Source: Nitrosopumilaceae archaeon (GTDB lineage Archaea > Thermoproteota > Nitrososphaeria > Nitrososphaerales > Nitrosopumilaceae). Taken from it: a stretch of DNA of 64,000 bases. The notes below the pieces were generated by a model that saw nothing but the letters and a program-made list of their open reading frames with translations, was not told where the DNA came from and made no database searches. This document shows positions 1 through 64,000 of this stretch, one piece after another; positions within the stretch are counted from its first letter, which is position 1, and every line of letters begins with the position of its first letter. Position numbers and translations under genes: made by a program. The stretch spans positions 640,001 to 704,000 of the forward strand of contig CBDCCK010000002.1 of NCBI GenBank assembly GCA_965214835.1. The letters are read 5' to 3'.

Positions 1-361
1 AAAAACACCCCCGCCGTAGTCAGGGTGATGGATCAACCCCTCGTTATGCATGTGCTTCGCGCACTATTTGTTGAATGGGGATATCCGAGCTGCTGTGTTC
101 CTGTGCTTCGCGCACTAATGGATGACTGCAGCTTCTGGTCCGTCAAGACCAGGAATGAAGGAAACCGCCTGCGGTGACTCACCTCCTGCCCCACCACCCA
201 CCCAATGATCTGGGAGGATATGGCATGACCGTACTGGGACAGGCAAGCGCGACTGCATCGTGCAACCAGCGTTAGCCATAAAGTGTGCCATGATCAGCTA
301 GGCATGGATCAGAAGAAGCTAGGGACATCGTCGTTTCTACGACGGATGTTTTTAACATAGA
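1..361 (+). mobile_element. Non-autonomous IS110/IS1111-family derivative (left and right non-coding ends joined, no transposase); left tip lies outside the window
   Basis: 1-145 is near-identical to the left end 37626-37770; 180-361 resembles the right end 38880-39057; subterminal IRs aaaaacacccccgccgtag / ctacgacggatgttttt. Confidence 0.85.
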
Positions 362-482
362 TATCGCCTAATTCGCCAGAATTCCCGAAAACCGCTGAGA
401 CGCTATGTGGATCAGGCGTGCAAAAATGGCGGAAATTCAAAAAAACGTACGGATCGAGTCGGGTAGGTGGAATTAGGCGACA
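362..482. mobile_element. MITE with IS481-like ends
   Basis: IRs tatcgcctaattc ... gaattaggcgaca (TGT...ACA-type termini, left end has one change). Confidence 0.6.
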
Positions 483-493
483 GCCCCCCCCCC

Positions 494-700
494 TTTCAGG
501 TGTCCAAGATTATGCATATTTCCAAACATCTCTGGCTTAGAGATCTGGCCACCAAACCAAGGAAAATCCGAATCCGGTGAAGTTCCATATCCCCAATTTT
601 ACACAGAACCAAAAACCGGAACAGTCCAATGGAAATAATGGGTAATGGTGACTAGGGTCGGAGAATATCCATGTTTCAGGTCTCGAAGATTACACAGAAC
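494..700 (+). repeat. Stacked IS6-like right-end remnants
   Basis: ttacacagaacc at ~599-610 and ~689-700, plus a degenerate aagattatgcat at ~506; compare the IS6 end aagattgcacagaacc at 41791-41806. Confidence 0.5.
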
Positions 701-834
701 CCCCGCCCACAAGGTTTAATTTGTGACATGTTCTATGTTTGTTAGGTCTGAACCGGGCGGTGGCGCTATGCTACCACTATTATCTTATTCAAATTAGAAA
801 AAATTCTAGGTAACCAAGTCACAGGGCACTAAGG

Positions 835-934
835 TTTCTACGGTTCCCAGGCGATGAAGCCCCCGCCAAATTCGGGTCTCATCAAGATGCTCGCTCCGTA
901 TGTGAATGTGTCTGTTTAAAATTGTTTTGGATTG
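835..934 (-). repeat. ~105-bp dispersed repeat (other copies at ~32288-32390 and ~34093-34195 on +)
   Basis: Reverse complement matches gcaatccaaaacaattttaaacagacgcatcc...cgcctgagaaccg. Confidence 0.75.
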
Positions 935-1054
935 CAGTCTTTTCAGAAGTTCCCCACAAGACGGTTCCACAGTCGAAACAGTTCAAGCCAAGCTGCCTGC
1001 AAATCCGCGTGTAGCCATCAGCGCCATCGTGAGTCGGATACATTTGGGAAGACT
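935..1054. mobile_element. ISH3-derived MITE (other copies at ~32168-32286 and 56219-56339; partial at 56505-56560 and 58300-58385)
   Basis: Ends cagtcttttcagaag / tttgggaagactg match the ISH3 terminus cagtcttcccagaag at 53874. Confidence 0.7.
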
Positions 1055-1517
1055 GTTGCAGGTTAGGGCTGCCGCGATTGTATGCAGGATACAATGCGGA
1101 CTGCTGGCGGGAGATGTTCGGCGTGACAATGACATGCATCATAACCCGGCACCCCGGTGAGATCAGTGTGACGAGCATGAAAAAGATACGGGGTTGCCTC
1201 CCCTTATGCATTTGTGGTGACGGTTAAAAGTTCTTGAGCACTATGGGTGCGAACTACTCAGGAAGGCGTTTTTTGGCAATCAGGTACTTTCAATCGCCGG
1301 TATGGACTGCCACGTCTAAAACAAAAAGGAGACAGCGGTGTAAAAAAGCCGCCTGTCGTACACCCGGACAATCCTGTTGATCTTGTTCCCCCATAGCTGT
1401 ATGACAGATGGAAAGATAACAACGCCAGGTAGCAAAGCGCACTTGGGATCAAGGCAACAGGATCGGGGAATCTCTGCGCATGCTCCTGTGAGGAAGGTGA
1501 CCTCGCAAATCACACAG

Positions 1518-1745
1518 TCAGAGGCTTTTGAGAAAGTCCTCTTTTCTGATTTCTGCAAGTGACAGAATGCCAAAAATGGTCCCAACCTTGACCTCCTTGT
1601 GCATCGGAACGATCGTGACTATCTTGCGGTCTGTGAATTTGCGCAGGACAACATGGCTTCCGGTCTGGCGGGAAACCTGAAAGCCAAACCTGTCTACAAG
1701 GACCCTTACTATCTTGCTGCCTGCAAGCTTAGGAAATTTCGACAC
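1518..1745 (-). CDS. hicA: HicA-family toxin (mRNA interferase)
   Basis: 75 aa; GFQVSRQTGSHVVL and IVPMHKEVKVGT motifs. Confidence 0.9.
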   Translation of the reverse strand: MSKFPKLAGSKIVRVLVDRFGFQVSRQTGSHVVLRKFTDRKIVTIVPMHKEVKVGTIFGILSLAEIRKEDFLKSL

Positions 1746-1938
1746 TCAGTGCACCCATCATATCCATGCTTTGGATGGACTCTTTTGCATCTGGCACCTC
1801 CTCTAGGTAGAGGCCCACTGCCTCCCTGATGTTTGCCATTGCATCCTCTATTGTGCTGCCCTGGGTGGTCACTCCCGTGGCCACCTCCTTTATTACGTAC
1901 GCGTCCTCTTCCTTCCAGAATACCGTCTGCAATCTCAT
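1729..1938 (-). CDS. hicB: HicB-family antitoxin (short form)
   Basis: TQGSTIEDAMANIREAVGLYLEE motif; overlaps hicA. Confidence 0.9.
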   Translation of the reverse strand: MRLQTVFWKEEDAYVIKEVATGVTTQGSTIEDAMANIREAVGLYLEEVPDAKESIQSMDMMGALSVEIS

Positions 1939-2041
1939 GCATTATGTCAAGGAACGAATCGTTTTAATCTTTTTGTGAGTGTTTGTGTATGTGTTCTGGA
2001 GGACGTAATCTCTCTTACGGGCTAGTCTGCTGCAACAAACT

Positions 2042-3568
2042 ATGTTGCAAGAAACGTTTTTTTACGTGAGCGAGCGCACTTGGACTGTAAGGCTTCGATA
2101 TGGGAAAGAAAGACTGCCTCCACATCCCGTAAAAATCGACTTGGACGTAGATATTAAAAATTTTGGCCCAGTCACAAGGGGCACCCTGAACATAAAGCCC
2201 CTGACCATCTTTATCGGTCCCAACAATTCAGGCAAGTCGTATGTCGCGATGCTGATACACTCGATTCTGTCATCTGTGAACAAAATCAAGGAATTCGGAT
2301 CGCACGTACTCCCAAACCAGGGACAGATGGACATATACAATCTTAGTGATGAAAAGTTGAAAGACGTTGTGAATAAAAACAAAGGCAGACAGAGTTTTGC
2401 CATTCCAGCAGAACTTGTCAAAGAAGTCCGCTCCAATATCATCCAAAGTGTTTTCGGCGATGTGCTAGAGTCCTCAATCCGTCGTAATTTTGGCTCCACG
2501 ACACGCGATCTTGTAAGGGCTGGACAAAGGAATGCAAAGGTTACCGTACATGACTCCGTTAATCTCGACATAAAGATTGGCAAGAAGTTAAGCGTAACGG
2601 AACGCGTCAACGCTGCCCAAAAAGAATACGAGGTCAACATCTCCCCAAAGGGATCCAGATATCAAGTGCAAGAGAAGTCAGATGCCAATTCTTCTGTGAT
2701 CCTTCTGAACAAGTCCAAGGCGTCTGATTTTTTCAGGTATGACTTGGCCTTTTGGCTAGTCTCTTCAATCTCTCGTGACATCGCACACGATAACATTCCT
2801 AGCGACTCGTTTTATTTTCCGGCCGCAAGATCCGGAATACTACAAGGCCACAAGGCGCTTTCTGCAAGCATCATCAAAAGTGCCCCGTTTGGTGGCATTG
2901 AGCCGTTGCACATCCCCAATCTGACTGGCGTGGTGTCTGATTTTATATCCGAGATCATCCTTATTCCTCGTCGTCCGGGACCGTTATTCAAGCTTGCCAA
3001 ACAGCTAGAGGAGGATCTTCTTCACGGACACATCAAACTGTCTTCGTTTGAAAAGGAAACCTTTCCCGAAATCGTTTACAGATCAGAACAGGGCGACATC
3101 CCATTACACAGAACATCGTCAACGATCTCCGAGATTGCCCCGTTTACTTTGTATCTAAAGTACATAGTGGACACAGGCAACATGCTGGTTATTGAAGAGC
3201 CGGAAGCACACCTGCACCCAAAAAACCAGCTAATCTTTGCAGAATATATCGTAAAGATGATCCGACGGGGGCTCAACGTGTTAGTTACCACCCACAGCGT
3301 ATTCTTGCTAGAACAGCTGAACCAGTCAATGCTTGCCAGCAGACTTCCCCCCGATCTGAGAAAAAAACAGGGATTTGGCGGGGATGACAGCTATCTATTG
3401 CCAGAGGAAATAGCTACATACGTCTTTAAAGACGACGGCGGCGGCCACCGCATTGTTCCCGTCAAGACAGACGACGAGGAAGGCATATCACAGGAAGAAT
3501 TCATAGAGATAAACGAATACCTCTACTCGAAATCAGTCAAACTTTCACAGAATCTGCCGGAAAACTAG
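2042..3568 (+). CDS. ABC-type AAA ATPase (AAA_15/AAA_21-like); true start probably near 2130
   Basis: IKNFGP, Walker A GPNNSGKS, Walker B/D-loop IEEPEAHLHP, TTHS motif. Confidence 0.9.
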   Translation: MLQETFFYVSERTWTVRLRYGKERLPPHPVKIDLDVDIKNFGPVTRGTLNIKPLTIFIGPNNSGKSYVAMLIHSILSSVNKIKEFGSHVLPNQGQMDIYNLSDEKLKDVVNKNKGRQSFAIPAELVKEVRSNIIQSVFGDVLESSIRRNFGSTTRDLVRAGQRNAKVTVHDSVNLDIKIGKKLSVTERVNAAQKEYEVNISPKGSRYQVQEKSDANSSVILLNKSKASDFFRYDLAFWLVSSISRDIAHDNIPSDSFYFPAARSGILQGHKALSASIIKSAPFGGIEPLHIPNLTGVVSDFISEIILIPRRPGPLFKLAKQLEEDLLHGHIKLSSFEKETFPEIVYRSEQGDIPLHRTSSTISEIAPFTLYLKYIVDTGNMLVIEEPEAHLHPKNQLIFAEYIVKMIRRGLNVLVTTHSVFLLEQLNQSMLASRLPPDLRKKQGFGGDDSYLLPEEIATYVFKDDGGGHRIVPVKTDDEEGISQEEFIEINEYLYSKSVKLSQNLPEN

Positions 3569-3569
3569 G

Positions 3570-4043
3570 ATGTCCCTGCAAAAAATCAAAAACAAGTACT
3601 CTTGGGCAGAAATTTCTTGCGGCAGTGAACGTTGCAACATCCGCGTAGATACGGGGAGGAATTTTGTCATGTTGAAGGGAGAGCTTCTGGTGCAGCGCCT
3701 GCCGGAAAAAATATGCGACTGCATAATCTTTCAAAACGACAAAAAAATTGCAATCGTTGAGTTAAAGAGCACGTCGCTTGATGCCAAGAAAATCATCGAG
3801 AAGTTTTCCAACAGCGCAAGAAAATCAATCGACATAGCAGCCAGTGCCTTCTGCACATCCAAAAAAGATGATTTTACGCCATATCTTATTTTACTGGCAA
3901 AAAAGTATGCCAACTACTTTGCACATGACAAACTCCAAAGATCCAAAATCCCAATCAACGGAAAAAATCGCCGCATAATTCTTGGCAGATGCGGATGCTC
4001 TTTGAGCAGCTGCATCAGTTCACAGAAACGTCACAGAAGATGA
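3570..4043 (+). CDS. Small partner of the ATPase; putative PD-(D/E)xK nuclease-like protein
   Basis: Starts 1 nt after the ATPase stop; CDCIIF...IAIVELKS motif. Confidence 0.6.
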   Translation: MSLQKIKNKYSWAEISCGSERCNIRVDTGRNFVMLKGELLVQRLPEKICDCIIFQNDKKIAIVELKSTSLDAKKIIEKFSNSARKSIDIAASAFCTSKKDDFTPYLILLAKKYANYFAHDKLQRSKIPINGKNRRIILGRCGCSLSSCISSQKRHRR

Positions 4044-4047
4044 ACAC

Positions 4048-4124
4048 AAGACTTTGCGTATTTGCCAAAAGCAACGTAAAAGATGCCTGATTTTTTGATC
4101 TGCACCGATTACGCACAAGGGCTA
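4048..4124. mobile_element. IS5(ISL2)-derived ~80-bp MITE (other copies at 6417-6496, 14138-14215, 43962-44031, 48026-48105)
   Basis: Ends tagaccttatgc / gcataaggtcta (clearest at 6417-6496) match the termini of the IS5 at 28893-31775. Confidence 0.8.
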
Positions 4125-4273
4125 TGGAGAATCACCGGACATGGATTGTCCATGGACAGGGTCCCGTGTTTTTTGGCACTAGTGCCTGTTCTTTTGGGAT
4201 GCCTGCAGGCAGACTGCTCTGGAGTCTGGTCATACATGGTGTCTTCAACCCACGCTCAGATTGAATCATGTAA

Positions 4274-4365
4274 GCGAGAGTTTACCCCCTAGGGCGGCAC
4301 TGTCGATCAGGGCCTTCATAACAATGACTCCCCGCGCCGTATTCACTGGAGGGGTAAACTCGTAC
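4274..4365. mobile_element. IS66-derived MITE (related degenerate copy at ~15306-15394)
   Basis: gagtttaccccc / ggggtaaactcgtac match the ends of IS66 49457-51106. Confidence 0.7.
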
Positions 4366-4414
4366 CTCATGCAAAACCTCAAACTAGTTATACCGATTAG
4401 GCGATCGGAGTACA

Positions 4415-4760
4415 ATGGCGGGTAGATCTACACAGTCCGTGAAAAAATTCAAGCCTGCCAGCCAATGGATTGCGCTTGAAGGGGACAAGATCATTGCCAA
4501 AGGGGTAGATCTGGCAGAAGTGAAGGGGACAAGATCATTGCCGTCAATACGTCAATGCAATGACTCGGGCAAAATCAAGGCCCCAATTCAAAAGAATTGC
4601 CAACGATGCCAGGTCATAGCCGATACCGCCTCGGATCCCACCCATACAGTACGCCGTGTACCTGCCATTGAATGTGGCCCTTTTGTTTCTGTATCATGGG
4701 CTGGTAAGATGACATTTGTTAGCGTGGTACCAAGTATGTTTTTCGTGGAGGTCACCGTAG
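4415..4760 (+). pseudogene. Decayed DUF5678 + retropepsin-like protease pair
   Basis: QWIALEGDKIIAKG (DUF5678-like) followed by ADTASD; a degenerate version of 6745-7389. Confidence 0.45.
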
Positions 4761-4894
4761 TTTCGTCATTCCCTATGACGGGTGAGGGCATCACGGATCC
4801 CCGGCCGGCACCGGCCGGGGCGCAGCGGGGGGGATAGGTCCGCGCCCTGCCCGTTTTAATTAGGAATAAATCCCCGGGGCCCTCTTAATGAGCA

Positions 4895-5086
4895 ATGCAC
4901 TGCGATGACAAGAGAACCGCCTCGGTATTGAGGGAAAACATTGCAGAATCAGCTAGGGAGCTGGCAAGGCTGGCCGAAGAGCATCAAAATGCAGGCAAAT
5001 TGCGCAGGAGGCAGATTCGGCAGGAGACCTTGGAGTTGGAGCGATTCATCGCCGAAAACAAAGAGCAGATAGAGGCGATGGGCTAG
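4895..5086 (+). CDS. Small helical hypothetical protein
   Basis: 63-aa ORF with coiled-coil-like composition. Confidence 0.35.
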   Translation: MHCDDKRTASVLRENIAESARELARLAEEHQNAGKLRRRQIRQETLELERFIAENKEQIEAMG

Positions 5087-5532
5087 CACCCATGGGACTG
5101 CGCCCACCCCGTTGCCGCAAATTCACTGGCACTGCAAAGCTCGACGGGGAGGTATCCGTTGCCAGAGTCCAGTAGCGCCCGGCTTAGGTTCTGGCCGTTG
5201 CAGTATATCACCCCGATGATTCTTCCATAGGTGCCTTCCTGCTGGCCATCATCCTCATCGATCAGTGCAGTCGAGCCGACAGGACATGCACCCTCAACGA
5301 ACGCCGTGGCAGCCTCCGCCCCGCCCTCGTACTCTTCAGGGGCAGAAGACAGGGCAAAGCGGACGGACTGCCCGTCGACCTTGAGAGTGTCACCGTCCAC
5401 AATCGCAGTTACCTGGCCCGAAAAGCACCCGGCCTCGCCGCTGCACTGGAACGTTCTAGGAATGGTAAACGCAAACATCACCCCGATCACGGCCAGAATG
5501 ATCGGGATGACTGCCAGCTGCCTTGACTTCAC
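5083..5532 (-). CDS. Secreted or membrane-anchored thermonuclease (SNase family)
   Basis: N-terminal hydrophobic segment; IVDGDTL, APE and YGRIIG motifs. Confidence 0.85.
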   Translation of the reverse strand: MKSRQLAVIPIILAVIGVMFAFTIPRTFQCSGEAGCFSGQVTAIVDGDTLKVDGQSVRFALSSAPEEYEGGAEAATAFVEGACPVGSTALIDEDDGQQEGTYGRIIGVIYCNGQNLSRALLDSGNGYLPVELCSASEFAATGWAQSHGC

Positions 5533-5597
5533 ACAACGGGATGGTTTTACAAAAACAAAAGAATTTCCATCAAGTCAGAGGACAAGGCCGTCTTCAC

Positions 5598-6222
5598 GGC
5601 AAGGCGCGCGGCAGGAGGCCTGCAGTATCGAGGTACACTCCGGAACCATCTGACGGCAAAAAGTTCACGTTCGCGCTGGTCATCAGGAGGATCCCAAAAT
5701 CCAAGGCAAAGAACATCTTTGATCGTAACAGCTCAAGCTCTGGAAGCTGCTCCTGATTTCAGACACGAATCTGCCCGGGAGGGGGAGCCTCTGGGGCGGC
5801 AAAACCCACGCCTAAACTTCCAGAGCCCGATCTGTTACCCTTGATCGGTACCACGTGTTTGCAACCACGCAGCGCTGCGGCGGCTATGCGGAGCTGATAG
5901 ACCATGTGACAGAGGAGTACCGGGACAGGTGGGGCATAGAGACCGGATACCGCTGTGCCAAGAGCATCAGGCCGCGGACCGTCAGCAGGAATCCTGTCCT
6001 GCGTGTGCTTTTGTTTTACATGTCGCTTGCAGTATGCAACATATGGCTGACAATGAGGGACTCGGAAGACCCAAAGACCCGCGTCATGGCGCTGCTGACT
6101 CATGTATGCCGTGGTCCTGTATTCGTGCTGCCTCCGTGCGCTGGATGCCGACAGGATCGGGGTGGGGCGACGGCGGCATGATCCCGGCTAGACGGATTTA
6201 TGGGGTACATTTTCAACTACTG
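5598..6222 (+). mobile_element. ISH3-family transposase C-terminal fragment with right end, interrupted by a MITE
   Basis: YRDRWGIETGYR motif; duplicated at 9720-11542. Confidence 0.75.
5725..5838. mobile_element. IS66-type MITE (GTAA...TTAC); other copies at 9956-11157 (interrupted) and 21718-21828
   Basis: 22-bp IRs gtaacagctc.agctctggaag / cttccagagcccga.ctgttac; 8-bp DR ctttgatc/ccttgatc. Confidence 0.85.
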
Positions 6223-6744
6223 AAGAAGGACCTCACAGACATTGACCTGCATGAACGGGCCTTTGATGAGGCAATGATGGAGGGCAGGCAAAAGCCCGAA
6301 GGCTCCCCCGCCGGAGAGGCCGCCCCCAGGACGAGCGCCTTGGAAAAATTCAGGATCAGATAGGCACCAGCCTTGCGTCTTCTTTCTCCTCATCCCCAAG
6401 GGAGGCGTGAACCTAGTAGACCTTATGCATAATTGCCAAAAATGACGCAAAAGCTGCCTGATTTTTTTGACTTGCACCGATTACGCATAAGGTCTAGTGT
6501 ATCTTGGGGCTTTTGGACCATACGTGACACCTGTCAGACCCCATAGTGCACACAGTTGAAAATCAAGCACTTTTGTGTCAAAACGGATAAGATTTGATAT
6601 AACGTCTCTAGTGCACACATCAAAAAACGGAACATAATTTTTGACACACCGTGCCTATTTAGATAAAAAACATCCCTTTACATATACATGACGCACTTAG
6701 TGCCGATGATTGGCAGGATTCGGCCGAACCCTTCCAGACGCGCC

Positions 6745-7170
6745 TCACGATTTTTCCAGTGTGAGTTTCCTTCGCCTTTCTGAAAAGGTAATATCATATC
6801 TGGAGAACAGCAGATCCCTGCCCATTATCACAAAGTTGGGACCCGCGTCATAGTCCGACGGTACCAGTATCTTTGAGTTATCGAACCTGTCAAAGACCTC
6901 GTCATTACGCATGATTGCGATCGACCTGATGTTGTGCTCGTTTGCATCGATGGTGCCAGATACGCCGACGGCGTCGACCTTCATACCGGGGCTGTCATCT
7001 AGCAACCCCGTACGTTCTGCTGTAAGCCTTGGCACATAGGTGGTACTGGCACCCGAATCCACGTATGCCCTTTCACGTATGCCCCTTCTATGATGTAACA
7101 TCACATCCAGCATCGGAGCAAAAGCCATGGCGCCGCCCATTGGCCTAGGCAGATATTTGAATACGGCCAT
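6745..7170 (-). CDS. Retropepsin-like aspartyl protease
   Basis: AYVDSGAS catalytic motif; IMGRDLL motif. Confidence 0.8.
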   Translation of the reverse strand: MAVFKYLPRPMGGAMAFAPMLDVMLHHRRGIRERAYVDSGASTTYVPRLTAERTGLLDDSPGMKVDAVGVSGTIDANEHNIRSIAIMRNDEVFDRFDNSKILVPSDYDAGPNFVIMGRDLLFSRYDITFSERRRKLTLEKS

Positions 7171-7176
7171 GACACG

Positions 7177-7389
7177 TTACAGTAGGAACGGAGGATTACC
7201 CTCTGGTATGTACTGTACCACCGGCATGTCCCCTCGATCGTCATGCATGGCCACTATTTTACGAACATCCTTTCCCCTTTTGGCATGATGTACGACCTTG
7301 TCGTCTATCACCACGATCCAGTGGCCTGCGTATTTTTTTCTGTCGTCACTGCTCATGTTGTCCACGTATTTCATACTTTGTACTCTCAT
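7177..7389 (-). CDS. DUF5678-like small protein (start trimmed; the upstream extension is MITE sequence)
   Basis: KYAGHWIVVIDDKVV motif; directly upstream of the aspartyl protease. Confidence 0.7.
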   Translation of the reverse strand: MRVQSMKYVDNMSSDDRKKYAGHWIVVIDDKVVHHAKRGKDVRKIVAMHDDRGDMPVVQYIPEGNPPFLL

Positions 7390-7429
7390 AACCCCATTAT
7401 GATGTGGCCAAATATTTAGATTTTTATTT

Positions 7430-7516
7430 GATGCTGGATTGCCGCATGACCGTCGTGCCTGAGCGCGCAAAAACATCTGATTTTTTGTGCCTAAAATCAG
7501 GGTCATCTGACAGCCT
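7430..7516. mobile_element. MITE of the tagcctgttg family (other copies at 37606-39129, split by IS110, and ~41957-42035)
   Basis: Shared core cgtgcctga.cgcg.aaaa...gtgcctaaaatc.ggg. Confidence 0.7.
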
Positions 7517-7685
7517 GCAAAAGTAAGAAAGAGCAAAAAGAAGAGCGGCCATGCCGGAGCTGTCGCACAATCCCGCGTTTCAGCGACGAAAGTCACTGCC
7601 CTGTTGAAACAACGCCCATCCTATTACGTCCGCATGTCCTGCCAGACCTTCTGCAAGACCCCATGCGACTTTTGGAATGTTGCTA

Positions 7686-7773
7686 TAGTGCACACATCAA
7701 AAAACGGAATATAATTTTTGACACGTCGTACCTATTTCGATAAAAAACATCCCGTTTTCAACTGTGCGCACTA
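7686..7773. mobile_element. TA-flanked MITE (partial copies at 6544-6690, ~47600-47660, ~48865-48930)
   Basis: IR tagtgcacaca / tgtgcgcacta. Confidence 0.75.
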
Positions 7774-7827
7774 TCGTACCATGAACCGGCATCATTCTTA
7801 ATATAGTCTAAACACGTAATATGTCAC

Positions 7828-8013
7828 ATGAAGAAAAAGTCCTCCAACACTGATGACTACAGGACTCTCTTAAAAAACGCAATGAAAAATCCGGGAATTC
7901 GCGAGGTGGAAAAATTGTATGAAGACTATCGTGGAATCTCACAGCAATCTGATATGATAAACTCCAAAATACATCCAGGATACCATATAACAACATCCGA
8001 TTCCTCATCCTAA
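7828..8013 (+). CDS. Small hypothetical protein directly upstream of the ClpP-like gene
   Basis: 61 aa; TATA-like cttaatata upstream; stop lies 1 nt before the next ATG. Confidence 0.55.
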   Translation: MKKKSSNTDDYRTLLKNAMKNPGIREVEKLYEDYRGISQQSDMINSKIHPGYHITTSDSSS

Positions 8014-8014
8014 C

Positions 8015-8490
8015 ATGCCGACTTGGGGAGAGATACTAGCCGAATTAAACCAGTTAAAAACGGCCGATTCGGGAAGCCGTTTTTGACGTCTTGAGAAGAA
8101 AGTACCTAGCGTGGCTATACGCAAAAACTGGAAGAAACGTAATTCTATACGCCTCTGCCTAGACACAGGCTGGGAAAAACGTAGATCCCGGATTGCTAAG
8201 CATAACCGAGGAGGACCTGCAGGGCCTGATGGAGGTAGTTCACGGGCTGCAGGGAACCTCATTAGATCTGATAATACACAGTCCTGGCGGCTCGCCGACG
8301 GCAACAGAGGCTCTAGTCACGTATATTGGGACAAAATTCGACGACATACGCGTAATCATTCCACATGCGGCAATGTCTGCAGCAACAATGTTGGCATGTT
8401 CAGCCAATCGAATAATGATGAGAAGGCATTCCTTCATCGGGCCCATTGATCCGCAGATAATTCTCAATACAAAACTGGGGACGATGTCGG
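8015..8490 (+). pseudogene. SDH/ClpP-class serine protease, frameshifted and truncated by an IS481 end
   Basis: MPTWGEIL start; IHSPGGSP, AMSAATML and GPIDPQ motifs. Confidence 0.8.
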
Positions 8491-8600
8491 TGCAGGCATA
8501 TGAGCGCAAGATGCCTCCTGCGGGCGAAACGGTCATAGATGGGCAGACCGGGGAGGAGTATCATGCCAGATGGGGGGTGAACTACTTTTCGGATCCCACA
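8491..8600 (+). mobile_element. IS481 right-end fragment
   Basis: Near-identical to 29949-30059. Confidence 0.9.
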
Positions 8601-8648
8601 ACACAGAACCGAAAAAATATATACATATTAGGTATAAAAGTACGTATC

Positions 8649-8864
8649 ATGTCTACCGTCAGAGTGAAGCTGGAAAAAATAAAAGGGGGATTGCTGGCTC
8701 AGTACTTGGACAATCCAGAGATAATAGTGACCGGAGACAACAAAGAACAAATCAACAAGAATCTAATTAAGATAATCGACGGGTATGTCGAGGCATTCCC
8801 AGAGACCAAGAACAGCTTTTTTGAAAACCAGCAGCGATTCAAGGTAGATTTTATTGAGGTATAA
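8649..8864 (+). CDS. Divergent HicB-like protein
   Basis: IIVTGDNKEQINKNLIKIIDGY resembles the HicB fold pattern. Confidence 0.45.
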   Translation: MSTVRVKLEKIKGGLLAQYLDNPEIIVTGDNKEQINKNLIKIIDGYVEAFPETKNSFFENQQRFKVDFIEV

Positions 8865-9081
8865 CTGGCATGTTCTCAAAAAAGTACTGTCAATTTTAGG
8901 CTATCGACAAGTACCGACGTCAATGCAAGGCTATCTGTTTTTTAGTCATTCTGAAATGCCCAAAGTTACAATTGAAAAGAATCCGAAGTACCAAGCTGAA
9001 AAGATTGAAAGATACCTCTGCGTAATTAAGTTGCCACTTCCGTACGTGGAACCAATTTACAAAAAATGCTCTGAACAATAA
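8854..9081 (+). CDS. Divergent HicA-like protein
   Basis: 75 aa; LKKVLSILGY start; overlaps the upstream gene; the GSH His is not evident. Confidence 0.4.
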   Translation: MRYNWHVLKKVLSILGYRQVPTSMQGYLFFSHSEMPKVTIEKNPKYQAEKIERYLCVIKLPLPYVEPIYKKCSEQ

Positions 9082-9322
9082 TAAAACGCCTATCCGACGC
9101 AAGCTATCAGTCTGACATCTGTGCACTGCTACAAACTTGGAACATCTGCTTCCGGCGTCCCGTTAGAGGCACGCGGTGGCTGCGTATGAACCAATCACCT
9201 ATTTACACTGCTACTAACTCGGGACATTTCACGGGGATGTCCAATTCTGGACATGGGGGAGGGGGCAGATATCGATAAATCCAGAGCCTGCATAAGAAAA
9301 ACACTTGAAAAAATACCTGGAA

Positions 9323-9720
9323 ATGAACAACCAGATTCTTGGAGCGCTGGGGGAGACGTACTGTGAACAGTTTCTTTACTCCCAAAACATGGCATGTGTC
9401 AGGCCGCATAACATAGACGCAGGGGAGCTGCTATCCGGCAACAAAATACCGTTTGGTTACAAAGATGGCAGAATAGACATGGCGGTGCCTGAGATTCTAA
9501 GGGACGATATCTGCAAAATATGCAGGACAACTACAAAATACAAGCCACGATACCTGTATGATTTTCTTGCAGCCAGGCTATGCGCCGAAAGTCCACCCAG
9601 GCAGATCAATCAGACCAAAGCTGAGGACTTTGTGGGTGGAGGCCAAATCCGGAAACAGCAAACCCAGTGAGTCACAAATAAGAGGAAAATCTGAAACAAA
9701 GATCAAGGTCATGATATGCC
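9323..9720 (+). pseudogene. PD-(D/E)xK nuclease-like gene, frameshifted
   Basis: GALGETYC...YDFL...WVEAKS split across frames. Confidence 0.5.
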
Positions 9721-11542
9721 GCGCAGAGGGGGTTCTTTTCGGTAGCCGTAATGTCTGCAATATCGCAGATGGGGTTTGCGTTCATCATGTCCGCAGTCAA
9801 GACACCGGGGATAAAGAAAGCGATAGTACAGTACGTCCGCGGCAGGAGGGCGGCAGTATCTAGGTACACCCCGGAACCATCTGACGGCAAAAAGTTCACG
9901 TTCGCGCTGGTCATCAGGAGGATCCCCAAGTCCAAGGCAAAGAACATCTTTGATCGTAACAGCTCGAGCTCTGGAAGCTGCTCCTGATTTCAGACACGAA
10001 TCTGCCCGGGAGGGGGAGCCTCTGAGAAGCAATCCGTAATTAAATTACGAGTGGCAGGTTGCAGTTGTTTTCTGCCGTGTTTTTCAGGCCACAGCAGCTA
10101 TCCGTTCCAGTATCCTCAGGTTGGCCAGCCCGCACACGATACTGTTGGCCAGATCGTACTTTCTGAGCCTGTTTCTGTACTTGTAGCTCATTATCTTGAA
10201 TGTCTTGACCCTGCGTATGCCATTCTCCACGTACACCCGTATCTTTGAGTGTGTTCTGTTGTACTCTTTTTCATCGTCGGTCAGCTTGCCGCCAGGACTC
10301 TTCTTGATTGGAAGTATAACCTTCGTCCCTGCATCGATGTGCTGCGCACCCTGGTATCCGCGATCCATATAGTGCCGCAGCTCCTCGCCGTCCTCCTCAC
10401 CGCTCCAGAACGTGGGATGCTTCATCTGGTATATCTTGACGTCGTTTACGCGCCCCGGCGAGTGCGGGGTCTTGTGCACTATGGCACCGTGTATGTTGAC
10501 CGTATACTGGACCTTGGCCGTGTGCGTGCCTGCCTTGCCCGAATAGTGCGACTTTTCCATGTCCTTTCTCTTGGGCCTGTTTGTGGGCTGCTCGGAGGCG
10601 TCAGTCAGGCACACCATCCCCGGGAAGATCTCGGCCAGCTCCTCGACTGAGGAGATCCTCTTGGAGTCCTTGTAGATCTTCTCGGGGATCGGCAGGCATT
10701 GTTTTAGCAGGGGCTCAGTCAGGCTTATGGAGCGCGAGACCGACGCCTGTCCTATACCGAACATGGCGCCAGCCACGTCCTGGGAGACGTACGTCCTGTA
10801 GTAGAACAAGACCAGCAGTACGCGGTTCCTCAGATCCAGGGCAAAGGGCCTGCCTGCGCCTATATCCCGCACACGGTCGGGCCTTGAGAGCCTCTTCTTC
10901 TCGGTATCTGGAAATTTCTTTTGCACCTCGGTACACAGCTGGTCAAACTCTGCCTCGGTCATTCCTGCAAACATCCGGAACGTCCGTGGGTTTTTTGTCA
11001 GTCTATCGATCAAACACATGATTTGTACATGGTTTTACAGGTATTTTGATCCGTCAGGCATAGATTAGTGCCCAAGTGGGTCAAAATCTGCTAATTAAGA
11101 ATCGCTTCTCTGGGGCGGCAAAACCCACGCCTAAACTTCCAGAGCCCGATCTGTTACCTTTGATCGGTACCACGTGTTTGCAACCACGCAGCGCTGCGGC
11201 GGCTATGCGGAGCTGATAGACCATGTGACAGAGAGGAGTACCGGGACAGGTGGGGCATAGAGACCGGATACCGCTGTGCCAAGAGCATCAGGCCGCGGAC
11301 CGTCAGCAGGAATCCTGTCCTGCGGATGTTTTTGTTCTACGTATCGCTTGCAGTATGCAACATATGGATGACAGTGAGGGACTCGGACGATCCGAGGACC
11401 CGCAGCATGACGCTGCAGACGCCGGTGACTCTGGTGGCCGTGTATGCGATGGCCTTCTGTGCGCAGGATGCATGCCGGGCAGGAGCAGGGCGGCGGCACG
11501 ATCCCGGCTAGCGGGATTTGCGGGGTACATTTTCAACTGCTG
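9720..11542 (+). mobile_element. ISH3 fragment containing a MITE that itself contains an IS5
   Basis: Duplicate of 5598-6222 with an IS5 inserted in the MITE. Confidence 0.8.
10024..11110 (-). mobile_element. IS5-family (ISL2-like, DDE_Tnp_4) element; transposase 10084-11019
   Basis: HTH; DASEQP, YSGK, DRGYQG and RVYVENGI motifs; IR gagaagc.atc..taatta / taattaagaatcgcttctc. Confidence 0.9.
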
Positions 11543-11726
11543 ATCAGTCGCACATGCTTTTATAATATCGCACGCGTCATATCTTGTTGGAAGAGTCCGA
11601 CATTTGCAAGTTGATGGACAATGCAAATATTCAACACATAAGAATGAAGGAATATCCTCCATCCTATAGCAACGAGCAGAAGTCTTTGAGCCAAAACAGG
11701 GTTCATTCGAAGAGTGCAATGATCGC

Positions 11727-12760
11727 ATAACCGGCAAGTGGGCATGGCAAAAGAAACAGACAGCCTGTCAGAGGCCATGCGCAAAGAAAAGGATGCAAGT
11801 CTGCAAAAAGATCATGGCGTTGATGTTTGTGCTAGAAGACGATGTGGGCGTGCCCGAGACCGCAAGAAGGGTTCCGGTGCAGTGAGAATTCCGTGCGCAA
11901 CTGGCTGGCGAGGTTCTCGGAGGACGGCATAGACGGCCTCCGGGATCTTCCCCGTTCCGGATGCAGGCCAAGGGTGGACGGAAAAAGGACTGCCGCCATA
12001 ATGGACTTGTCCATTGAATACAACAGTACCGACGTCATGACGGTGCGTGATGACATAAGGGATGCCACCTAGACAGGATACGGCACAGGAGATGTCCGAA
12101 GACTGATGCGCCGGCACGGCCTGTCGCGCTGCAAGGTGCAAAACGTACATGTCAACCATGCCGCCCCAAGCTCGGTATACGCATGGCAGTGGTATCTTGA
12201 AAACGTGCGTATTCCGTGCCTGAAAGACGGTTTTACGCTGGTGTCATCTGATGAGGCGTTCTTCGTGCAGGACGCACACGACAGATACGTATGGGGTCCG
12301 GTCGGCACCAGAGGCGTGGCCTCGTATTCGGGAGATCGCACAAAGGTGGCCGTGTTTGGAAGCATCGCAGAAGACGGCAGGAAGCTGTTCAGGACGCTTG
12401 CGGGAGCGCTTGCGTCGGTGCAGTCCATGGAATGTCCGGAGGCGCTGCGCGAAGTCTGGCAGGGTTGCAGTCCTTTGCGACAGGTGGAGCGTGCACGGAG
12501 CTGCTGCCGTCGCAGAATATCTGGCGGGCCATCCCGACGTCAGGCTGATAATGCTCCCAAAGGGATCGCCGTACCTCAATGTCGTGGAAGAATGCTGGAA
12601 CCTGGGCAAGCCTGTCGTTTTCAGGGGGATAGTGTACAGAAAGGTCGGTAAGCTGCGGCATGCCATATCCGAATATTACAGGACGGTGTCGTTTGCCCAC
12701 CTTTGCATGTACAAGTACATTTACAGATCGCCGGTCAAGGCCCTCAATTACTTGTGACCG
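11727..12760 (+). mobile_element. IS630-family element, multiply frameshifted
   Basis: GIDGLRDLPRSG, SDEAFF and SPYLNVVEECW motifs. Confidence 0.85.
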
Positions 12761-13559
12761 TTGCTATACCGATATGCCCGGCTTGCAAGAAAGGACAGCA
12801 TAGTGGCGCTTGGCAAATCAGATCTGGTCGAGCTGCAGGCCACACATCCCTTCAATGACAAAATAACCGAAAAATTCTTCCAGATGGACGAGTCAGCCAA
12901 AAACGGAATCGTGTATGAGTTGGAGCATACGCTGGTGGCTCTGGACATCAGGCACAAGATAATAACAAATGACAGCAAGCGGTTTTTCGGCTTTTCACTG
13001 TCTATATTTTTACGGGACGACGTATCCGCCGTTGACTTTCTCAATGCCTACAACAGAATCAAGGAGACAAGGGAGCTTGTAGGAATGCGGACTGCAAACC
13101 TTGTTCAGCGCCCCGCATGATACAGATATGGATGCTATGACACACATGAACGGTTCTGGAAGTAAACAACACCTCGGCAGCCTGATGAGCGCCAAGGACT
13201 TGGATGAGATCGACAAGCCGCCGGAACGGCCGATCTACTTCCTGGTGCCTGTCTTCATCACACTATCGAGCTACATCATACAATACGATGACGGTGCAAG
13301 CCCCTCCAAGGACGTCATACCATATGATAACGATACGAGCCCGCCGGATCTCTCAATCATCGAGTCAACAGAACATGTCAACGAATTCAAATTCAATGAC
13401 AGAGATGCCCGCAAAATGCTCTGTAGGCTCATAGGGCTCAAGGAAATTCCAAAACTTGACTCCAACGCATTCAAACAGCTCTCCGGCGTTATCGGAGACC
13501 AGATCGGAGACCAGGCCATCGATGCCGTAGATGCGGTTAGGACTATGAGGGACACGTAA
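12761..13559 (+). pseudogene. Two hypothetical ORFs (possibly one broken gene) upstream of the PIN gene
   Basis: ORFs 12761-13120 and 13101-13559; the second is translationally coupled (TAATG) to the PIN gene. Confidence 0.4.
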
Positions 13560-14131
13560 TGGATAAACTCTACCTAGACACCAACATCATAATTGCTTAT
13601 ACGATAAGGTCAAAAAAGGAACCCGATCAGCACCGTCGTGCAAAATTGGTAATTGACGGAATCTCACAGGGCAGGTATGCAGGAGTGATTTCCATTCTTG
13701 CTCTAACCGAATTGATGGGAGTGATTCGCATGCTTGTTAGTAAAAATAAAGAAGAGATGATCAGAATTCCAGAAAAAAACAGGACGCCTATGTAAAGGAC
13801 AGGGCCAGCAAGATTTATCAATCCACAACTAGTACCATAATGAGGCTGCCAAACGTCAAACTAGAAAAAGGAGGAAGTGCCAGACTAGACGGTGTCCTTG
13901 CTCGTGGATTGGAACTAATGGAAAAAAGCATAGGATCTCAACGATTTCATAAAAAATATGAACAGTGCAGATCATGTTGGCACCAACTATAAACAAATCC
14001 TGTTTGCAGGTATTTTACACGCCATCATAGCACGTGACTCTCAATGTGACGAATTGTATACTTTTGACAAAGGGTTTTTAGGACTATGCGGATTGGATGA
14101 AATCGAATCTCTAAAAATTACAATTCCATAA
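13559..14131 (+). pseudogene. PIN-domain (VapC-like) protein, frameshifted
   Basis: KLYLDTNII, LTEL, then HAIIA...LYTFDKGF in another frame. Confidence 0.75.
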
Positions 14132-14381
14132 TGCCAGTAGACTTTGCGTAGTCGGCGCAGATCAAAAAAATCAGGCAGCTTTTACGTCATTTTTGGCAAA
14201 TACGCACAAGGTATACAAGCCATAGCAAAGCCACGTTCCTTTCCAGGCCAAGCGTGAAAATCATGGCTGCATGTGGACTTGCGCACTGATTGTCTGGGGG
14301 GTGAAACCCGTGCAGGGCCAAGGGCCGCATCAGATCCCGGCCCATGCCAGAGCACATGTAGGCGGCCGGCTTGCCTGCGTC

Positions 14382-15257
14382 TCAGCTGCGATCCCGAATC
14401 AGGTTGGCCATGGAGAACAGGATTATCGAGGTCACAACCAGGATTGCTCCAAGTAGGAACAGTATCACGGATGCAAACAGTGAGCCGTAGAATATCGTAC
14501 TGTCGGTTATGTACGCATCAAAGAATATCACCCCCATGACAATCCCCGCAACCAGGAACGCTGTACCGGTCATTCCGTAAAACGGAAGGGGGTGGCGAAT
14601 CGACGTGTACTTTATCGTGTTTGCAAGCACGGATATGCCGTGGGAGGCCGGGTTGTGCTTTGAGGTATCCCTGTCATAGGAGACGCTTATGGGGACCTCG
14701 GCAAGGGAGAGCCCCTTGTTTGAGCACTTTAGTAGGATCTCAGTGGAGACGGACATTCCCTCCTCGGTCGGGTGTATGGCGTTGATTGCGTTTTTAGAAT
14801 AGGCTCTGAATCCGGACTGCGAGTCGGTGATCTTGAGATCGGTGCCATAGTTGGCAACGGACGTGATGATCTTGATTCCGTGCCTGCGGTATTTGGGCAC
14901 GCTCCGGCTGTCATCGAGCAGCCTGGAGCCGATTACCACGTCCACGCTGTGCTGCACCAGTACGGAGAGAAGTTTTGGGATCTGATTGGCATCGTGCTGG
15001 CCGTCGCCGTCGATTGTAACGATTGACTCGGCGTTGCTTGCACGCGCATAGTCAAACAGCGAGGTGATGGCCGCCCCATAGCCCCGGTTCCTGTCATGGG
15101 ATATTACCAGTGCGCCGGCGGCCTCGGCTGCCTTTTTCGTATCGTCCGTGGAGCCGTCATCGCAGACGACCACCAGATCAACAAAGTCCTTTGCGGCCCG
15201 TATGACAGATGCGATCCTTGACTCCTCGTTATATGCTGGAATGCATGCCAGTCTCAC
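14382..15257 (-). CDS. GT2 glycosyltransferase (DPM1-like) with C-terminal TM helices
   Basis: IPAYNEE, DDGSTD, DGDGQH and DSQSGFR motifs. Confidence 0.92.
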   Translation of the reverse strand: MRLACIPAYNEESRIASVIRAAKDFVDLVVVCDDGSTDDTKKAAEAAGALVISHDRNRGYGAAITSLFDYARASNAESIVTIDGDGQHDANQIPKLLSVLVQHSVDVVIGSRLLDDSRSVPKYRRHGIKIITSVANYGTDLKITDSQSGFRAYSKNAINAIHPTEEGMSVSTEILLKCSNKGLSLAEVPISVSYDRDTSKHNPASHGISVLANTIKYTSIRHPLPFYGMTGTAFLVAGIVMGVIFFDAYITDSTIFYGSLFASVILFLLGAILVVTSIILFSMANLIRDRS

Positions 15258-15394
15258 GATGTCCTTTGTGGCAGGCAGATATCTAAATGGTTTGGTTATG
15301 CCAAGGCAGGAGCTTGCCCCCTAAGCGAAGTTGCCTGCCATAGTCTTGATCACCATGCCCACCACGTCATATTTTCGGGGGAGGTAACTCTTAC

Positions 15395-15667
15395 GTTGCA
15401 CGATGCAGTCGCACTTGCCTTGTCCGGGTGCGGTCATGCCATATCCTCTCAGATCATTGAATGGGTGGTGGAGCAGGAGGTGAGTCACCGCAGGCGGTTT
15501 CTTTCCTCCCGGTCTTGATGGATCAGAAGCTGCAGTCATCCATCAGTGCGCTATGCACAGGAACACAGCAGCTCGGATTGCCCCATTCAACAGATAGTGC
15601 GCGAAGCACATGCATAGTGAGGGGTTGATCCATCACCATAACTACGGCAAGGATGTTTTTATGTGTT
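15395..15667 (-). mobile_element. Non-autonomous IS110 derivative, second copy; right end truncated by a MITE
   Basis: Reverse complement is highly similar to 1-266; begins TG|aacacataaaaacatcc. Confidence 0.85.
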
Positions 15668-15751
15668 CAACTACTGCCAACGAATTAGATTGGAGGTTAA
15701 CAAGAACCGTGCTTAATTTTATTGGATTAAAGGAAGGTCAGGCAGTATGGT

Positions 15752-16353
15752 TTAACATTTTAGTTGGATTTTACGTATTGTCTTTTTTCCAAAATCAGTA
15801 ACGACTACCTGCTTTGGTCTGCCGTATCCTATTCTGCTGTCCGTATCCAACCATGATTTGATGTCTTGATACTTGTCTTCCTCGATTATGATGCAATTTT
15901 TTGATGTGTGTTTTGACAATCTATCGCAAAGATTGACTGGAACTCCATAAACATCTGGTTCTTTTGATGTTTTTATTTTTTCGATAGTTCCGGCAGTTAT
16001 TGTTACTTTGGTGTATAATCCTTTTCCGTATTTTTTGAAATTATGAATTATGTTTAGTGCAGACTGGCATGCTTTTGGCGCATTTTGAAATGTTGCCAAA
16101 ACTGCATCGACCAATTCCTTGATTACAGTTCCATGTTTTCCTCTACCAGATTATGGCATATCTTGTTGTGGTTTAGCATTTCCGTAATCGTCTCCTCTTG
16201 GTTTTTGATCATCTTCGTTGTTGACTTGGTAAGATCGAAATGTGCCACTGCACAAACGCTTCGTTCACGTTTTAGTTTTTTGGCAAATGATTTTGCGTCG
16301 GATATTTTCTTTGGATGGTTTGAATCAAATGGATTTATGCTGTTACTTGACAT
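15752..16353 (-). pseudogene. Class III adenylate/guanylate cyclase-like gene with a single frameshift near 16135
   Basis: HFDLTKST, KELVDAVL and DVYGVPVNLCDRL motifs. Confidence 0.75.
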
Positions 16354-16375
16354 GGTAATTGTGATTTTAGATTGT

Positions 16376-16654
16376 TTATTTTAAAAGTAGTTGCAGATAG
16401 ATGCCATCGGCAATTCTCAAATCAATTATTTTCTGCAGGTCATCTTTTTTACCCGTTACATCGATTATTTTGTGCTGTACGCTGTTCTTTTCGCATCCCC
16501 ACAGTTTTGATTTTGCCTTTATCTGCTCTTCTCTTGGGGGTTCCAAGTCCAAATCAAATCCGATCTTTTCAGAGTAGCCTTTGATTATGGATACGCTTTT
16601 CTGAATCTTTGAATCGTCATAGCCTGTGAGAATTATCTGAGCTGTTCTGGTCAT
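16376..16654 (-). CDS. Divergent ribosomal protein uS10-like protein
   Basis: AQIILTGYDDSKIQKSV...HKIIDV...LRIADGIYLQL parallels the uS10 pattern; the central loop is shortened. Confidence 0.5.
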   Translation of the reverse strand: MTRTAQIILTGYDDSKIQKSVSIIKGYSEKIGFDLDLEPPREEQIKAKSKLWGCEKNSVQHKIIDVTGKKDDLQKIIDLRIADGIYLQLLLK

Positions 16655-16695
16655 ATTCTGTATTGTTTTCCTAGGATAAAATTATTGCTTTAGAC

Positions 16696-17881
16696 GGTTC
16701 TGTGCAATCTTGGTGATATAGACATGAAATCATGAATCTTCTCCAGATTGGAATTTGTGCCTAAACTGGATCCTTGCTTAGTGAGGCATTTTGAATGATC
16801 GTTCTCCACCTGTTTGTGCCGTCCACGTTTATCAGAGCCGATTCTGCCGGGGTCTGGCCGTTCAATGCACCGTGCTTTTTTGTGAAATTATAGTAGACTC
16901 TCATTCCGTCAAGGATTGCAGTGTCGGTCTTTTTGAGGTCCCGGAACACCTTCTCACGGTCTCTGATCTCGCCGTTGAGTCTCTCCATCTTGTTGTTATT
17001 GTCACGGTCACGCTTGCCTGCCAGATGAATATGCTTCACGTGGTTTGTGCCCTTTCCGAATATCTTTCTTGATGACTTGGCATAGGCTGGAAGCCCGTCT
17101 GTGATGAAGTTCCTGGGATTCTTTCTGGCCTGTTTCTTGGTCATGTCCAAGAGGGAATCGGCATTGTGCTGGGACTTGGTTGTTGCCAGATCCGAGGTCA
17201 GCCAGTAACGGGTATCGTCGTCCATCGAGGCAAAAAGGTAGCACTGCCTGCCGTTGATTTTTACCCACACCTCGTCGTCCCGGAACCATGAGCCGGCCCT
17301 TGGAACTATGCCGTTGAGGTACTTGGACGTGAGCCGGGAGTACTCGTCAACCCAGTTGTATATGGTTTTAAATGACACGTCGGTTCCCATCATCTCATAA
17401 TGATCTGCGATTCCCGGACAGACATTCCAGTATGGTACATCTGCAAGGCCCCGGTAATGATGCTCTCATCATATTGTTTTCTCTCAAAGCCAAAGTTTGC
17501 AGTAAATCGCTTTTTGCAGTCTTGACATTTGAACATCTGCCTGGTCTTGGTTTTGTTCCTTTTCATACCTGCCTTTACGATATTGCCCGAATCACAGAAC
17601 TTGCACAGGTCAAGCCTGCCCCGTTCCATGATTCTGAACCCGTCACGTCCGAACACGTTTCTTCTGACAAGCTCCAGTATCGCCTTGATGTGCTTGCAGT
17701 CTGCCCTTCTGTTCCGGTGATCCGGACACTCGCAGACCAACCCGTTGCCCGTCCTGGATACCGTATAGAACTTGGAGGGATCGGACTGCGATCTGACCCT
17801 GAAGTCGCTGGTGCCGATTATCTGTGTGGCGTGGCCGGGAGTTTCCATGATCTGTCTTGCACGTCGGACTCTTGCGTTCAT
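16696..17881 (-). mobile_element. IS6-family transposase with N-terminal SWIM/Zn fingers (frameshifted), with right IR
   Basis: CECPDH..CKH, DEVWVK, TDGL and NNKMERLN motifs; IR ggttctgtgcaatctt. Confidence 0.9.
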
Positions 17882-17890
17882 TCGTGGCCC

Positions 17891-18435
17891 GTACGAGGTC
17901 ACCTAGTTTTGACGTGTTTTGACAACCTGCTTAACATATTGCGATCATGCTGATCAAATACGATGCCTGTATAGCATCAACATGAAAGGCCGTCGACCCA
18001 CATACCGCGAACTAGAGGCCACAATTGTATCATTCACAGACAGAATAAGCACGCTAGAAAATAACCAAAAGGCAGCGAACAGGACAATCGAGGAGCAAGG
18101 CAGGCTGATAAAGGAGAAGGACAGGATAATCGAGGAGCAAGGCAGGCGGCTCCGGTACTACGAGAACGAGAACTCGCCACCGTCTGCAGAATCACTAGAG
18201 TACAAGAGGCAAAAGGCGCAGCGGAAAAGGGAGAGGGCCAGTAACCGTGGCAACGGCAGCAATAGTGGCACCGGCAAAAAGCCGGGAGGCCAGAGGGGCC
18301 ACAAGGGGACATCCAGAAGACACGACCCCCAGAAGACGGTGCTTCACACGTTCCAGGACAACGACGGGACGTGCTCGCCGGTGTGCATGTGCGGGAGGGC
18401 CATGGACATAACTGCCCTGATACGGAACATCATCG
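17891..18435 (+). mobile_element. IS66 (ISBst12-like) left portion
   Basis: End gtacgaggtcacc; YENENSPPS and KPGGQRGHKG motifs; matches the reverse complement of 63450-64000. Confidence 0.85.
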
Positions 18436-18564
18436 GGCCCATCTGACTCGTTCTCAAATTCGAGAACGAGAAAGCGAAAAAAGACGGAAAAACATGCAAA
18501 AAAGAAAATTTCTTCAAAAAAAGACAGCAGTGCAAAACCAAAGGGGACGAGTCCGAAAAACAGG

Positions 18565-20072
18565 ATGACGAGTCCCAAAAAAACAATGACGAGTACCGAC
18601 AAGACTGCAAACAAAAAAGGTACAAAAGGTCAGAGCAGCACAAGGGACACCGGCCAGCTCAAAGAAAATGAAAATAAAAAAATAAATAAGAAAAAGACGA
18701 TAAAGAATGCACCTGGTGGAAGAAGAATAGCTACACAATCCTCAAGATGCCTGTTGGAAGATGACGACGTACGTCGGTGGTACGAAAACATGAAGAGATC
18801 CAGCCAGCTGAATGCCGCCGTACGCCTGAGGAGGCTTAATCTGTTCTGTTACAGGTTGAAGACAACGCCTGCAACCCTTGCCCGGACGGGAAAGAAGGAT
18901 CCCAAAAGGATAGAGGACATGCTGATGGATCACGTATCCTGGATGGAATCACAGAGTTTTTCTTCCGGATACATAGACGGCATGATAAAGTCAATCAAGG
19001 GATGGCTGGTCCACAACCGAATAGAAATCAAAAGCAAGATAAAGATATCCAACATGGGCGTCTGTCCCACGCTTGAAAAGGAAAAGGTGCCAGAGCAGGA
19101 GCAGCTGCACCAGATGCTGGAAAACGGCAACGTGCGCCAGAGGGCAGTGTTGAGCCTCATGGCCTTTTCGGGAGTAAGGCCACAGGTGCTGGGACTTGCC
19201 GACAGGAGTGACGGGCTGTGCCTCAAAGACCTGCCTGAGCTTGTCATAGAGAATAAGGGAAAAAGAGTCAGATTCACAAACATGCCCACAATGGTGGTGG
19301 TCCGACAGTCCCTGAGCAAGACCAGGAACAAGTATGTGACGTTTTTGATAGAGGAGGGGTGCCAGCACCTGCTGAAATATCTCGAACACAGGATATCTGC
19401 CGGGGGAAAACTCTGTCCGGACTCTCCTGTCATAACGCTTGAGAGGCAAAACTCACGCAAAAGACGCAGGGAGGATCCGGATGTCAAGACATTCGTGGTC
19501 ACAGCGTCCATATCCCGTACGGCAAAAAAAGCGATGAAGCCGATAGTAGATTCAAGGCCATACACGCTGCGATCCTACTTTGACACCCAGTTACTGCTTG
19601 CCGAGAGCCACGGCTGCATGGCAGATGCCTATCGGGTGTTCTTTATGGGCCACAAGGGGGACATCGAGGCAAGATACACGGTAAACAAGGGCCGTCTTAC
19701 AGAGCATATGAGAGAGGACATGCGCAGGGCTATGAGCAGAGCGGACTGTTTCTCTCCACTGACCCTGACAAGACGGATGAAAAGCACAAAAAAGACATGC
19801 TTTGCAAGTTATGGCGCAAACAGGCAAAGATGTACGGAATCAATCCGGACAACATAATCAATTCAAAGCCGGATGTCCCACAGCCCAATGCTGCAGACAA
19901 GCCAAAAGAGCCGTCTGCAGTACCAGGCAATGACGAACCGTCCGAATGCCGGATCATAGGGAGCGATGAGGAACTGGTGTATTATAGCTCAAACGGCTGG
20001 GAGATTGTAAAGGAGCTAAGCGACGGGCGATTCCTTATGCGCAGGTCTGGCAAGGGTTCAGGCAGCCAGTGA
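18565..20072 (+). CDS. Tyrosine recombinase/integrase; C-terminus frameshifted near 19735
   Basis: FSGVRP, YTLRSYF and FMGHKGDIEARY catalytic motifs. Confidence 0.88.
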
Positions 20073-20237
20073 TGGGCAAACTCCTCTAGTGTCTGCCAAT
20101 CTCAGACCATCCCTTCGTGTTTTCATGGTTTTGAATCATTGCGGTGGTAGCTTCCACGGTTTGTGAACCCGCATAGACTTTCATGGCTTTCAAATCCCTG
20201 TAATTCACAGGGCTTTCATCCCTGTGATCCCATGGGA

Positions 20238-20570
20238 TTTTCACTACTTTTCAAATCCATACTTTCACTATTTTCACTACTTTTCAAATCCATACTTTCA
20301 CTATTTTCACTACTTTTCAAATCCATACTTTCACTATTTTCACTACTTTTCAAATCCATACTTTCACTATTTCTGATTCAACATAGTGTAACTTTTCACT
20401 CCTCCAAAATGTACATAGTGTAACTTTTCACTCCTCCAAAATGTAGCTTTTAGCTGTTTTTGGTTCTACAAAATGTAGCTTTTAGCTGTTTTTGGTTCTA
20501 CAAAATGTAGCTTTTAGCTGTTTTTGGTTCTACAAAATGTAGCTTTTCACCCCACTCAAAAGCTACATTC
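20238..20570. repeat. Compound tandem array: 4x33 bp, 2x32 bp, 3x32 bp
   Basis: ttttcactacttttcaaatccatactttcacta x4; catagtgtaacttttcactcctccaaaatgta x2; gcttttagctgtttttggttctacaaaatgta x3. Confidence 0.95.
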
Positions 20571-21717
20571 TCACTATTTTTCCCGTACGCAGTTTCCGAC
20601 TCTCGGTCCCGAACCTCTCGCATTACTTCACCAGACACAAAAACGAGACCAGCCAAGTCTCCTCCGGATACCCTTCCAGGTCTTCCCATCCACTATACAC
20701 CGGGCCCCCTGACGGGGGTCCTGACCCCCCACAGTCTTCTGGGACGTCAGAGTCGTCCCAGTCCCTCGTACATTACATGAGTGAAAGACTTCCTCAGACT
20801 CCATTGAATCAGACGACAGTCCGCAGGCCGACGAGATAAAATCATCATTCGTGGATTGAAATTAACCACAGATAACCAATTTTAAAATTATAATATTACA
20901 CACGGAGGAATGTCAAGAATCATGACAGGGGTCAAATGACCATGAAAACACGGAGTTTACAAAATCTGAGGGTATTGGATATTTCCCTATGTCCTGTCAC
21001 GACATACAACACGTCTCGGAATCTTTTGAACTTTTTGCCCGTCAAAAATATGTAATTTTCAGTCATTCATCGACTGTCATAATATCATCTGGGAGGATTG
21101 TACTCCCTGGCCCTGTCATGTGGAATCAATCTACATAATCATGATTTTTTATGATAATAATCTGGCGATATTGTATCATGTCGATCTGTCTTGGATTCTG
21201 ATTCTGAAAATGACCTGCCCGTTCCTGGTGTTTCTTTCCTCACCTCTGAATTCAAAACACGCCAAAACTTTTGTTATGGCTGTCTCTTTAATTTTGATTA
21301 TCTCCCTTCATATCTGAAAAGCAATTTCCAGAGTCAAATTTTGAGGATTTAGAGTCATGAGAAAATAATTTTGCAGAATAGTTTTGCCCTGAATGATACT
21401 GTCATGTTTTTTGATGATATTTTTTGGACTATACTAAGAGTGGCCTTTGAGATTTTGAATTTTCATTATTTTTCCATCATGGTTATGTCTTCCGAGCTGC
21501 GTAGAAAAGTGCAAGACACCCGTCGGATTCAGGATGTCTGGAATGGAAAGAGAGATCTGTTGGAAGTATGATGTGTGGCCAGTGATGCCAAGGTCGTGTG
21601 TTTATCTTGGGAGCAAACCTGACCCTTGGGACTGCTGGGGGTATTCTCTTATCCTTGTGATGCTTGGTATGGTGCTAAGTTATCTTTCTGAGCGTGCTCG
21701 AATGACACTCTGGGCAG

Positions 21718-21828
21718 GTAACAGCTCGGGCTCTGGAAGTGATTTACGATTTTAGGAGCGAATTACATCTGCGAAGGTCCCTTTGGCGGTAAAATTCATG
21801 CCTGAACTTCCAGAGCCCGAGCTGTTAC
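21718..21828. mobile_element. IS66-type MITE inserted in a small ORF
   Basis: Perfect 22-bp IR; DR ctgggcag. Confidence 0.9.
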
Positions 21829-22133
21829 CTGGGCAGATGGAAAACGACGAGCTTGGCGTACATGACGTGATAATTGGGCTGAGATCCACCATGCTCAGCT
21901 TTGAGAGCCTTCCACGGGAGGTGCAGGATGCCGTCGAGGCCGAGCTTGACAGGCTTGTAAGGATCAAACAGTAGTTGTAGTCGTCTTTTTCATAGTTTTC
22001 TTGATCGGTAAGGGGCAAGGCATTTCTTGGCTTTTCTCAAAATATTGGACGAACATAATTTCCGTATAAGACATCCATGGTAAAACGCCCGCCAGTAACA
22101 TGGCAACGTTCCTTTCGTCTTCTGATCCGTGCC

Positions 22134-22232
22134 TATACTGATGATCATTGAAAATTTCGCCTCCCTTACAAGCTGCGCTCAAGATACTTGTAGATGTCAA
22201 TCTTGATGGAGCACATCCTAAAGTATTCCGAG
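22134..22232 (-). mobile_element. IS630 right-end fragment
   Basis: Reverse complement of ~46835-46934. Confidence 0.85.
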
Positions 22233-22241
22233 CAGCACCGA

Positions 22242-23522
22242 TCAGATCTGGAGGCTAGGATCCATGACCCTCCCCATGAACAGGATCATGCCGCTCTCCG
22301 CATCATATATCGTAAACACGAACGGTCGATCTGCGATAAAGTGCGGCGGAGGTGGTTCTTCTGACTCCATTCCTACTATGATGGTGGTAACGGCGGCAGC
22401 CTCAGTTCCCTCCTCGTTTACCTTTACGTATGCATCTTGGAATGCGCCGCTCACGTACAGATTTCTGCCAAGATACTCGTCACCCGGCAGCACCCCCAGG
22501 ATTCCCAGCAGATCTGCTGCTTTTTCATCAAAGACGTCATGCATGCCAAGGTTGTACAGAGGATCGCTTAGATCATACTTGGTTTTCACCTCAAACTTTG
22601 GCATCGACACTACCACCTCCATCTCTGTCATGCCCTGCCGCCACTCCTGTATGAGATCTGCCGAAAGCCTTTCCTGCAGATGAGCCATGCCGTCCCTCTC
22701 TGAGGGCAGCATGACCATCATCGAGAGCCGGTCTCCCTTGTAAGGCATACTCAGTACCTGCACCCCGCCGGCTCCGTCATCGGGAACGGCGTGATAGTCG
22801 AACATGCCCGTAACGTGCATAAAGTCGGCATCAACGCTGTCTGTGCCGTTCCTCCAGAACTCGGCCTGCCCTGTATCCTCCACGGAAAACTGCGTGACCC
22901 ACGTGCCCTTGAAGTATATCGCGTTGTTGATCACCATGGCCGTGCCTGCACTGACATCGTCCGGTGTTATCACCTCGTCGATCTTGCCGTTGGTGTTATC
23001 GGAGGCCCACTCGTTTATTCTCTTTACGGTATCCCCCCCAAAGACGACGACCTCGGCCCCTGCAAGATAGATGTCGCGCGCTATGCCAAGATAGGACTCG
23101 TGCGGCTCGAACCAGTCTGCTATCCACAGCGCGTTTGCCGTGACAAGCGTGGCGTGCGGGTCGTCTCGGTTAAGTGACGCCATCGCGTGCGCCATGGCGT
23201 TGTGGCGCGCCGCCGCGTCCGGCTCAAAGCCAAAGACGTCCTGCATCTGCGCCGCGGTGTTTCCCCTTGCCCCCTCATACAGGATGGAAAAGGCAGTGTA
23301 CATACTGACGGGCGAGAAGAAGATGTTCTCGTCACTGTCTGAGACCTGCTTGTAAAAGTCTACTGCAAAGCCGTTGTTTGCAGACGCGACATCCTCGGGA
23401 ATCGCAGCGGATTCTGGCTGCAGAGGTGCGACTGTGGAGTGTAATACCGTCGTTTCGGCGTACAAAAAGACGGATGCCGCAATCACAACGGCGGCTGCTA
23501 CGGCATAGAGGCGCCTTTTCAT
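22242..23522 (-). CDS. Secreted serpin (serine protease inhibitor)
   Basis: Signal-like N-terminus; NIFFSPVS, NAIYFKGTW, hinge EEGTEAAAVT and FIADRPF motifs. Confidence 0.95.
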   Translation of the reverse strand: MKRRLYAVAAAVVIAASVFLYAETTVLHSTVAPLQPESAAIPEDVASANNGFAVDFYKQVSDSDENIFFSPVSMYTAFSILYEGARGNTAAQMQDVFGFEPDAAARHNAMAHAMASLNRDDPHATLVTANALWIADWFEPHESYLGIARDIYLAGAEVVVFGGDTVKRINEWASDNTNGKIDEVITPDDVSAGTAMVINNAIYFKGTWVTQFSVEDTGQAEFWRNGTDSVDADFMHVTGMFDYHAVPDDGAGGVQVLSMPYKGDRLSMMVMLPSERDGMAHLQERLSADLIQEWRQGMTEMEVVVSMPKFEVKTKYDLSDPLYNLGMHDVFDEKAADLLGILGVLPGDEYLGRNLYVSGAFQDAYVKVNEEGTEAAAVTTIIVGMESEEPPPPHFIADRPFVFTIYDAESGMILFMGRVMDPSLQI

Positions 23523-26500
23523 GGAACGATCACCGCGTACGGCTCGCGCTCATGATCTTGCAAGTCCGATGCGGTGACCCAGAAGACATATGTGCTTGCT
23601 GCCGTGCCCGTCGTGTCAAGCGATACGGCTGCCGTGCCGTTGCCGTGATCCGTCACCGAGATAGAGCCTTCCGGCATGCTGTCCGGTATCATTCCTATCG
23701 TGATCGGGTCTCCTTCTGTGTCAGAGGCGCGCACTACAAGCGATAGTTGCTGTGATGTGACGGTCATCGGGCTAGATACGGCAGTGCCGTTCTGCGAGAA
23801 GGCAAGCTCAAACTCCGGGCCGTCGTTGTCCTGCGCTGCGGCGTCTCCTGTGCTCTCGCTGCCGCTTGTGGCCGTGCTCGACTCGGAGTATTGCGGACCG
23901 ACCACCACTCCGCGTGGGTCGTCCATCCTGTTGCCGGACGCAAAGACCGAGGATGTACCGGATGATATGCTTATGATGTTGTCGTCGTCCTTGTTTGCCA
24001 CGTACAGCACGCCGGCATCGTCCATGTCCATACCGTACGGCTCGTCTATCAGCGATGTGATGGTAGTGATCAGCGATCCGCTCGCCGGGTTGATCTCGTT
24101 TACGCGCCCGGCGTCATCACCGCTCTGGTACAGGCTGGATCCTGTGCCGCCCATGGCGGCGCCGCACTCCAGTCCCGCGGCCCTGTGCGTGTTGGGCGAG
24201 AACGAGCCGGTGCCGGATATCTCGCCCTGGTACGTGCCGTCAGAGGCCCTGTAGTAGAGTATGCTGCCAAGCGACCTGTCTGCGGCATACATCCGGCCGT
24301 CTGTGCAAAAGACCACGTCGTACGGGGACAACAGCGCGGTGGCGCCCGAGCTTGCCGGGTTGCGCGACGCGTCGCCAAAGTATCCCAGCGACGAGCCGGA
24401 CGACGAGAACCTCTCGATTCCCATGCTAGTGGCCACGTACAGCGTGTTGCCGTTCCACGTGAGGCCGTACGGGTATCCCGTCGTGGATGCCCACCCGGCG
24501 CTTGATCCGCTGATCGGGGCGCCTGTGGCACCGTCGTACTTGCGTATCTTGCTGTAGGTGTTATCCGATATATACAGGTGGCCGTCTGGGCCAAAGGCTA
24601 CGTCCCACGCCTTGCCTAGGCCGCCCGCCCTGTCCTCCACAAAGTCGCCGAGATACGTCCCGCTCTCTGAGAAGACCAGTACCTCGCGGTCATCGGTATC
24701 TGCGACGTATATGGAATGGCCTGATGTGGGTGATGAACCCGAGTCGCTTATGGATATGTTGTCTATCATGGCTATCTCAGACGGGCTGGAGCTGCGCGCC
24801 GTTATGCGCACCTGCATCTCGGAGACCAGATGCCCGGAGGACAGGTCGTAGGATTCGGTGTGCCACGTACTGTCGTCGTCCCCCGAGGAGGCCTGCCAGT
24901 CAAACGCAGTGGTCCATGCAGAGCCGTCATACAACTCCACCCTGAGGTACTCGCCGCCGTCAAGTGACGATGATACGAACCTGTCAAGTGTCAAGTGTCC
25001 GGTCTGCCGCGACGACAGGTCTACCGGCGACAGCGTGATGGTACAAAGCGTGTCGCAGTTGCTCGAGTATGCGACGGTGTTGCCCGTCTGGCTGCCTGGC
25101 AGCGGCGTGGTGGGTGAGCGCGTGATCCAGTCAGAGTCGCCGCCCTGGGTCCAGTTGTCCAGTCCAGACTCAAAGTTCTCCGATATCGCAGTGGGGCGCG
25201 ACGGGGGCTGGACAGTCGAGCCGCCGGATGCGGCGCTTATTGTTATGTCGTCAAGCTGCACATCCTCGCTTGAGGAGCTCTGCTGCGTGACCAGCCTGAT
25301 CTTAAAGTCGTCCGCCCCAAGGTATGACGCAAGGTCGTACGACTCTTGGTGCCACGTGTTGTCGTCGCCCCCGAGGTTGTGCGACCAGTGGTATATGGTA
25401 TTCCATGTCGAGCCGTCGTATGCCTCCACCTTGAGATACTCGTCACGGTCAAGCCCGTAGTCTATGAACCGCCAGAATCCAAGGGTGGCAGAGTCATAGT
25501 CGGTAAGATCAATGGGGGTGGTAAGCGTAAGCGTGCACATGTTGTCGCAGTTGTCAGAGTGCAGTACCTTGTTCTCACGGTCACGGCCGGGCAGCGTCGG
25601 CGCGTTATGCGACTGGGACGTGGAGATGGTCCAGTCGCCGTCGCCCGTCTCGGTCCAGTGCACGGTAAGATCAGAGGATTCAAAGTCGTCCGAGAACAGG
25701 ACGGTCTCTGCTGCTGCGGGAGGCTCCGGCGTCGCCGTACCCTCAGAGGCGATATACTCCAGCTCGAGGCTCCAGTCATTGAGGATCCCAATGTCTCCGC
25801 TTGCATAATCGCCCACCGAAAGAGTCCAGTTGCCTGCAATGGCAGAGCCCGTCATGGACCGGAGTCCTGTGTGCGAGGACGAGTAGTAGGTGTCGGATAT
25901 GTCGTGTGTGTCGCCGCCTGTCCTGCTGTGCAGCGTGGCCTGTGTTCCGTCAGGCGAGCTGAGCTCCACCCTGAGGTCCCCGATGTACGTGTGGGTTATG
26001 CTGACTGACACCGTCATGGAGCTTGAGGTTCCGTTTACCGGAACGTATATGGTGCTTGCCGTATCCTGGCTGTCCGTGTTGTCTGGTATGGTAAGGCCCG
26101 ACTCTGCCGTGGAACGGTACGTGGTGCTTGCCGGACACGAGGTACCGCTTGCGCCAGACGCCCCGGAGCACGAGCTTGGAACGTACCCCACAAACATGCG
26201 CACGTCGTTGTAATTGAAAAGAAATTGCCTAAAGTCATAAATCAGTGACTCCAGCTGGTTCCTCTGGCGGCTCGCCTCGTGCGCGGCCTCCTCGTCAACG
26301 CCGTCAGCGGAAAGGGTGGCAGACCGGATGGAAATCGGCACGGCAAGCTCCATCATCCGGCTTCCGCTTGGAGGTATTGCTACCGTGTACGTGGTGCCGG
26401 ATGTGGTGACGAGCTTCAGGTCGACTCCCTCCATGTTAACGGAGCCTACGTATATGGCAGATACCGTATATCCCGGGCCTGAAAACGTCTGAGAATAGTC

Positions 26501-28858
26501 TGCGTGGGCAAAGCCCGAGGTGACCTCAAGCGTGTCCCAGTCCCTTATGTTATCAGAGTTTGGAGAGACGCTACTAGAGCCCGGAGGAGGCGACTCGGCC
26601 CGGAGCGTCACGGTGGCAGGCGTGCCGGTTCTCTGGCCGTCGTGCGGCGTTATCTGAAACGTGTCCGTGCCGGTAAAGTTGCTGTTCGGCGTGTACACCG
26701 CGCGCGACATGGTCTTTGTTATGAACTCGTCCGTCGTGATTACTCCCTTTGCAGGATCCCTTGATACGTGAAATGACACCGCGTCGCCGTCCGCATCAGA
26801 TGCAGCTAGTCTCACCACCTTCTCCATGCCGGGGCTGACTATGTGCTCGGAGGGGCTGGCGACCGGCTGGGTGTTTGAGGAGGAAGGCAGGAAGCTGAGC
26901 GGACGCGTGCTTGCAAGTGCAAAGTTCTGGACGGGCTTGTTCAGGCTGTCCAGTCCAGAGCCCGTGACGGTTATGGTATAGGTTCCCGTCCTGCCGGGCG
27001 TGAACACTGCAAACTCGTTTGTCTGGTGCGATGATTCTGCGCGTATCGTGCTTCCGTCGGGTGAGGCTATCGTAAAGTCAAGGTTTGCAATGTTGACTGG
27101 AAATATTCCAGCTGTCTGGGCTGTGAGGCTTCCGCGGTATATTTGCTCTATTATGCTGCCGTGCGGGTGAGCAAACCATGTCAATATGACCTTGACCGGC
27201 TCTGACGTGTCAGTCACGTTGAACGCGTACTGCCTGCTGGTGGTCTGAGCGTCAAGATAGTCTCCCATGACGTGGTTGTGTGTCAGACCCCTCTGGTGTG
27301 CATACTCCAGAGTCTTCGATACGTCCAGTATGCCGAATCCGACGTTGTTAAGTATTCCAAGTGATGTGGCGTTGTTTGCCTCATCGTACTCTGTTGGTTG
27401 CATTACATAGGAGCAACCGTGGCCAGCGTTGTTCTGCTCGTACTGCGTTGATGTGCACGGAACAGGTCCCGTCCAGTTGGCCCCAAGCAGAATGGATGCC
27501 TTTACCTCCACCGGCGTCAGATCAGGCTTTGCCTGCAACAGCATTGCGGCGGTTGCACTTACCTGCGGGGCAGCTAAGCTTGTGCCGCTACGTGGGTGTG
27601 TTGTATTGTTTGCTACAAAGTTGAGTACCTGTATATTCTGTGCGGGTGCCACCAGTTCCGGTTTCAGTACGATGGTTCCGCCTGCAGGACCCCTGCTTGC
27701 GTTCACATACATTTCGATTTGGTTAGGGTTGCGGTCGTTTATGCCACCTACAGAAATTACGTTGCTTCCACAGCCCGGGGTGGTTATCGATTCATAAGTA
27801 GGGGTTCTGTTCCCTCCCTGATTTCCAGCCGATTTAACGGCCACCATGCCCTTGTCAACTGCTTCGTTTACTATGAGGTTATGCGTGGTTGTTTGAGTTT
27901 GATCTTGATCACAAAAAGCATTTTGGGTTGAGTCACGTATTCGAAAACTCATGTTTACAACGTCGGCACCGTTTATGAGAGCATAGTCTAGTCCATGAGC
28001 CACACGAGCTGCGCTTCTAATACCTTGAATGTCTAAAAGATCCACCCCCGGAGCGATTCCGTTGTGGGCAGGTAGTCCTGACGCTGCAAGAACCTGTGCT
28101 ACCATTGTACCATGTGATGTGGTTGTTGAATGTGGGGGAAACAGGCCAAGCAGATTTGAGGTGTTGGTTGGAACACAGCCGTTGTCGTTACATATGACAT
28201 GCTCAAGGATCCTGCCGTCAAAAGCTGTGTCATGCCTGATGCCAGTATCTATCACTCCGACAACTATGCCGGTGCCATTGAGCACCCTTCCGATTGCCGC
28301 ACGCATGTCGCCGTCAGTTGCACGTATCGTATTTCGCGCAGTGTCAACCTCGGCGATTACTTCAAGTTCACCATCTCCCAGGCGGTATACTTCCTCGTGG
28401 AGCGAAAACCCAGGTATATCTGCAACCGGAATCAAGGCAGTCACAAACGACAGTGACTTTGCAGCAACAATGTCGCGCGCGCCAAGCAGCTCAAGCCTCT
28501 TTACCACGGAGTCCTTGTTCTCTTTGGCAGCCTCCTCATGATCCCTGCCGTCGTCGTCCCTGCTGACCACCATTATGACGTTGTAGTATCGCTTACCGTC
28601 ATATACACCCGGATCCCCATCAGTTGGCTCCTCCAGTATAATATCCTGAATCTTTTGGTAAAAGCCGACATCAAACTTGTGTTTTACATCAACGTTTCCA
28701 ACCGGTGCTGGAGTGCCGTCTTCTGGAATCAGGCCGCCCGGGATGTCTGGGTTGCTGCCGGCTCCGTCGTGTACCTGCGCAGACGCCATCCCGACAGAAA
28801 TTACAGCAAACATAGATAAAGCCAAAACCAAGACCAGCTTTTTGTCTGAGTTCAACAA
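23519..28858 (-). CDS. Large secreted S8 subtilase with PPC-, Ig/cadherin-, P-domain-, two jelly-roll- and beta-propeller-like regions
   Basis: Catalytic triad VIDTG / SHGTMV / SGTSLAAP; ITHTYIGDL (P-domain); FGPDGHLYISD repeats. Confidence 0.92.
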   Translation of the reverse strand: MLNSDKKLVLVLALSMFAVISVGMASAQVHDGAGSNPDIPGGLIPEDGTPAPVGNVDVKHKFDVGFYQKIQDIILEEPTDGDPGVYDGKRYYNVIMVVSRDDDGRDHEEAAKENKDSVVKRLELLGARDIVAAKSLSFVTALIPVADIPGFSLHEEVYRLGDGELEVIAEVDTARNTIRATDGDMRAAIGRVLNGTGIVVGVIDTGIRHDTAFDGRILEHVICNDNGCVPTNTSNLLGLFPPHSTTTSHGTMVAQVLAASGLPAHNGIAPGVDLLDIQGIRSAARVAHGLDYALINGADVVNMSFRIRDSTQNAFCDQDQTQTTTHNLIVNEAVDKGMVAVKSAGNQGGNRTPTYESITTPGCGSNVISVGGINDRNPNQIEMYVNASRGPAGGTIVLKPELVAPAQNIQVLNFVANNTTHPRSGTSLAAPQVSATAAMLLQAKPDLTPVEVKASILLGANWTGPVPCTSTQYEQNNAGHGCSYVMQPTEYDEANNATSLGILNNVGFGILDVSKTLEYAHQRGLTHNHVMGDYLDAQTTSRQYAFNVTDTSEPVKVILTWFAHPHGSIIEQIYRGSLTAQTAGIFPVNIANLDFTIASPDGSTIRAESSHQTNEFAVFTPGRTGTYTITVTGSGLDSLNKPVQNFALASTRPLSFLPSSSNTQPVASPSEHIVSPGMEKVVRLAASDADGDAVSFHVSRDPAKGVITTDEFITKTMSRAVYTPNSNFTGTDTFQITPHDGQRTGTPATVTLRAESPPPGSSSVSPNSDNIRDWDTLEVTSGFAHADYSQTFSGPGYTVSAIYVGSVNMEGVDLKLVTTSGTTYTVAIPPSGSRMMELAVPISIRSATLSADGVDEEAAHEASRQRNQLESLIYDFRQFLFNYNDVRMFVGYVPSSCSGASGASGTSCPASTTYRSTAESGLTIPDNTDSQDTASTIYVPVNGTSSSMTVSVSITHTYIGDLRVELSSPDGTQATLHSRTGGDTHDISDTYYSSSHTGLRSMTGSAIAGNWTLSVGDYASGDIGILNDWSLELEYIASEGTATPEPPAAAETVLFSDDFESSDLTVHWTETGDGDWTISTSQSHNAPTLPGRDRENKVLHSDNCDNMCTLTLTTPIDLTDYDSATLGFWRFIDYGLDRDEYLKVEAYDGSTWNTIYHWSHNLGGDDNTWHQESYDLASYLGADDFKIRLVTQQSSSSEDVQLDDITISAASGGSTVQPPSRPTAISENFESGLDNWTQGGDSDWITRSPTTPLPGSQTGNTVAYSSNCDTLCTITLSPVDLSSRQTGHLTLDRFVSSSLDGGEYLRVELYDGSAWTTAFDWQASSGDDDSTWHTESYDLSSGHLVSEMQVRITARSSSPSEIAMIDNISISDSGSSPTSGHSIYVADTDDREVLVFSESGTYLGDFVEDRAGGLGKAWDVAFGPDGHLYISDNTYSKIRKYDGATGAPISGSSAGWASTTGYPYGLTWNGNTLYVATSMGIERFSSSGSSLGYFGDASRNPASSGATALLSPYDVVFCTDGRMYAADRSLGSILYYRASDGTYQGEISGTGSFSPNTHRAAGLECGAAMGGTGSSLYQSGDDAGRVNEINPASGSLITTITSLIDEPYGMDMDDAGVLYVANKDDDNIISISSGTSSVFASGNRMDDPRGVVVGPQYSESSTATSGSESTGDAAAQDNDGPEFELAFSQNGTAVSSPMTVTSQQLSLVVRASDTEGDPITIGMIPDSMPEGSISVTDHGNGTAAVSLDTTGTAASTYVFWVTASDLQDHEREPYAVIVP

Positions 28859-28892
28859 TAAGTTTTCAGACGTGTTATTCCTTTTTAAACAT

Positions 28893-31775
28893 TAGACCTT
28901 ATGCGTAAACGTCTACAATCCAAAAAGTAGTTCACCCCTTCTCCGAGGGTGTAAAGTCGGTAAGGATCAGATGCACGGGCCTCATGCATGCCACTGGAAA
29001 CAAGGGTGTGTGGGTCTGGCGCAAAAGGGCTGGTAAATACGTCAGTCTTGCACGCCCCAACAACATGAATCTAAACAAGTCAGGCGTACAGTGGATAGTA
29101 CGCCAAAAGCAAAAGGGAGACATGACAAACGCCCAGATAGCCGAATCCATGAACGTCTCGGTCCGCTGGGTACAGAAACTGTGGGCCCGGCACAGGTCAG
29201 GCACCATACAGGACATATCGCACCCCGCACGGATGGGAAGGCCCCAGAACGGCATGCCCGGGCGCAGGGAGCACTCGGCGGTCCTCTCGGTGCGACCCTC
29301 CGAGCACCTGGGTGCGGCATCACTGCAGGATCTCATAAGGGAAAAGACCGGGATTAATATCCCGCGACATACACTGCACGGCATGCTAAAGGACGAGGGG
29401 ATGGCCAGAGACGAGCCCAACGGGCGCAGAAAACGCAGGTGGCTGCGCTGGGAGATGGAGTATTCCAACTCCATGTGGCACACCGACTGGAAGCAGATAC
29501 ACGGCGGAATGCACGACGGCAGGTGGTTTTTGTGCTACGAGGACGACGCATCCCGGTTCGTGACCGGATACGGCATATTTGACAACGCGACTACAGAAAA
29601 CGCCCTCAAGGTGCTTGACGGGGCCATGCAGAAGCACGGCAGGCCCGCCTCCATAATGACGGACCACGGAAGCCAGTTCTATGCAAACGAAAAACAGGGC
29701 GCAAAGAGGGGGCACAGCGAGTTCGAGGAGAGCCTGGAGGCCCTAGGCATACGGCAGGTCCTTGCCGGGGTGCGCCACCCGCAGACAAACGGCAAGGTCG
29801 AGAGGCTGCACGGCGAGATACAGCGCAAGCTGCACGAGTTTGAGGATATCATGATGAGAACAAGCGATCCCATGGATCTGTTCATGAAATGGTACAACTA
29901 CGACAGGCCCCACATGTCCCTTGACCGGGAGAACCGGGAGACGCCGGCGCAGGCATATGAGCGCAAGATGCCCCCTGCGGGCGAAACGGTCATAGATGGG
30001 CAGACCAGGGAGGAATATCATGTCAGATAGGGGGGGTGAACTACTTTTCGGATCCCACACCTTATGCGTAAACGAAATTAGCGGCGATGCCCCTGGCGCA
30101 CGGGCTACAAATGAGGCAAGTCAGGGCCGGCGCACGCGCGACTGTACCTTACAACGTTGAAAATATTTGATCAAAACCACAACTATTTTCAGACGATTGA
30201 TTTAGATCCGGGATCCATTCTCGCATAAGAGTAATGGCAAAGTCCGAGACCGAGCAGATACGACTGCTGAAGAAGAGAATCGAGCAGTACGAGAAGGAGA
30301 AGGTACAGGACAGGAAGGAGAAGGCGCGGGACAAAAAGAAGATCAAGAAGTATGAGAAGAGGATCAAGAGGCACGAGAAGAAGAGCAGGCAGGACAGGAA
30401 GGAGAAGGTGCGGGACAGGACGGAGAGGATGCAGTACAGGAAGGAGATCAGAGAGTACGAGAAGAAGAGCAGGCAGGACGGCAGGAGGCAGGAGCGGGAT
30501 CAGGAGAGGATAGGGCAGCTGGAACAGCAGCTGGACGCCGAGCGCCGGATGTGGCCCGCAACCTGGGATGACGACAGGCGCTCCGCGGACAACGCCGCCC
30601 TCATGCACAGGCTCGAGGTGCTCGATGACATAATCGGTGGCGGGTCCCTGCAGCCCACCACGTCGATGAACCTCCGCCAGTTTGACTACATATATGACCG
30701 GTTTACGAAGCTTGCCAAAAAGCACACAGAAGGCCCCCTGTTCTCAGAAGACGAGGACAACTTGCCCGGAAACCGGTGCAAGCTGTCCTACCGCCACGCC
30801 CTGCTGATGTCGCTGATGCGCAAGTACGGAAACCCGACACAGGAGCAGCTTGCGGCATTCTTTGGCATAGACCAGAGCACCATATGCAGGTACCTCAAGT
30901 ATTGCGACATGATATTCACCAAGATACTGCCCACGCCGGACGCCGTATCGCGAAAGATACGAAACGCCCGCACGATCAAGGAAGTCAAGAAGATCGTCCC
31001 GGATCTGACCGTGATTGTAGACGGCACGCACATCGACATACAGCGCCCCACAGACAAGGAGCCAAGAAAGGAGGCATACTCTGGCAAGAAGAAGAGCTTT
31101 ACGCGCAACACCCAGGTGATTGCCGACAAGAAGGGACTGGCGATGTATGCAAGCAAGTCGGCGCCCGGAAGCACGCACGACCTCACCATGATAAAGAACA
31201 ACCCACCGGATCTGGGAATCCTGACTGCCAGGATGCGCAGCAACAGAAAGCACCCCGAGGACGAGAAGGTAAAGATGTTCTCTGACCTGGGATACATGGG
31301 AATCGAGGAGGTGTATCCCGGGGCCACATCCGTGCAGCCCGACAAGAAGCCAAGGAAAGGCAAGCTTACAAAGAAACAGAAAGCGCAGAACAGGAGGATA
31401 AGCAGCAAGAGGGTGACAGTAGAGCACGCCATAGGACGGATAAAGCAGTACAAGCGGATGCGTGATCCGTACGACGGGACCGCCGAGGAGTTCGACAGGG
31501 AGTTCCAGGTGACGGCCGGGCTTGCCAACTTTAGGCTGCTGTGGGACAAGCGGAACAAGAAGCTCATGCATGGGTTCTGATACCACGATACGGAGCGCAT
31601 TGCGGCGCCACACGATGCCGCACTATACTGTAGTTTTTACCAGCTGTAATGGCTCGTAGCTGCACTATATACGGACTCTGCCGCCCTCATACACGTCATG
31701 TGATGCCGTCAGCCTTGCATGTGTGGCCGGCCACCGTCGGAATATTTCGATCCGGTCGATTACGCATAAGGTCTA
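28893..31775 (+). mobile_element. IS5 (ISL2-like) element; transposase 30234-31580 with a coiled-coil N-terminus
   Basis: IR tagaccttatgcgtaa / ttacgcataaggtcta; VDGTHI, DLGYMG and RVTVEHAIG motifs. Confidence 0.9.
28912..30059 (+). mobile_element. IS481-family element (rve transposase ~29065-30030) inserted in the IS5 left IR
   Basis: WHTDWK, TDHGSQF and PQTNGKVER motifs; IR aaaagtagttcacccc; 15-bp DR ccttatgcgtaaacg. Confidence 0.92.
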
Positions 31776-32139
31776 ATGATATGTAGTACATCTTGGGGAT
31801 TGCTTCTTGTACTGTTCTTAGGTTGCTTGCAGAAGAATGTATCAGATTACACTCAAGAGAGTATAACGCAGATTCAAATGATTGCACATTATAGTAAAAA
31901 AGCAAATGCGCAGATACTCCTGCCATGTTTTTATCTTGTAATTCGATGCCGGTTGTTTTATTGTAAAAGGTTGTAAATTGCACATCCAAATAATGCTGAA
32001 ATCCGAGCAGCTCTTCTATGTCTTCATAGTTGGTAATATGGTTTTTTATCGTTCGCAGACGATTGTTTTCTAGTTGATTTTTTGCATCACAAAAGTACTG
32101 CAAATATTCTGATTTCATAGAGGCTATATAATTTTGCAA
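31776..32139 (-). pseudogene. AT-rich hypothetical gene truncated by the IS5
   Basis: ORF runs into the IS end; helical segment SASNLRTVQEA. Confidence 0.45.
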
Positions 32140-32512
32140 TCACTGATTAATTAATCTGTAATTACAAATCTTCCCAGTTCCCCATAAAACGGCTCCAAAC
32201 TCGAAACAGGTTCAAACTAAGTTGCTTGCAGATCCGCATGTCACAATCTGCACCGCCACGAATCGGGTTATATCTGTGAAGATTGTGCAATCCAAAACAA
32301 TTTCAAACAGACGCATCCATATGCAGAGCGAGCGTCTTGATGAGGCCCGAATTTGGCGGGGTTTGATCGCCTGAGAACCGCGAAAACCTGTCTGTCATCC
32401 CGTACACTTCAGAATATTTTGACTCGGTAGGAACCTTTGCCTGTCAGTGTGGGAGTCTTGCCTCCCAAACCTTGGTAGCAACATGTCTGTTTTTTTGTTA
32501 GATCTAACAAAG

Positions 32513-32692
32513 TCATGCATTTGATGAATCAGCGATTATTTTGATATTGCTAGTCGTGTCTACCAACTGTAAGGCAGACGTTAAACCAGAAGACGTTGAT
32601 CTAAGAACTGGCATTGCCTCTTCAGGGTCTATTCCAAAATCATTTGTATCGCCATCATCATACTCGGTCATTTCCCTGTCATTTCTCCACAT
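32513..32692 (-). CDS. Small acidic protein downstream of the ClpP-like protease
   Basis: ~59-aa ORF on the same strand. Confidence 0.4.
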   Translation of the reverse strand: MWRNDREMTEYDDGDTNDFGIDPEEAMPVLRSTSSGLTSALQLVDTTSNIKIIADSSNA

Positions 32693-32733
32693 AATTCGTA
32701 TATAAAATAACGCATGTCGGATCTGAACCTTTG

Positions 32734-33753
32734 TCAAATATCATCATTCTGCATCCACTCTTCTCGAGTTATCGATGAGAGGTATTGTGGGATTTGAGCA
32801 CCAGTTTGGGGATTTGTTACAGCAACACGCTTAATCTTAGCCTCCGTGGTAAACGTATGAACAAAATTAGTGCTTTCAACAACGCATCTGTGAAATATGG
32901 TGGTCATTTCATCACGCTCGCCTAATGCTGATTCATTGTTGTGAGGTACGTCTAGCTGCATGATTTTGTTATACATGTCATACAGCTTCATGATATCTTT
33001 CATTAGTTCTTCGGGCGTATCTATGATATTCAGCTTTAATTCTTCTTTTGCTTCCTTTCTTCCAATCAGGTAATTATGAGAAAACCTCTCTTCAATCAGC
33101 GTTTTGACAATCCTGTCCGCCTCGTCTTCATCAGAAAGGTGTTGTTTGAGCAATGTTTTTGCTAAAAAGCGAATTTCATTTCTAGATCTGTTTACGGCCC
33201 CTAAAACCAACGGATGTATGCCTCCTGCCAAAGTAGTCAGTATTTTTGTAAACTCCTCCTCAGAATCCGTCTTTGCCTCTTTTTTTGCCAAATCAAAGAA
33301 ACTCATCACGTCCTCGACATTGACAGGGACCTTGACTTGAAGTGACGGGTTTTGAGGGTGTGGAATTCCTGGCCCGAGCGGGTGTTCCATCGATGGATCT
33401 ACGGGTCCTAGCTGCCCCATCTTGGACATTATTACAGTGTTGGCACCCAATGCCATGAGAGTTCCCGTACTGAGGCATTTGAACGGGATTATTATTCCAT
33501 ACTTTTCACAATGTTCTCTTATCATGTTTACAATTCCATACCCTGAAATAGCAATGCCACCGGTAGTGTAGATTAACAGGTTTATTTTTGGAACAGTCCC
33601 AAACTTTTCCAAATGTTTGTAAATAAACGGAATCACGTCAGACGAAATTCTGGTTTCTAACCCCTTCCTATCTCCAGTAAAATACACTAAAACTCTTGAG
33701 TCGGTCTGTTCTTCTATTTTTTTGATCAGTTCAAGTCTGTCTTCTCGAGGCAC
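32734..33753 (-). CDS. SDH/ClpP-class serine protease
   Basis: IYTTGG, CLSTGTLMALGA, LGPVDPS and SHNYLI motifs. Confidence 0.88.
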   Translation of the reverse strand: MPREDRLELIKKIEEQTDSRVLVYFTGDRKGLETRISSDVIPFIYKHLEKFGTVPKINLLIYTTGGIAISGYGIVNMIREHCEKYGIIIPFKCLSTGTLMALGANTVIMSKMGQLGPVDPSMEHPLGPGIPHPQNPSLQVKVPVNVEDVMSFFDLAKKEAKTDSEEEFTKILTTLAGGIHPLVLGAVNRSRNEIRFLAKTLLKQHLSDEDEADRIVKTLIEERFSHNYLIGRKEAKEELKLNIIDTPEELMKDIMKLYDMYNKIMQLDVPHNNESALGERDEMTTIFHRCVVESTNFVHTFTTEAKIKRVAVTNPQTGAQIPQYLSSITREEWMQNDDI

Positions 33754-34194
33754 GTCAAGATGGATATTTGGCGGTTATTATTTTTTCCGAACCATCCATG
33801 TAGCCAACAGCGTACTATGCTGCACGAAAAGTCGTTCATCCATTATCCGGTAACAGGTCGGACCCTGGAAGTTCAGGCACGAATTTTGCCACTAATGAAT
33901 GCCGATCAAAGAGAATTCGTGCATGAAATCAGGAACAGCTTCCAGAACCCTGCCTGTTACTAAATCATCTCAAAACATCAACAAAATACAAGTTATCTGT
34001 GAAATTGAAAAATTTGTATGGCTTCTAATTTCGGATCACCTCTCTGATTGACGACATAACGCATCCTGCGCGCGATCATGGAGGGCCGAATCTGCAATCC
34101 AAAACAATTTTAAACAGACGCATCCATACACAGAGCGAGCATCATGATGAAACCCAAATTTGGGTGGGTTTCATCGCCTGAGAACCGTGGAACT

Positions 34195-35050
34195 CTCCGT
34201 TCCATATCTCCTCCTCGATGCTCCTGTGGAAGCGCTCCATCTTGTCGTTGGTCTGCGGGCGGTACGGCCTGGATCTTGTCAGCTCGATTCCGCAGCCGGG
34301 CAGCTCCTCCTCAAAGGCAGTGGGCCTCCACACGCCCCTGGGCGGGCCCTTCTTCTTCTTTGAGCTCGAGCGCGCCCCGACAAAGCACCTGCCGTTGTCC
34401 GAAAGGATTGTGGCAGGCGCGCCGAGCCGGGCCACGGCCTGCCGCAGGATCGCCACGACGTTCTCCGAGGTGTCCTCCCTGAACAGTCTCGCGCCCGTCA
34501 CGCACCGGGACGAATCGTCCAGAAACGTGACCGGGCTGGGCCCCGCAAGGCGCGGATCCCTCGTGGCATGCCAGTCCACGTGCCACATGGCGTTGGAGTA
34601 CCTGCGCTAAGCGGACGTATTTTCGGGGTTCGAATTTTGCAGGCGACGGCGTCACCGGCCCGTGCTCACTCATCATCCCGTATGCCTCGCAGCAGCCTGT
34701 ATCGTGTTGTCTTCGCAGCCTCCTGGCCGTATGGACAACGCCTGCCGCACCGGCCCGTGCTCCTCCAGGACGGCACGCACGACACTCGGGAACCGGGGCG
34801 TTCCTCTTTCTTCCCGGCCTGAGCGGCACGTGGTGCGTGCCGCCTGTCTTCCCGAGCCGGGCGCACATCCGCCGGACGTGTATTTTTGTGCCGCCTGTCT
34901 CGGCGGCACCTCCGAGGGCCTTTGTCCCCTGGCACACTGCGTCACTGCGTATCTGATCTGCTTTGCCTCAAGCCTTGCAACCGTCGGTTTTCTTGATCGG
35001 TAAAGCCCAAGGTAATCCCTTGCAATCCTCCTCAAATTAGTGCGACCTAA
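34195..35050 (-). mobile_element. Decayed IS481-family element
   Basis: MWHVDWH, LSDNGRCF and PQTNDKMERF motifs; multiple frameshifts. Confidence 0.8.
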
Positions 35051-35077
35051 TTTTCGTACAATAGAAACTACGGAATC

Positions 35078-36712
35078 GTATGTGGTCACCTACCCCTAGA
35101 TTATTTTGGCCACCTCATCCATGATGGACTTGCCCTGCAGCTTCCATGTCGACACGCATGTATTGAGCCATCCATGCCTTTCCGTCCAGACCAGGCCTCC
35201 CTTGATCTGGCCGCTTATCTTGAATTGAAGTACGACGGGGCGCAGCGCCCGCTCTGCACCATTGTTGGTCGGCTCGACACCCTCGTATTCCAGAAACGCA
35301 AACATGCACAGCAGGGCCCTGTGCATCCTCTTGAGAAGGGGCTCCAGCGGGCCGCCCCATGCATCAACGTATCCGAACAGCATGTTCTGCATGTTGGTTT
35401 CAAACCGCCGGCGCAGCTCCGGCGAGTGCCGCCCCATCAGTCCGTCGGCACTGCTTATCCCCGTCCTCTCCTCGAGCTCCCGGAGATCCTCCTCGGACAG
35501 CTTGTCCCAGCCCTCAAGACACTCCCTGGCATCCTTGAACAGCTGCTGCATCTGCCGGTACAGGACTCCTGCAAACAGCAGGGCACCCTTTTTCTGCGAG
35601 CCATACAGGAGGAACCGCAGCTCGTGCGCCCAGCACCGCTGGAGCCTTCCCAGCAGCCCGAACCTCTTGTATGCGGGATATCCATCCGATGTGACGACGC
35701 CCCCGTACCCGCCCATGTACTGGTCCAGGATCCGGGCGCTCCTGGTGTCTGCATATATCATGAACACGCCCACCGCCGACAGCATGGCCCACGCCCATCC
35801 CAGCCTGCCTGCCAGGTTGATCCCCGTCTCGTCTATGCAGACCGTCTTTGAGCTTCTTACCTCCTCTGCGATGGCCTCGGCAGGCGCCTTTGCGGCGTCG
35901 CAGACGCGTCCCATGCTGTTGATTGCAGTTGACTTTGACATGTGCACGCCCAGGATATCTGACATTATACCCGGGATCCTGTTGTGTGGGACGCCCTCGC
36001 TGCGCAGCTTTGTGACGGCTGTGACCACGCTCGTGTCATAGCTGCCGCGTCGGGGCAGGCCGTCGGGGGCAGTATGCATGGTGCCGCATTTCGGGCACAC
36101 TGCCCTCTGTGTCTCGTGGCGCGTCTCGGTGTACTTTATCTTGAATCCTATCATGTCGCGCACCTGCGGCTTTTTCATGATCTCTGTGGTGGTGCCGCAC
36201 TTGCACTCCGGCGCCCGTCCACCCGGAAAGCAGTGTTTCTGTACCCTGGTGGGCCGGTGGGTGCGCGATACGCCCTTGTGGCCCTTCTGGCCGCCGGGCT
36301 TTTTTCTGTCCTCCCCGGTGCCGTCATCCCCGGCTGCAGCATCGGACCGGGCCCTCTCCTTTCTCCTCTGCGCCTTTTGCCTCTTCCACTCCAGCGAGTC
36401 TGCCGACGGGGGCGAGTTCTCGTTCTCGTAGTACCGGAGCCGGTTGTCCTGCTCCCTGATGGTCTTGTCGCGCTTTTCAAGTGTCTTGTTTAGCCTTTCA
36501 ATGGTCCTGCCCTGCTCCTCAATGATATTGTCACGCTCCTTGAGGTCCTTTTTTAGATTCCTTATCGTCTCCGTGGGCGATGCTGTAGATGCCTCGATCT
36601 CGTAGCATGCGGAGAGCTGACCTTTCACAATGCCTAGTCTACGCGATCATAGTATAAGGATCAGCACCGTCAGTAATGTTTACCCTATTGTGAGGGGTAG
36701 GTGACCTCATAC
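35078..36712 (-). mobile_element. Intact IS66 (ISBst12-like); transposase 35096-36628
   Basis: IDETG, SDGYPAY, QRCWAH and PTNNGAERALR motifs; IR gtatg.ggtcacctacccc; 8-bp DR acggaatc. Confidence 0.95.
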
Positions 36713-36817
36713 ACGGAATCCGGGCCAACCTTTAAGTGGTACAGTGCCGTAATATTGCCACGGTTCCGCCGGTGTAATGCTGGCTACGAGACTCGAAAGA
36801 GAGCTCAGGAATCGCCC

Positions 36818-37570
36818 TCAAATCTCCACGTTTCCTGCCCTGTACCAGCCGTGATCCAGCCTGAAGTATTTGTCTTTGACTGACTGCCACCGTTCCTCGG
36901 ATCTTTTACCCGTAGTACTTCTTATCCATACCGCATATGCAAAAAAATCCGCAAGCTGTAATATTGGATGTTTCTTTGGATCGCCGTTTATGATGCGGCC
37001 GCTTATGCTGCTCAGTTCCTTGTGGTGCCTGAACCGTAGCACTTCGCGCAGTCCGGCCATGACGCGCTCTGCCTTCTTTCTTGCCTTCTTGTTGAGCCTT
37101 TCATAGACGGCCTCTCCCGTCCCGCCGTGTTCTTCAAGAAAGTCCTGGAACCTCTCCAGCATTATCAGCATCGCATAAGACTGCGGATCAGCCGGAATCG
37201 AATATCTCTTGCAGTGGTGTTTCAAATCTATCGTGACTGACAAAAGCACGCAATCGGATTCCCTGATCATGTCAAAAACGTCGTCTGCGAGCCGCCTTCT
37301 TTGCATGTCTGACAGCCTGTCATAAGGGTAACAACTGTTCCTCAACGGATGGTAGTGAAGCTTGAATCTTTCCGGTAGCTGTATGTCTTTGAAGTATTTG
37401 TCTATTGTAAGCCCGACTGCGTCGTCCAGCGCCTCCTTTTCATTGTCACTTGCGATGATTCCTGCCAGTGTGAAGAAGCGGGAACTGCCATCTATGACCT
37501 GGTAGTTCTCATCGAGATAATCTCCCAAGTCCCCGCTTTCATCAATATACAGGCGATACAACAACAGCAT
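36818..37570 (-). CDS. DUF3800-family (RNase H-like) protein
   Basis: LYIDESGD and LQLADFFAYA motifs. Confidence 0.8.
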   Translation of the reverse strand: MLLLYRLYIDESGDLGDYLDENYQVIDGSSRFFTLAGIIASDNEKEALDDAVGLTIDKYFKDIQLPERFKLHYHPLRNSCYPYDRLSDMQRRRLADDVFDMIRESDCVLLSVTIDLKHHCKRYSIPADPQSYAMLIMLERFQDFLEEHGGTGEAVYERLNKKARKKAERVMAGLREVLRFRHHKELSSISGRIINGDPKKHPILQLADFFAYAVWIRSTTGKRSEERWQSVKDKYFRLDHGWYRAGNVEI

Positions 37571-37615
37571 GTGGCTGTGCTGGGATATAAAATCTGGGGG
37601 CGTCTTAGCCTGTTG

Positions 37616-39057
37616 AACACATGATAAAAACGCCCCCGCCGTAGCCAGGGTGATGGATCAACCCCTCGTTATGCATGTGCTTCGCGCACTACCTGTTGAA
37701 TGGGGATATCCGAGCTGCTGTGTTCCTGTGCTACGCGCACTGATGGATGAATGCAGCTTCTGATCTGTCAAACCATATCCGAAAGGAGGTGAAAGAAAAG
37801 GATTGAGAAGCATAGGAATAGACATTGGAAAGAGAAAATGCGGTGTGCGTCATCGACGCCAAGGGACACGTGCTAGAGGAGGGCTCGTATAACAACACGT
37901 ACAAGGAGGCATCAAAGCTTGCTGCACGACTGAAAAAAGAGTACAAAAAGTGCCAGGCCGCGTGCGAGTCAACGGGCAACATGTGGCTAAAGACGTTCAG
38001 GGCATTCGAGGATCAGCACATCCCCATACTGCTTGCAAACACCCTCAAGATGAAGATAGTATCAGAGACCAGCGTAAAGACTGACCCGATAGACGCAAGG
38101 AAGATAGCCGAAACGCTCAGGGCCGGAATGATACCACGATGCTACGTGGCATCAGCAGAGCTGAGGGATGTCAGGGAGCTGATGAGGTACAGGATACGGA
38201 TGGTGCAGGAGAGGACCGCAGTCATAAACGGGCTGCACAGCTTGGCTTGACAAGTACGACATAGCCATAGATGCATCCACGATGTACTCCAAGAAGGCCA
38301 TACGGAAGATCTCCGATACCAGGCTGAACATGCCAAACGATGACAGGATACTGGCAAGCTGCACCAGGAGGATTGCATCAGTTACAGAGGAGATAGGCCA
38401 GGCAGAGGAGGACATAGGAAGACAGGCAGGATCGAACGAGGATGCCAAGCTGCTGTTGAGCATGACGGGAATAGACGCCTTTGCAGCAATGCTGCTGATA
38501 GCAGAGATCGGTGACATAACCAGGTTTCCATCGCCGAACCAGCTTGTGTCCTGGGCCGGCATGTGTCCCCGGGTGTACCAGTCGGGGGACCGCGAGTACC
38601 ACGGCCGCATGAAAAAGGATGCAAACCGCAGGATCAACTGGCTGATGATCCAGATAGCCAACGTCGCCGTACAGCACGACGACAGGATGAAAGAGTTCTA
38701 CGAGAGGGTCCGCAAAAGGAACGGCAACAACCACGTCATAGCGATAACGCATGTTGCAAACAAGATGCTCAGGATAATCTGGCACATGCTGACGACAAAG
38801 ACTGCGTATTCATCGCGCAATGCTGCCCTGTACGACAAGAAGATCAAGAGGGTGACAGAACTGGCGGGAACGGCATAGGATTACCACCTTCCTCCCCCAC
38901 CCACCCACCCAATGATCCGCCCGCACCCTGGCAGGTGCGACAGGACTGGCTCGTGCGTATTGCTAGCGTTAGCTATAAAGCACAGCCCGGCCGACTAGGC
39001 ACGGATCAGAAGACGAAAGGAACGTTGCCATGTTACTGGCGGGCGTTTTACCATGGA
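37616..39057 (+). mobile_element. IS110/IS1111-family element between TG cores (37614-15 and 39058-59); DEDD recombinase 37803-38878 with two frameshifts
   Basis: IGIDIG, CEST, KTDPIDA and YQSG motifs; subterminal IR taaaaacgccc / gggcgtttta; RBS ggaggtga. Confidence 0.93.
37650..37765 (+). ncRNA. Predicted bridge RNA core (target-binding loop 37661-37705, donor-binding loop 37713-37758)
   Basis: Two internal loops with closing stems and apical gtgc/gcac hairpins; loop strands match the target and donor junction. RNA ends and transcription are not shown by the sequence. Confidence 0.85.
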
Positions 39058-39151
39058 TGCATAACCGTGCCTGAACGCGTAAAAACAGCCAGTTTTTCGT
39101 GCCTAAAATCGGGGTTGTGCAACAGGCTACCCAGTACCACCGGGCACTCCT

Positions 39152-39739
39152 ATGAAAAGATGGGACGTGGTGGAAATCCCATTGGAGAGAAATCCACAGG
39201 ATACTAGAAACGAAAGTTGGAAAATACAGGGGTCAAAATCAGAATGGGATAAACTACGATTCAAAATAACTGTTCATGAAACATTATCAAGATCAAAATG
39301 GATAGCGTTGTTAAATGACATGCACAAAAAATATGGCGTTGAGTGTATACAAGATCTAAACGATGAGAGATCAAGTCTGGGATTCATAAAGCCTCGTGAA
39401 TTCCAACAGCGTTTTGAAAAAAGAAAAAAACACGAACGTAATGTACAAACCACACTCTTTTCTCAGGAGCCATTTCTAACGATTCACAACTATGATGTAC
39501 AACCAAGAATGACCTATCGATGCTCTGGCTGCAAATCAAAAAATCCTCATGATCAGCAGATTTTGGAGTGGGGAGTTTACGAATGGATTAGAAAAAATCC
39601 CGACAAAATTGAGCAAGTATGGAAAAACCTACACATTGGCGAATCAGGGTACGATACAAGCTTCCTTGTGGGCAACATGTTTCTTCATCGCTCCTCCTTT
39701 ATGATAATCAGCATATTCCGGCACAAAATCGACATTTAG
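39152..39739 (+). CDS. Hypothetical protein, probably N-terminally truncated by the MITE; convergent with DUF488
   Basis: AT-rich 195-aa ORF; SLGFIKP, CxxC..H and FLVGNM motifs. Confidence 0.6.
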   Translation: MKRWDVVEIPLERNPQDTRNESWKIQGSKSEWDKLRFKITVHETLSRSKWIALLNDMHKKYGVECIQDLNDERSSLGFIKPREFQQRFEKRKKHERNVQTTLFSQEPFLTIHNYDVQPRMTYRCSGCKSKNPHDQQILEWGVYEWIRKNPDKIEQVWKNLHIGESGYDTSFLVGNMFLHRSSFMIISIFRHKIDI

Positions 39740-40144
39740 AAGATTCGGATTCCTAATGATCTCTTTTAACAGGTGCCTGTGACACGGTGTGCCTTCCGGT
39801 TCATAGCACAGCAAGGTTACGTGGGAATAGTTTGATTTGGCCTTCAATGATTTTATTAAATTGACACTGTTCTGATTTTCTTGCAATTCAAGTTTGAATG
39901 ATGGTATAAAATCCTCCCAATGGATTTGCTCGTTTTTGTATCTGCGTAACAGTTCTTGGCTGGGCGCAAGATCCCTCATCCACCTATCAAAATGGGTTTT
40001 TTTGACGCCTCTGGGGTAGTACCTCGTTATTAGGACTCTTAGGCCATCACCGTACTCCTTTGGTTTGTATATGCTCTTTGTCTTAATCACTTTGGATGCT
40101 TTCAATTTTATTGTAAGCCTCCAATAGTGAAAAATTTCCAGCAA
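39644..40144 (-). CDS. DUF488/YeaO-family protein
   Basis: DGLRVLITRYYPRGVKK, DLAPSQEL and TLLCYE...CHR motifs. Confidence 0.85.
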   Translation of the reverse strand: MLEIFHYWRLTIKLKASKVIKTKSIYKPKEYGDGLRVLITRYYPRGVKKTHFDRWMRDLAPSQELLRRYKNEQIHWEDFIPSFKLELQENQNSVNLIKSLKAKSNYSHVTLLCYEPEGTPCHRHLLKEIIRNPNLLNVDFVPEYADYHKGGAMKKHVAHKEACIVP

Positions 40145-40205
40145 CAGCTAAAATTCTTCATCAAGTCTAGGCGGATTTGCCTCTTTTTAGCTTTTTCGGT
40201 CACTT

Positions 40206-40630
40206 GTACGAGGCCACCTATGTTTTGACGTGTTTTGACAACCTGTCTAACATACCACGATCATGCCGATCAAATACGATGCCTGCACGACATCAGCATT
40301 ATGAAAGGCCGCCGACCCACATACCGCAAGCTTGAGGCCACAATCGTGTCAGTCACAGACAGAATAAGCACGTTAGAAAGGAGCCTAAAGGCAACGAACA
40401 GAATGCTGGAGGAGAAAGACAAGACAATCGAGGAGCAGGGCAGGCAGCTCCGGTACTACGAGAACGAGAACTCACCGCCGTCTCCCGCAAGATAAGTGGG
40501 CAGATCAAGGGAGGGGAGCTCTGGATGAGGAGGTGGTCGTGGGTTATGACGTGCATACTGACGTGGAGGGCAAGGGGCAGATCCGTAGCAGACGAGGTCA
40601 TGAAACTGGTTTAGGAACGTGACCTCATAC
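40206..40630 (+). mobile_element. IS66 internal-deletion derivative (both ends present)
   Basis: Left end like 17891 fused at ~40483 to a right end like 62445. Confidence 0.85.
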
Positions 40631-40639
40631 GATCTATGA

Positions 40640-41806
40640 ATGAATGCAAGAGAACAAAAAGCAAGACAAATCATGGAAACTCCCGGACACGCCACACAGA
40701 TCATCGGCACCGACAACTTTAGGGTCAGATCGCAGTCTGATCCCTCCAAGTTCTACACCGTTACAAGGACGGGCAACGGGTTAGTCTGCGAGTGTCCAGA
40801 CCACCGGAACAGGAGGGCAGACTGCAAGCACATCAAGGTAATACTGGAGCTTGTCCGAAAAAACGTGTTCGGACACGACGGGTTCAGGATCATGGAACGC
40901 TCCAAGCTCAAACTCTGCAAGTATTGTGATTCTGGCAGGATCGTGAGGCGGGGCAAGAGAAAGACCAAGAAGGGTGATGCCCAATTGTTCAAGTGCAACG
41001 ATTGCCAAAGGGCATTTACTGCAAACTTTGGTTTTGAGGGAAAGCAGTACGATGGCAGGATTATCACCGGAGCCCTACAGATGTACTATACGGGAATGTC
41101 GGTACGGGATATCGCGGATCATTACGAGATGATGGGAACCGACGTGTCGTTCAGGACCATATACAACTGGGTTGACGAGTATTCCCGGCTTGCGGCCAAG
41201 TACATCAATTGTATAGTTCCACGTGTTGGTAGTTGGTTCAGGGCAGACGAGGTATGGATCAAGATATCCGGAAAACAGTGCTATCTGTTTGCCTCAATGG
41301 ATGATGATACAAGATACTGGCTGGCCTCCGACCTTGCAGACAACAAGTTCCAGCACAATGCGGATTCATTGCTGGACATGACCAAGAAACAGGCCGGAAA
41401 GAATCCCCGAAACTTCATCACGGACGGCCTGCCAGCCTATGCCAAGTCCTCAAGGAAGGTATTCGGAAAGGGTACGAACCACGTGAAGCACATCCACCTA
41501 GCCGGAAAAAGAGACCGTGACAACAACAACAAGATGGAGAGGCTCAACGGCGAGATCAGGGACCGCGAGAAGGTGTTCCGTGGCCTCAAGAAGACCGACA
41601 CTGCAATCCTTGACGGCATGAGGGTCTACTACAACTATACGAAAAAGCACGGTGCACTGGACGGCCAGACCCCGGCGAAATCGGCCCTGATAAGCGTGGA
41701 CGGTACAAACAAGTGGAAGACGATAATCCAGAACGCCAGTTTGAGAAGGGATGTAAATCAGGTTTGAATCGAGAGAAGTCTCATATCACGAAGATTGCAC
41801 AGAACC
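40640..41806 (+). mobile_element. IS6-family SWIM-Zn-finger transposase (intact, 40640-41767) with right IR
   Basis: Paralog of 16696-17881; DDE motifs; aagattgcacagaacc. Confidence 0.92.
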
Positions 41807-42078
41807 GGTCATAGCATACCTTATGTGCTAGATTGACGTAGCTATGCCATGAATACTGCCCCTGTCTGGAGATCAAGGATCTGCTCTGACTGCAAGCGAG
41901 TCCGCTGCCAGCCCGGATGCAACTGCGACTGTCACTGGCAGCGCTGGCGCTAGGACTAGCCTGATACATGACCCTGATTTTGGGCACAAAAAATAGCTGT
42001 CTTGCGCGTTCAGGCACAGTTATGCAAGACTGCTGGGACTGCAAGCTTTATGAGTGCCTTGGAGTTCCCTCAATCCAT

Positions 42079-42607
42079 ATGAATTTCGTCCATGGAGTAA
42101 TAGCTGCAGTGGGACTGCTGGTGGCTGCCAACTTGGCCATGATTTCGGCTGACCTGGATGGCGGGGGCGCCGCCGATCATGCCAGGGAGCCTGCAGCACT
42201 TGACATGATGGCAGAGTCGGCGGGGATGCCGGCTCCCGTGGCCAAGGATATGCCTGGCGCAGCGGCGTCTGACGTTGTCGGAGAGCCCCCCACGTGAGGG
42301 GTACAGTCAGTTGTACAGCGAATCTGAAAGGATCCCCTATCTTGGCGTAACCTACCGCGAGCTCCGCGACATGGGATATTCTGAGCTGGAGGGCAGAATT
42401 AACGCAAATCTGACTCCATACTTTGACGGCATTGATTTTATGAGCCAGGGGGAGCTTGAGGGCCTTCGGGAGGCAGTAAAGGAGACCCGGAAACAGAAGT
42501 TTCGGTTTACCAACACGGATGACATTGAAAAGGTCAGGGTTCAGCTGGCCTTATCCAAGCTTGCACACCTGTTTAGGCTAGTGGACGACAGGGCAAAGAC
42601 AATCTAG
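42079..42607 (+). other. Two small overlapping hypothetical ORFs, the first with an N-terminal TM segment
   Basis: MNFVHGVIAAVGLLVAANL; ORF 42275-42607. Confidence 0.3.
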
Positions 42608-42729
42608 TGACACATCTAATTCATGATGCCGTTTTAGTCTGATCTTAATGTCAACAGTTTCGATGTATGAGGCCATGTACCCCTGCTGGGCATGAAAATC
42701 ACAGTTGCATGCAGATTCACGCCTAATTG

Positions 42730-43788
42730 CCAGGATTGGATGTCAGGACGGCCTAAATTTCTTGGCCTTCTGGATGCCATCATAAAAAACCTGGAAAGGC
42801 TCGGCGTTGAGTGCAAGAAGGTCGTCGTCTACAGGGGACGCATGGGGAACTTTATCCTGAGATTTCCAGTACTAGGAGCGAGGAAAAAAAGAGGCTTTGA
42901 GGAGATTCTCGACGAGTCCAAGCCGGATGCCGTAATACTGGACAACCCAAATGATCTGTGGATGGTTGCCGCCGGCAGAAAAATACCGGTGCTGGCGTAC
43001 TTTTGGGATCAGTGGATACACAGGAAAATATCAAGGGAGGACGGGGGATTCTTGACATCCTGTGTCTGGCGGTACGGGCACGCATTTGGGATCCCTGCCT
43101 GAAAAACGCAGATGCCATACTTGCCTAGACAGACTCCATAGCGGACACCATCAGGAAGCACTATCCAAAAAACAACACAGTGACGTTCCCGTATTCGAGC
43201 ATAGACACGAACAGCTGGAGGGGAGAGGGGCCCGGGGGCGCCATGGAGCTGAGGCACCCGTGCGTGGGCCTGCTACAGAACGCTGGCCGCTGATCCAAGA
43301 CAAGGGAGATGCTCATCCTGCCCAAGGTCGTCGAGGCGCCCCCACACGTAACATTCTACTGGGCCGGTGACGGGCGCTACCGCGACAGGATACTGGAGCC
43401 GCTGGCCGGATACGACAACTTTGAGTGACTGGGGCCGCTGGAGGGCCCCGACAGGATCATGGAGTACCTCTCCTCGATCTACGTCTACGGCCTAGTCAGC
43501 GGCATTGACATGTCGCCGTACTCGCTCAAGCAGGCCATGTCCATGGAGAAGCCTGCCATTGCAACGGATACCGGCGGCGTCTCAGAGACGATGCGGGACG
43601 GAACGACGGGGTTCCTGGTGGGTCTGGGGGACTACCGGGGGTGGACAGAGAAGACCACGATGCTACTGGGAGACGCAGAAAGGGCGCGGGACATGGGAAG
43701 CCAGGGACGCAGGTTCGTGCAGGACAGCTGGGACAGCAGCGTGGCCGCAGACAGGCTTGTTGCGATCCTTGGGGAAATCAAAAAGTGA
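42730..43788 (+). pseudogene. GT4 glycosyltransferase pseudogene
   Basis: AMSMEKPAIATDTGGVSE...GTTGFLV; several frameshifts. Confidence 0.75.
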
Positions 43789-44278
43789 CATAGCCGGCGG
43801 GACGGAGCCATGATGGTCCCTGCAGGTCCTCGTGGAGGCGCTACGAGGGGGACGGCTAGATCAAGCTCCACCTTTGGGCTCTGGCCAGCCAGGATGCCAG
43901 CTTTCTGAACAAGTCGTACATGTCAAATTTTTGTATGATGCCACGTACCCTTGACAGTCAGTAGACTTTGCCAAAAATGACGCAAAAACTGCCTGATTTT
44001 TTTGATCCGTACAGGTTGCGCATAAAGTCTACTGACAACGATACTGATCCATGTACTATGGGCGCGTATGATGTCACCTGCCCTTAACCAGACAGGTACG
44101 AACTGGCGCGCAACTATGATTTTCATGTATGGTACTGATTAGAAATTTTCAACAATAGAAGGCATTTCCCTGCGTAGTTCATGCCCATGTGTGTTGAGGA
44201 ACTTTTGCTTTACACAGCAAGCAAGGGGACGTGGCCCCATACAAAACATCAAATATAATACCATAAAATACGCTGATC

Positions 44279-45364
44279 GTGCAGATCATGCCAAGCCCCG
44301 TATCATTGAGGCACCGCCTTTTACGTAGAATAGAAAACAGGGCAAAGGATCTGCTGTTTGTTGATAGCCGATTGCACAACTATCAGATCAAATGTCCGGT
44401 CTGTAGCCGTTCAAGAAACGTTCAAAGAACTGACTTTTGGAGGTCTTTGAGGTACCCAAAGGCATCCACGTTTTTGATGCGGCACCGGTTCAACAGCATC
44501 ACGTCGTTCTTTCGTACCCTGCCGGATTTTCTCATAATAGGCATTGCCAAGTCGGGAACTACGTCGCTGTACGGCCTGATAAGCGCGCATCCACACGTGA
44601 TTCCCGCACAATCCAAGGAGGTGCACTATTTCACCGATTCGCGGAATTATGAGATGGGTACGCTGAGGTATCGTGCTAGGTTTCCAAGCGTGCCGTACAA
44701 GCGCTGTCTTGCCGTACGATACGGCCAAAAAATACTGTCCGGTGAGGCATCCTCCACCTATCTGTTCCATCCAATGGTGCCTAGTAGGGTCAAGGCCCTA
44801 CTTCCGGACGTTAGGCTGATCGTGATACTACGCAACCCCGTTGATCGAGCCTACTCTGAGTATCACATGCAGGTTAGAGAACGATGCGAGTCGCTGACAT
44901 TTGAGGATGCAATAAGGGCAGAAAAAGACAGGACGTCATACGAGATGGAAAGGGCAAGATCTGATCCGCGGTTTTACTGGAGCAACCTGCACCGCTACTC
45001 CTACCTTCAAAAAGGCCACTATGCAGAACAGCTGACTCACTGGTTCAGATACTACAACAAAGACCAGTTTCTCATCCTGACCCTGGAGGAGCTAAAGGTA
45101 GACCGGCGGGGAGTACTTGACAGGGTCTTTGAGTTTCTGGGACTAGAGCCGTTTGATGTGGGCAGCCTTGACCCCATGCCGAGCTATTCCTGGATAAAAC
45201 AGTTCATACACGAGCCCTCCGACGAGACTGACCGCGGGTTGCTAAATGCATACAGTTACCCCGAGATGAATCCCAAGACGCGTGCAATGCTGCTGGATTA
45301 CTTCAAGCCGCACAACGAACGGCTCTCCCGGCTCTTGCAGCGTGACTTTGACTGGAACGGCTGA
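44279..45364 (+). CDS. PAPS-dependent sulfotransferase (heparan-sulfate sulfotransferase-like)
   Basis: DFLIIGIAKSGTTSL, KEVHYF and LRNPVDRAYS motifs. Confidence 0.9.
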   Translation: MQIMPSPVSLRHRLLRRIENRAKDLLFVDSRLHNYQIKCPVCSRSRNVQRTDFWRSLRYPKASTFLMRHRFNSITSFFRTLPDFLIIGIAKSGTTSLYGLISAHPHVIPAQSKEVHYFTDSRNYEMGTLRYRARFPSVPYKRCLAVRYGQKILSGEASSTYLFHPMVPSRVKALLPDVRLIVILRNPVDRAYSEYHMQVRERCESLTFEDAIRAEKDRTSYEMERARSDPRFYWSNLHRYSYLQKGHYAEQLTHWFRYYNKDQFLILTLEELKVDRRGVLDRVFEFLGLEPFDVGSLDPMPSYSWIKQFIHEPSDETDRGLLNAYSYPEMNPKTRAMLLDYFKPHNERLSRLLQRDFDWNG

Positions 45365-45727
45365 CTTGCGACAGCCTTAGATGACCTGTGATCGGTAGCA
45401 CGGTGCCAGTACCACCATCCAGACTTGGAAACTTCCGATCGTATGAGGCAGTGTCTATCCTAGCCATTCGATCACTTGCATGCTGCCTACCGTAAGTTCT
45501 CAAATGACAAATTTTTCAGACCGAATCATATTTTGATCACCGTGTCTGACACAACGCATGACGGAGACGACATGGGAAGATCTGAAGAAGGCGTGCAAGG
45601 TGGAAAAGGATCCACATGTGATGGCCAAGATACCTGCAACAAACATGCTGTCCGAACCTCCAACGATGCATCACTGAGTTACTTCTGAACACGGGTTAAA
45701 ACGCCCGGGCCCGTAGCAGTGGTGACG

Positions 45728-45825
45728 TGGATCAACCGCTGTCTTCCCATGCGCCCCGCGCGCTGACTTCTGAATGCGGTAATTCCGAGCTGCAGTGTTC
45801 GTGCACCACGGCGTGCTGATAGATG
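45728..45825 (+). ncRNA. Second, reprogrammed bridge RNA core (truncated at the 3' side)
   Basis: Guides gtcttccca / acttctg and gtgttc / atagatg; compensatory stems accgc/gcggt and gcgc/gcgc. Confidence 0.8.
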
Positions 45826-45840
45826 GTACGAGGTCACCTA

Positions 45841-46932
45841 TACTGATGATCATTGAAAATTTCGCCTGATTACACATCTTGTAAAGGTTTATAGCTCCCC
45901 ACCATGTCACTCCCGGCATGAACAAGACGAAAATCCTCACGGATGCCATGCATGTCGAAAAGGATCTCAAGATTCACACCAGAATCATGGCGGTGCGCTC
46001 CGTGCTGCTTGGCAACACCACCGCACAGACTGCAGAGATTGCCGACGTGACACAGCGTACCGTACAGATGTGGATCGAGAGATTCGAGCTTGACGGCATC
46101 GACGGCCTCCGTGACTCCTAACAGGGACAAAAAACCAAAGGTTCCGGTCGGCAGGATAAAAAAGATCGCCACAAAGTTGCGTAGGATGGAAAAGCTCACC
46201 CCGAAGAAGCTGTGCAACCGGGTGCGCCGCAGGCTGCATGTCACATACAGCGTGGGAAGCATCAGAAGAATCCTGCGCACGATGGGATTCTCGCCAAAGA
46301 CGTCAACCACCAGGCTTGCAGATGCTGCCGACGCAAAGGCGGTAAGACGGTGGCAGGGGGCGGCAAGAACCGCGATCAAGCTTGCAAAAAGGCGCGGATT
46401 TAGGATAGCCGTACAGGACGAGTCGATATTCGTCAGTACGGGAAGGGACGGCAGAAAGTTCTGGTCGCCCGTGGGGGACAGGATCGAGGTGCAACGATCC
46501 GGCAGAAGGGAACGCGTCGCGGTATACGGAACGATTGCAGACGACGGAACCCGGCTGATGCGCACATACGACAAGTTCAACAGCGCAAACTTTGTGCATT
46601 ATCTCAAGCAGGTGCACAAAAAGCGGGGAAAGGTTCTGATTGTGATGGACAACGCAGCACAGCACAAGACCGGAAAGGTCCGCAGGTACCTGAAGAAAAA
46701 TCCAGACGTCGTCCTGCTGTACCTGCCGGTAGCCAGGCCGGAGCTGAGCGTCATAGAGGCAGTCTGGAAGGATGCCAAGTACGGGCCGGTCACGTCGGCA
46801 TTTTACGAGACGGTAGATCACCTCAAAAGGGCCGTCTCGGAATACTTTAGGACGTGTTCCATCAAGGTTGACATCTATAGGTACCTTGAGCGCAGCTTGT
46901 AAGGGAGGCGAAATTTTCAATGGTCATCAGTA
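45841..46932 (+). mobile_element. IS630-family element; transposase 45918-46902 in two frames
   Basis: TA duplication; IR tactgatga.cattgaaaatttcgcct; QDES, MDNA and PELSVIE motifs. Confidence 0.93.
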
Positions 46933-47064
46933 TAGGCGTGGATCAGAGAGACACAATTTGCCACCGCTAAAGGGCCCGGGCGTTTTAACATAGATGGGAA
47001 GACTGGCCTAGGGTGGCAAACTTTTACAGATGAATTATAAGTATGTTTTTGAAAACATAGCCTG

Positions 47065-47430
47065 TTGAATCTCCAGCGGATCTATGTCTACGTGCGTCAG
47101 GGGTGGCATGTAATATCCCCGATATTTGGATTTAGCAACTTTATCATGCTGATCTATCTTACACTGACGTTTGAGGTTCCACTTTACGTGTTTGCGCCGT
47201 TGGTGACAGCTCCGATCCTGATAGGACTGGTCTTTACAGGCAAGTTATTCAGAGACAAACAGCAGCCAGTAGACGCGAGCATGAACTACTTCCGGTCACT
47301 GGAGGTACTGCGCAGTGAATCCATCCTATGGGAACAGATCGGCAGAATCTGCAAAAACGATGGAATACCCCTGAATGAGGAGTTTGTCAAGCGCCTTGAC
47401 GTGCTGAAAAAGGCGGTAAGGAAGAAATAA
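47065..47430 (+). CDS. Small two-TM membrane protein
   Basis: Two hydrophobic segments; TATA-like ttataag upstream. Confidence 0.55.
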   Translation: MNLQRIYVYVRQGWHVISPIFGFSNFIMLIYLTLTFEVPLYVFAPLVTAPILIGLVFTGKLFRDKQQPVDASMNYFRSLEVLRSESILWEQIGRICKNDGIPLNEEFVKRLDVLKKAVRKK

Positions 47431-48149
47431 AACTCCCGTCAGAGGCCACTGTATGCGCTTGGGACTGTTGCCTAATTCACTTCCATCCCCCCACGCCGGC
47501 TCTTGCGGCGCATTCCAAGGTTCGGATGCCCCTTCTCTCCACATCGTTTCTGCCAGCAACGATGCCGATATTGTCGGTTGCAAGCTTGGTCGATGCGTAG
47601 TGTCTATGCGAAATGACCGATCACAATTTTGACACATCGTGTCTATTTTGACACAAAAGCGATTGTAATAGGTTAGCCCCTGCCTAGGCAGCAATCAGGC
47701 ACGAGCCTGTCTACAGTTGTGATTTTCATGCCTGACAGGTAAGGGACGTGACTCCAATTCTAGGCAGGGGCTAACCTGTTACAAGCGATTGCTTTTCAAT
47801 CATATACACTATGTCATGTCCGGCAAGGCATCTTCATGCGGTCTAGTCTGCCATCCTCCAAGCCATCAGACTGTCGCGTAGCTCCACTTGCTTGATCCAG
47901 CCTGCGCGTTTTTTTTTTTTGAATTTTCGTCCACTTTGCACGCCTTACCCCAAATAGCATCGTACGTACGAGGCCACCTGCCACTGACCAGTCAGGTACG
48001 AGTCTGCATATGCCTGTGATTTTCACTAGACCTCATGCATAATCGGTGCAAATCAAAAATCAGGCAGCTTTTGCGTCATTTTTGGCAAATACGCACAAGA
48101 CCTATCCCTAGGCAACAAGGGGACGTGACCTAGTACCATCGTACGGCTT

Positions 48150-48569
48150 TCAACAATTCTGACTAAGTGGCAGCCCACTACGATCCTCCTGTATCTGACG
48201 AATCATCTCAAAGCTTTGCCTTGCAGCAGCCAGGAACTTTTCACGCATTGTGGATCCCGAATCCTCCCCCCTGCTGATTTCTCCGAGCAGCTTTACGAAT
48301 TCGGCCTCATCCACATCTAGCCTGTGGGCAAAAACATGCCTGATTCTGGATATCTGGATGAGATCCTGACGCAGGGTATCATCTATTATTCCCACATCGT
48401 TGAGCGCCATCAGTTTAGAGTTCATCCGCTCGGATTCAAACGAGTCGGTTCCAAACTCCTCAAGCATTATTCGGTTTACGTGATACTCAATTCCGGCCTG
48501 AATCAAAGCTACGGTGCTTCTCAGACCCAGATCCAGACCAGAGACCTCATCAAGGATTGACTCATCCAT
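48150..48569 (-). CDS. MtlR/HEPN-like helical protein
   Basis: ISRIRHVFAHR resembles an R-X4-H HEPN motif. Confidence 0.55.
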   Translation of the reverse strand: MDESILDEVSGLDLGLRSTVALIQAGIEYHVNRIMLEEFGTDSFESERMNSKLMALNDVGIIDDTLRQDLIQISRIRHVFAHRLDVDEAEFVKLLGEISRGEDSGSTMREKFLAAARQSFEMIRQIQEDRSGLPLSQNC

Positions 48570-48937
48570 TATACCCTACAACCAATCCAGCCCATGTGGC
48601 CGTCAGACCTGCGCGGGTCTTGGCTTGGCGCGCCACATCTGATGAAGCCTTCCCGATCACAGAAGTTACAGCAGTGTGCTTCCACATGGCAGCTACACAC
48701 GTTTGCAAATTAAGCATTTCTGACAGGCGTGTGTCTGAAAATTGCGGGAACTGAAGCTGTCAGGATCTCATGTATGGGGTCACGCCCCCCTGCAGGCCAG
48801 ATGCGAAAATCACAGCCGCATGTGAATCCATGCCTAGCTGTTGAGTGCAGGTGACCTTGTACGAATATTTTTTATCGAAGCAGGCATGATATGTCCAGAT
48901 TGTGATCCGTTTTTTTGATGTGCATAGCATTCACAGA

Positions 48938-51480
48938 TACTAATTGATTACAAAGAGGACGATTTTTTTCAACCAAAGGATCTAAGACCTGCCAACCCTG
49001 TACAAATACATGAAAGGCAAGAAGCTACAGACGGGAACTGCATTCCTGTGCAAGGCAGTAAGCAGGGACAGACCTTTTCAGATGCACAGATCCGAGAAGA
49101 ACAGCAAGGCAGCCGCTAGGCTCCTGGCTTTATGAGAAAGTGTGGCATGAGCATGTACCAGATTGCCGAGAGGCTGGACAGACCGTATGGAACCATACGG
49201 CACTGGCTGGTGCGCGCACACGAGCACGGCCTGGCGGACAGGTTTGACATAAAGCACGGCGCCCCGTGCAGGCTGGATTCGGGGCAGCTTCAGCTGCGCG
49301 AGGATCTGACTGCGGGCCCGCGTAGCTGCGGCTTGGGCTGCGACGTGGACGGATCCGCTGGCCATCCTCCACGTCAAAAAAAGTTCGGCATCACGTATGC
49401 AAATACGAGCATGTACGACCTGCTACACAAGCTTGGCTTTTCATGCAGAAAGCCACGTACGAGTTTACCCCTCAGGCGACGCTGCCAGTCAGGGTCTTGA
49501 CGAGCATTTCCCTCACGCCGCACCCCCGGGCGCGCCAATTCATCGCGCACGTCATCAATACGGTGAACATCTCCATGCCTTCCATGGTACGGAGTCCTTG
49601 GAATACCTTGCGCGCAATTACGGACGGCCTCAGCATGCGCTCGGCCAGGTTGTTGGTGGGCTCCATGCCTGGATGCAATGTGAACGTGTAGAGAAATTCC
49701 GAGGCGTTCCCAAGCTTTGTGGCAAAGCTCTCGCATCCGGCCTCCCTGCCGAATGCCTCGGCCAGCCCGCGCGTTTCTGCCACCAGCATGTCGTGCCGGG
49801 CGGCGCCCTCCTCCTCCGGCGGCCCCAGCCCCTTGGCATGGATGAACTTTTTCTTGAGTGTACCATACAGCGCGTGGGCCTTCCGGGAGGTCTTGCCGGC
49901 CTCCCTGGCCTCCCGGAGTATGTGTGCCCAGCACCACTGCCTGGTCTTGAATGCGGCGTATACGCCGTACCCGTCGACTGTGACCGGTTTGTCATAATAC
50001 GGAAAGTTCATGTCAACTACGGCCCTGCCCCTACTGGGTGCGGCCAGCGTGTGGACGCCGGCGACGGTGCCGTCCCTGTTCCTGCCCACGACCACCCATA
50101 TGCGGGCCGTCCTGCCGTTGTATGGCATGGCAGTCTCGTCAATATGCAGATAATCAGAATCCCTGATGGCCTGCCTGATGCTCTCTACGCCGGGCTTTAT
50201 CGCATTGGCGCCGGCCCTCAGGCACTGCAGCACGCCTGCCTCTGACACTTCTATGCCTAGGATTTCTGAGCACAGTGTGGCCGTGGCCTGTATGGAGGCA
50301 GGTGCCACGCGTATTGCGGCCATCATCCCCGTGATGTTTGGTCCAAACTCGGTTCCCGGCACGTTCCATGACCTGTCGTCTTCGATGCACATGTTGCCAC
50401 AGTCGGCGCATTTGCGCCTGTATGCGGTGTGCTGTGTCGTGACCGGCTCGGGCCTCTTGGGGGTATCGGTCACAAGCTTGGAGAAGATCTTTTTCGGCTT
50501 CTTCATGTTGGTGCTGCCGCACTTGCCGCACTTTTTGGGGCAGTGCTTTACAAACAAGGTCGGTTTTCTGGCGTGTGAGACCCCCTCGTGTCCCTGTCTG
50601 CGGCCCGGCTTTGCCTTTGCAGGTGCCGGTACATTACCTGATGCCTTTGCCGCGGCGGCCTTTTTCTGCCGGGTAGGAATAGAGTTCTGCGATGAGGGGG
50701 TGTGAGGGTTTTCGTAATATCTGATGTGCTGTCTGAGCTGCTGGTTTTCTGCTTCCAGTGCCGCGGTTTGCGCGTCAGGTGCCGTCCCTCCCCGGGGTTC
50801 GCCCTCTGGCCACCCTGGGGCGGGCCCCTTTTGCTTGAACCAGTTGATCTGTGCTGTCTGCATCAGGATTGTCACCGAGGCCTCGGCCAGCTGTTCGGCA
50901 AGCCCGACTATTGCCCGATCCCTGTCTGCGATGATTCCATCCTTCTTGTCTGATTCGGCTATGACGCGGGCCAGCTCGTCGCGCAGTATCTTGATCTCTG
51001 AATCAGGCAATGAATACAGGTGTGGTCTTGACGTATATGGATCCAGATGGTGATCAAAAGTTGGCCTCGTACTCAACCTAAACTATAGGGAGGGGTAAAC
51101 TCATACGAAAGCCACACCCGAAACACACAAAACCGGCCACAAAACCCGAGAAAAAAATCCAAAAAAAAGCCAGGCGGTACGCGAGGCACTAGTCAAAGGA
51201 ATACGCGGTAGTGGGAGGGGACGAGGCCTTGCACGCCATGGGATGAAACGCCAAGAACGACTGGCATCTAGGTAGATATGCCGGCGTACATTCCGTGTAG
51301 CCTGTCGCGCGCGGGGCTTTGCTCTGGGGCCCCTGTCTGCAAGCGGCTTTGCTGCGAATGCAGGCAAGCACTCGTTTACCGACTTGGTGAAGTACGGCAG
51401 GGTGCCGCCGCTTGCCGACAACGCCTCGTACCATGAGGCCGGGCTGGTCAATGAAAGGCTGGCAGAATGAAAAGGCGGCG
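48938..51480 (+). mobile_element. Decayed IS630 interrupted by an IS66
   Basis: HTH and LHKLGFSCRKP, continuing as HPKH after the insertion. Confidence 0.65.
49457..51106 (-). mobile_element. Intact IS66-family element (second lineage); transposase 49472-51076
   Basis: HIDET, VDGYGVY, CWAH and PTNNLAER motifs; IR gta.gagtttacccct; 9-bp DR gaaagccac. Confidence 0.95.
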
Positions 51481-51581
51481 TGGCGATCAAGGTTCTGGCC
51501 GGCAATGCAGTCTAGGGGCAAACTCTTACGAGCCGGCAGCTGCATGGATTTATTATACAATGCGCAAGGAGGTTTGGTTGA

Positions 51582-52388
51582 TTGAAGGCGATAATTACCT
51601 GTGCTGGCAGGGGGAGCAGGCTGCTGCCCTACACCAAGGAGCTGCCCAAGGAGATGGCCCCGGTATTCATGAGGGATCCCGATCTGGCAGTAAAGCCGGT
51701 ACTGCAGCAGATCTACGAGGATCTCTACATGCACGGGATCCGAGACTTTTGCTTTATCACCGGCAGGACAAAGCGCCCCATAGAGGATCACTTTACGCCT
51801 GACGTCCATGCGCCCGTCGAGCCAGCACTGAAGGCCTTCCATGACATGCTAGTCGACTCCTCGATCCTGTGGGCAAACCAGGCCACGCCCAAGGGATTCG
51901 GGCACGCGGTCCTGACTGGCAGGCCGGCCGTCTCAGGCGCGGGGGTACTAGTCCATGCCGGCGACTCTTACATAATCCCCCGGGAAAGGCACCCTGTAGG
52001 ACACCTCATCCGCGCCTCGGAGGATCCCGACATCGAGGCGGCCTTTCTGATCAGGAGGGTCTCCGATCCCCGGAGGCACGGGATAGTCGAGATAGCAGAG
52101 GAGGACGGCAGCTGCCGGGTTACCGGCGCCGAGGAAAAGCCGGCCGATCCAAAGTCGCCGTGGGGGATTGTCCCGGTATACTTTTTCAGGAAAAGCATCT
52201 TTGATGCGCTGGAGGCCACCCCGCCTGGCGCAAACGACGAGATCCAGCTGACCGACGCCATACGTAGGATCATAGGTATGCGCAAAAACGTCATAGCCTT
52301 CAAGGTCGACGGCGATACGGTCGTCGACGTCGGCACGCCCTCCTCCTATCTGGAGTCCATCCGGCTCCACCTCCAAGGGGGGCCCTGA
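51582..52388 (+). CDS. Sugar-1-phosphate nucleotidyltransferase (GalU-like)
   Basis: AGRGSRLLPYTKELPKEM, PKGFGHAV and EIQLTDAI motifs. Confidence 0.9.
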   Translation: MKAIITCAGRGSRLLPYTKELPKEMAPVFMRDPDLAVKPVLQQIYEDLYMHGIRDFCFITGRTKRPIEDHFTPDVHAPVEPALKAFHDMLVDSSILWANQATPKGFGHAVLTGRPAVSGAGVLVHAGDSYIIPRERHPVGHLIRASEDPDIEAAFLIRRVSDPRRHGIVEIAEEDGSCRVTGAEEKPADPKSPWGIVPVYFFRKSIFDALEATPPGANDEIQLTDAIRRIIGMRKNVIAFKVDGDTVVDVGTPSSYLESIRLHLQGGP

Positions 52389-53752
52389 TGGGCCTCAAGA
52401 TCGCCGTCGTCGGGATGGGTCTTGTCGGGCTGACCCTGGCAGCCTTTCTTGCCTCAAAGGGAAGCACCGTGTACGGTATAGAGAGCGACGCCAAAAAGAT
52501 GTCGCACCTGCGCGGCGGCAGGCCGTACTTTTTTGAGCCAAAGCTGGATGCGCTCATACGCAGGTGCACTGCAGGCGGGAACCTAGAGTTCCTGCCGGAC
52601 ATGGATGGGATATGGGACTCGCTTGACCATGTCTTTGTTGCGGTGGGGACCCAGACGGTCAACGGCAAGACCGTGCTGACCCACGTCAAGAGGTCTGTAA
52701 GGCAGATCGCCTGGCACCTTGACAGGTCAGACAACTCCCCGACGGTTGTCATCAAGAGTACGCTGCCCCCCCGCACAACCGGCGGCGTGATCCTGCCCAT
52801 GCTGGAGGGACGGCGCCCACGGCGGAGGCTTGGCTCGGGACTCTTTCTGGCGACCAACCCCGAGTTCCTGAGGGAGGGCACTGCAGTGGACGACCAGTTT
52901 CACCCCCATGTACTGGTCGTCGGAACCCAGGATGCCGGCAGCCTTGAGAGGATGAGGGGGCTCGTCGACTGCACCTATCCCGGGAAGATCCCGAGGTTCT
53001 TTACGAACTTTCCGACCTCCGAGCTGATAAAGTACTCCAACAACGCGTTCCTGGCAACGAAGATCAGCTTTATCAACAGCGTGGCAAACCTGTGCCAGAA
53101 GATCCCGGGCTCAAACGTGGACGATATAGCAAGGATTATCGGGATGGATCCCCGGATAGGGCCGCTGTTCCTGAGGGCGGGCCCCGGATACGGCGGATCC
53201 TGCCTGCCCAAGGATCTGTCCTCGATGATTGCAGTCCTTCGAAAAAACCGGATCGATCCGGGCCTCTTTGTCGGCGTCGAGGGCGTAAACGACGGCCAGG
53301 TGGGACAGATCCTAAGGGTCACAAGGGACAGCATCGGCCGGCTGAGGGGAAAAACGCTGACCGTACTGGGGCTATCCTTCAAGGAGGACTCTGGTGACAT
53401 ACGCGAGTCCGCATCCATACGGCTGATCGGCACGCTGCTGGGAAGGTGCCGCAGCGTCAGGGTTCATGATCCTGCGGCAATAGAGGCCACGCGTGGGGTC
53501 TTTGGTGACAGGATAGAGTACTTTGCCGAGGTAGGCGAGGCCCTGAGCGGGTCTGACTGCGCCATAATAATGACGCCCTGGAGGCAGTATGCGGAGCTGT
53601 CTGACTTTTCGATGATGTCTGCGCCCATAGTCATCGACACCCGCCGGATAATGAAGAACACCGGCAGGATCCGCTATGTTCCCTACGGCTCTGCCCCGCA
53701 TGCAGAGTCCCCGCCACAGGGGAGAGCCGATACTGCAAAGGGGACGTCCTGA
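52388..53752 (+). CDS. ugd: UDP-glucose/GDP-mannose dehydrogenase family protein
   Basis: GMGLVG, NPEFLREG, KYSNNAFLATKISF and GYGGSCLPKD motifs. Confidence 0.92.
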   Translation: MGLKIAVVGMGLVGLTLAAFLASKGSTVYGIESDAKKMSHLRGGRPYFFEPKLDALIRRCTAGGNLEFLPDMDGIWDSLDHVFVAVGTQTVNGKTVLTHVKRSVRQIAWHLDRSDNSPTVVIKSTLPPRTTGGVILPMLEGRRPRRRLGSGLFLATNPEFLREGTAVDDQFHPHVLVVGTQDAGSLERMRGLVDCTYPGKIPRFFTNFPTSELIKYSNNAFLATKISFINSVANLCQKIPGSNVDDIARIIGMDPRIGPLFLRAGPGYGGSCLPKDLSSMIAVLRKNRIDPGLFVGVEGVNDGQVGQILRVTRDSIGRLRGKTLTVLGLSFKEDSGDIRESASIRLIGTLLGRCRSVRVHDPAAIEATRGVFGDRIEYFAEVGEALSGSDCAIIMTPWRQYAELSDFSMMSAPIVIDTRRIMKNTGRIRYVPYGSAPHAESPPQGRADTAKGTS

Positions 53753-53873
53753 GAGGTGGAGTGGACCCCTGTAAGTAGGAACGCTTTTGTTCGCACACTT
53801 AGTGAGGCCGAGTCACAAACATGGCCAGAATAAGTGTCACAACAATGTTACAGAGTTTGGATTAAAACTATTC

Positions 53874-55060
53874 CAGTCTTCCCAGAAGTAACTCAGGGAG
53901 GCACCGGTGGAGGGGGTTGGGGCAGCGTCCTACAGTCCGATATACCGCGCTTGATCACGTCATTGAGGCACTGCTGGGTGATCAGGGGATCCTCGGCAAT
54001 GATCCCCGTCACGCTCCCAATCATCGCGTCTGCCATGGCCCACGCGTTGAAGACCGCAGCCGAGTACACAAAGTACAGCATCCTTGCGACCGGGCTCTTA
54101 CTGTGGATCCTGACCCTTGCGTTCTCTATCATCCTGTATCCGGTCTCGATCCCCCACCTGCGGCTGTACTCGTCCGGATCTATTCCGGGCACGTTGGTCG
54201 CAAATCCGATGAGCCGCTCGTGTGCCGGCAGCTTTTCCACGTTTGTCTTGCCCGACCGCTTCTTCCTTCTCTTTGTGATGACCATCGTGTACCGCGCTGA
54301 CTTGGAGGTGCCGGATACGACCGACTCGACCTCCACTCTTCTTTTTATGCCATCATGTTCGCTGAGGGTCGCAACGACGGCATCCGTGTTCTTGCACGGT
54401 ATGATGTACCCGACTCCCGCCGCATCCAGCTCGGAGATGACTGCGGCCGAGAAGAACTCGCGGCCCAGCATCACGACCCCGGGCTCGGCCCCCGCGCGGC
54501 GTGCAGAATCGATGGTCCTACGCACGAAATCGGCCGTATCCTCAAGCGCCGGCATGTGCAGTACGCCCAGTACAAGGCGGCAGTGCTTTACCAGGCACTG
54601 TATGGTCATATAGCGCTCAAAGACTGCCGTCCCGCTCTTCTTCCTAGAGCGGACAAGCTCCCCGCCGTGCTTTTTGTCGTAACGCGGTATCAGGTGCATG
54701 TCTATTGCCGCATCCAGCCTCTGGCCCCCGGTGATCAGCCCCGTCTCCCTCAGCTGTTCAAGCTGCCGGCCAACGGTTCCTGCAAGGCAGTCCAGGATCT
54801 AGTCGGGCTCGGACCTTATTGCGACGCTACGGATTCACTCGTCGGTGGGATTGCGGAGCAGTCCCGGGGCCGTCGGCACCTCGCGTGCAGACATTATACA
54901 GCCGGCCACCTGCCCGTTGGAATGGACGCGCGCGTCCGGAACCTGAAAGTCGCCTGCAGTATAGATGGCGTTGTGCCTGTCCGAGGCCCCGACGCACGGG
55001 GCCATGCCTTCGCCGACGGTCTCCAGGGGGTTGTCCAAAAAATTTCCGCAAAATGACCGC
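53874..55060 (-). mobile_element. ISH3-family transposase pseudogene with right end
   Basis: AIDMHLIPRY, REFFS and YSRRWGIETGYR motifs; terminus ctgagttacttctgggaagactg. Confidence 0.8.
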
Positions 55061-55069
55061 CAGGCTTAT

Positions 55070-56095
55070 GGATTACGGGCGCACGGCACCGAAGGCGATC
55101 TTGATCAGCCGATCCCGGACATCATGATGAGCAACGACAAAAAGAATGCGGAATACTACCGACTCTACGAGCAGAAGCGCAGGCAGGAGAGCCCCCGCAA
55201 GAAGAGGGCAAGGAAGAGCCTGAGAGGGATCGTGCGCAGGGCGGCTGGGAGGATGGCGGCCGAGACGGGAATCGACGCCCGTCTTGCGTGGTCTGCCATA
55301 CGCATCGCGATCCCCGGGATCGAAAACGGCCTGTCCTGCAGGATCATGGCCACGCACCCGGATGCAAACCTGGACGATCTCAGGAGGTGCGGCCTGGACC
55401 GCGCGCTCGCAGTCCACCCTGCACAGCAGGATGACCATGTTCTGGGACATGGGCAAGGACTTCATGGACGAGGTCGTGCCGGCCGTGTCAGACGGTAGGC
55501 GCACAGCTGACCTGCATGGCGGCCCGGCGGGGTTCGGCCTACGCAGGCACAGGAGCTGGCACCACGCAAGATACGGCGAAATGACCGGGCACGACTTTGC
55601 AAAGCTGTACGTGATAGGCGCAATCGGGGGCAGGATACTGTCATTCGAGGCCACATCGGGCACGTCAGGCGACTCGCCGGAGTTTGCCCGTATGTTCGGC
55701 CGCATCCCCCGAGGAGGATGCGGCATCGTGGCGCTGGATTCTGCATACGACTCGTACAAAAACTGCGAGCTGATTGCGAAGAGTGGCCGCGGATCTGTCA
55801 TAAAGCCGGCAAAGGGGCATAAGAAGCCACGCGGGTTCAGTGCAAGGGCCAGGATGCTGCGGTGGCTGCGTGACAGGCCAGACGAGTTCTGGCGCGCACA
55901 TCACCAGAGGAGCTAGGCAGAGTCCTTGTTCTTGGTAATGAAGGAAAGGACTGGATCCGTCCTGCGTTCAAAGCTGGACGGAACCATCACTGTAGAGCTG
56001 TTCGCTCGCGTGTTGTGCTACAACCTTACGGTATAATTTTTTAACACAATCCCGTACTGTTGGACCGCAACACTACCGTAAGGTATGGCCCGTAT
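55070..56095 (+). mobile_element. Decayed IS5-like (DDE_Tnp_1) element
   Basis: ALDSAYDS and HQRS*AESLF...LCYNL; frameshift and internal stop. Confidence 0.7.
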
Positions 56096-56104
56096 GGATA
56101 TTTG

Positions 56105-56196
56105 GTATGTGGTCACGTCCCCTTGTTAGCTAGGCACGAAAATCACAACCATGCATCTAATTCGTGCCTGACTGATGGGGGTAGGTGACCTCGTAC
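56105..56196. mobile_element. IS66-derived ~92-bp MITE (other copies at 58473-58571 and 63714-63806; degenerate at ~14225, 42665, 44065, 47670, 47965, 48772, 56430)
   Basis: Ends gtatgtggtcac / gtgacctcgtac; DR gatatttg. Confidence 0.9.
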
Positions 56197-56677
56197 GATA
56201 TTTGTGTTGCCTTTTGTGCAGTCTTCCCAGAAGTACCACGTCAAATTATCCCAAGCTCGAAACAATTCAAATGAGGCTGCCTGTAGATCCGCTTGCCACC
56301 TCCTGCACCGCCGCGAGTCGGTTGCTTCTGGGAGGACTAGGCGGCACTGCTGGTTGGGCCTTTATGACCATGCCACCAGCGCCGTATCCCCGGAGGCGGG
56401 CAAACTCCGGGTACAAAGCCACCTAGCCTTAAACAGCTAGGGACAAGCTTTTGTGCGGTTGTGATTCTCATGCCTGTCCAGCAAGGGGGACATGATCTTG
56501 TATACCTACAGATCTATACATCGCCTCCACCGCCACGGGTCGGGTACATTTGGGAAGACAAAAGACTAGTATGTATTCAATAGGAGAAGGACTTTTTAGA
56601 AAATGATAAAAAGAAGATATTTAAAGAAATGAAAAAAGCGGAACAAAATTAAAAAAGTAGATTTTGGGAAAAAAATA

Positions 56678-57325
56678 TTGGAAAAGGATCCTAAAATTAT
56701 TGAGGCTAAGACCGCTTTAAAAAAACACTTTGTGAATAAGAAAAACGATCCTGTAAAGACACCATATTATCATCACCAGCTGCAGGTATTGTATGAAAAT
56801 GATTTTTTTGAGTGGATAATAACTGATGCCTTGAAGGAGTTAGAAAACGAGGGATACATCACAAGTCTAGACAAAACCGACATTCCAGAACTAGGAAATT
56901 TGAGAAAAATCTCAAGGATAAAATTTTATGCAAACTCTGAAGCTGTAAAAACCTCTCGGGGACTCAAAATGATGAAAACACATGCGCTCAACACTGCCAA
57001 GCTAATTGAAAAATACAGCAGTGACAAAAATGCAAAGGTGTTAGGGAAGCAGTTAGAGAGTCTTGTAGAAAACCAATTACAAATTTCTCAATTTGAAATA
57101 AAAGGAAAGCACACCAATGAATATGGTGGGAAAAAATGGACAACAACACATCACAATTTGGATTTTATAGCCAAGAAAAAAGACAAGGAATTTGTAATAG
57201 GAGTTGAAGTAAAAAACACACTGGACATAATTCCTCCAGATGAAATTGATATTAAAATAGATATTTGTGATCACTTGGGTATTGTACCGGTTTTTGCAGT
57301 AAGATGGATCAAACCCTATATCGAT
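56678..57325 (+). pseudogene. AT-rich PD-(D/E)xK restriction-endonuclease-like gene truncated by an IS5
   Basis: GKQLESLV...LDFIAKK...GVEVKN. Confidence 0.7.
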
Positions 57326-58300
57326 TAGACCTTATGCGTAATCGACCGGATCGAAATATTCCGACGGTGGCCGGCCACACATGCAAGGCTGACGGCATCA
57401 CATGACGTGTATGAGGGCGGCAGAGTCCGTATATAGTGCAGCTACGAGCCATTACAGCTGGTAAAAACTACAGTATAGTGCGGCATCGTGTGGCGCCGCA
57501 ATGCGCTCCGTATCGTGGTATCAGAACCCATGCATGAGCTTCTTGTTCCGCTTGTCCCACAGCAGCCTAAAGTTGGCAAGCCCGGCCGTCACCTGGAACT
57601 CCCTGTCGAACTCCTCGGCGGTCCCGTCGTACGGATCACGCATCCGCTTGTACTGCTTTATCCGTCCTATGGCGTGCTCTACTGTCACCCTCTTGCTGCT
57701 TATCCTCCTGTTCTGCGCTTTCTGTTTCTTTGTAAGCTTGCCCCCCTTGGCTTCTTGTGGGGCTGCATGGATATGACCACCGGGTACAGATTCTTGATTC
57801 CCACGTATCCCATGTCCGAGAACAGCTTTACCTTCTCGTCCTCGGGGTGCTTTCTGTTGCTGCGCATCCTGGCAGTCAGGGTTCCCAGATCCGAGGGGTT
57901 GTTCTTTATCATGGTGAGGTCGTGCGCGCTTCCGGGCGCCGACTCGCTTGCATATGTCGCCAGTCCCTTCTTGTCTGCAATCACCCGTGGGTGTTGCGCG
58001 TAAAGTCCTTCTTCTTGCCCGAGTACGCCCCCCTTTCTTGGTTCCTTGTCCAAGGGGCGCTGTATGTCGATGTGCGTGCCGTCTACAATCACGGTCAGAT
58101 CCGGGACGATCTCCTTGACCCACTCGATCGTGCGGGCGTTTCGTATCCTACGGGATACGGTGTCCGGCGTGGGCAGTATCTTGAGAAATATCATGTCGCA
58201 ATACTTGAGGTACCTGCATACCGTACTCTGGTCTATGCCAAAGAATGCCGCAAGCTGCTCCTGTGTCGGGTTTCCGTACTTGCGCATCAGCGACATCAGC
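57326..58300 (-). mobile_element. Partial, frameshifted copy of the IS5 at 28893-31775
   Basis: Near-identical reverse complement of ~30800-31775. Confidence 0.92.
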
Positions 58301-58618
58301 AGGCTCGAAACAATCCAAATGAGGCTACTGCAGATCCGCTTGCTACCTCCTGCACCTCCACGAGTCGGTTACTTCTGGGAAGATGTGGGCCCGCACCGGG
58401 TTCATGTCTGATATGAGACTACATGGACGGCAGAGGCGATCGGGACGCCTACGATATCCCTACAATTATTTTGTATGTGGCCACGTCCCCTTGCTATCTA
58501 GGCACGAAAATCACAATCATGCATCTAATTCGTGCCTGACTGATGGGGGTAGGTGAGGGGTAAACTCACACTGCATCCCATGAAAAACTATTATACGCCT
58601 CGCCTGCCCTGACTGGCA

Positions 58619-59188
58619 TTGCCGTTCTCCTTTATGCCATCAGAGATCCCCGGCGTGATCCTCATAGACGCCAAGCCCTTTCCCGATGACCGGGGATTCT
58701 TTTTGGAAAGCTACAAAGAGTCCGAATTCACACAAAACGGGGTTCGGGCAAGGTTCGTCCAGGACAACCACTCCCGCTCTGCCGGGGGTGCGCTGAGGGG
58801 ACTGCACTACCAAAAGGATCCCCGGGCGCAGGCAAAGCTCGTGATGGTCGTCAGGGGGGAGATCTTTGACGTCGCAGTGGATATCCGCAGGGGCTCGCCC
58901 ACATATGGAAGGTGGGTGGGGGAGACGCTCTCCGAGGCAAACCACAGGCTCCTCTATGTTCCCGAAGGATTCGCCCACGGCTTTTGCGTGCTCAGCGAGG
59001 AGGCAGACGTCACCTACAAGGTAAGCAGCGAGTACTCCCCCGAGGATGATCGCGGAATACTGTGGAATGATCCAGACATCGGCATCGACTGGCCGGTCAC
59101 AGAGCCGACACTGTCTGAGAAGGACTCCCGGCAGCCCTCCCTTGAGGATGCCGACAACGACTTTGTCTTCTCAGATCATGCCAATTAA
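58619..59188 (+). CDS. rfbC: dTDP-4-dehydrorhamnose 3,5-epimerase
   Basis: DDRGFFLE, LRGLHYQ and GFAHGF motifs. Confidence 0.95.
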   Translation: MPFSFMPSEIPGVILIDAKPFPDDRGFFLESYKESEFTQNGVRARFVQDNHSRSAGGALRGLHYQKDPRAQAKLVMVVRGEIFDVAVDIRRGSPTYGRWVGETLSEANHRLLYVPEGFAHGFCVLSEEADVTYKVSSEYSPEDDRGILWNDPDIGIDWPVTEPTLSEKDSRQPSLEDADNDFVFSDHAN

Positions 59189-59212
59189 ATACAGACCTCC
59201 CCTTGATGTATC

Positions 59213-60232
59213 ATGCGGGTTTTGGTGACAGGTGGGGGCGGCTATATCGGATCCGTGCTTGTTCCAAGGCTGCTTGAGGAAGGGTACGGCGTCACCGTAC
59301 TTGACAGGTTCTACTTTGGCAGGGACAAGCTAAAGCACGTCTCCAAAAACCCAAGGCTCAAGCTCGTGCAGGACGACACGAGGTACTTTGATGAGAAGAT
59401 CCTCGACGGCATAGACGCGGTGATGGATCTGGCCGCGCTCTCAAACGATCCCAGCGGGGAGCTGGATCCCAAAAGAACGATGGACATCAACTTTAGGGGA
59501 CGCGCAAGGGTGGCAAGACTGGCCAAGCAGCGGGGCGTGGGCAGGTACATCCTGGCATCAAGCTGCAGCATCTACGGGTTCAGGGACGGGCAGCTGGACG
59601 AAAGGTCCCCGATCAACCCGCTGACCACCTATGCCAGGGCCAACAGGAAGGCAGAGATTGCCGCCAAAAGGCTTGCCGACGAGGAGTTTACGGCAACCAT
59701 GCTGAGGTTTGCCACGGTCTTTGGACTCTCCCCCAGGATGAGGTTTGACCTGGCGGTAAACGGGATGGTGCTGGGATTCTTCAAGAACAGGCAGATTCCG
59801 ATCATGCGCGACGGCAGGCAGTGGAGGCCGTTTATCCACGTAAGGGATGTGGCCGAGGCCTACGTCGCCGTAATCAGGTCACCAAAGGAGAGCGTCGGCG
59901 GCCAGATATTCAACGTCGGCTCTGATGCCCAAAACTATCAGATACTGCCGCTGGCCAAGGAGGTGGCAGGCGCAATCAGGATTCCCTTCAAGAAGCGCTG
60001 GTACGGTGATCCGGACTCGCGCTCCTACAGGATCAGCTTTGACAAGATCCGCGATACGCTCGGATACGGGACAAGGTGGACCGTGGCAGACGGCGCAAGG
60101 GAGATCTATGCGGCACTAAAGTCCGGGGAAACGACCGACTCTATGCAGACGAGGACCGTCGAGTGGTACAAGTACCTGCTTGATGCAAAGGAGGCCTGCG
60201 ACGCAGTATCAATGGACGGCCAGATACTCTGA
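59213..60232 (+). CDS. NAD-dependent sugar epimerase/dehydratase (extended SDR)
   Basis: TGGGGYIG, SSCSIYG and WRPFIHVRD motifs. Confidence 0.9.
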   Translation: MRVLVTGGGGYIGSVLVPRLLEEGYGVTVLDRFYFGRDKLKHVSKNPRLKLVQDDTRYFDEKILDGIDAVMDLAALSNDPSGELDPKRTMDINFRGRARVARLAKQRGVGRYILASSCSIYGFRDGQLDERSPINPLTTYARANRKAEIAAKRLADEEFTATMLRFATVFGLSPRMRFDLAVNGMVLGFFKNRQIPIMRDGRQWRPFIHVRDVAEAYVAVIRSPKESVGGQIFNVGSDAQNYQILPLAKEVAGAIRIPFKKRWYGDPDSRSYRISFDKIRDTLGYGTRWTVADGAREIYAALKSGETTDSMQTRTVEWYKYLLDAKEACDAVSMDGQIL

Positions 60233-60584
60233 TTCTGCCGGGCCAAAACTCCTGCAAAAGCCACACTTGTCAGATTATCTGGCAGGCTGGTGGAAGAATC
60301 CGGATGTCCGTGGTTTTTGGTCATGAATCACTTTGGGCCCAGTCATGGCATTCATCAAAAGACGGCCCATGATCCTGGCACATCGTGCCCATTCTGATAA
60401 AGAGGATCGGCTTTTAGCTGACGCGCTAGGGCGGGAGTCGGGAGGCACCCGGGGGCGATCAGGAAAAGCGACCCGAAATGGATGAAGGACGCCAGTGCTA
60501 GGAGGAGCTGGCATGAGACGATCACCTGGGTTGCAGGGCCATGCCTGGCTGATTTTATATTAAGGAGCCCCGCACAGCCAAGGG

Positions 60585-61658
60585 ATGAAGGGGATCATAC
60601 TTCACGGGGGACATGGGACGAGGCTGAGGCCCCTGACGCATACGGGCCCCAAGCAGCTGCTCCCCATTGCAAACAAGCCGATGTCCCAGTATGCCCTAGA
60701 GGATCTCAAGCAGGCCGGGGTGCGCGAAGTAGGCATAGTCACCGGGGGCACGCACCCACAAAAGGTCGAGGAGTACTATGGCGACGGACAGAGGTTCGGA
60801 GTCAGCATAACCTACATTGCCCAGGACCGGCCCAGGGGGATCTCACATGCCATAGGGCTGTGCAGGGACTTTGTCGGAGATGACAGGTTCATCGTCTACT
60901 TGGGGGATAACGTCCTGAGGAGGAGCCTTGGGGACTATACCCGGAGGTTCTCCGGCTCGGAGCTGGACGCGATGGTCCTTCTATGCGAGGTCGACGATCC
61001 GAGGCGGTTCGGAATCGCCGAGCTGGACGGCGGCAGCCCGGGTACGATCAAAAGGATCACCGAAAAGCCAAAGGATCCAGCCTCCAACCTTGCCGTCATC
61101 GGGATCTACTTTCTGTCGCCCAAGATCTTTGGGGTCATCGATGACCTCAAGCCCTCCTGGCGCGGGGAGCTGGAGATCACCGACGCACTGGACCTGTCGC
61201 TGCGGCGGGGCCAAAGGATCGGGTACGATACGGTCACGGGGTGGTGGAAGGATACGGGAACCCCGGAGGACATAATACACGCAAACAGGCTGGTCCTGGA
61301 CTCGATAGGCACGGAGAACCAGTTCCTGATTGACCCTGATGCCGCAGTAAACGATAATGTCGTCCTTGGCAGGGGCACGGCAGTCTCCAGGGACTCGCTT
61401 GTCATCGGGCCCGTAATCGTCGGCAGGAACTGTCACATCGGGCCCGCTGCCCGCATAGGTCCCTATGTCTCAATCGGGGACAACTGCACGATAAAAAACT
61501 GTGAGATAAAAAACTCCATCGTGATGTCAGAGTGCGCCGTCGAGTCTAGAATCGAGATCGATTCTAGCATAATTGCACACGGCTCGGCAGTCGAGCCGGC
61601 AAAGCCTGGCGGCCCGCACAGGTTCCTGCTCGGCGAGCGCTCCCACCTGCAGCTATAG
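60585..61658 (+). CDS. Glucose-1-phosphate thymidylyltransferase (long form with hexapeptide tail)
   Basis: GGHGTRLRPLT, PKQLLP, RGELEITD and WWKDTG motifs. Confidence 0.92.
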   Translation: MKGIILHGGHGTRLRPLTHTGPKQLLPIANKPMSQYALEDLKQAGVREVGIVTGGTHPQKVEEYYGDGQRFGVSITYIAQDRPRGISHAIGLCRDFVGDDRFIVYLGDNVLRRSLGDYTRRFSGSELDAMVLLCEVDDPRRFGIAELDGGSPGTIKRITEKPKDPASNLAVIGIYFLSPKIFGVIDDLKPSWRGELEITDALDLSLRRGQRIGYDTVTGWWKDTGTPEDIIHANRLVLDSIGTENQFLIDPDAAVNDNVVLGRGTAVSRDSLVIGPVIVGRNCHIGPAARIGPYVSIGDNCTIKNCEIKNSIVMSECAVESRIEIDSSIIAHGSAVEPAKPGGPHRFLLGERSHLQL

Positions 61659-61763
61659 CCGCCGGATCCGGGGCGGCCCTGCGGGATATGCGGACAAGGC
61701 CTGTGATCGACGCGCCTGCAGGCGTGCATGACTTGCCTGATTCAAGGTACGAGGCCAATGGTG

Positions 61764-62057
61764 ATGAGCATGACGGGAATAGACGCCTTTGCTGCAATGA
61801 AGGTCCGCAGGTACCTGAAGAAAAATCCCGACGTTGTCCTGCTGTACCTGCCGGTAGCCAGGCCGGAGCTGAGCGCCATGGAGGCAGTCGAAGGATGCCA
61901 AGTACGGGCCGGTCACGTCGGCCTTTTATGACACGGTAGATCACCTCAAAAGGGCCGTCTCGGAATACTTTAGGACGTGCTCCATCAAGATTGACATCTA
62001 CAAGTATCTTGAGCGCAGCGTGTAAGGGAGGCGAAATTTTCAATGATCATCAGTATA
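61764..62057 (+). mobile_element. IS630 3' fragment preceded by a ~35-bp IS110 transposase fragment
   Basis: gagcatgacgggaatagacgcctttgc matches 38458-38484; the remainder matches 46674-46934. Confidence 0.85.
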
Positions 62058-62226
62058 GTCCCCGGTCTCCACCAGTATGCCGCGCTTCGACATCTTGAAC
62101 GTTATCTGATCCGGCTGTGACAACTCTTCTAGAATGGGCTTTGGTATTATTGCTATGCATCCCCTCCTTTCATCATGATTCAGCCGGACAGTGTATTGGG
62201 TCTCATCCTTTTTCCATCGTCCCATG
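62040..62226 (-). CDS. AbrB/MazE-like small regulator (last codons supplied by the IS630 end)
   Basis: IIPKPILEELSQPDQITF pattern. Confidence 0.65.
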
Positions 62227-62265
62227 GAACGAAACAGGAACACTCATAATTTAAGAATTGTTATT

Positions 62266-62305
62266 TCCTTAAGGAAAGTTATACATTCATATAATCCTTA
62301 AGGAT
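62266..62305. promoter_or_regulatory. Two CCTTAAGG-core palindromes in the divergent promoter region
   Basis: ttccttaaggaa (62266-62277) and atccttaaggat (62294-62305), with TATA-like ttatac / catataa between them. Confidence 0.55.
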
Positions 62306-62317
62306 TCTATAATACAT

Positions 62318-62405
62318 GGTGCGTTTACCTAGCACGGTAAGGTGTCGCCCTGAAAGGCGATTGTTCTCGGAAGGAACATCGTGGGTTCGACTCCCACACT
62401 CACCG
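62318..62405 (+). tRNA. tRNA-Ser-like gene with a 6-nt anticodon loop (possibly a pseudogene)
   Basis: Cloverleaf: D stem acct/aggt, AC stem tcgcc/ggcga, long variable arm, T arm gtggg-ttcgact-cccac, G discriminator, T-rich tail. Confidence 0.8.
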
Positions 62406-62444
62406 CTTCTTTTTATCATATATTAATTTTCGAGGTGGGCCACG

Positions 62445-64000
62445 GTACGAGGTCACGTTCCTAAACCAGTTTCATGACCTCGTCTGCTACGGATCTGCCC
62501 CTTGCCCTCCATGTCAGTATGCACGTCATAAACCACGACCACCTCCTCATCCAGAGTTCCCCTCCCTTGATCTGCCCGCTTATCTTGCGGAAGACGACGG
62601 CGTAACGGAGGGCACGCTCTGCGGCGTTGTTTGTGGGATGCACGCCGTCGTGCTCCAGGAACGTAAACAGGTGCGGCAGCGAGCTTGTCAGTCTGCGCAG
62701 TACCGGGCCCAGGACGGGGTCGTCCGTGCTTTCCCGGTACCCGAACAGTATGTTGCGCAGCCAGGACTCGAACCTTCTGCGCAGATCCTTGCCCCTGTCC
62801 TTCCTCCTCGCTGCCCTGACGGCGCTGCGGTACAGCTGCCGAAGCTGCTCGTACAGTATTCCCGCAAACAGCGGGGCGCCCTGCTTTTGCGCCGCGTATT
62901 TTGATACGCGCAGCTCGTGCGACCAGCACAGCTGGTGCCTGTCCTCCCCGTTGAACCTGTCATACACCGAATATTTGTCAGATGTCACTATTCTGCCATA
63001 CTTGTCCATGTGCCTGTCCAGGAACAGTGCGCCCCTGCTCGTATTGTACTTGACAAACACGCCGTTGTCCGTCTCGGCAGTCCATGTCCATATGCGGCTG
63101 CCGTTCATGTTGGCCGCAGTCTCGTCTATTCTGACGTTGGATGATCTCTTGATGCCGCCCAGGATCGCGCCTGACGGCTTTTGCATAGAGTCGCATACCC
63201 CTCCGATCATGTTGATTACGGTCGATTTGGCGATGCTCCTGCCGGTAAAATCCTTGAGCGTGTCTGCCACGGACTGTAGCGGCATGTGCCTTGCGCGCAA
63301 GGCAGACACAAGGGAGATCATGTGCTTGCCGTACCTGCCCCTCCTTGGGAGTCCGTCGTCTGCTGATATCGTAATGCCGCACAGTCTGCATGTGGCACGC
63401 TCGGTTATGTGTCGCGTCTCTGTCATCCGGACCGGTTCAAAGTCGATGATGTCCCGTATCAGGGCAGTTATGTCCATGGCCCTCCCGCACATGCACACCG
63501 GCGAGCACGTCCCGTCGTTGTCCTGGAACGTGTGAAGCACCGTCTTCTGTGGGTCGTGTCTTCTGGATGTCCCCTTGTGGCCCCTCTGGCCTCCCGGCTT
63601 TTTGCCGGTGCCACTATTGCTGCCGTTGCCACGGTTACTGGCCCTCTCCCTTTTCCGCTGCGCCTTTTGCCTCTTGTACTCTAGTGATTCTGCAGACGGT
63701 GGCGAGTTCTCGTGTATGTGGTCACGTCCCTTTGCCAGCTAGGCACGAAAATCATAATTGTACATGCCGATTCATGCCTGACTGGTGGGGGTAGGTGACC
63801 ACATACGTTCTCGTTCTCGTAGTACCGGAGCCGCCTGTTCTGCTCCTCGATTGTCCTGTCCTTCTCCTTCATCATCCTGTTCTGCTCCTCGATTGTCCTG
63901 TCCTTCTCCTTCATCATCCTGCACATTGCCTTTTGGTTATTTTCTAGCGTGCTTATTCTGTCTGTGAATGATACGATTGTGGCCTCTAGTTCGCGGTATG
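62445..64000 (-). mobile_element. IS66 element interrupted by a MITE (63714-63806, DR gttctcgt); continues past the window edge
   Basis: IDETA, SDKYSVY, LCWSH and PTNNAAERALR motifs. Confidence 0.93.

Follow-up and report, generated by a model that had tools for sequence, protein, structure and literature searches.

The window, a stretch of 64,000 nucleotides from an archaeon of the Nitrosopumilaceae, carries two copies of a short repeated element, which we call m1 and m5, together with a full-length relative, element A. The features on which the argument depends are listed here, with coordinates in the window unless a contig is named.

1..361, plus strand: mini-element copy m1 (whole copy, G000:C2:639991-640361), with left end containing the bridge-RNA gene, deletion junction, post-stop-codon sequence, right-end hairpin, and terminus AACATAGA
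22..150, plus strand: bridge-RNA-like core of m1 (covariance-model match of 158.3 bits, structure counts, and guides)
26-35 with 136-145, plus strand: paired arms of the m1 outer stem
43-75, plus strand: m1 loop 1 (target binding), with 5' guide GTTATGCA at 43-50, cap hairpin at 52-64, and 3' guide TTTGT-TG-AA at 67-75
95-126, plus strand: m1 loop 2 (donor binding), with 5' guide GTGTTC at 95-100, cap hairpin at 103-115, and 3' guide ATGGA-TG-AC at 118-126
161..180, plus strand: deletion junction ("linker") of m1, whose right part corresponds, in a full-length relative, to the bases that immediately follow the recombinase stop codon
171..230, plus strand: best-conserved internal stretch, the C-rich tract CCCCACCACCCACCCAATGAT and its neighbors
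328..361, plus strand: m1 right end, with hairpin (TCGTCG/CGACGG), T5 run, and terminus AACATAGA; left donor half, ATAGA
362..488, plus strand: m1 right flank, TA in place of the TG core, then a complete ~113-bp terminal-inverted-repeat element (TCGCCTAATTC...GAATTAGGCGA)
15395..15667, minus strand: m5 (element positions 1-273), with bridge-RNA core at 15511-15639
15668..15676, minus strand: m5 left junction, with TG core at 15668-15669 and left target half CAGTAGT at 15670-15676
37616..39057, plus strand: element A, full-length relative, with left end containing the bridge-RNA gene, split recombinase gene, and right end CCATGGA; TG cores at 37614-37615 and 39058-39059

The two short stretches align at 89.5% identity over 267 nt (1-361 against 15395-15660 on the minus strand; BLAST E value, 7.5e-97), and the inverted-repeat listing of the window pairs them as well. 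The 20-nt linker GAAACCGCCTGCGGTGACTC, which an earlier note made from the sequence alone had described in both copies, lies at 161-180 (plus strand) and 15482-15501 (minus strand); it occurs twice in the window and in none of 100 shuffles. The guides quoted in that note are present (GTTATGCA and TATTTGTTGAA in m1, ACTATGCA and TATCTGTTGAA in m5), and so are the flanks: ca followed by actactg at 15668-15676, the reverse complement of cagtagt-TG, and tatcgcc from 362. Its picture of a complete left-to-right structure in both copies holds for m1 but not for m5, which ends at element position 273 of approximately 371, lacks the right-end hairpin and terminus, and is adjoined at 15394/15395 by the end of another repeat. 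The start of m1 lies 10 nt before the window, at G000:C2:639991, and its left junction is therefore off the window.

In agreement with the proposal that these are transposase-free MITEs, neither copy contains a recombinase gene. The longest stop-to-stop frame in the short element is 86 codons, and a tblastn search of the m1 and m5 loci with an intact recombinase as the query gave no match; the short element is therefore a derivative rather than an autonomous IS110 member. The domain pair that marks an IS110 recombinase (PF01548 and PF02371) was found in the full-length relatives only. Complete copies measure 365 to 376 bp and are noncoding, derived from an insertion sequence, and present at multiple loci, as is expected of a MITE. 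The one inverted repeat at their ends is subterminal and imperfect (ATGATAAAAACAC and GTGTTTTTAACAT, predicted to pair), and in m1 the subterminal sequence of the right end is complementary to ATGATAAAAACA in the left end.

Element A is 1.44 kb long, and its recombinase gene is split by a 1-nt insertion into two open reading frames (37825-38250 and 38282-38878) that match PF01548 (DEDD_Tnp_IS110; 1.9e-23) and PF02371 (Transposase_20; 3.4e-27). The first ~150 nt of m1 and m5 are 87 to 94% identical to its left end. The whole genome (3.22 Mb in 2 contigs, BLAST searched throughout) holds 11 elements with a left end and a recombinase gene (A to K), several end fragments, and six short copies. Elements A to H are ~98% identical to A, with I at 93%, J at 85%, and K decayed; the full-length elements have a right noncoding end of ~180 nt and a subterminal inverted repeat of 11 to 14 nt. 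The recombinase gene is uninterrupted in J only (1 of 11; C2:513383-514459), A to I and K carrying the same 1-nt insertion, which makes the present-day source of the enzyme uncertain. The ~98% identity of the full-length relatives shows recent amplification, for which the enzyme must have been active until not long ago.

The left end is predicted to encode a two-loop bridge RNA. The fold, consisting of five helices (the 10-bp outer stem, two stem-loops, and two cap hairpins), was evaluated with 15 sequences from four genomes. Pairing was found in 97.5% of 405 cells, compared with 27 to 52% when the partners were slid, and 4 of 27 pairs had changed on both sides in a compensatory manner, a number reached in 2 of 500 shuffles. 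Covariation is thus present and lends the fold modest support, the 15 sequences being close relatives. A covariance model built from this alignment detected 24 loci in the genome: the 11 elements A to K, 3 members of a distant subfamily (also broken), the 6 short copies, and 4 solitary left-end fragments. By this census, 10 of the 24 guide-RNA-like loci are without a recombinase gene. Searches of Rfam 15, which may hold no bridge-RNA model, gave no match at the gathering score in the window and, in a second search at E values up to 10, no relevant match. The outer stem is preceded, at a distance of ~25 nt, by an A/T-rich box (ATGATAAAAAC), and a hairpin followed by a T5 run lies just before the right terminus; we take these to be a candidate promoter and a candidate terminator, respectively, in which case the short element would be a compact archaeal transcription unit.

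The earlier note had counted two copies. The genome has six, all with the same deletion junction, and a right-end fragment; apart from m1, these are as follows.

C2:2955618-2955986: short copy m2
C2:3124156-3124520: short copy m3
C2:2139579-2139945: short copy m4
C2:655395-655667: short copy m5, without right terminus
C2:10110-10408: short copy m6, without right terminus
C2:635584-635702: right-end fragment of the short element

When the search was widened to 31 genomes, this one among them, three complete short copies (G2a, G2b, and G2c) and one right-end half were found in the congeneric genome G002, which is 76% complete. A single deletion junction is common to the six copies here and the three complete copies in G002 (9 of the 9 copies that bear the junction). 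The left flanks of the six copies in this genome differ upstream of a 7- to 8-nt target half, and the flanks of the G002 copies map elsewhere in it, with the exception of the left junction of G2c, which is orthologous to fragment f3 (C2:1869273-1869471; 83% identity). At least one insertion is therefore older than the split of the two species. One junction shared by copies with unrelated left flanks in two species indicates that the deleted form itself multiplied, as the earlier note had proposed.

The same flanks bear on whether duplication of a chromosomal segment gave rise to the two window copies. The right end of m1 and 340 nt of its flank are 97% identical to C2:635584-636043, and the adjacent variant of the 113-bp repeat is common to m1, m3, and G2b, so that some copies do share DNA beyond the element. 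For the m1-m5 pair itself, duplication is contradicted, since the two have nothing in common outside the element; moreover, the six left flanks differ upstream of the target half, and the copies lie at recognizable target classes with a TG core. We regard segmental duplication as highly improbable.

The short form seems to have multiplied long ago, as judged by the 81 to 91% pairwise identity of the nine copies and by a star-like tree of left ends (17 rows), in which 10 of 14 inner branches are unsupported. In this tree m1 lies almost at the family node (branch length, 0.013), and the left end of m5 is ~0.05 changes per site from the node. The left ends of the short copies are ~90% identical to those of A to K. 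Divergence within the bridge-RNA part is 0.13 to 0.17 differences per site, fairly even along its length, compared with 0.07 to 0.19 across the rest of the element; the bridge-RNA part is conserved no better than the rest, which gives no indication that the RNA has been under selection within the family. Among the short copies, differences in the right-end hairpin and terminus amount to 0.03 to 0.09 per site, and the tract at 171..230 of m1 shows a mean pairwise difference of 0.07 to 0.10, compared with 0.13 to 0.19 elsewhere in the element. Another congener, G004, has a full-length element whose right end is 97% identical to this tract over 37 nt.

BLAST searches of this genome revealed no full-length element with the right-end type of the short element. 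In G002, contig C17 contains the right-end half only, with recombinase sequence absent upstream. Scans for a parent with an exact IUPAC pattern over the junction-side tract, which miss diverged copies, matched only two G002 contigs among the genome contigs and gave no match among the metagenome contigs.

Comparison of occupied and empty sites defines the core dinucleotide and the limits of the elements. Occupied sites read TAGCCTGT-TG-[AACACATGAT...CCATGGA]-TG-CATAACC and empty sites read TAGCCTGT-TG-CATAACC; among 13 uninterrupted relatives of the right flank of A, 10 read TAGC(C/T)TGT-TG-CA(T/C)AACC and 3 deviate. The core is therefore TG, and the element spans AACAC to ...GGA or ...AGA. The 2-nt core stands at both junctions and is not a classical target-site duplication. 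The core of IS621 is CT. The sequence TAGTTT was considered as part of the element and rejected, because uninterrupted TAGTTTGT-TG-CATAAC sites exist, which places it outside.

With these limits, each guide corresponds to a defined piece of target or donor. Loop 1 repeats on its 3' side (CCTGT-TG-AA in A) the left flank followed by the core and the first two bases of the element; its 5' side (GTTATGCA), read as the reverse complement, gives TG-CATAAC, the core and the right flank. Loop 2 likewise repeats on its 3' side (ATGGA-TG-AA) the right terminus joined through the core to the left terminus, and its 5' side (GTGTTC) gives GAACAC when reverse complemented. The target-loop correspondence is found in the family as a whole; m1 fits on the left only, and m5 on neither visible side. 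The donor loop and right terminus covary through three states: ATGGA in both (A to K), ATAGA in both (the full-length element of congener G004), and ATAGG in both (G010). Among the seven short copies with a terminus, six (m1 to m4, G2b, and G2c) end in ATAGA, G2a not being readable as such. Their donor guides read ATAGA (m2 and m6), GTAGA (m4 and G2a), or ATGGA (m1, m5, G2b, and G2c), and that of m3 is decayed. In m2 and m6 the guide thus equals the terminus state of the short family, m6 itself lacking the terminus; where the guide is ATGGA, as in m1, it would meet the ATAGA end with one G-T pair.

The loop 1 guides fall into programs that covary with the class of target; "unoccupied" refers to exact, uninterrupted sites in the genome.

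CCTGT / CATAAC (A to E, G, and H): target, the end of a ~60-bp repeat; 4 exact unoccupied 13-nt sites
TTTGT / CATAAC (F and m1): target, uninterrupted TAGTTTGT-TG-CATAAC sites; 9 exact unoccupied
GTAGT / AAAATG (I and J; near match in f5): target, CAGTAGT-TG-AAAATGTACCCC in the terminal repeat of a ~1.36-kb insertion sequence; 23 exact unoccupied
GAGGT / TCGCGT (m2; 5' half also in f4): target, the GGGGT-TG-TCGCCTAATTC end of the ~113-bp inverted-repeat element (113 motif hits); 2 exact unoccupied
ACTTC-TG (second subfamily): flanks, tACTTC-TG

We calculate that chance alone would place any given 13-mer ~0.1 times in 3.2 Mb, with both strands counted. The programs of m3 to m6 have no exact unoccupied site in the genome.

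We compared the guides of each copy with its own flanks. On the left, among 19 copies with a readable 3' guide, the fit is 5 of 5 in nine (A, B, C, D, H, I, J, m1, and m4), 4 of 5 in E, G, m2, and f2, and 3 or fewer in F, m3, m5, m6, f1, and f4. On the right, 9 of 10 full-length elements fit at all six positions (the exception is I), and the short copies with a terminus fit at 0 (m1), 4 (m2), 1 (m3), and 3 (m4) of six. Exact fit on both sides is found in 6 of 10 full-length copies, compared with none of 4 short copies. Mismatch between guide and flank is thus general in the short copies, and drift and rearrangement therefore account for part of it.

For m1, rearrangement is the likely cause. 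The earlier note had judged the visible flanks of both copies to lie outside their own program, which is correct; the off-window left flank of m1, TAGTTTGT-TG, nevertheless fits its own guide, TTTGT-TG-AA, at 5 of 5 positions. This flank is paralogous over 41 nt to C2:1909307-1909346, with 1 difference (counted from the alignment), and the paralog runs on uninterrupted into CATAACC, which gives the full program of m1, TAGTTTGT-TG-CATAAC. The block to the right of m1 (MITE right end plus the variant of the 113-bp repeat) also lies beside m3, G2b, and the C2:635584 fragment, where the last 119 nt of the element and the 340 nt of m1 flank recur at C2:635584-636043. Since m1, m3, and G2b share a right flank, not every copy is a clean independent insertion, and the misfit on the right of m1 looks like a later rearrangement. 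Flanks held in common or altered later had been named as grounds against the earlier reading; they apply to the right side of m1 alone. We also considered whether the short element and the 113-bp repeat, adjacent at three loci, might move as a composite unit. Contigs from DNA runs (X1, X2, X3, and X5) placed on C2:639001-656500 break at repeats, and no piece among those listed bridges m1; joints such as 942 to 1408 on that segment represent other copies of the 113-bp repeat. One X3 contig spans 15181-16502 of the same segment with 0 differences and takes in the truncated edge of m5. Both window copies are disturbed on the right, m1 by the shared flank block and the TA core and m5 by truncation.

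The left flank of m5 raises a different possibility. The terminal repeat of the ~1.36-kb insertion sequence, the target class of the guide in I and J (GTAGT / CATTTTCA), begins with the 9 nt of this flank, and one of the predicted bridge RNAs has a loop 1 that matches it: the I/J guide GTAGT-TG-AA matches CAGTAGT-TG exactly. The fit is 5 of 5 to the I/J guide and 2 of 5 (the constant GT only) to the guide of m5 itself, TCTGT, and the guides TCTGT and CATAGT of m5 have no exact site in the genome. At least m5 may thus have been placed by the RNA of another element, of the I/J type (GTAGT-TG / AAAATG), and in a wider form of this idea recombinase-less copies would add guides to a shared pool. 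Elements I, J, K, and f5 occupy sites of this terminal-repeat class, and 23 exact sites are free. The left end of m5 is only ~0.05 changes per site from the node, so that point mutation cannot have rewritten both halves of its guide, and guidance by an I/J-type RNA requires no additional event. The loop 2 guide of I and J, ATGGA, would pair with an ATAGA end via one G-T wobble, and bridge RNA acts in trans in Escherichia coli (PMC11208160). In line with the wider form, the RTG guide ACGCGACA, present only in the recombinase-less m2 and f4, reads TG-TCGCGT and matches the TG-TCGCCT end of the 113-bp repeat at 5 of 6 positions. However, the same fit of flank and guide would be equally expected if loop 1 of m5 had been replaced by gene conversion, and a crossover within the first ~50 nt could have swapped the flanks. 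Exchange between copies does seem to occur, as loop halves look shuffled: in m3 the 5' half is P1-like but the 3' half P2-like, and f4 combines a P3 5' half with the 3' half of m4/m5. With the right junction of m5 lost, only one half-site can be judged. On balance, we give guidance of m5 by a foreign RNA an even chance.

An alternative that we hold to be somewhat less probable than that is that the copies are dead relics, in which movement ceased long ago, the RNAs are no longer made or used, and the misfits result from drift, gene conversion, deletions, and insertions of repeats. The 81 to 91% identity of the copies, with the fairly even divergence over the bridge-RNA part, and the truncation of two of six (m5 and m6) suggest that the family may be extinct. 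The G2c/f3 insertion predates the species split, m1 has TA as its core, and the ends of other repeats adjoin m5, f4, f7, and a fragment at 45721-45844 of the window. The absence of two-sided fit in the short copies, set against 6 of 10 young full-length copies, and the lack of exact sites for the programs of m3 to m6 fit the same picture. Against it, m1 lies near the family node and has an intact fold and 9 exact free sites, and the program of m2 has 2. Drift of ~6 to 7% per copy would give misfits at an estimated 1 to 2 of 11 positions, fewer than are seen in m1 (0 of 6 fit on the right), m3, and m5, and the full-length relatives were amplified recently. Extinction of the family is compatible with its origin as a set of derivatives, and the two readings are not exclusive.

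The best explanation of m1 and m5 is that they are, very probably, non-autonomous, MITE-like internal-deletion derivatives of a bridge-RNA-guided IS110-family insertion sequence, moved in trans. One ancestral deletion would have removed essentially the recombinase open reading frame only, leaving the left end (the bridge-RNA gene and the right donor half, AACACA), ~190 nt past the stop codon, and the right terminus (the left donor half, ATAGA, and the core TG). The short element would then have been copied to new sites with recombinase from full-length relatives. Its ends would be joined at the TG core to give a circular donor (...AACATAGA-TG-AACACATG...), loop 2 would pair with the joined ends (ATAGA/ATGGA-TG-AACAC), loop 1 would pair with a 13-nt target (5 nt, TG, and 6 nt) that as a rule lies at the end of some other repeat or insertion sequence, and the recombinase would exchange strands at TG. 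Since a guide RNA is diffusible, its source may be the short element itself or any copy with a fitting loop 2. We infer excision or copying as a TG-joined circle, followed by loop-guided insertion with the enzyme of a full-length copy, by analogy with published systems. In these, a 22-bp donor is sufficient for the IS621 bridge RNA supplied in trans (PMC11208160), both loops take part in IS621 excision by spanning the junctions (PMC13626964), reaction is possible with half-matched substrates (bioRxiv 10.64898/2026.08.31.748434), and the IS110-family MITE-like element MITEPpu9 excises as a minicircle (PMC12288879). Of the earlier proposal that these are non-autonomous cassettes mobilized in trans with the RNA of another copy, non-autonomy and trans mobilization are well supported; a foreign guide, the simplest reading for m5, is possible.

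The closest known systems are those of the IS621/IS110 group, described by Durrant et al. 2024 (PMC11208160) and Hiraizumi et al. 2024 (PMC11208158) and 2026 (PMC13626964). Shared features are the DEDD plus Transposase_20 recombinase, here in the full-length relatives; the left-end noncoding RNA gene with two internal loops, one for the target and one for the donor; the same core dinucleotide in donor and target; the use of repeated elements as targets; and two extra bases after the core in each 3' guide, resembling handshake guides. They differ from IS621 in their TG core, in a 10-bp outer stem that encloses both stem-loops, and in the existence of a short element without recombinase. The long right end (~180 nt) and the 11- to 14-nt subterminal inverted repeat are further differences and are features described for the IS1111 group in PMC11208160. 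A sigma-70 junction promoter is not applicable here, the host being an archaeon.

MITEPpu9 of Pseudomonas putida KT2440 (PMC12288879) is likewise a recombinase-less module between copies of IS110-family ends with a small-RNA gene aboard, is present in multiple copies (some unlinked to the insertion sequence), and is proposed to move with enzyme supplied in trans. Its cargo, ssr9, is dispensable for transposition and complementary to another small RNA and is not a guide RNA, whereas the elements described here carry the two-loop guide RNA as their cargo, with target guides particular to each copy, and arose as a simple deletion of the open reading frame. Compact IS110 elements without a 5' untranslated region, as outlined in bioRxiv 10.64898/2026.08.14.744561, likewise imply that guide RNA and enzyme come from different loci; they are the mirror image of the present case, having enzyme without RNA gene rather than RNA gene without enzyme. 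Like classical prokaryotic MITEs (reviewed in PMC10969869), the short elements are small, noncoding, multicopy internal deletions of an insertion sequence that move in trans. Unlike them, they have a donor recognized by RNA-DNA pairing rather than by protein on terminal inverted repeats, a target duplication of no more than the 2-nt core, and a determinant of specificity carried by the element for its own insertion and possibly for that of others. Insertion within the terminal repeat of another mobile element, a few bases in from its end, is also known; the difference here is that a single genome has at least three target classes, each with a matching guide program. In the limited literature searched (full text), an IS110 MITE-like module (MITEPpu9) and enzyme-only compact elements are described, but no account was found of a family of IS110 derivatives reduced to the guide-RNA gene and the ends.

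The earlier suggestion that such copies form a reservoir of guides receives one hint, the ACGCGACA guide that is confined to recombinase-less copies. Taken further, the short element could parasitize the recombinase under its own guidance and, in doing so, keep target programs in a mobile form. It would make its own RNA from a left-end promoter to the right-end T-run terminator and take its enzyme from full-length copies that are mostly frameshifted; the pooled RNAs would steer short and full-length elements alike into the termini of at least three families of repeats and insertion sequences, and guide halves would be swapped across the constant cap hairpin. As a whole, we consider this scheme speculative and rather unlikely.

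Work is under way to turn bridge recombinases into programmable tools for genome editing, and the understanding of their natural biology is still incomplete. The family described here would be a natural case, in archaea and in two species, in which the RNA gene and the ends were split from the enzyme gene and yet multiplied. It offers natural guide variants with known target classes, a natural G-T wobble at the donor guide, and a test bed for the sharing of guides among IS110 elements within a cell. If the self-guided scheme were true, it would be as guide genes, rather than as the enzyme gene, that these elements diversify and spread in this archaeal lineage.

Among the 11 related full-length elements of the genome that carry a recombinase gene (A to K), 10 share one extra G in that gene (CACAGCTTGGCTTGAC, giving ...HSLA-stop), which breaks it between the parts for the DEDD and Transposase_20 domains.

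Window 38236-38250: break in the recombinase reading frame of element A, found at the same place in copies B to I and K elsewhere in the genome

The uninterrupted reading (...HSLLDKYDI...) occurs only in copy J (C2:513383-514459, on the same contig as the window). Copies A to H are about 98% identical to A and have therefore multiplied while bearing the frame break. This spread of broken copies suggests that the enzyme is supplied in trans, that the gene is recoded at GCT-TGA-C, or that the two pieces form a working enzyme.

In the recombinase-less short copies, a hairpin is predicted across the deletion junction, both in m1 (window 150-200) and in all the others, and its predicted strands, a GGAGG-type stretch of the recombinase leader and CACCTCC just 3' of the stop codon, lie about 1.1 kb apart in full-length elements. 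Over 37 nt of the tract 3' of this hairpin, the short copies share 97% identity with an element of the congener genome G004, although identity at the left end of that element is only about 75%. Furthermore, the outer-stem 3' strand of the bridge RNA (CTTCTGGTCCGT) is also complementary to a stretch of the right end (ATGGATCAGAAG).

Window 131-146 and 305-318: the two complementary stretches in m1, likewise present in element A

This complementarity offers another way of pairing over a long range when a transcript reads through, or else, in the DNA itself, an inverted repeat.

Small repeat families are dense across the genome; examples in the window lie at 364-488, 463-480, and elsewhere. One family of ~113 bp has the terminal motif CGCCTAATTC, which has 113 matches in the whole genome, a ~420-bp repeat is present in about 25 copies, and an insertion sequence of 1.36 kb, the ends of which read CAGTAGTTGAAAATGTACCCC, is present in at least 10. 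The IS110-type elements insert into these other elements, at points only a few bases in from their termini.

Two further features of the window were observed.

Window 11665-12766: segment with TA..TA ends (12665-13766 in L037, the numbering of C2:639001-656500)
Window 62318-62405 (+): tRNA match, 88 nt against a 71-position model, 39.4 bits

Contigs of three public DNA runs (X1, X2, and X3) connect L037 12664 directly to 13767, lacking 1102 nt; this is a presence/absence difference of an unrelated ~1.1-kb element. Introns occur in archaeal tRNA genes, and the surplus length of the tRNA match would fit one.

Solitary ends of IS110 elements also occur in the window.

Window 22072-22135 (-): right-end fragment of 64 nt, followed by TG
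Window 45688-45844 (+): left end with a bridge-RNA-like fold, belonging to a second IS110 subfamily

The former matches the terminal 64 nt of element A with 100% identity. The latter scores 46 bits (E 8.4e-9) with R1, a covariance model of the bridge-RNA core; its loop 1 holds the guide ACTTC-TG-AA, which equals the flank on the left of the fragment itself, tACTTC-TG, and no recombinase gene lies downstream. A cut at one and the same position is shared by two left-end fragments that belong to different subfamilies.

Window 45818-45835 and G000:C2:504086-504100 (solitary fragment f4): cut immediately 3' of the donor-guide-coding ATAGA/ATGGA-TG

Beyond the cut, both run into GTACGAG..., where a different repeat family has its terminus; the TGGTACGAG motif of that family has 26 matches in the genome. 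The donor-guide-coding DNA resembles a right end and, on this likeness, may thus itself serve as a recombination site.

Follow-up and report, generated by a model that had tools for sequence, protein, structure and literature searches.

Candidate bridge-RNA-guided insertion sequences of the IS110/IS1111 type, with a TG core, in a Nitrosopumilaceae archaeon

Elements A and B and their relatives in the window

The analysed stretch of DNA—64,000 nucleotides from a Nitrosopumilaceae archaeon, hereafter the window—carries two related insertions, termed A and B, together with several shorter derivatives. Every sequence string and coordinate that the original prediction gave for the two elements was confirmed upon re-reading, which establishes their anatomy, and the archaeal origin that it proposed agrees with the rRNA of the genome. 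Element A and its surroundings comprise the following features.

37607-37615, + strand: left target half, tagcctgt plus TG core; outer end of a MITE terminal inverted repeat
37610-37621, +: left junction cctgt-TG/aacaca (sequence read)
37616-39057, +: element A, an IS110/IS1111-family insertion sequence of 1442 bp, recombinase broken by two frameshifts
37625-37640, +: left subterminal inverted repeat TAAAAACGCCCCCGCC (read directly; partner 39038-39050)
37645-37775, +: predicted bridge RNA gene, limits of covariance model R1 (152.9 bits)
37652-37660, +: 5' strand of closing stem P1, pairing with 37761-37769 (9/9 pairs changed on both sides)
37668-37675, +: target-loop guide gttatgca, reverse complement of TGcataac
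37692-37700, +: target-loop guide cctgttg, starting at 37692
37719-37725, +: donor-loop 5' guide TGTGTTC, reverse complement of G+aacaca, the element left end
37743-37749, +: donor-loop 3' guide ATGGA+TG (atggatgaa from 37743), identical to the element right end plus core
37803-38878, +: recombinase reading frame (DEDD_Tnp_IS110 and Transposase_20), interrupted near 37842 and 38236
39001-39012, +: right-end motif ACGGATCAGAAG, complementary to 37757-37768 (linker and 3' strand of P1)
39038-39050, +: right subterminal inverted repeat GGCGGGCGTTTTA (read directly)
39051-39065, +: right junction ccatgga/TG-cataac (sequence read)
39058-39140, +: TG core and right target half (cataacc...), running on into the rest of the palindromic MITE
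39114-39126, −: other terminal repeat of that MITE

The MITE hosting A is small, palindromic and related to an IS5-family element. TG stands at both junctions, the joined flanks correspond to uninterrupted sites found elsewhere in the genome, and no target-site duplication is present. Both non-coding ends are long (~190 nt upstream and ~180 nt downstream). The IS1111-like subterminal repeats that had been proposed are present on direct reading, with 9 nt perfect and 13/15 positions matching across a 2-nt gap; this indel, and a length under the limit, kept them out of the repeat-finder output. Among relatives their sequences vary and their complementarity is kept, as judged by eye. The A/T-rich part of the left repeat may have a second role as a TATA-like box.

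Family membership, as originally proposed, is established by the protein searches: PF01548 (DEDD_Tnp_IS110) and PF02371 (Transposase_20) were found on the two ORF pieces of A, nearly all homologues carry both domains, and the intact copy scores 234 bits with NF033542 ("IS110 family RNA-guided transposase"), for which the cut-off is 140. The best solved relatives of this intact copy are the recombinases of ISCro4 and IS621 (E values of 4e-9 and 9e-9), the likeness to IS621 being distant and located in the C-terminal half; tblastn returned a Klebsiella ISKpn2-like protein (25.5% identity over 91% of the query) and IS116 (22.3%). The recombinase motifs GIDIG, CESTG, TDPID and YQSG were recognized by eye. 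One intact recombinase ORF of the family, encoding 378 aa, was found in the genome (C2:513240-514647); the ends and donor loop of this copy match, and its flanks are cognate. The frameshift near 37842 is particular to the window copy of A and the one near 38236, an extra G, is common to all eight A-type copies, which occupy different sites and are 98-100% identical over their left 185 nt. The frame is split in each of the three full-length copies of B. Element B and the remaining copies in the window are as follows.

1-361, +: MITE-like derivative of 371 bp whose first 10 nt precede the window; it has a bridge RNA (20-150) and the right non-coding end but no recombinase
15350-15670, −: truncated MITE-like copy; bridge RNA at 15511-15641 (−)
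22074-22135, −: A-type right-end fragment of 62 nt, abutting another IS630-family end
45681-45692, +: B left junction acttc-TG/aacac (sequence read)
45688-46994, +: element B, a derivative from a second subfamily that lacks the recombinase; it consists of a left end, the nested IS630-family element and a right end
45719-45826, +: B bridge RNA gene, cut directly 3' of the donor 3' guide (GATAGATG)
45741, 45767, 45795 and 45819, +: starts of the B guides GTCTTCCCA (gtcttccca), ACTTCTG, GTGTTC and ATAGATG
45833-46933, +: IS630-family element nested in B; terminal inverted repeats of 28 nt and, here too, a split transposase frame
46934-46994, +: B right end, ending in ...AACATAGA, followed by TG-ggaagac
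46990-47003, +: B right junction ataga/TG-ggaagac (sequence read)

With its interior taken up by the IS630-family element, B carries no IS110 recombinase, and its donor loop has lost the outer stem; the RNA model scores 72.5 bits here vs 114.6 bits in a full-length B copy.

A predicted RNA and its agreement with flanks and element ends

The left end encodes a predicted RNA of ~125 nt, consisting of a closing stem and two internal-loop arms, each with a 4-bp hairpin cap. The RNA of IS621 has a 5' stem-loop; in the archaeal RNA a closing stem leads into a three-way junction instead. Model R1 yielded 26 matches in the Nitrosopumilaceae archaeon genome. Of 29 recombinase loci in other genomes belonging to the same order, it matched 13; in all 13 of these, as in the archaeon itself, the RNA is placed 5' of the recombinase gene—in line with the IS110-like placement originally described. 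The compensatory stem changes reported between A and B (cccc/gggg to accgc/gcggt and gtgc/gcac to gcgc/gcgc) are present. More broadly, compensatory changes on both sides were found at 21/28 pairs across 25 sequences, establishing a conserved structure, and the same alignment holds 52 G-U cells that are compatible with the sense strand only. Pairing cells reach 94.4%, vs 76.6% in shuffled sequences and 29-46% with slid partners, in a structure alignment (A2) that was fitted to the model and is thereby biased toward pairing.

Within both loops, and in all lineages examined, the top-strand guide comes first and the bottom-strand guide second in the 5'-to-3' direction, which bears out the right-before-left order of the original prediction. 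Its further claims, that the core is TG and that guides co-vary with target and donor, also hold: the core reads TG in 19/22 detected left junctions, and comparison of the copies demonstrates guide covariation with flanks and ends beyond all shuffles (0/50,000-100,000), also in other genomes taken alone. In detail, and with permutation counts that overstate independence because sequences within a genome are related, the left target guide (5 nt) agrees with the 5 nt before the core at 98/110 positions over 22 elements (shuffled mean 44.2; 0/100,000), the right target guide (8 nt) agrees at 74/136 positions over 17 elements (shuffled mean 40.5; 0/100,000), and the donor 5' guide, which takes in the G alone of the TG core, agrees with the left end at 96/114 positions (67.0 shuffled; 0/50,000). 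Elements of other genomes alone gave 50/55 vs 23.1 shuffled for the left target guide and 51/88 vs 24.5 for the right one. The donor 3' guide was identical to the right end, itself located without use of the guide, in 14/15 5-mers across the variants ATGGA, ATAGA, ATAGG and ATGAG.

At least four guide classes coexist in this genome, and the terminal repeats that they target belong to a different resident IS or MITE in each case; one of the host elements is of the IS5 family and another is ISH3/IS4-like. Empty target sites, which are repeat termini, were counted as exact matches and with at most one mismatch.

Class CCTGT/GTTATGCA, located at ..cctgtTGcataac: 4 exact, 30 with ≤1 mismatch
Class GTAGT/CATTTTCA, located at ..gtagtTGaaaatg: 23 exact, 40 with ≤1 mismatch
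Class GAGGT/TTACGCGACA, located at ..ggggtTGctgcgtaa: 2 exact, 17 with ≤1 mismatch
Class ACTTC/GTCTTCCCA, located at ..acttcTGggaagac: 57 exact, 106 with ≤1 mismatch

Several copies are at odds with the guide that they carry. In the MITE at 1-361, the right target matches at 1/8 positions, and a donor guide ATGGA stands against a right end ATAGA; right-target matches are 1/8 in the full-length B copy at C2:2665851 and 2/8 in a chimeric copy at C2:1519219; and the left target of C2:504218 matches at 2/5. Elements L041 (2/8) and L044 (1/8) are likewise discordant, and the copy at 15670 (−) of the window occupies a gtagt-type site with the guide TCTGT.

Proposed mechanism and competing explanations

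Taken together, A and B very probably belong to an IS110/IS1111-type family that chooses its sites by a self-encoded bridge RNA (seekRNA), with sublineages retargeted to different sites and with mobilisation in trans. Under this model, the donor loop—the second arm—would read the junction formed when the element is excised (right end, TG, left end), a DEDD/serine recombinase in complex with the bridge RNA would exchange strands at the common TG, and insertion would proceed without target duplication. Sublineages would share the donor loop and element ends and differ in their target-loop letters, so that the resident transposon or MITE whose terminal inverted repeat is entered would differ from one sublineage to the next. 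We infer RNA production, recombinase binding, the order of strand exchange and trans mobilisation from sequence; a check of RNA sequencing runs turned up none that covers the stretch. Because a single intact recombinase gene of the family was found in the genome, movement in trans, directed in each case by a bridge RNA, is most likely for the A copies with frameshifts and for the MITEs that lack a recombinase. Three such MITEs, of 367-371 bp, consist of the two non-coding ends only (RNA plus ends).

A somewhat unlikely alternative is that the family is genuine but the window copies, and perhaps all copies in the genome, are immobile relics; the eight near-identical A copies would then have spread before the frameshift or been homogenised by gene conversion, and the MITEs would be deletion remnants that were never mobile. 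The two frameshifts of A, the missing recombinase and truncated donor loop of B, the split frames of all full-length B copies and the several copies at sites mismatching their guides are in keeping with such decay. Contigs from four runs of one study span the occupied junctions of A and B, and neither an empty site nor a circle junction of either element was seen in them, which also fits relics. However, the same extra G recurs in 8/8 dispersed A-type copies with near-identical left ends, for which spread after the frameshift is the simpler explanation. The intact 378-aa recombinase with its matching ends, donor loop and cognate flanks also speaks against relics, as do the three MITEs of near-equal length at three different cognate-type sites.

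Alternatively, sites could be chosen by the DNA itself or by the protein without any RNA, the left end acting as a folded single-stranded DNA (IS200/IS605-like) or as a protein-binding repeat. Although the ends do hold inverted repeats (the subterminal pair and 39001-39012/37757-37768) that are possible protein sites, we consider this very improbable: the 52 G-U cells indicate a fold specific to the strand on which the recombinase gene is read, two loops with the core inside both guides are the geometry of bridge/seek RNAs, and the recombinase family has members for which the use of such RNAs is reported as proven (PMC11208160, PMC11187229). It is scarcely credible that the left-end structure serves solely as a 5' UTR regulating recombinase translation, with an incidental likeness to the flanks. 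The start codon and the GGAGGTGA motif do follow immediately after the structure, and regulatory 5' UTR structures are described in IS110 elements such as ISPpu9 (PMC12288879), but the agreement of guides with flanks and element ends is beyond all shuffles, in other genomes too, and the MITEs keep the RNA without any gene to regulate.

Within the preferred reading of guidance by bridge RNA, the right end could hold a further part of the system. At 45-57 nt from the right end lies a conserved motif (39001-39012 in A) whose pairing partners in the left end are the linker and the closing stem's 3' half, with covariation across 10 lineages; the two 40-nt ends are predicted to be able to form a long hairpin with the donor core at its tip; a transcript across the joined ends would therefore fold as a larger, four-arm RNA. 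That the RNA gene is split and reconstituted by excision, such that a working guide is completed only in the circular element—which, with the guide-swapped sublineages, would make a third layout for the IS110 superfamily—seems to us quite unlikely. If true, the 367-371-bp MITEs, built from right and left non-coding ends, would be exactly the minimal module, and RNA-carrying MITEs would parasitise one recombinase, using the terminal repeats of other transposons as landing pads.

To our knowledge, bridge/seek RNAs are the only case of one RNA programming both recombination partners, and they are under development for genome editing. The lineage described here adds a compact predicted RNA (~125 nt) with a TG core and short guides of 5+2 and 6-8+2 nt. 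IS110-adjacent RNAs have already been mined on a large scale (bioRxiv 10.64898/2026.10.21.760802), so the clade may already be present, unnamed, in such catalogues. A single genome appears to offer a natural experiment, in which the same donor loop is combined with different target letters and correspondingly different repeats; moreover, non-autonomous MITEs and copies with frameshifts have retained guide RNAs of their own, which suggests that recombinase and guide are exchanged in trans in nature. The family also shows that archaeal insertion sequences use the terminal repeats of other transposons as safe landing sites.

Comparison with known systems

Partridge and Hall reportedly described, in 2003, IS4321/IS5075 as IS1111-family elements with subterminal inverted repeats that enter the terminal inverted repeats of other transposons. 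These elements are said to be bacterial and to use one target family (Tn21-type), whereas at least four guide classes occur in the one genome studied here.

Several features are shared with IS621/IS110 as described by Durrant et al. 2024 (PMC11208160) and Hiraizumi et al. 2024 (PMC11208158): an RNA at the left end, upstream of and codirectional with the gene, a target loop preceding the donor loop, internal-loop strands that read both DNA strands across a 2-nt core, and repeated sequences as insertion targets. The 3' guides here also have 2-nt extensions at their 3' ends that may correspond to the handshake guides in those reports (PMC11208160, PMC11208158). In contrast to IS621 as presented there, the two guides of each loop stand in the opposite order with respect to the element orientation, the core is TG instead of CT, and the subterminal repeats are long (PMC11208160, PMC11208158).

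The IS1111 group (ISEc11, ISPa11, ISKpn4), as characterized by Siddiquee et al. 2024 (PMC11187229), resembles the archaeal family in its DEDD recombinase with a G-L-x-P-x4-S-G motif, in subterminal inverted repeats a few bases inside the ends, and in a top-strand-complementary guide placed 5' of the bottom-strand one, with matches overlapping at the core. However, in that group the gene is followed by the long non-coding region with the RNA, whereas here the RNA lies upstream. Exceptions are mentioned—ISMtsp17 with an upstream region, ISHvo10 and ISAcp5 with long non-coding regions on both sides—and the available text of PMC11187229 gives no guide order for these three.

For the non-autonomous copies, the closest parallel is MITEPpu9 of ISPpu9, a small element with IS110-type ends and an sRNA gene that is proposed to be moved in trans by the IS transposase (PMC12288879). 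Its ssr9 is, by that account, not a bridge RNA and is dispensable for transposition, whereas the archaeal MITEs carry a full bridge RNA gene with their own target letters.

In the wide sense of the IS110 family, the domains, a two-loop RNA with a common core (at the sequence level) and insertion without duplication are all present. According to the cited accounts, a top-strand guide in the 5' position is the IS1111-type seekRNA order and the reverse is the IS110-type one (PMC11187229), subterminal repeats of 7-17 bp mark the IS1111 group (PMC11208160; PMC11187229), and the narrow IS110 group (IS621, ISEc21) combines an upstream RNA with a 5' bottom-strand match and very short or no subterminal repeats. 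Set against these descriptions, the archaeal elements have the upstream RNA of narrow IS110, but with reversed order and long repeats, and the repeats and guide order of IS1111, but with the RNA on the other side of the gene. The layout is a mixed one—RNA placement as in IS110, guide order and subterminal repeats as in IS1111, and a TG core—and this mixing of traits that define two groups bears on how the RNA moved between element ends during evolution.

Predicted bridge RNA: copies, structure and distribution

BLAST searches with the ends of elements A and B located 33 left-end and 28 right-end places in this 3.2-Mb genome, whose SSU and LSU rRNAs are archaeal, in keeping with the lineage assumed in the original prediction. 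A covariance model of the predicted left-end bridge RNA (R1) found 26 RNA copies in the genome, with the following matches in the window:

20–150 (+), RNA copy
15511–15641 (−), RNA copy
37645–37775 (+), RNA copy of element A
45719–45848 (+), RNA copy of element B

Left and right ends could be matched up for 17 elements—eight A-type copies (1437–1517 bp), three of a sister type (A2), three B-type copies, the one in the window included, and three MITE-like copies of 367–371 bp in which the left non-coding end is fused directly to the right one.

The 126 nt from 37650 are predicted to fold into a closing stem around two arms (−41.6 kcal/mol, z −2.4). For 16 sequences taken from this genome, the paired fraction of cells was 93.1%, with compensatory changes stemming from the A/B split only; the stem changes between A and B were those originally described. 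Outside this genome, 29 recombinase loci drawn from 30 genomes of the same order were scanned with R1; 13 of them matched, and each match lay upstream of the gene. In an alignment of 25 sequences, which was fitted to the model and is thereby biased in favour of pairing, 94.4% of cells were paired, as compared with 76.6% in shuffles and 29–46% with slid partners; 21 of 28 pairs displayed changes on both sides, and 52 G-U cells were compatible only with the strand of the recombinase gene. Within the phylum, matches occurred in 6 of 151 sampled genomes. The protein clade is wider than the RNA: at an E-value limit of 1e-10 it comprises 255 homologues, with identities reaching 60–62%, two of which are assigned by one source to a Nitrosopumilus MAG and a Kaiserbacteria MAG, respectively. 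With filters off, R1 detected nothing credible in the Klebsiella ISKpn2-like, second Klebsiella, Haloarcula plasmid and IS116 loci (best E 0.21). Rfam yielded no match to the RNA in 36000–48000 at E up to 1, meaning either that no curated family exists for this RNA or that it is too distant from those available.

Guide covariation with target sites and element ends

The central claim of the original prediction was that loop 1 (the target loop) and loop 2 (the donor loop) carry guides that change together with the insertion-site flanks and the element's own ends, respectively, around a TG core. Every guide string of A and B lies at the position originally reported, and the comparison was extended to the other copies. 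Loop strands were taken from the model alignment, left junctions were located via a conserved left-end pattern and right junctions via a right-end pattern; for the loop 2 3′ strand (15 RNAs), this was done without any use of the guide.

Table. Agreement of loop strands with flanks and element ends (matches; shuffled value; shuffles scoring as high).
Loop 1 3′ strand, 5 nt before the core, 22 elements: 98/110; mean 44.2; 0/100,000
Same, other genomes only, 11 elements: 50/55; 23.1; 0/100,000
Loop 1 5′ strand (reverse complement), 8 nt after the core, 17 elements: 74/136; 40.5; 0/100,000
Same, other genomes only, 11 elements: 51/88; 24.5; 0/100,000
Loop 2 5′ strand, first 6 nt of the element: 96/114; 67.0; 0/50,000
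Loop 2 3′ strand, last 5 nt of the element: 14/15 identical 5-mers; 0/50,000
Target-loop 3′ extension, first 2 nt of the element: 31/38; 28.4; 2574/50,000
Donor-loop 3′ extension, first 2 nt of the right target: 15/34; 8.6; 374/50,000

The sample behind each figure was defined as follows (L numbers denote individual RNA-carrying loci). In the left test of loop 1, 3 of 25 RNAs were out, having no left junction by rule (L014, L032, L056). In the right test, four RNAs had no candidate (L014, L015, L045, L020) and four more were left out by judgement—L017, L064 and L056, with no TG core or the wrong distance, and L019, with a guide one base short; their scores were 3/8, 2/8, 1/8 and 4/7, respectively. 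The loop 2 5′ strand and extension tests omitted L010 and L064 (duplicate guide classes) as well as L017 and L056, and the loop 2 3′ strand test was limited to the 15 RNAs (of 25) for which there was a single right-end candidate, covering the variants ATGGA, ATAGA, ATAGG and ATGAG.

Nearly every junction had the predicted TG core. The core complement in the 5′ guide varies: some lineages have UA, UG or CG, for which, by eye, wobble pairing with TG would still be possible. Further copies, likewise compared by eye, agreed with their sites: in one other genome (G092), three copies with a GGTCG guide lie at cgtcg-TG and one with a TTTTG guide at atttg-TG, and in another (G053) both guides match (5/5 and 7/8). 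Covariation in many lineages thus supports the proposed mode of guidance, and we infer that the A/B family is a real bridge-RNA family in archaea, with a mixed IS110/IS1111 layout, that has been retargeted naturally inside one genome and has RNA-carrying non-autonomous derivatives.

The sites to which the guides point are themselves repetitive, the uninterrupted forms of four predicted targets recurring in the genome:

CCTGTTGCATAAC: 4 exact copies, 30 within 1 mismatch
GTAGTTGAAAATG: 23 exact copies, 40 within 1 mismatch
GAGGTTGTCGCGTAA: 2 exact copies, 17 within 1 mismatch
ACTTCTGGGAAGAC: 57 exact copies, 106 within 1 mismatch

These copies form inverted pairs spaced by about 1.35–1.4 kb, 115 bp, 100 bp or 75 bp, and are therefore terminal repeats of other elements. 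The first host element encodes an IS5-family transposase (NF033579, 166.7 bits), and the second a DDE_Tnp_1 protein whose nearest models are ISH3/IS4, with scores below their cut-offs. The site occupied by element A is itself a terminal repeat of a small palindromic MITE that has its second repeat at 39114–39126.

Decay, nesting and possible mobility of the elements

Both window copies are themselves defective. Their features are:

37616–39057, element A, left flank cctgt-TG, right flank TG-cataac
37825–38250, ORF piece 1 of A (DEDD_Tnp_IS110)
38282–38878, ORF piece 2 of A (Transposase_20)
45688–46994, element B, flanked by acttc-TG and TG-ggaagac
45833–46933, IS630-family element inside B, with 28-nt terminal inverted repeats

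The recombinase frame is broken at the same place in all eight A-type copies, one ORF ending at element position 633–637 and the next starting at 665–669, and the same break occurs in a chimeric A2 copy at C2:1519219, on the contig that holds the window. Comparison with an intact copy traced the common frameshift to one extra G. Programmed frameshifting at this site (cttgGcttgac) was considered and rejected, as no slippery motif was seen and the intact copy does without the G; the shift is most readily taken as a real lesion. A second shift near 37842 in the window copy of A puts the first catalytic aspartate out of frame. Only one copy was found with an unbroken frame: C2:513240–514647, whose recombinase gene (C2:513383–514516, minus strand) codes for 378 aa if translation begins at the first possible start. 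Immediately left of A, the gene at 36818–37570 (−) encodes a DUF3800 protein (PF12686, E 1.8e-14) and has no relation to the finding.

Element B is not a full element, its IS110-type remainder comprising approximately 140 nt of left end and 61 nt of right end, and its donor loop is interrupted directly 3′ of GATAGATG. The nested IS630-family element accounts for 32 BLAST pieces in the genome, with window positions at 45833–46933, 22135–22232 (−) and 61800–62056; it has inserted at CTAG just inside IS110-type right ends twice, once in B and once beside an A-type right-end fragment at 22074–22135. Two copies of different subfamilies—B, at 45826/45827, and a copy at C2:504218 (L020)—both break off precisely at the end of the donor-guide-coded GATG and run on into GTACGAG.., a sequence that also recurs next to other repeats in the genome. 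Because the DNA coding the donor 3′ guide matches a right end plus core letter for letter, it might serve as a pseudo-end.

Several copies are at odds with their own guide. Decay after insertion is one possible cause, and rearrangement between copies another, for which the element at C2:1517779–1519219 (L010) would be an example: its left half carries an A2 guide at an A2-type left flank, and its A-type right half ends in a 4-nt duplication (TGGA) and is followed by a class-3 target (tgtcgcctaa). The element looks like a recombination product of two copies. Mobilisation by the RNA of another element is also plausible, because most classes have the same donor ends. Among the individual cases, the MITE-like copy at 15350–15670 (−) has a TCTGT target guide and a cagtagt-TG site, which is of the kind targeted by another guide; this copy has been truncated and abuts GTAAGAGTTACC.., the terminus of a further repeat. 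In another genome (G038), the left end of a copy at L065 begins with 8 nt that are missing from L032 and L066, two copies with intact 377-aa recombinases whose left flanks still match the target guide. A search for RNA runs containing 37400–39300 returned none. Contigs of four sequencing runs (one study) aligned to 36800–47600 covered the left junctions of A and B in their occupied form and contained no 37615–39058 joint, 45687–46995 joint or circle junction, a result that is uninformative either way since such contigs break at repeats and lose rare forms.

Right-end motif and comparison with known systems

A 12-nt motif lying 45–57 nt from the right end (39001–39012 in A) is complementary to the linker and the 3′ strand of the closing stem (37757–37768). 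The complementarity occurs in the same relative places in loci L031–L044 and L062, and it is kept with different letters over 10 lineages, one per genome or subfamily (98/120 versus 79.6 shuffled; 0/50,000 as high). When the right end, TG and left end of A were joined computationally, the predicted fold had 40 pairs between the ends and placed the donor core at the apex of a long hairpin (−83.5 kcal/mol versus −74.2 ± 5.0 in mononucleotide shuffles). The motif may reflect a precursor RNA transcribed across the joined ends, 5′–3′ pairing in the mRNA, or a second inverted repeat at the DNA level. An outward promoter in the right end was rejected as a general feature, since just 5 of the 15 elements, which are closely related to one another, have a TATAAA/TTTAAA box 20–25 nt upstream of the motif.

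The hybrid layout put forward in the original prediction—RNA upstream of the recombinase, IS1111 guide order and subterminal repeats—is borne out. In their description of the two groups, Durrant et al. assign the bridge RNA to the left end in IS110 and to the right end in IS1111, and give subterminal repeats of 7–17 bp as the mark of IS1111 (PMC11208160). Siddiquee et al., where they treat IS1111 seekRNAs, report a top-strand match 5′ of the bottom-strand match, ISEc21 being reversed, and mention a few IS1111-type elements whose non-coding region lies upstream, or that have two long ones (PMC11187229). The present family resembles IS1111 in guide order and subterminal repeats; unlike IS1111, its RNA lies upstream of the recombinase gene, and both non-coding ends are long. 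The recombinase motif G-L-x-P-x4-S-G was rejected as a discriminator between IS1111 and IS110 because ISCro4 has it too. With the DNA read on the other strand, the RNA–DNA geometry equals that of IS621, and the 2-nt guide extensions fall at the handshake position, which Hiraizumi et al. locate, in their account of these guides, at the 3′ end of the 3′ guides (PMC11208158). Cognate controls were not enriched (8/34 versus 9.3 and 11/38 versus 14.1), and the target-loop extension test is weak because AA dominates; taken together, the extension tests lean weakly toward an IS621-like handshake.

Archaeal IS110 recombinases are already known, 662 being reported by Vaysset et al. (bioRxiv 10.1101/2024.06.21.599552), and MITEPpu9 is a MITE tied to an IS110 element that carries a different sRNA (PMC12288879). 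In the main texts of the literature searched, no description was found of bridge-RNA-bearing MITEs or of the present layout in archaea. A 2026 preprint clustered 181,180 IS110-adjacent intergenic sequences (bioRxiv 10.64898/2026.10.21.760802), among which the present clade may already be catalogued. The A/B family has the full definition of neither narrow group, IS110 or IS1111; its predicted mode of action is that of the published systems, and in the wide sense it is a member of the IS110 family.

Follow-up and report, generated by a model that had tools for sequence, protein, structure and literature searches.

IS110/IS1111-type elements of a Nitrosopumilaceae archaeon with guide sets matched to the inverted repeats of co-resident transposons

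In the genome of a Nitrosopumilaceae archaeon, an IS110/IS1111-type lineage, probably RNA-guided, has very probably diverged into five or more guide sets, and for each of them the matching terminal inverted repeat (TIR) belongs to a different transposon of the same genome. Two of the elements, A and B, lie in the window, by which we mean the whole 64,000-nt stretch that was analysed, and genome-wide we found 32 left and 29 right ends. When the flanks were classed by eye, 29 of the 32 left flanks and 23 of the 29 right flanks lay 5-11 nt inside a TIR belonging to one of four families of DDE transposons and MITEs, the others (3 of 32 left, 6 of 29 right) being away from recognised repeat ends. 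The empty sites of the genomic copies are thus found in their majority at TIRs and not in non-IS DNA. The earlier note had claimed that different inverted repeat families are targeted in one genome, and this is borne out by four repeat families (one IS5-family, one IS5-like and two ISH3-like) and at least five guide sets. Among the 18 paired elements, five are discordant, their flanks coming from two different repeat classes or belonging to no class.

Junctions and targeted repeats

A TG is present at both junctions, and flanks joined via a single TG recreate uninterrupted genomic sites exactly, with no target duplication. The 13-14-nt guide-contact sites occur in 4-57 genomic copies, compared with 0.02-0.1 expected. 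The multi-copy free sites that had been proposed are real: each guide set has between 4 and 57 perfect ones. Context listings show that these sites are repeat tips, each motif having unique sequence on one side and conserved sequence on the other. Paired motifs delimit 7 IS (1368 bp) as well as MITEs in two size classes, 33 and 52 of them measuring 100-149 bp and 8 measuring 50-99 bp.

Profile searches indicated that the owners of the targeted repeats are DDE transposases. The label ISH3-like comes from best matches below the NCBIfam cut-off: NF033541 (ISH3) was the best match, under its cut-off of 225 bits, for the fragment in the window (103.2), the 1284-bp T3 element (60.7) and the T2 IS (111 bits). 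The domain PF01609 (DDE_Tnp_1) is present in the ISH3-like fragment of the window and in the T2 IS; the 218-aa ORF that the 1284-bp T3 element contains gave no match to it.

Elements in the window and their hosts

Element B and its targets comprise the following features (strand in brackets).

45674-45687 (+): left flank of B, left half of its target, ctgagttacttcTG, the inner part of an ISH3-like TIR (class T3) plus the TG core
45688..45825 (+): left end of B, 138 nt, predicted guide RNA gene, 99.3% identical to a full-length B copy over 148 nt including the flank
45741-45749: 5' target guide GTCTTCCCA, reverse complement of the right flank TGGGAAGAC
45766-45772: 3' target guide ACTTCTG, identical to the left flank
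45826..45837 (no strand): 12 nt, GTACGAGGTCAC, part of neither B nor the IS630-family element
45838..46935 (+): IS630-family element of 1098 bp, in place of the B interior, with ends CTATACTGATGA...TCATCAGTATAG
46936..46996 (+): right end of B, 61 nt, which finishes with the sub-terminal repeat GGGCCCGGGCGTTTTAAC followed by ATAGA and the TG core
46997-47005 (+): right flank of B, right half of its target, ggaagactg (GGAAGACTG), the 9 nt at the very tip of the T3 TIR
53874..53896 (+): free perfect B target, the uninterrupted T3 terminus of an ISH3-like element fragment
53893-54699 (-): transposase remnant of this ISH3-like fragment
56219..56339 (+): T3-type MITE, both TIRs free

When the flanks of B are joined via one TG, the empty site that results is identical to 53874-53896 read as its reverse complement, with 0 mismatches over 19 nt, as had been read from the sequence before. 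This 19-mer has 24 exact copies genome-wide and, at up to 3 mismatches, 5 matches within the window (53874, 56219, 56321, 1037 and 58368; 0.02 expected from 100 shuffles). Related MITE ends had been placed at 935, 56219 and 58370; those at 56219 and 58368 were recovered at up to 3 mismatches, but the end at 935, which is related, has 4 mismatches by eye. The host of the left flank is here a solo end of ~37 nt, and its repetition elsewhere in the genome is limited to the terminal ~35 nt.

What the window contains of B is a broken remnant without an IS110 transposase, carrying an IS630-family element (left end of 138 nt, 12 unrelated nt, IS630-family insertion, right end of 61 nt). Its sub-terminal inverted repeats are perfect over 18 bp (GTTAAAACGCCCGGGCCC in the left end and the exact reverse complement in the right end), and its donor loop contains ATAGATG, which is the right end of B. 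The 12-nt segment at 45826..45837 matches, in reverse orientation, the tip of yet another repeat family and may mark a rearrangement. The IS630-family element has DDE_3 and HTH_33 domains, scores 141.7 bits with NF033545 (cut-off 100), has a split transposase gene (second ORF 46090-46902) and is present in more than 15 near-full copies in the genome.

Element A and its host are laid out as follows.

37606..37615 (+): outer 10 nt, TAGCCTGTTG, of the left TIR of the MITE in which A resides (80 bp, class T1)
37616..39059 (+): element A, 1444 bp, subfamily A1, IS110 family
37667-37675 and 37691-37698: 5' and 3' target guides of A, respectively
37719-37726 and 37743-37749: donor guides of A
37825-38250 and 38282-38878: transposase of A, split by a 1-nt insertion common to all A1 copies
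39060..39129 (+): remainder of the host T1 MITE, from CATAACC to the right TIR GGTTGTGCAACAGGCTA

The empty site of A is, as the earlier note had it, the left TIR of the MITE ending at 39129: A splits this 80-bp MITE at the left junction TAGCCTGTTG/CATAACC (the slash marks the junction). The sub-terminal repeats of A (TAAAAACGCCCCCGCC versus GGCGGGCGTTTTA) align by eye with 1-2 indels.

Further copies and fragments are present in the window.

1..363 (+): non-autonomous derivative of ~373 bp, left end plus right end without a transposase gene, starting 10 nt before the window
364..487 (+): class T4 MITE without the first 7 nt (GGGGTTG) of its left TIR, right repeat intact
15522..15667 (-): A-clade left end, no right end found, at a T2-type repeat end CAGTAGTTG
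22072..22140 (-): orphan A-type right end, whose flank is not a recognised repeat end

The derivative at 1..363 has a T1-type repeat end as left flank (outside the window) and a T4-type end as right flank, and its flanks are therefore chimeric; its core is TA instead of TG. Since the MITE at 364-487 is without the first 7 nt of its own TIR, the abutting copy lies inside that repeat. This copy had been described as spanning 1-361 and abutting an IS481-like MITE. It does abut the end of a MITE, but the copy ends at 363 and the MITE is IS5-like: we dropped the IS481 label because elements with the same ends (GGGGTTGTCGCCTAATTC) encode DDE_Tnp_1 proteins whose best NCBIfam matches are IS5 models (below cut-off). 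Four complete ~370-bp derivatives, made of a left end and a right end, are present in the genome. The left end at 15522..15667 carries a 3' guide of T1 type (TCTGTTG) and so disagrees with its T2-type flank, and an IS630-family fragment, whose insertion point is the CTAG also used in B, precedes the orphan right end at 22072..22140.

Family membership, guide sets and predicted RNA

A and B belong to the IS110 family and show IS1111-type features: their inverted repeats are sub-terminal, the core is TG, the target is not duplicated, and a non-coding region with two guide loops lies upstream. The N-terminal RuvC-like DEDD domain (PF01548) was found in A of the window with an E-value of 1.9e-23, in the intact copy with 103.9 bits and in B with 60.8 bits (cut-off 29), the C-terminal domain (PF02371, Tnp) scored 85.8-95.1 bits against a cut-off of 21.3, and NF033542, 'IS110 family RNA-guided transposase', gave 234 bits with the intact A2a protein (cut-off 140). 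With phmmer, two solved transposases were matched, ISCro4 (E 4e-9) and IS621 (E 9e-9, more precisely 9.2e-9), and in the phmmer alignment the GID, E, D..D and SG motifs align with ISCro4; the serine of the SG motif is the putative catalytic residue, as judged from that alignment only.

Two traits of the IS1111 group were found, a top-strand complement located 5' of the bottom-strand complement and sub-terminal inverted repeats, which the excerpts of PMC11208160 and PMC11187229 give as about 7-17 bp in this group. The guide-bearing region lies upstream of the transposase (~190 nt in A, ~135-150 nt in B). The long non-coding region downstream of the transposase gene that marks the IS1111 group does not fit this arrangement, and the second non-coding region located downstream (~135-180 nt) gave no target matches by eye.

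Broken transposase genes predominate: all A1 copies are frameshifted, 0 of the B copies are intact and the A clade has one intact gene (C2:513383-514516, subfamily A2a), meaning that present-day activity is unproven. Contigs from four public runs (X1, X2, X7 and X8) were aligned to 36900-47400; they break at repeats, and some extend ~20 nt past the left junctions of A and B. None of their joints skips A or B exactly, and the contigs give no evidence either way on mobility.

Five guide sets were distinguished, given here with their targets (the slash again separates left and right parts).

A1: TAGCCTGTTG/CATAAC, IS5 family
A2b: TAGTTTGTTG, a variant of the A1-target repeat
A2a: CAGTAGTTG/AAAATG, ISH3-like, 1368-bp IS
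A3: GGGGTTG/TCGCCTAA, IS5-like, about 70 MITEs
B: ACTTCTG/GGAAGAC, ISH3-like

In all five, the right flank is reverse-complemented in the 5' guide, while the 3' guide is identical to the left flank, and covariation of guides with flanks extends to at least five sets. We compared by eye the 3' guide of each of 26 left ends with its own left flank over 7 nt and counted 0 mismatches in 13 cases, 1 in 5, 2 in 4 and at least 3 in 4; the same comparison by eye of the 5' guide with the right flank, over 8 nt in the 18 paired elements, gave 0 mismatches in 10, 1 in 1, 2 in 1 and at least 3 in 6. The two guides of the donor loop match the two ends of the element itself, and they co-vary with the right end (ATGGATG with ...CCATGGATG, ATAGATG with ...ACATAGATG).

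Variation is concentrated at these positions. In the A-clade left end, 8 of the 13 high-entropy columns fall within the 13 non-core guide positions (Fisher 2.7e-7), and 9 of the 12 differences between A1 and A2a over 150 nt are guide positions. Such guide-centred differences among close relatives support retargeting within one lineage. The idea of a single retargeted lineage, put forward earlier, is thus upheld for close relatives, whose left ends are 86-94% identical and differ mainly in guide positions, but it does not extend to B, which is a distinct sister lineage whose protein, where it matches that of A, is 52-55% identical to it. The same guide-flank logic, with other sequences, is followed by relatives in genomes G010 and G004, found by a genome search; of 80 pattern matches to the locus in a separate contig search, none was confirmed as a close relative. 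The target in G010 lies within a ~75-bp MITE, with 2 sites occupied and 1 free.

An RNA of ~110-140 nt is predicted from the left end (positions ~36-155), starting ~25 nt downstream of a TATA-like box, ATAAAAAC. A five-helix structure is 94.1% paired, compared with 28-58% when the partners are slid, and has 3 compensatory pairs, all three from the B lineage and hence few independent events. The RNA region of A alone had a minimum-free-energy z-score of -1.56, which is not significant. Pairs proposed by RNAalifold between the donor guides (columns 110-114 with 135-139) and the 92-100 hairpin are probably spurious and were excluded from the structure. Searching the window with Rfam at gathering thresholds returned one tRNA only and no bridge-RNA family. 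An IS621-type order, with the left-flank guide 5', was rejected; the actual order is reversed and is that of IS1111.

Origin of the targeting and known systems

In the mechanism that we propose, the upstream non-coding end would encode a bridge/seekRNA with two internal-loop modules, and each guide set would direct insertion 5-11 nt inside the TIR of a different DDE transposon family and its MITEs. By analogy with ISEc11 and IS621, the RNA would be produced and would guide recombination as it does there. Repeat ends would be the most conserved, multi-copy and non-essential sequences of the genome, hence safe landing sites, and the splitting of the host TIR may be a side effect.

A selected anti-competitor function, in which the guides track the TIRs of rivals to disable these ends and free ends escape through guide-contact mutations in an arms race, seems unlikely to us; the immobilisation of competitors named in the earlier note would belong to this reading. 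Every guide set is positioned 5-11 nt from the TIR tip, in the stretch that a DDE transposase has to bind and cut, a choice explained by conservation and copy number alone. The earlier note had asked for a comparison of occupied and free ends. A1 has only 4 perfect free sites against 5 occupied perfect ones, and the majority of the 75 free T1-type ends are mismatched at guide positions. However, saturation is not general, B having 57 perfect free sites for only 5 left ends and A2a 23, and the T1 mismatches (CACAAC for CATAAC; CT or TT for CC) are ordinary subfamily and left/right-end variants, so that we set aside their reading as escape from A1. It is likewise doubtful that we are looking at a 'transposon of transposons', that is, an IS1111-type lineage that with its ~370-bp derivatives would act as a selected hyperparasite, or as a brake tolerated by the host, on every abundant DDE family, with guides and repeat ends co-evolving and most copies mobile via a transposase that is recoded (+1 frameshift at GCT TGA C) or acts in trans.

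Shared flanks would overstate targeting if a MITE or IS with an insertion already in it had multiplied as one composite unit, whether through its own DDE transposase or through segmental duplication. Some copies fit this: three A1 copies have in common the right flank CATAACCGTGCCTGAACGCGTAAAA of one MITE subfamily, and the right end and flank at C2:635636-635703 are identical to 640295-640362. As a general account it is improbable, because A1 is found at either end of the 80-bp MITE and at either end of a 1.4-kb IS5-family element, giving at least four host contexts, B has at least three T3 host families genome-wide, the sequence beyond each host differs, and guide-flank covariation is seen across five classes and in two other genomes. 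Recognition by the protein only, with the transposase reading a common GTTG/CTG-type motif and the left-end matches being target remnants, accounts for the ..GTTG directly before the cut in A-clade targets but is very hard to credit, as B uses CTTCTG, the two matching segments are separate, one reverse-complemented and both in internal loops of a conserved fold, they change together with the flanks while the remaining left end is 86-100% identical, and the family is RNA-guided by experiment in the excerpts of PMC11208160 and PMC11187229.

RNA-guided insertion into several repeat ends, the reading we prefer, is clearly a natural case of a known programmable mechanism and not a new mechanism; what is new is the multiplicity of targets in one archaeal genome together with the non-autonomous derivatives. 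Repeat-end targeting, known from a few bacterial IS, is thereby extended to archaea and to several targets per genome. The sister elements, which differ almost only in their guide loops, offer a view of natural bridge/seekRNA guide reprogramming among close relatives, and form a natural series of guide/target pairs for IS1111-type design rules (TG core, 7-nt plus 8-9-nt guides, upstream RNA gene). Whether or not a host element is disabled by RNA-guided insertion into its TIR, a question of transposon conflict, becomes testable.

We agree with the earlier note that inverted repeat targeting was known before from IS4321/IS5075, and the same applies to IS1383. IS4321/IS5075 are said to target the TIRs of another transposon (Partridge and Hall, in 2003). 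They resemble the present elements by their DEDD transposase, sub-terminal inverted repeats, fixed position and orientation in the TIR of another transposon and absence of target duplication. They are bacterial, with one target family and a non-coding region downstream of the transposase gene, whereas the elements described here are archaeal, with four repeat families hit by sister subfamilies in one genome and an upstream guide region. IS1383 reportedly uses the inverted repeats of IS1384 as integration site in Pseudomonas putida H (Muller et al., in 2001); it is likewise an IS110-family element with the inverted repeat of another IS as specific target, but it represents a single IS/IS pair in a bacterium.

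As excerpted, PMC11187229 assigns the seekRNAs of ISEc11, ISPa11 and ISKpn4 to the IS1111 family and ISEc21 to the IS110 family, and places the top-strand complement 5' of the bottom-strand complement in IS1111 seekRNAs, an order that is also found here. The same excerpts report natural reprogramming among relatives and the targeting of other IS by ISEc21, inside IS3-family transposase genes. They locate the IS1111-type non-coding region normally downstream, with ISMtsp17 as a noted exception, whereas it is upstream here. [quoted passage not shown] It differs in its core, CT there and TG here, and the sub-terminal repeats found here are long; its bottom-strand guide (LTG, nt 50-58) is 5' of the top-strand guide (RTG, nt 77-80) in the excerpt of PMC11208158, an order that is reversed here. 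Finally, ISPpu9 also has solo copies of its small RNA gene, ssr9, without a transposase gene according to the excerpt of PMC12288879, but the ~370-bp derivatives described here differ from these in retaining both ends, like MITEs.

Guide segments of the left ends

The earlier note had proposed that the IS110-family elements A and B (A at 37616-39059, B a remnant within 45674-47005) carry guides retargeted to the ends of insertion sequences and MITEs. This core inference was right, as indicated by the guide-flank matches and by the repeat ends found at the flanks. In the aligned left ends, two short segments vary together with the flanks: the 5' segment reverse-complements the right flank and the 3' segment is identical to the left flank, the core being included in both cases.

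Guide segments of the subfamilies (A1, A2a, A2b and A3 form the A clade; B is a sister lineage)
5' guide: A1 GTTATGCA; A2a CATTTTCA; B GTCTTCCCA; A3 TACGCGACA
3' guide: A1 CCTGTTG; A2a GTAGTTG; B ACTTCTG; A3 GAGGTTG; A2b TTTGTTG

Flank classes and guide mismatches were scored by eye, flanks being compared with the repeat consensuses. Over 7 nt, the 3' guide showed no mismatch to its own left flank in 13/26 left ends, one in 5/26, two in 4/26 and at least three in 4/26; over 8 nt, the 5' guide of the 18 paired elements showed none to its own right flank in 10/18, one in 1/18, two in 1/18 and at least three in 6/18. Guides did not fit the flank in four left ends, including that at window 15522-15667. 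Variation was concentrated in the guides, since 8/13 of the A-clade left-end columns whose entropy was 1 bit or more were among the non-core guide positions, which number 13 (Fisher 2.7e-7), and 9 of the 12 differences between A1 and A2a (12/150 positions) were in guides.

The guide segments are located in internal loops of a conserved fold made of a closing stem and two stem/loop/hairpin modules, with 94.1% pairing compared with 28-58% when the partners were slid and three compensatory pairs, all originating from the B lineage. The second loop contains segments matched to the ends of the element itself: TGTGTTC complements the start of the left end, and ATGGATG or ATAGATG corresponds to the right-end tip, with which it co-varies. 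In the left end of A, a TATA-box-like run (ATAAAAAC, window 37624-37631) lies within the sub-terminal repeat, about 25 nt upstream of the stem that closes the RNA (TGGATCA at 37654). This run suggests a putative internal archaeal promoter; in IS621 and ISEc11, by contrast, the promoter is reported to be built at the junction.

Insertion sites at the ends of other transposons

The flanks fell mostly into four motifs. In the context listings, the sequence next to each motif was conserved within the family in one direction and unique in the other, and the motifs pair in inverted orientation at fixed spacing; the long members code for DDE transposases.

Terminal inverted repeat classes hosting the insertions
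T1: 8 pairs at 50-99 bp and elements of 1.2-1.5 kb; IS5 family, 166.7 bits for a cut-off of 140
T2: 7 pairs at 1368 bp; best hit ISH3, below cut-off
T3: 33 pairs at 100-149 bp and a 1284-bp element; best hit ISH3, below cut-off
T4: 52 pairs at 100-149 bp and longer elements; best hits IS5 models, below cut-off

The insertion point was always 5-11 nt from the repeat tip. Since perfect free sites are left for every guide set (A1 4, A2b 9, A2a 23, B 57), target saturation is at most an A1 trait.

Genome-wide, we collected 32 left ends (31 by a left-end HMM and one 26-nt remnant by blastn) and 29 right ends (right-end HMM at E <=1e-3, two weaker rows being left out). Ends on the same strand and no more than 4 kb apart were paired, giving 18 elements, 14 of 1.3-1.55 kb and 4 of 367-373 bp, the latter too short for a transposase gene. 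When the flanks of these copies were classified, along the lines suggested in the earlier note, most lay at repeat ends.

Flank classes of the genomic copies
Left flanks: T1 15, T2 6, T3 5, T4 3, other 3; repeat end 29/32
Right flanks: T1 11, T2 1, T3 6, T4 5, other 6; repeat end 23/29

Five of the 18 paired elements had discordant flanks (T1/T4 twice, T2/T4, T2/other and T3/other), for which the simplest reading would be recombination between copies after insertion. In the copy at the window start, the donor guide is mismatched to the right end as well. A right end and its following flank are identical at C2:635636-635703 and window 295-362 (C2:640295-640362). The distance between the two places is 4.66 kb, suggesting a segmental duplication immediately before the window.

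Within the window, the empty site of B, its flanks joined through one TG, does match 53874-53896 exactly when reverse-complemented. That stretch is the tip of a fragment of a DDE_Tnp_1 element, for which ISH3 is the top NCBIfam match, below cut-off. A does sit within a MITE and splits it; this MITE is 80 bp long and has the ends TAGCCTGTTGCATAACC and GGTTGTGCAACAGGCTA. The window-start copy adjoins a MITE end as had been noted; its own end is at 363 and not 361, and the neighbouring MITE (364-487) is without the first 7 nt of its repeat, GGGGTTGTCGCCTAATTC. The T3 19-mer had 5 matches in the window at up to 3 mismatches for 0.02 expected, and the T1 17-mer 3 matches for 0.07 expected. At 47058-47074, 50 nt downstream of B, TAGCCTGTTGAATCTCC is a left half-site of the T1 type with unrelated sequence after it.

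Other features of the window were recorded.
20237-20547: two adjacent direct-repeat arrays of 32-33-nt units, AT-rich and non-coding; first ATTTTCACTACTTTTCAAATCCATACTTTCACT four times (three identical, the fourth 65% alike), then a 32-nt unit
23519-28858, minus strand: very long ORF of 1779 aa
30271-30522: 21-nt periodic coding repeat, Lys/Glu/Arg-rich, within ORF 30234-31580
62318-62405: 88-nt match to a tRNA at 39.4 bits; as it exceeds the 71-position model, the tRNA may contain an intron

Integrity of elements A and B

37616-39059: element A, 1444 bp, complete IS110-family element with PF01548 and PF02371, split by a frameshift
38240-38251: site of the shared 1-nt insertion, found at the same place in A1 copies such as C2:2128809, 1942410, 2580232 and 1519219
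45838-46935: IS630-family element, 1098 bp, Pfam DDE_3 and HTH_33, NF033545 141.7 bits for a cut-off of 100

The 1-nt insertion that splits the transposase gene is common to all A1 copies, the window copy and the A2a copy at C2:1302397, about ten near-identical copies bearing it. The site reads CAGCTTGGCTTGAC, compared with CAGCCT-GCTTGAC in the sole intact A-clade copy (C2:513383-514516), and brings a TGA into the reading frame. With a +1 shift at GCT TGA C the product would read ...LHSLADKYD..., where the intact protein has LHSLLDKYD. The insertion-bearing copies would either be mobile in trans or have the shift read through by programmed frameshifting. None of the B copies has an intact transposase gene. 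The non-coding region of about 180 nt downstream of the gene in A (38880-39059) is retained in the ~370-bp derivatives (window 150-363) and conserved between the two (ccaccacccacccaatgatc..., ctaggcayggatcag...); no target matches were found in it by eye.

B, described in the earlier note as a bridge element, proved not to be intact. The region reads ctgagttacttcTG up to the left boundary, AACACGGG... to ...AACATAGATG inside, and ggaagactg beyond the right boundary. Compared with a 1443-bp full-length relative (C2:2665851-2667293), only 45688-45825 matches its left end and only about 46933-46996 its right end, the interior consisting of 12 unrelated nucleotides and the IS630-family element. 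Over 15 near-full copies of this IS630-family element occur genome-wide. At 45818-45837 the donor-loop segment GATAGATG runs directly into GTACGAGGTCAC, which is the tip of a different repeat family (...GGTGACCTCGTAC) in reverse. This join looks like a right-end/target junction; speculatively, the donor-guide segment, a mimic of the right-end tip, may have acted as a pseudo-end when the region was rearranged. IS630-family ends also adjoin the right ends of three IS110-type elements at an identical CTAG (...CAGTATAG/GCRYGGAT...; window 46930-46940, window 22133-22140 and C2:1849600-1849665), which could be a preferred IS630 site within right ends or a single ancestral event later copied.

Relatives and known systems

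With the intact A2a protein as query, homologues at E <=1e-20 were present in 9/40 other related genomes. Copies in two of them, G010 (~60% identity) and G004 (49%), show the same architecture at their left and right ends, and their guides match their own flanks, which differ in sequence. The G010 site is the inner edge of a ~75-bp MITE terminal repeat; two copies of it were seen occupied and one free. Judging from this one further genome examined, the habit of inserting into the ends of small transposons extends beyond the present genome. Eight further IS110-family transposase genes were seen in the genome itself, six with ~29-32% identity to the A-clade protein (C2:312392, 1548438, 1472973, 963662, 2028248 and 2873136) and two assigned by a Pfam PF01548 match (C2:1650782 and C1:7830). 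As the A/B left-end model had no match at these eight loci, they form separate lineages.

Insertion of IS110/IS1111-type elements into the repeats of other transposons is already on record. IS1383 reportedly targets IS1384 repeats. IS4321 and IS5075 insert into Tn21-family repeats, ISEc21 sits within IS3-family transposase genes, and natural guide reprogramming among relatives has been described (PMC11187229). Full-text literature searches, covering main texts, and passages of a preprint on archaeal IS110 recombinases gave neither a case of several repeat families hit by sister subfamilies in one genome nor an archaeal case of repeat-end targeting. The top rRNA models of the present genome are archaeal SSU and LSU.

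IS621 carries its bottom-strand guide (LTG, nt 50-58) 5' of its top-strand guide (RTG, nt 77-80) (PMC11208158). A and B have the opposite order, which is the IS1111-type order (PMC11187229), and sub-terminal inverted repeats (in B 18 bp, perfect), the defining feature of IS1111-type IS (PMC11208160, PMC11187229). Their guide region lies upstream of the transposase gene, an arrangement given for IS1111-type IS as an exception only, e.g. ISMtsp17 (PMC11187229). The mechanism is the one already known, and A and B are an added member of a known family rather than a system of another type; what they teach lies in the multiplicity, the archaeal setting, the IS1111-type layout with upstream RNA and the ~370-bp guide-carrying derivatives.
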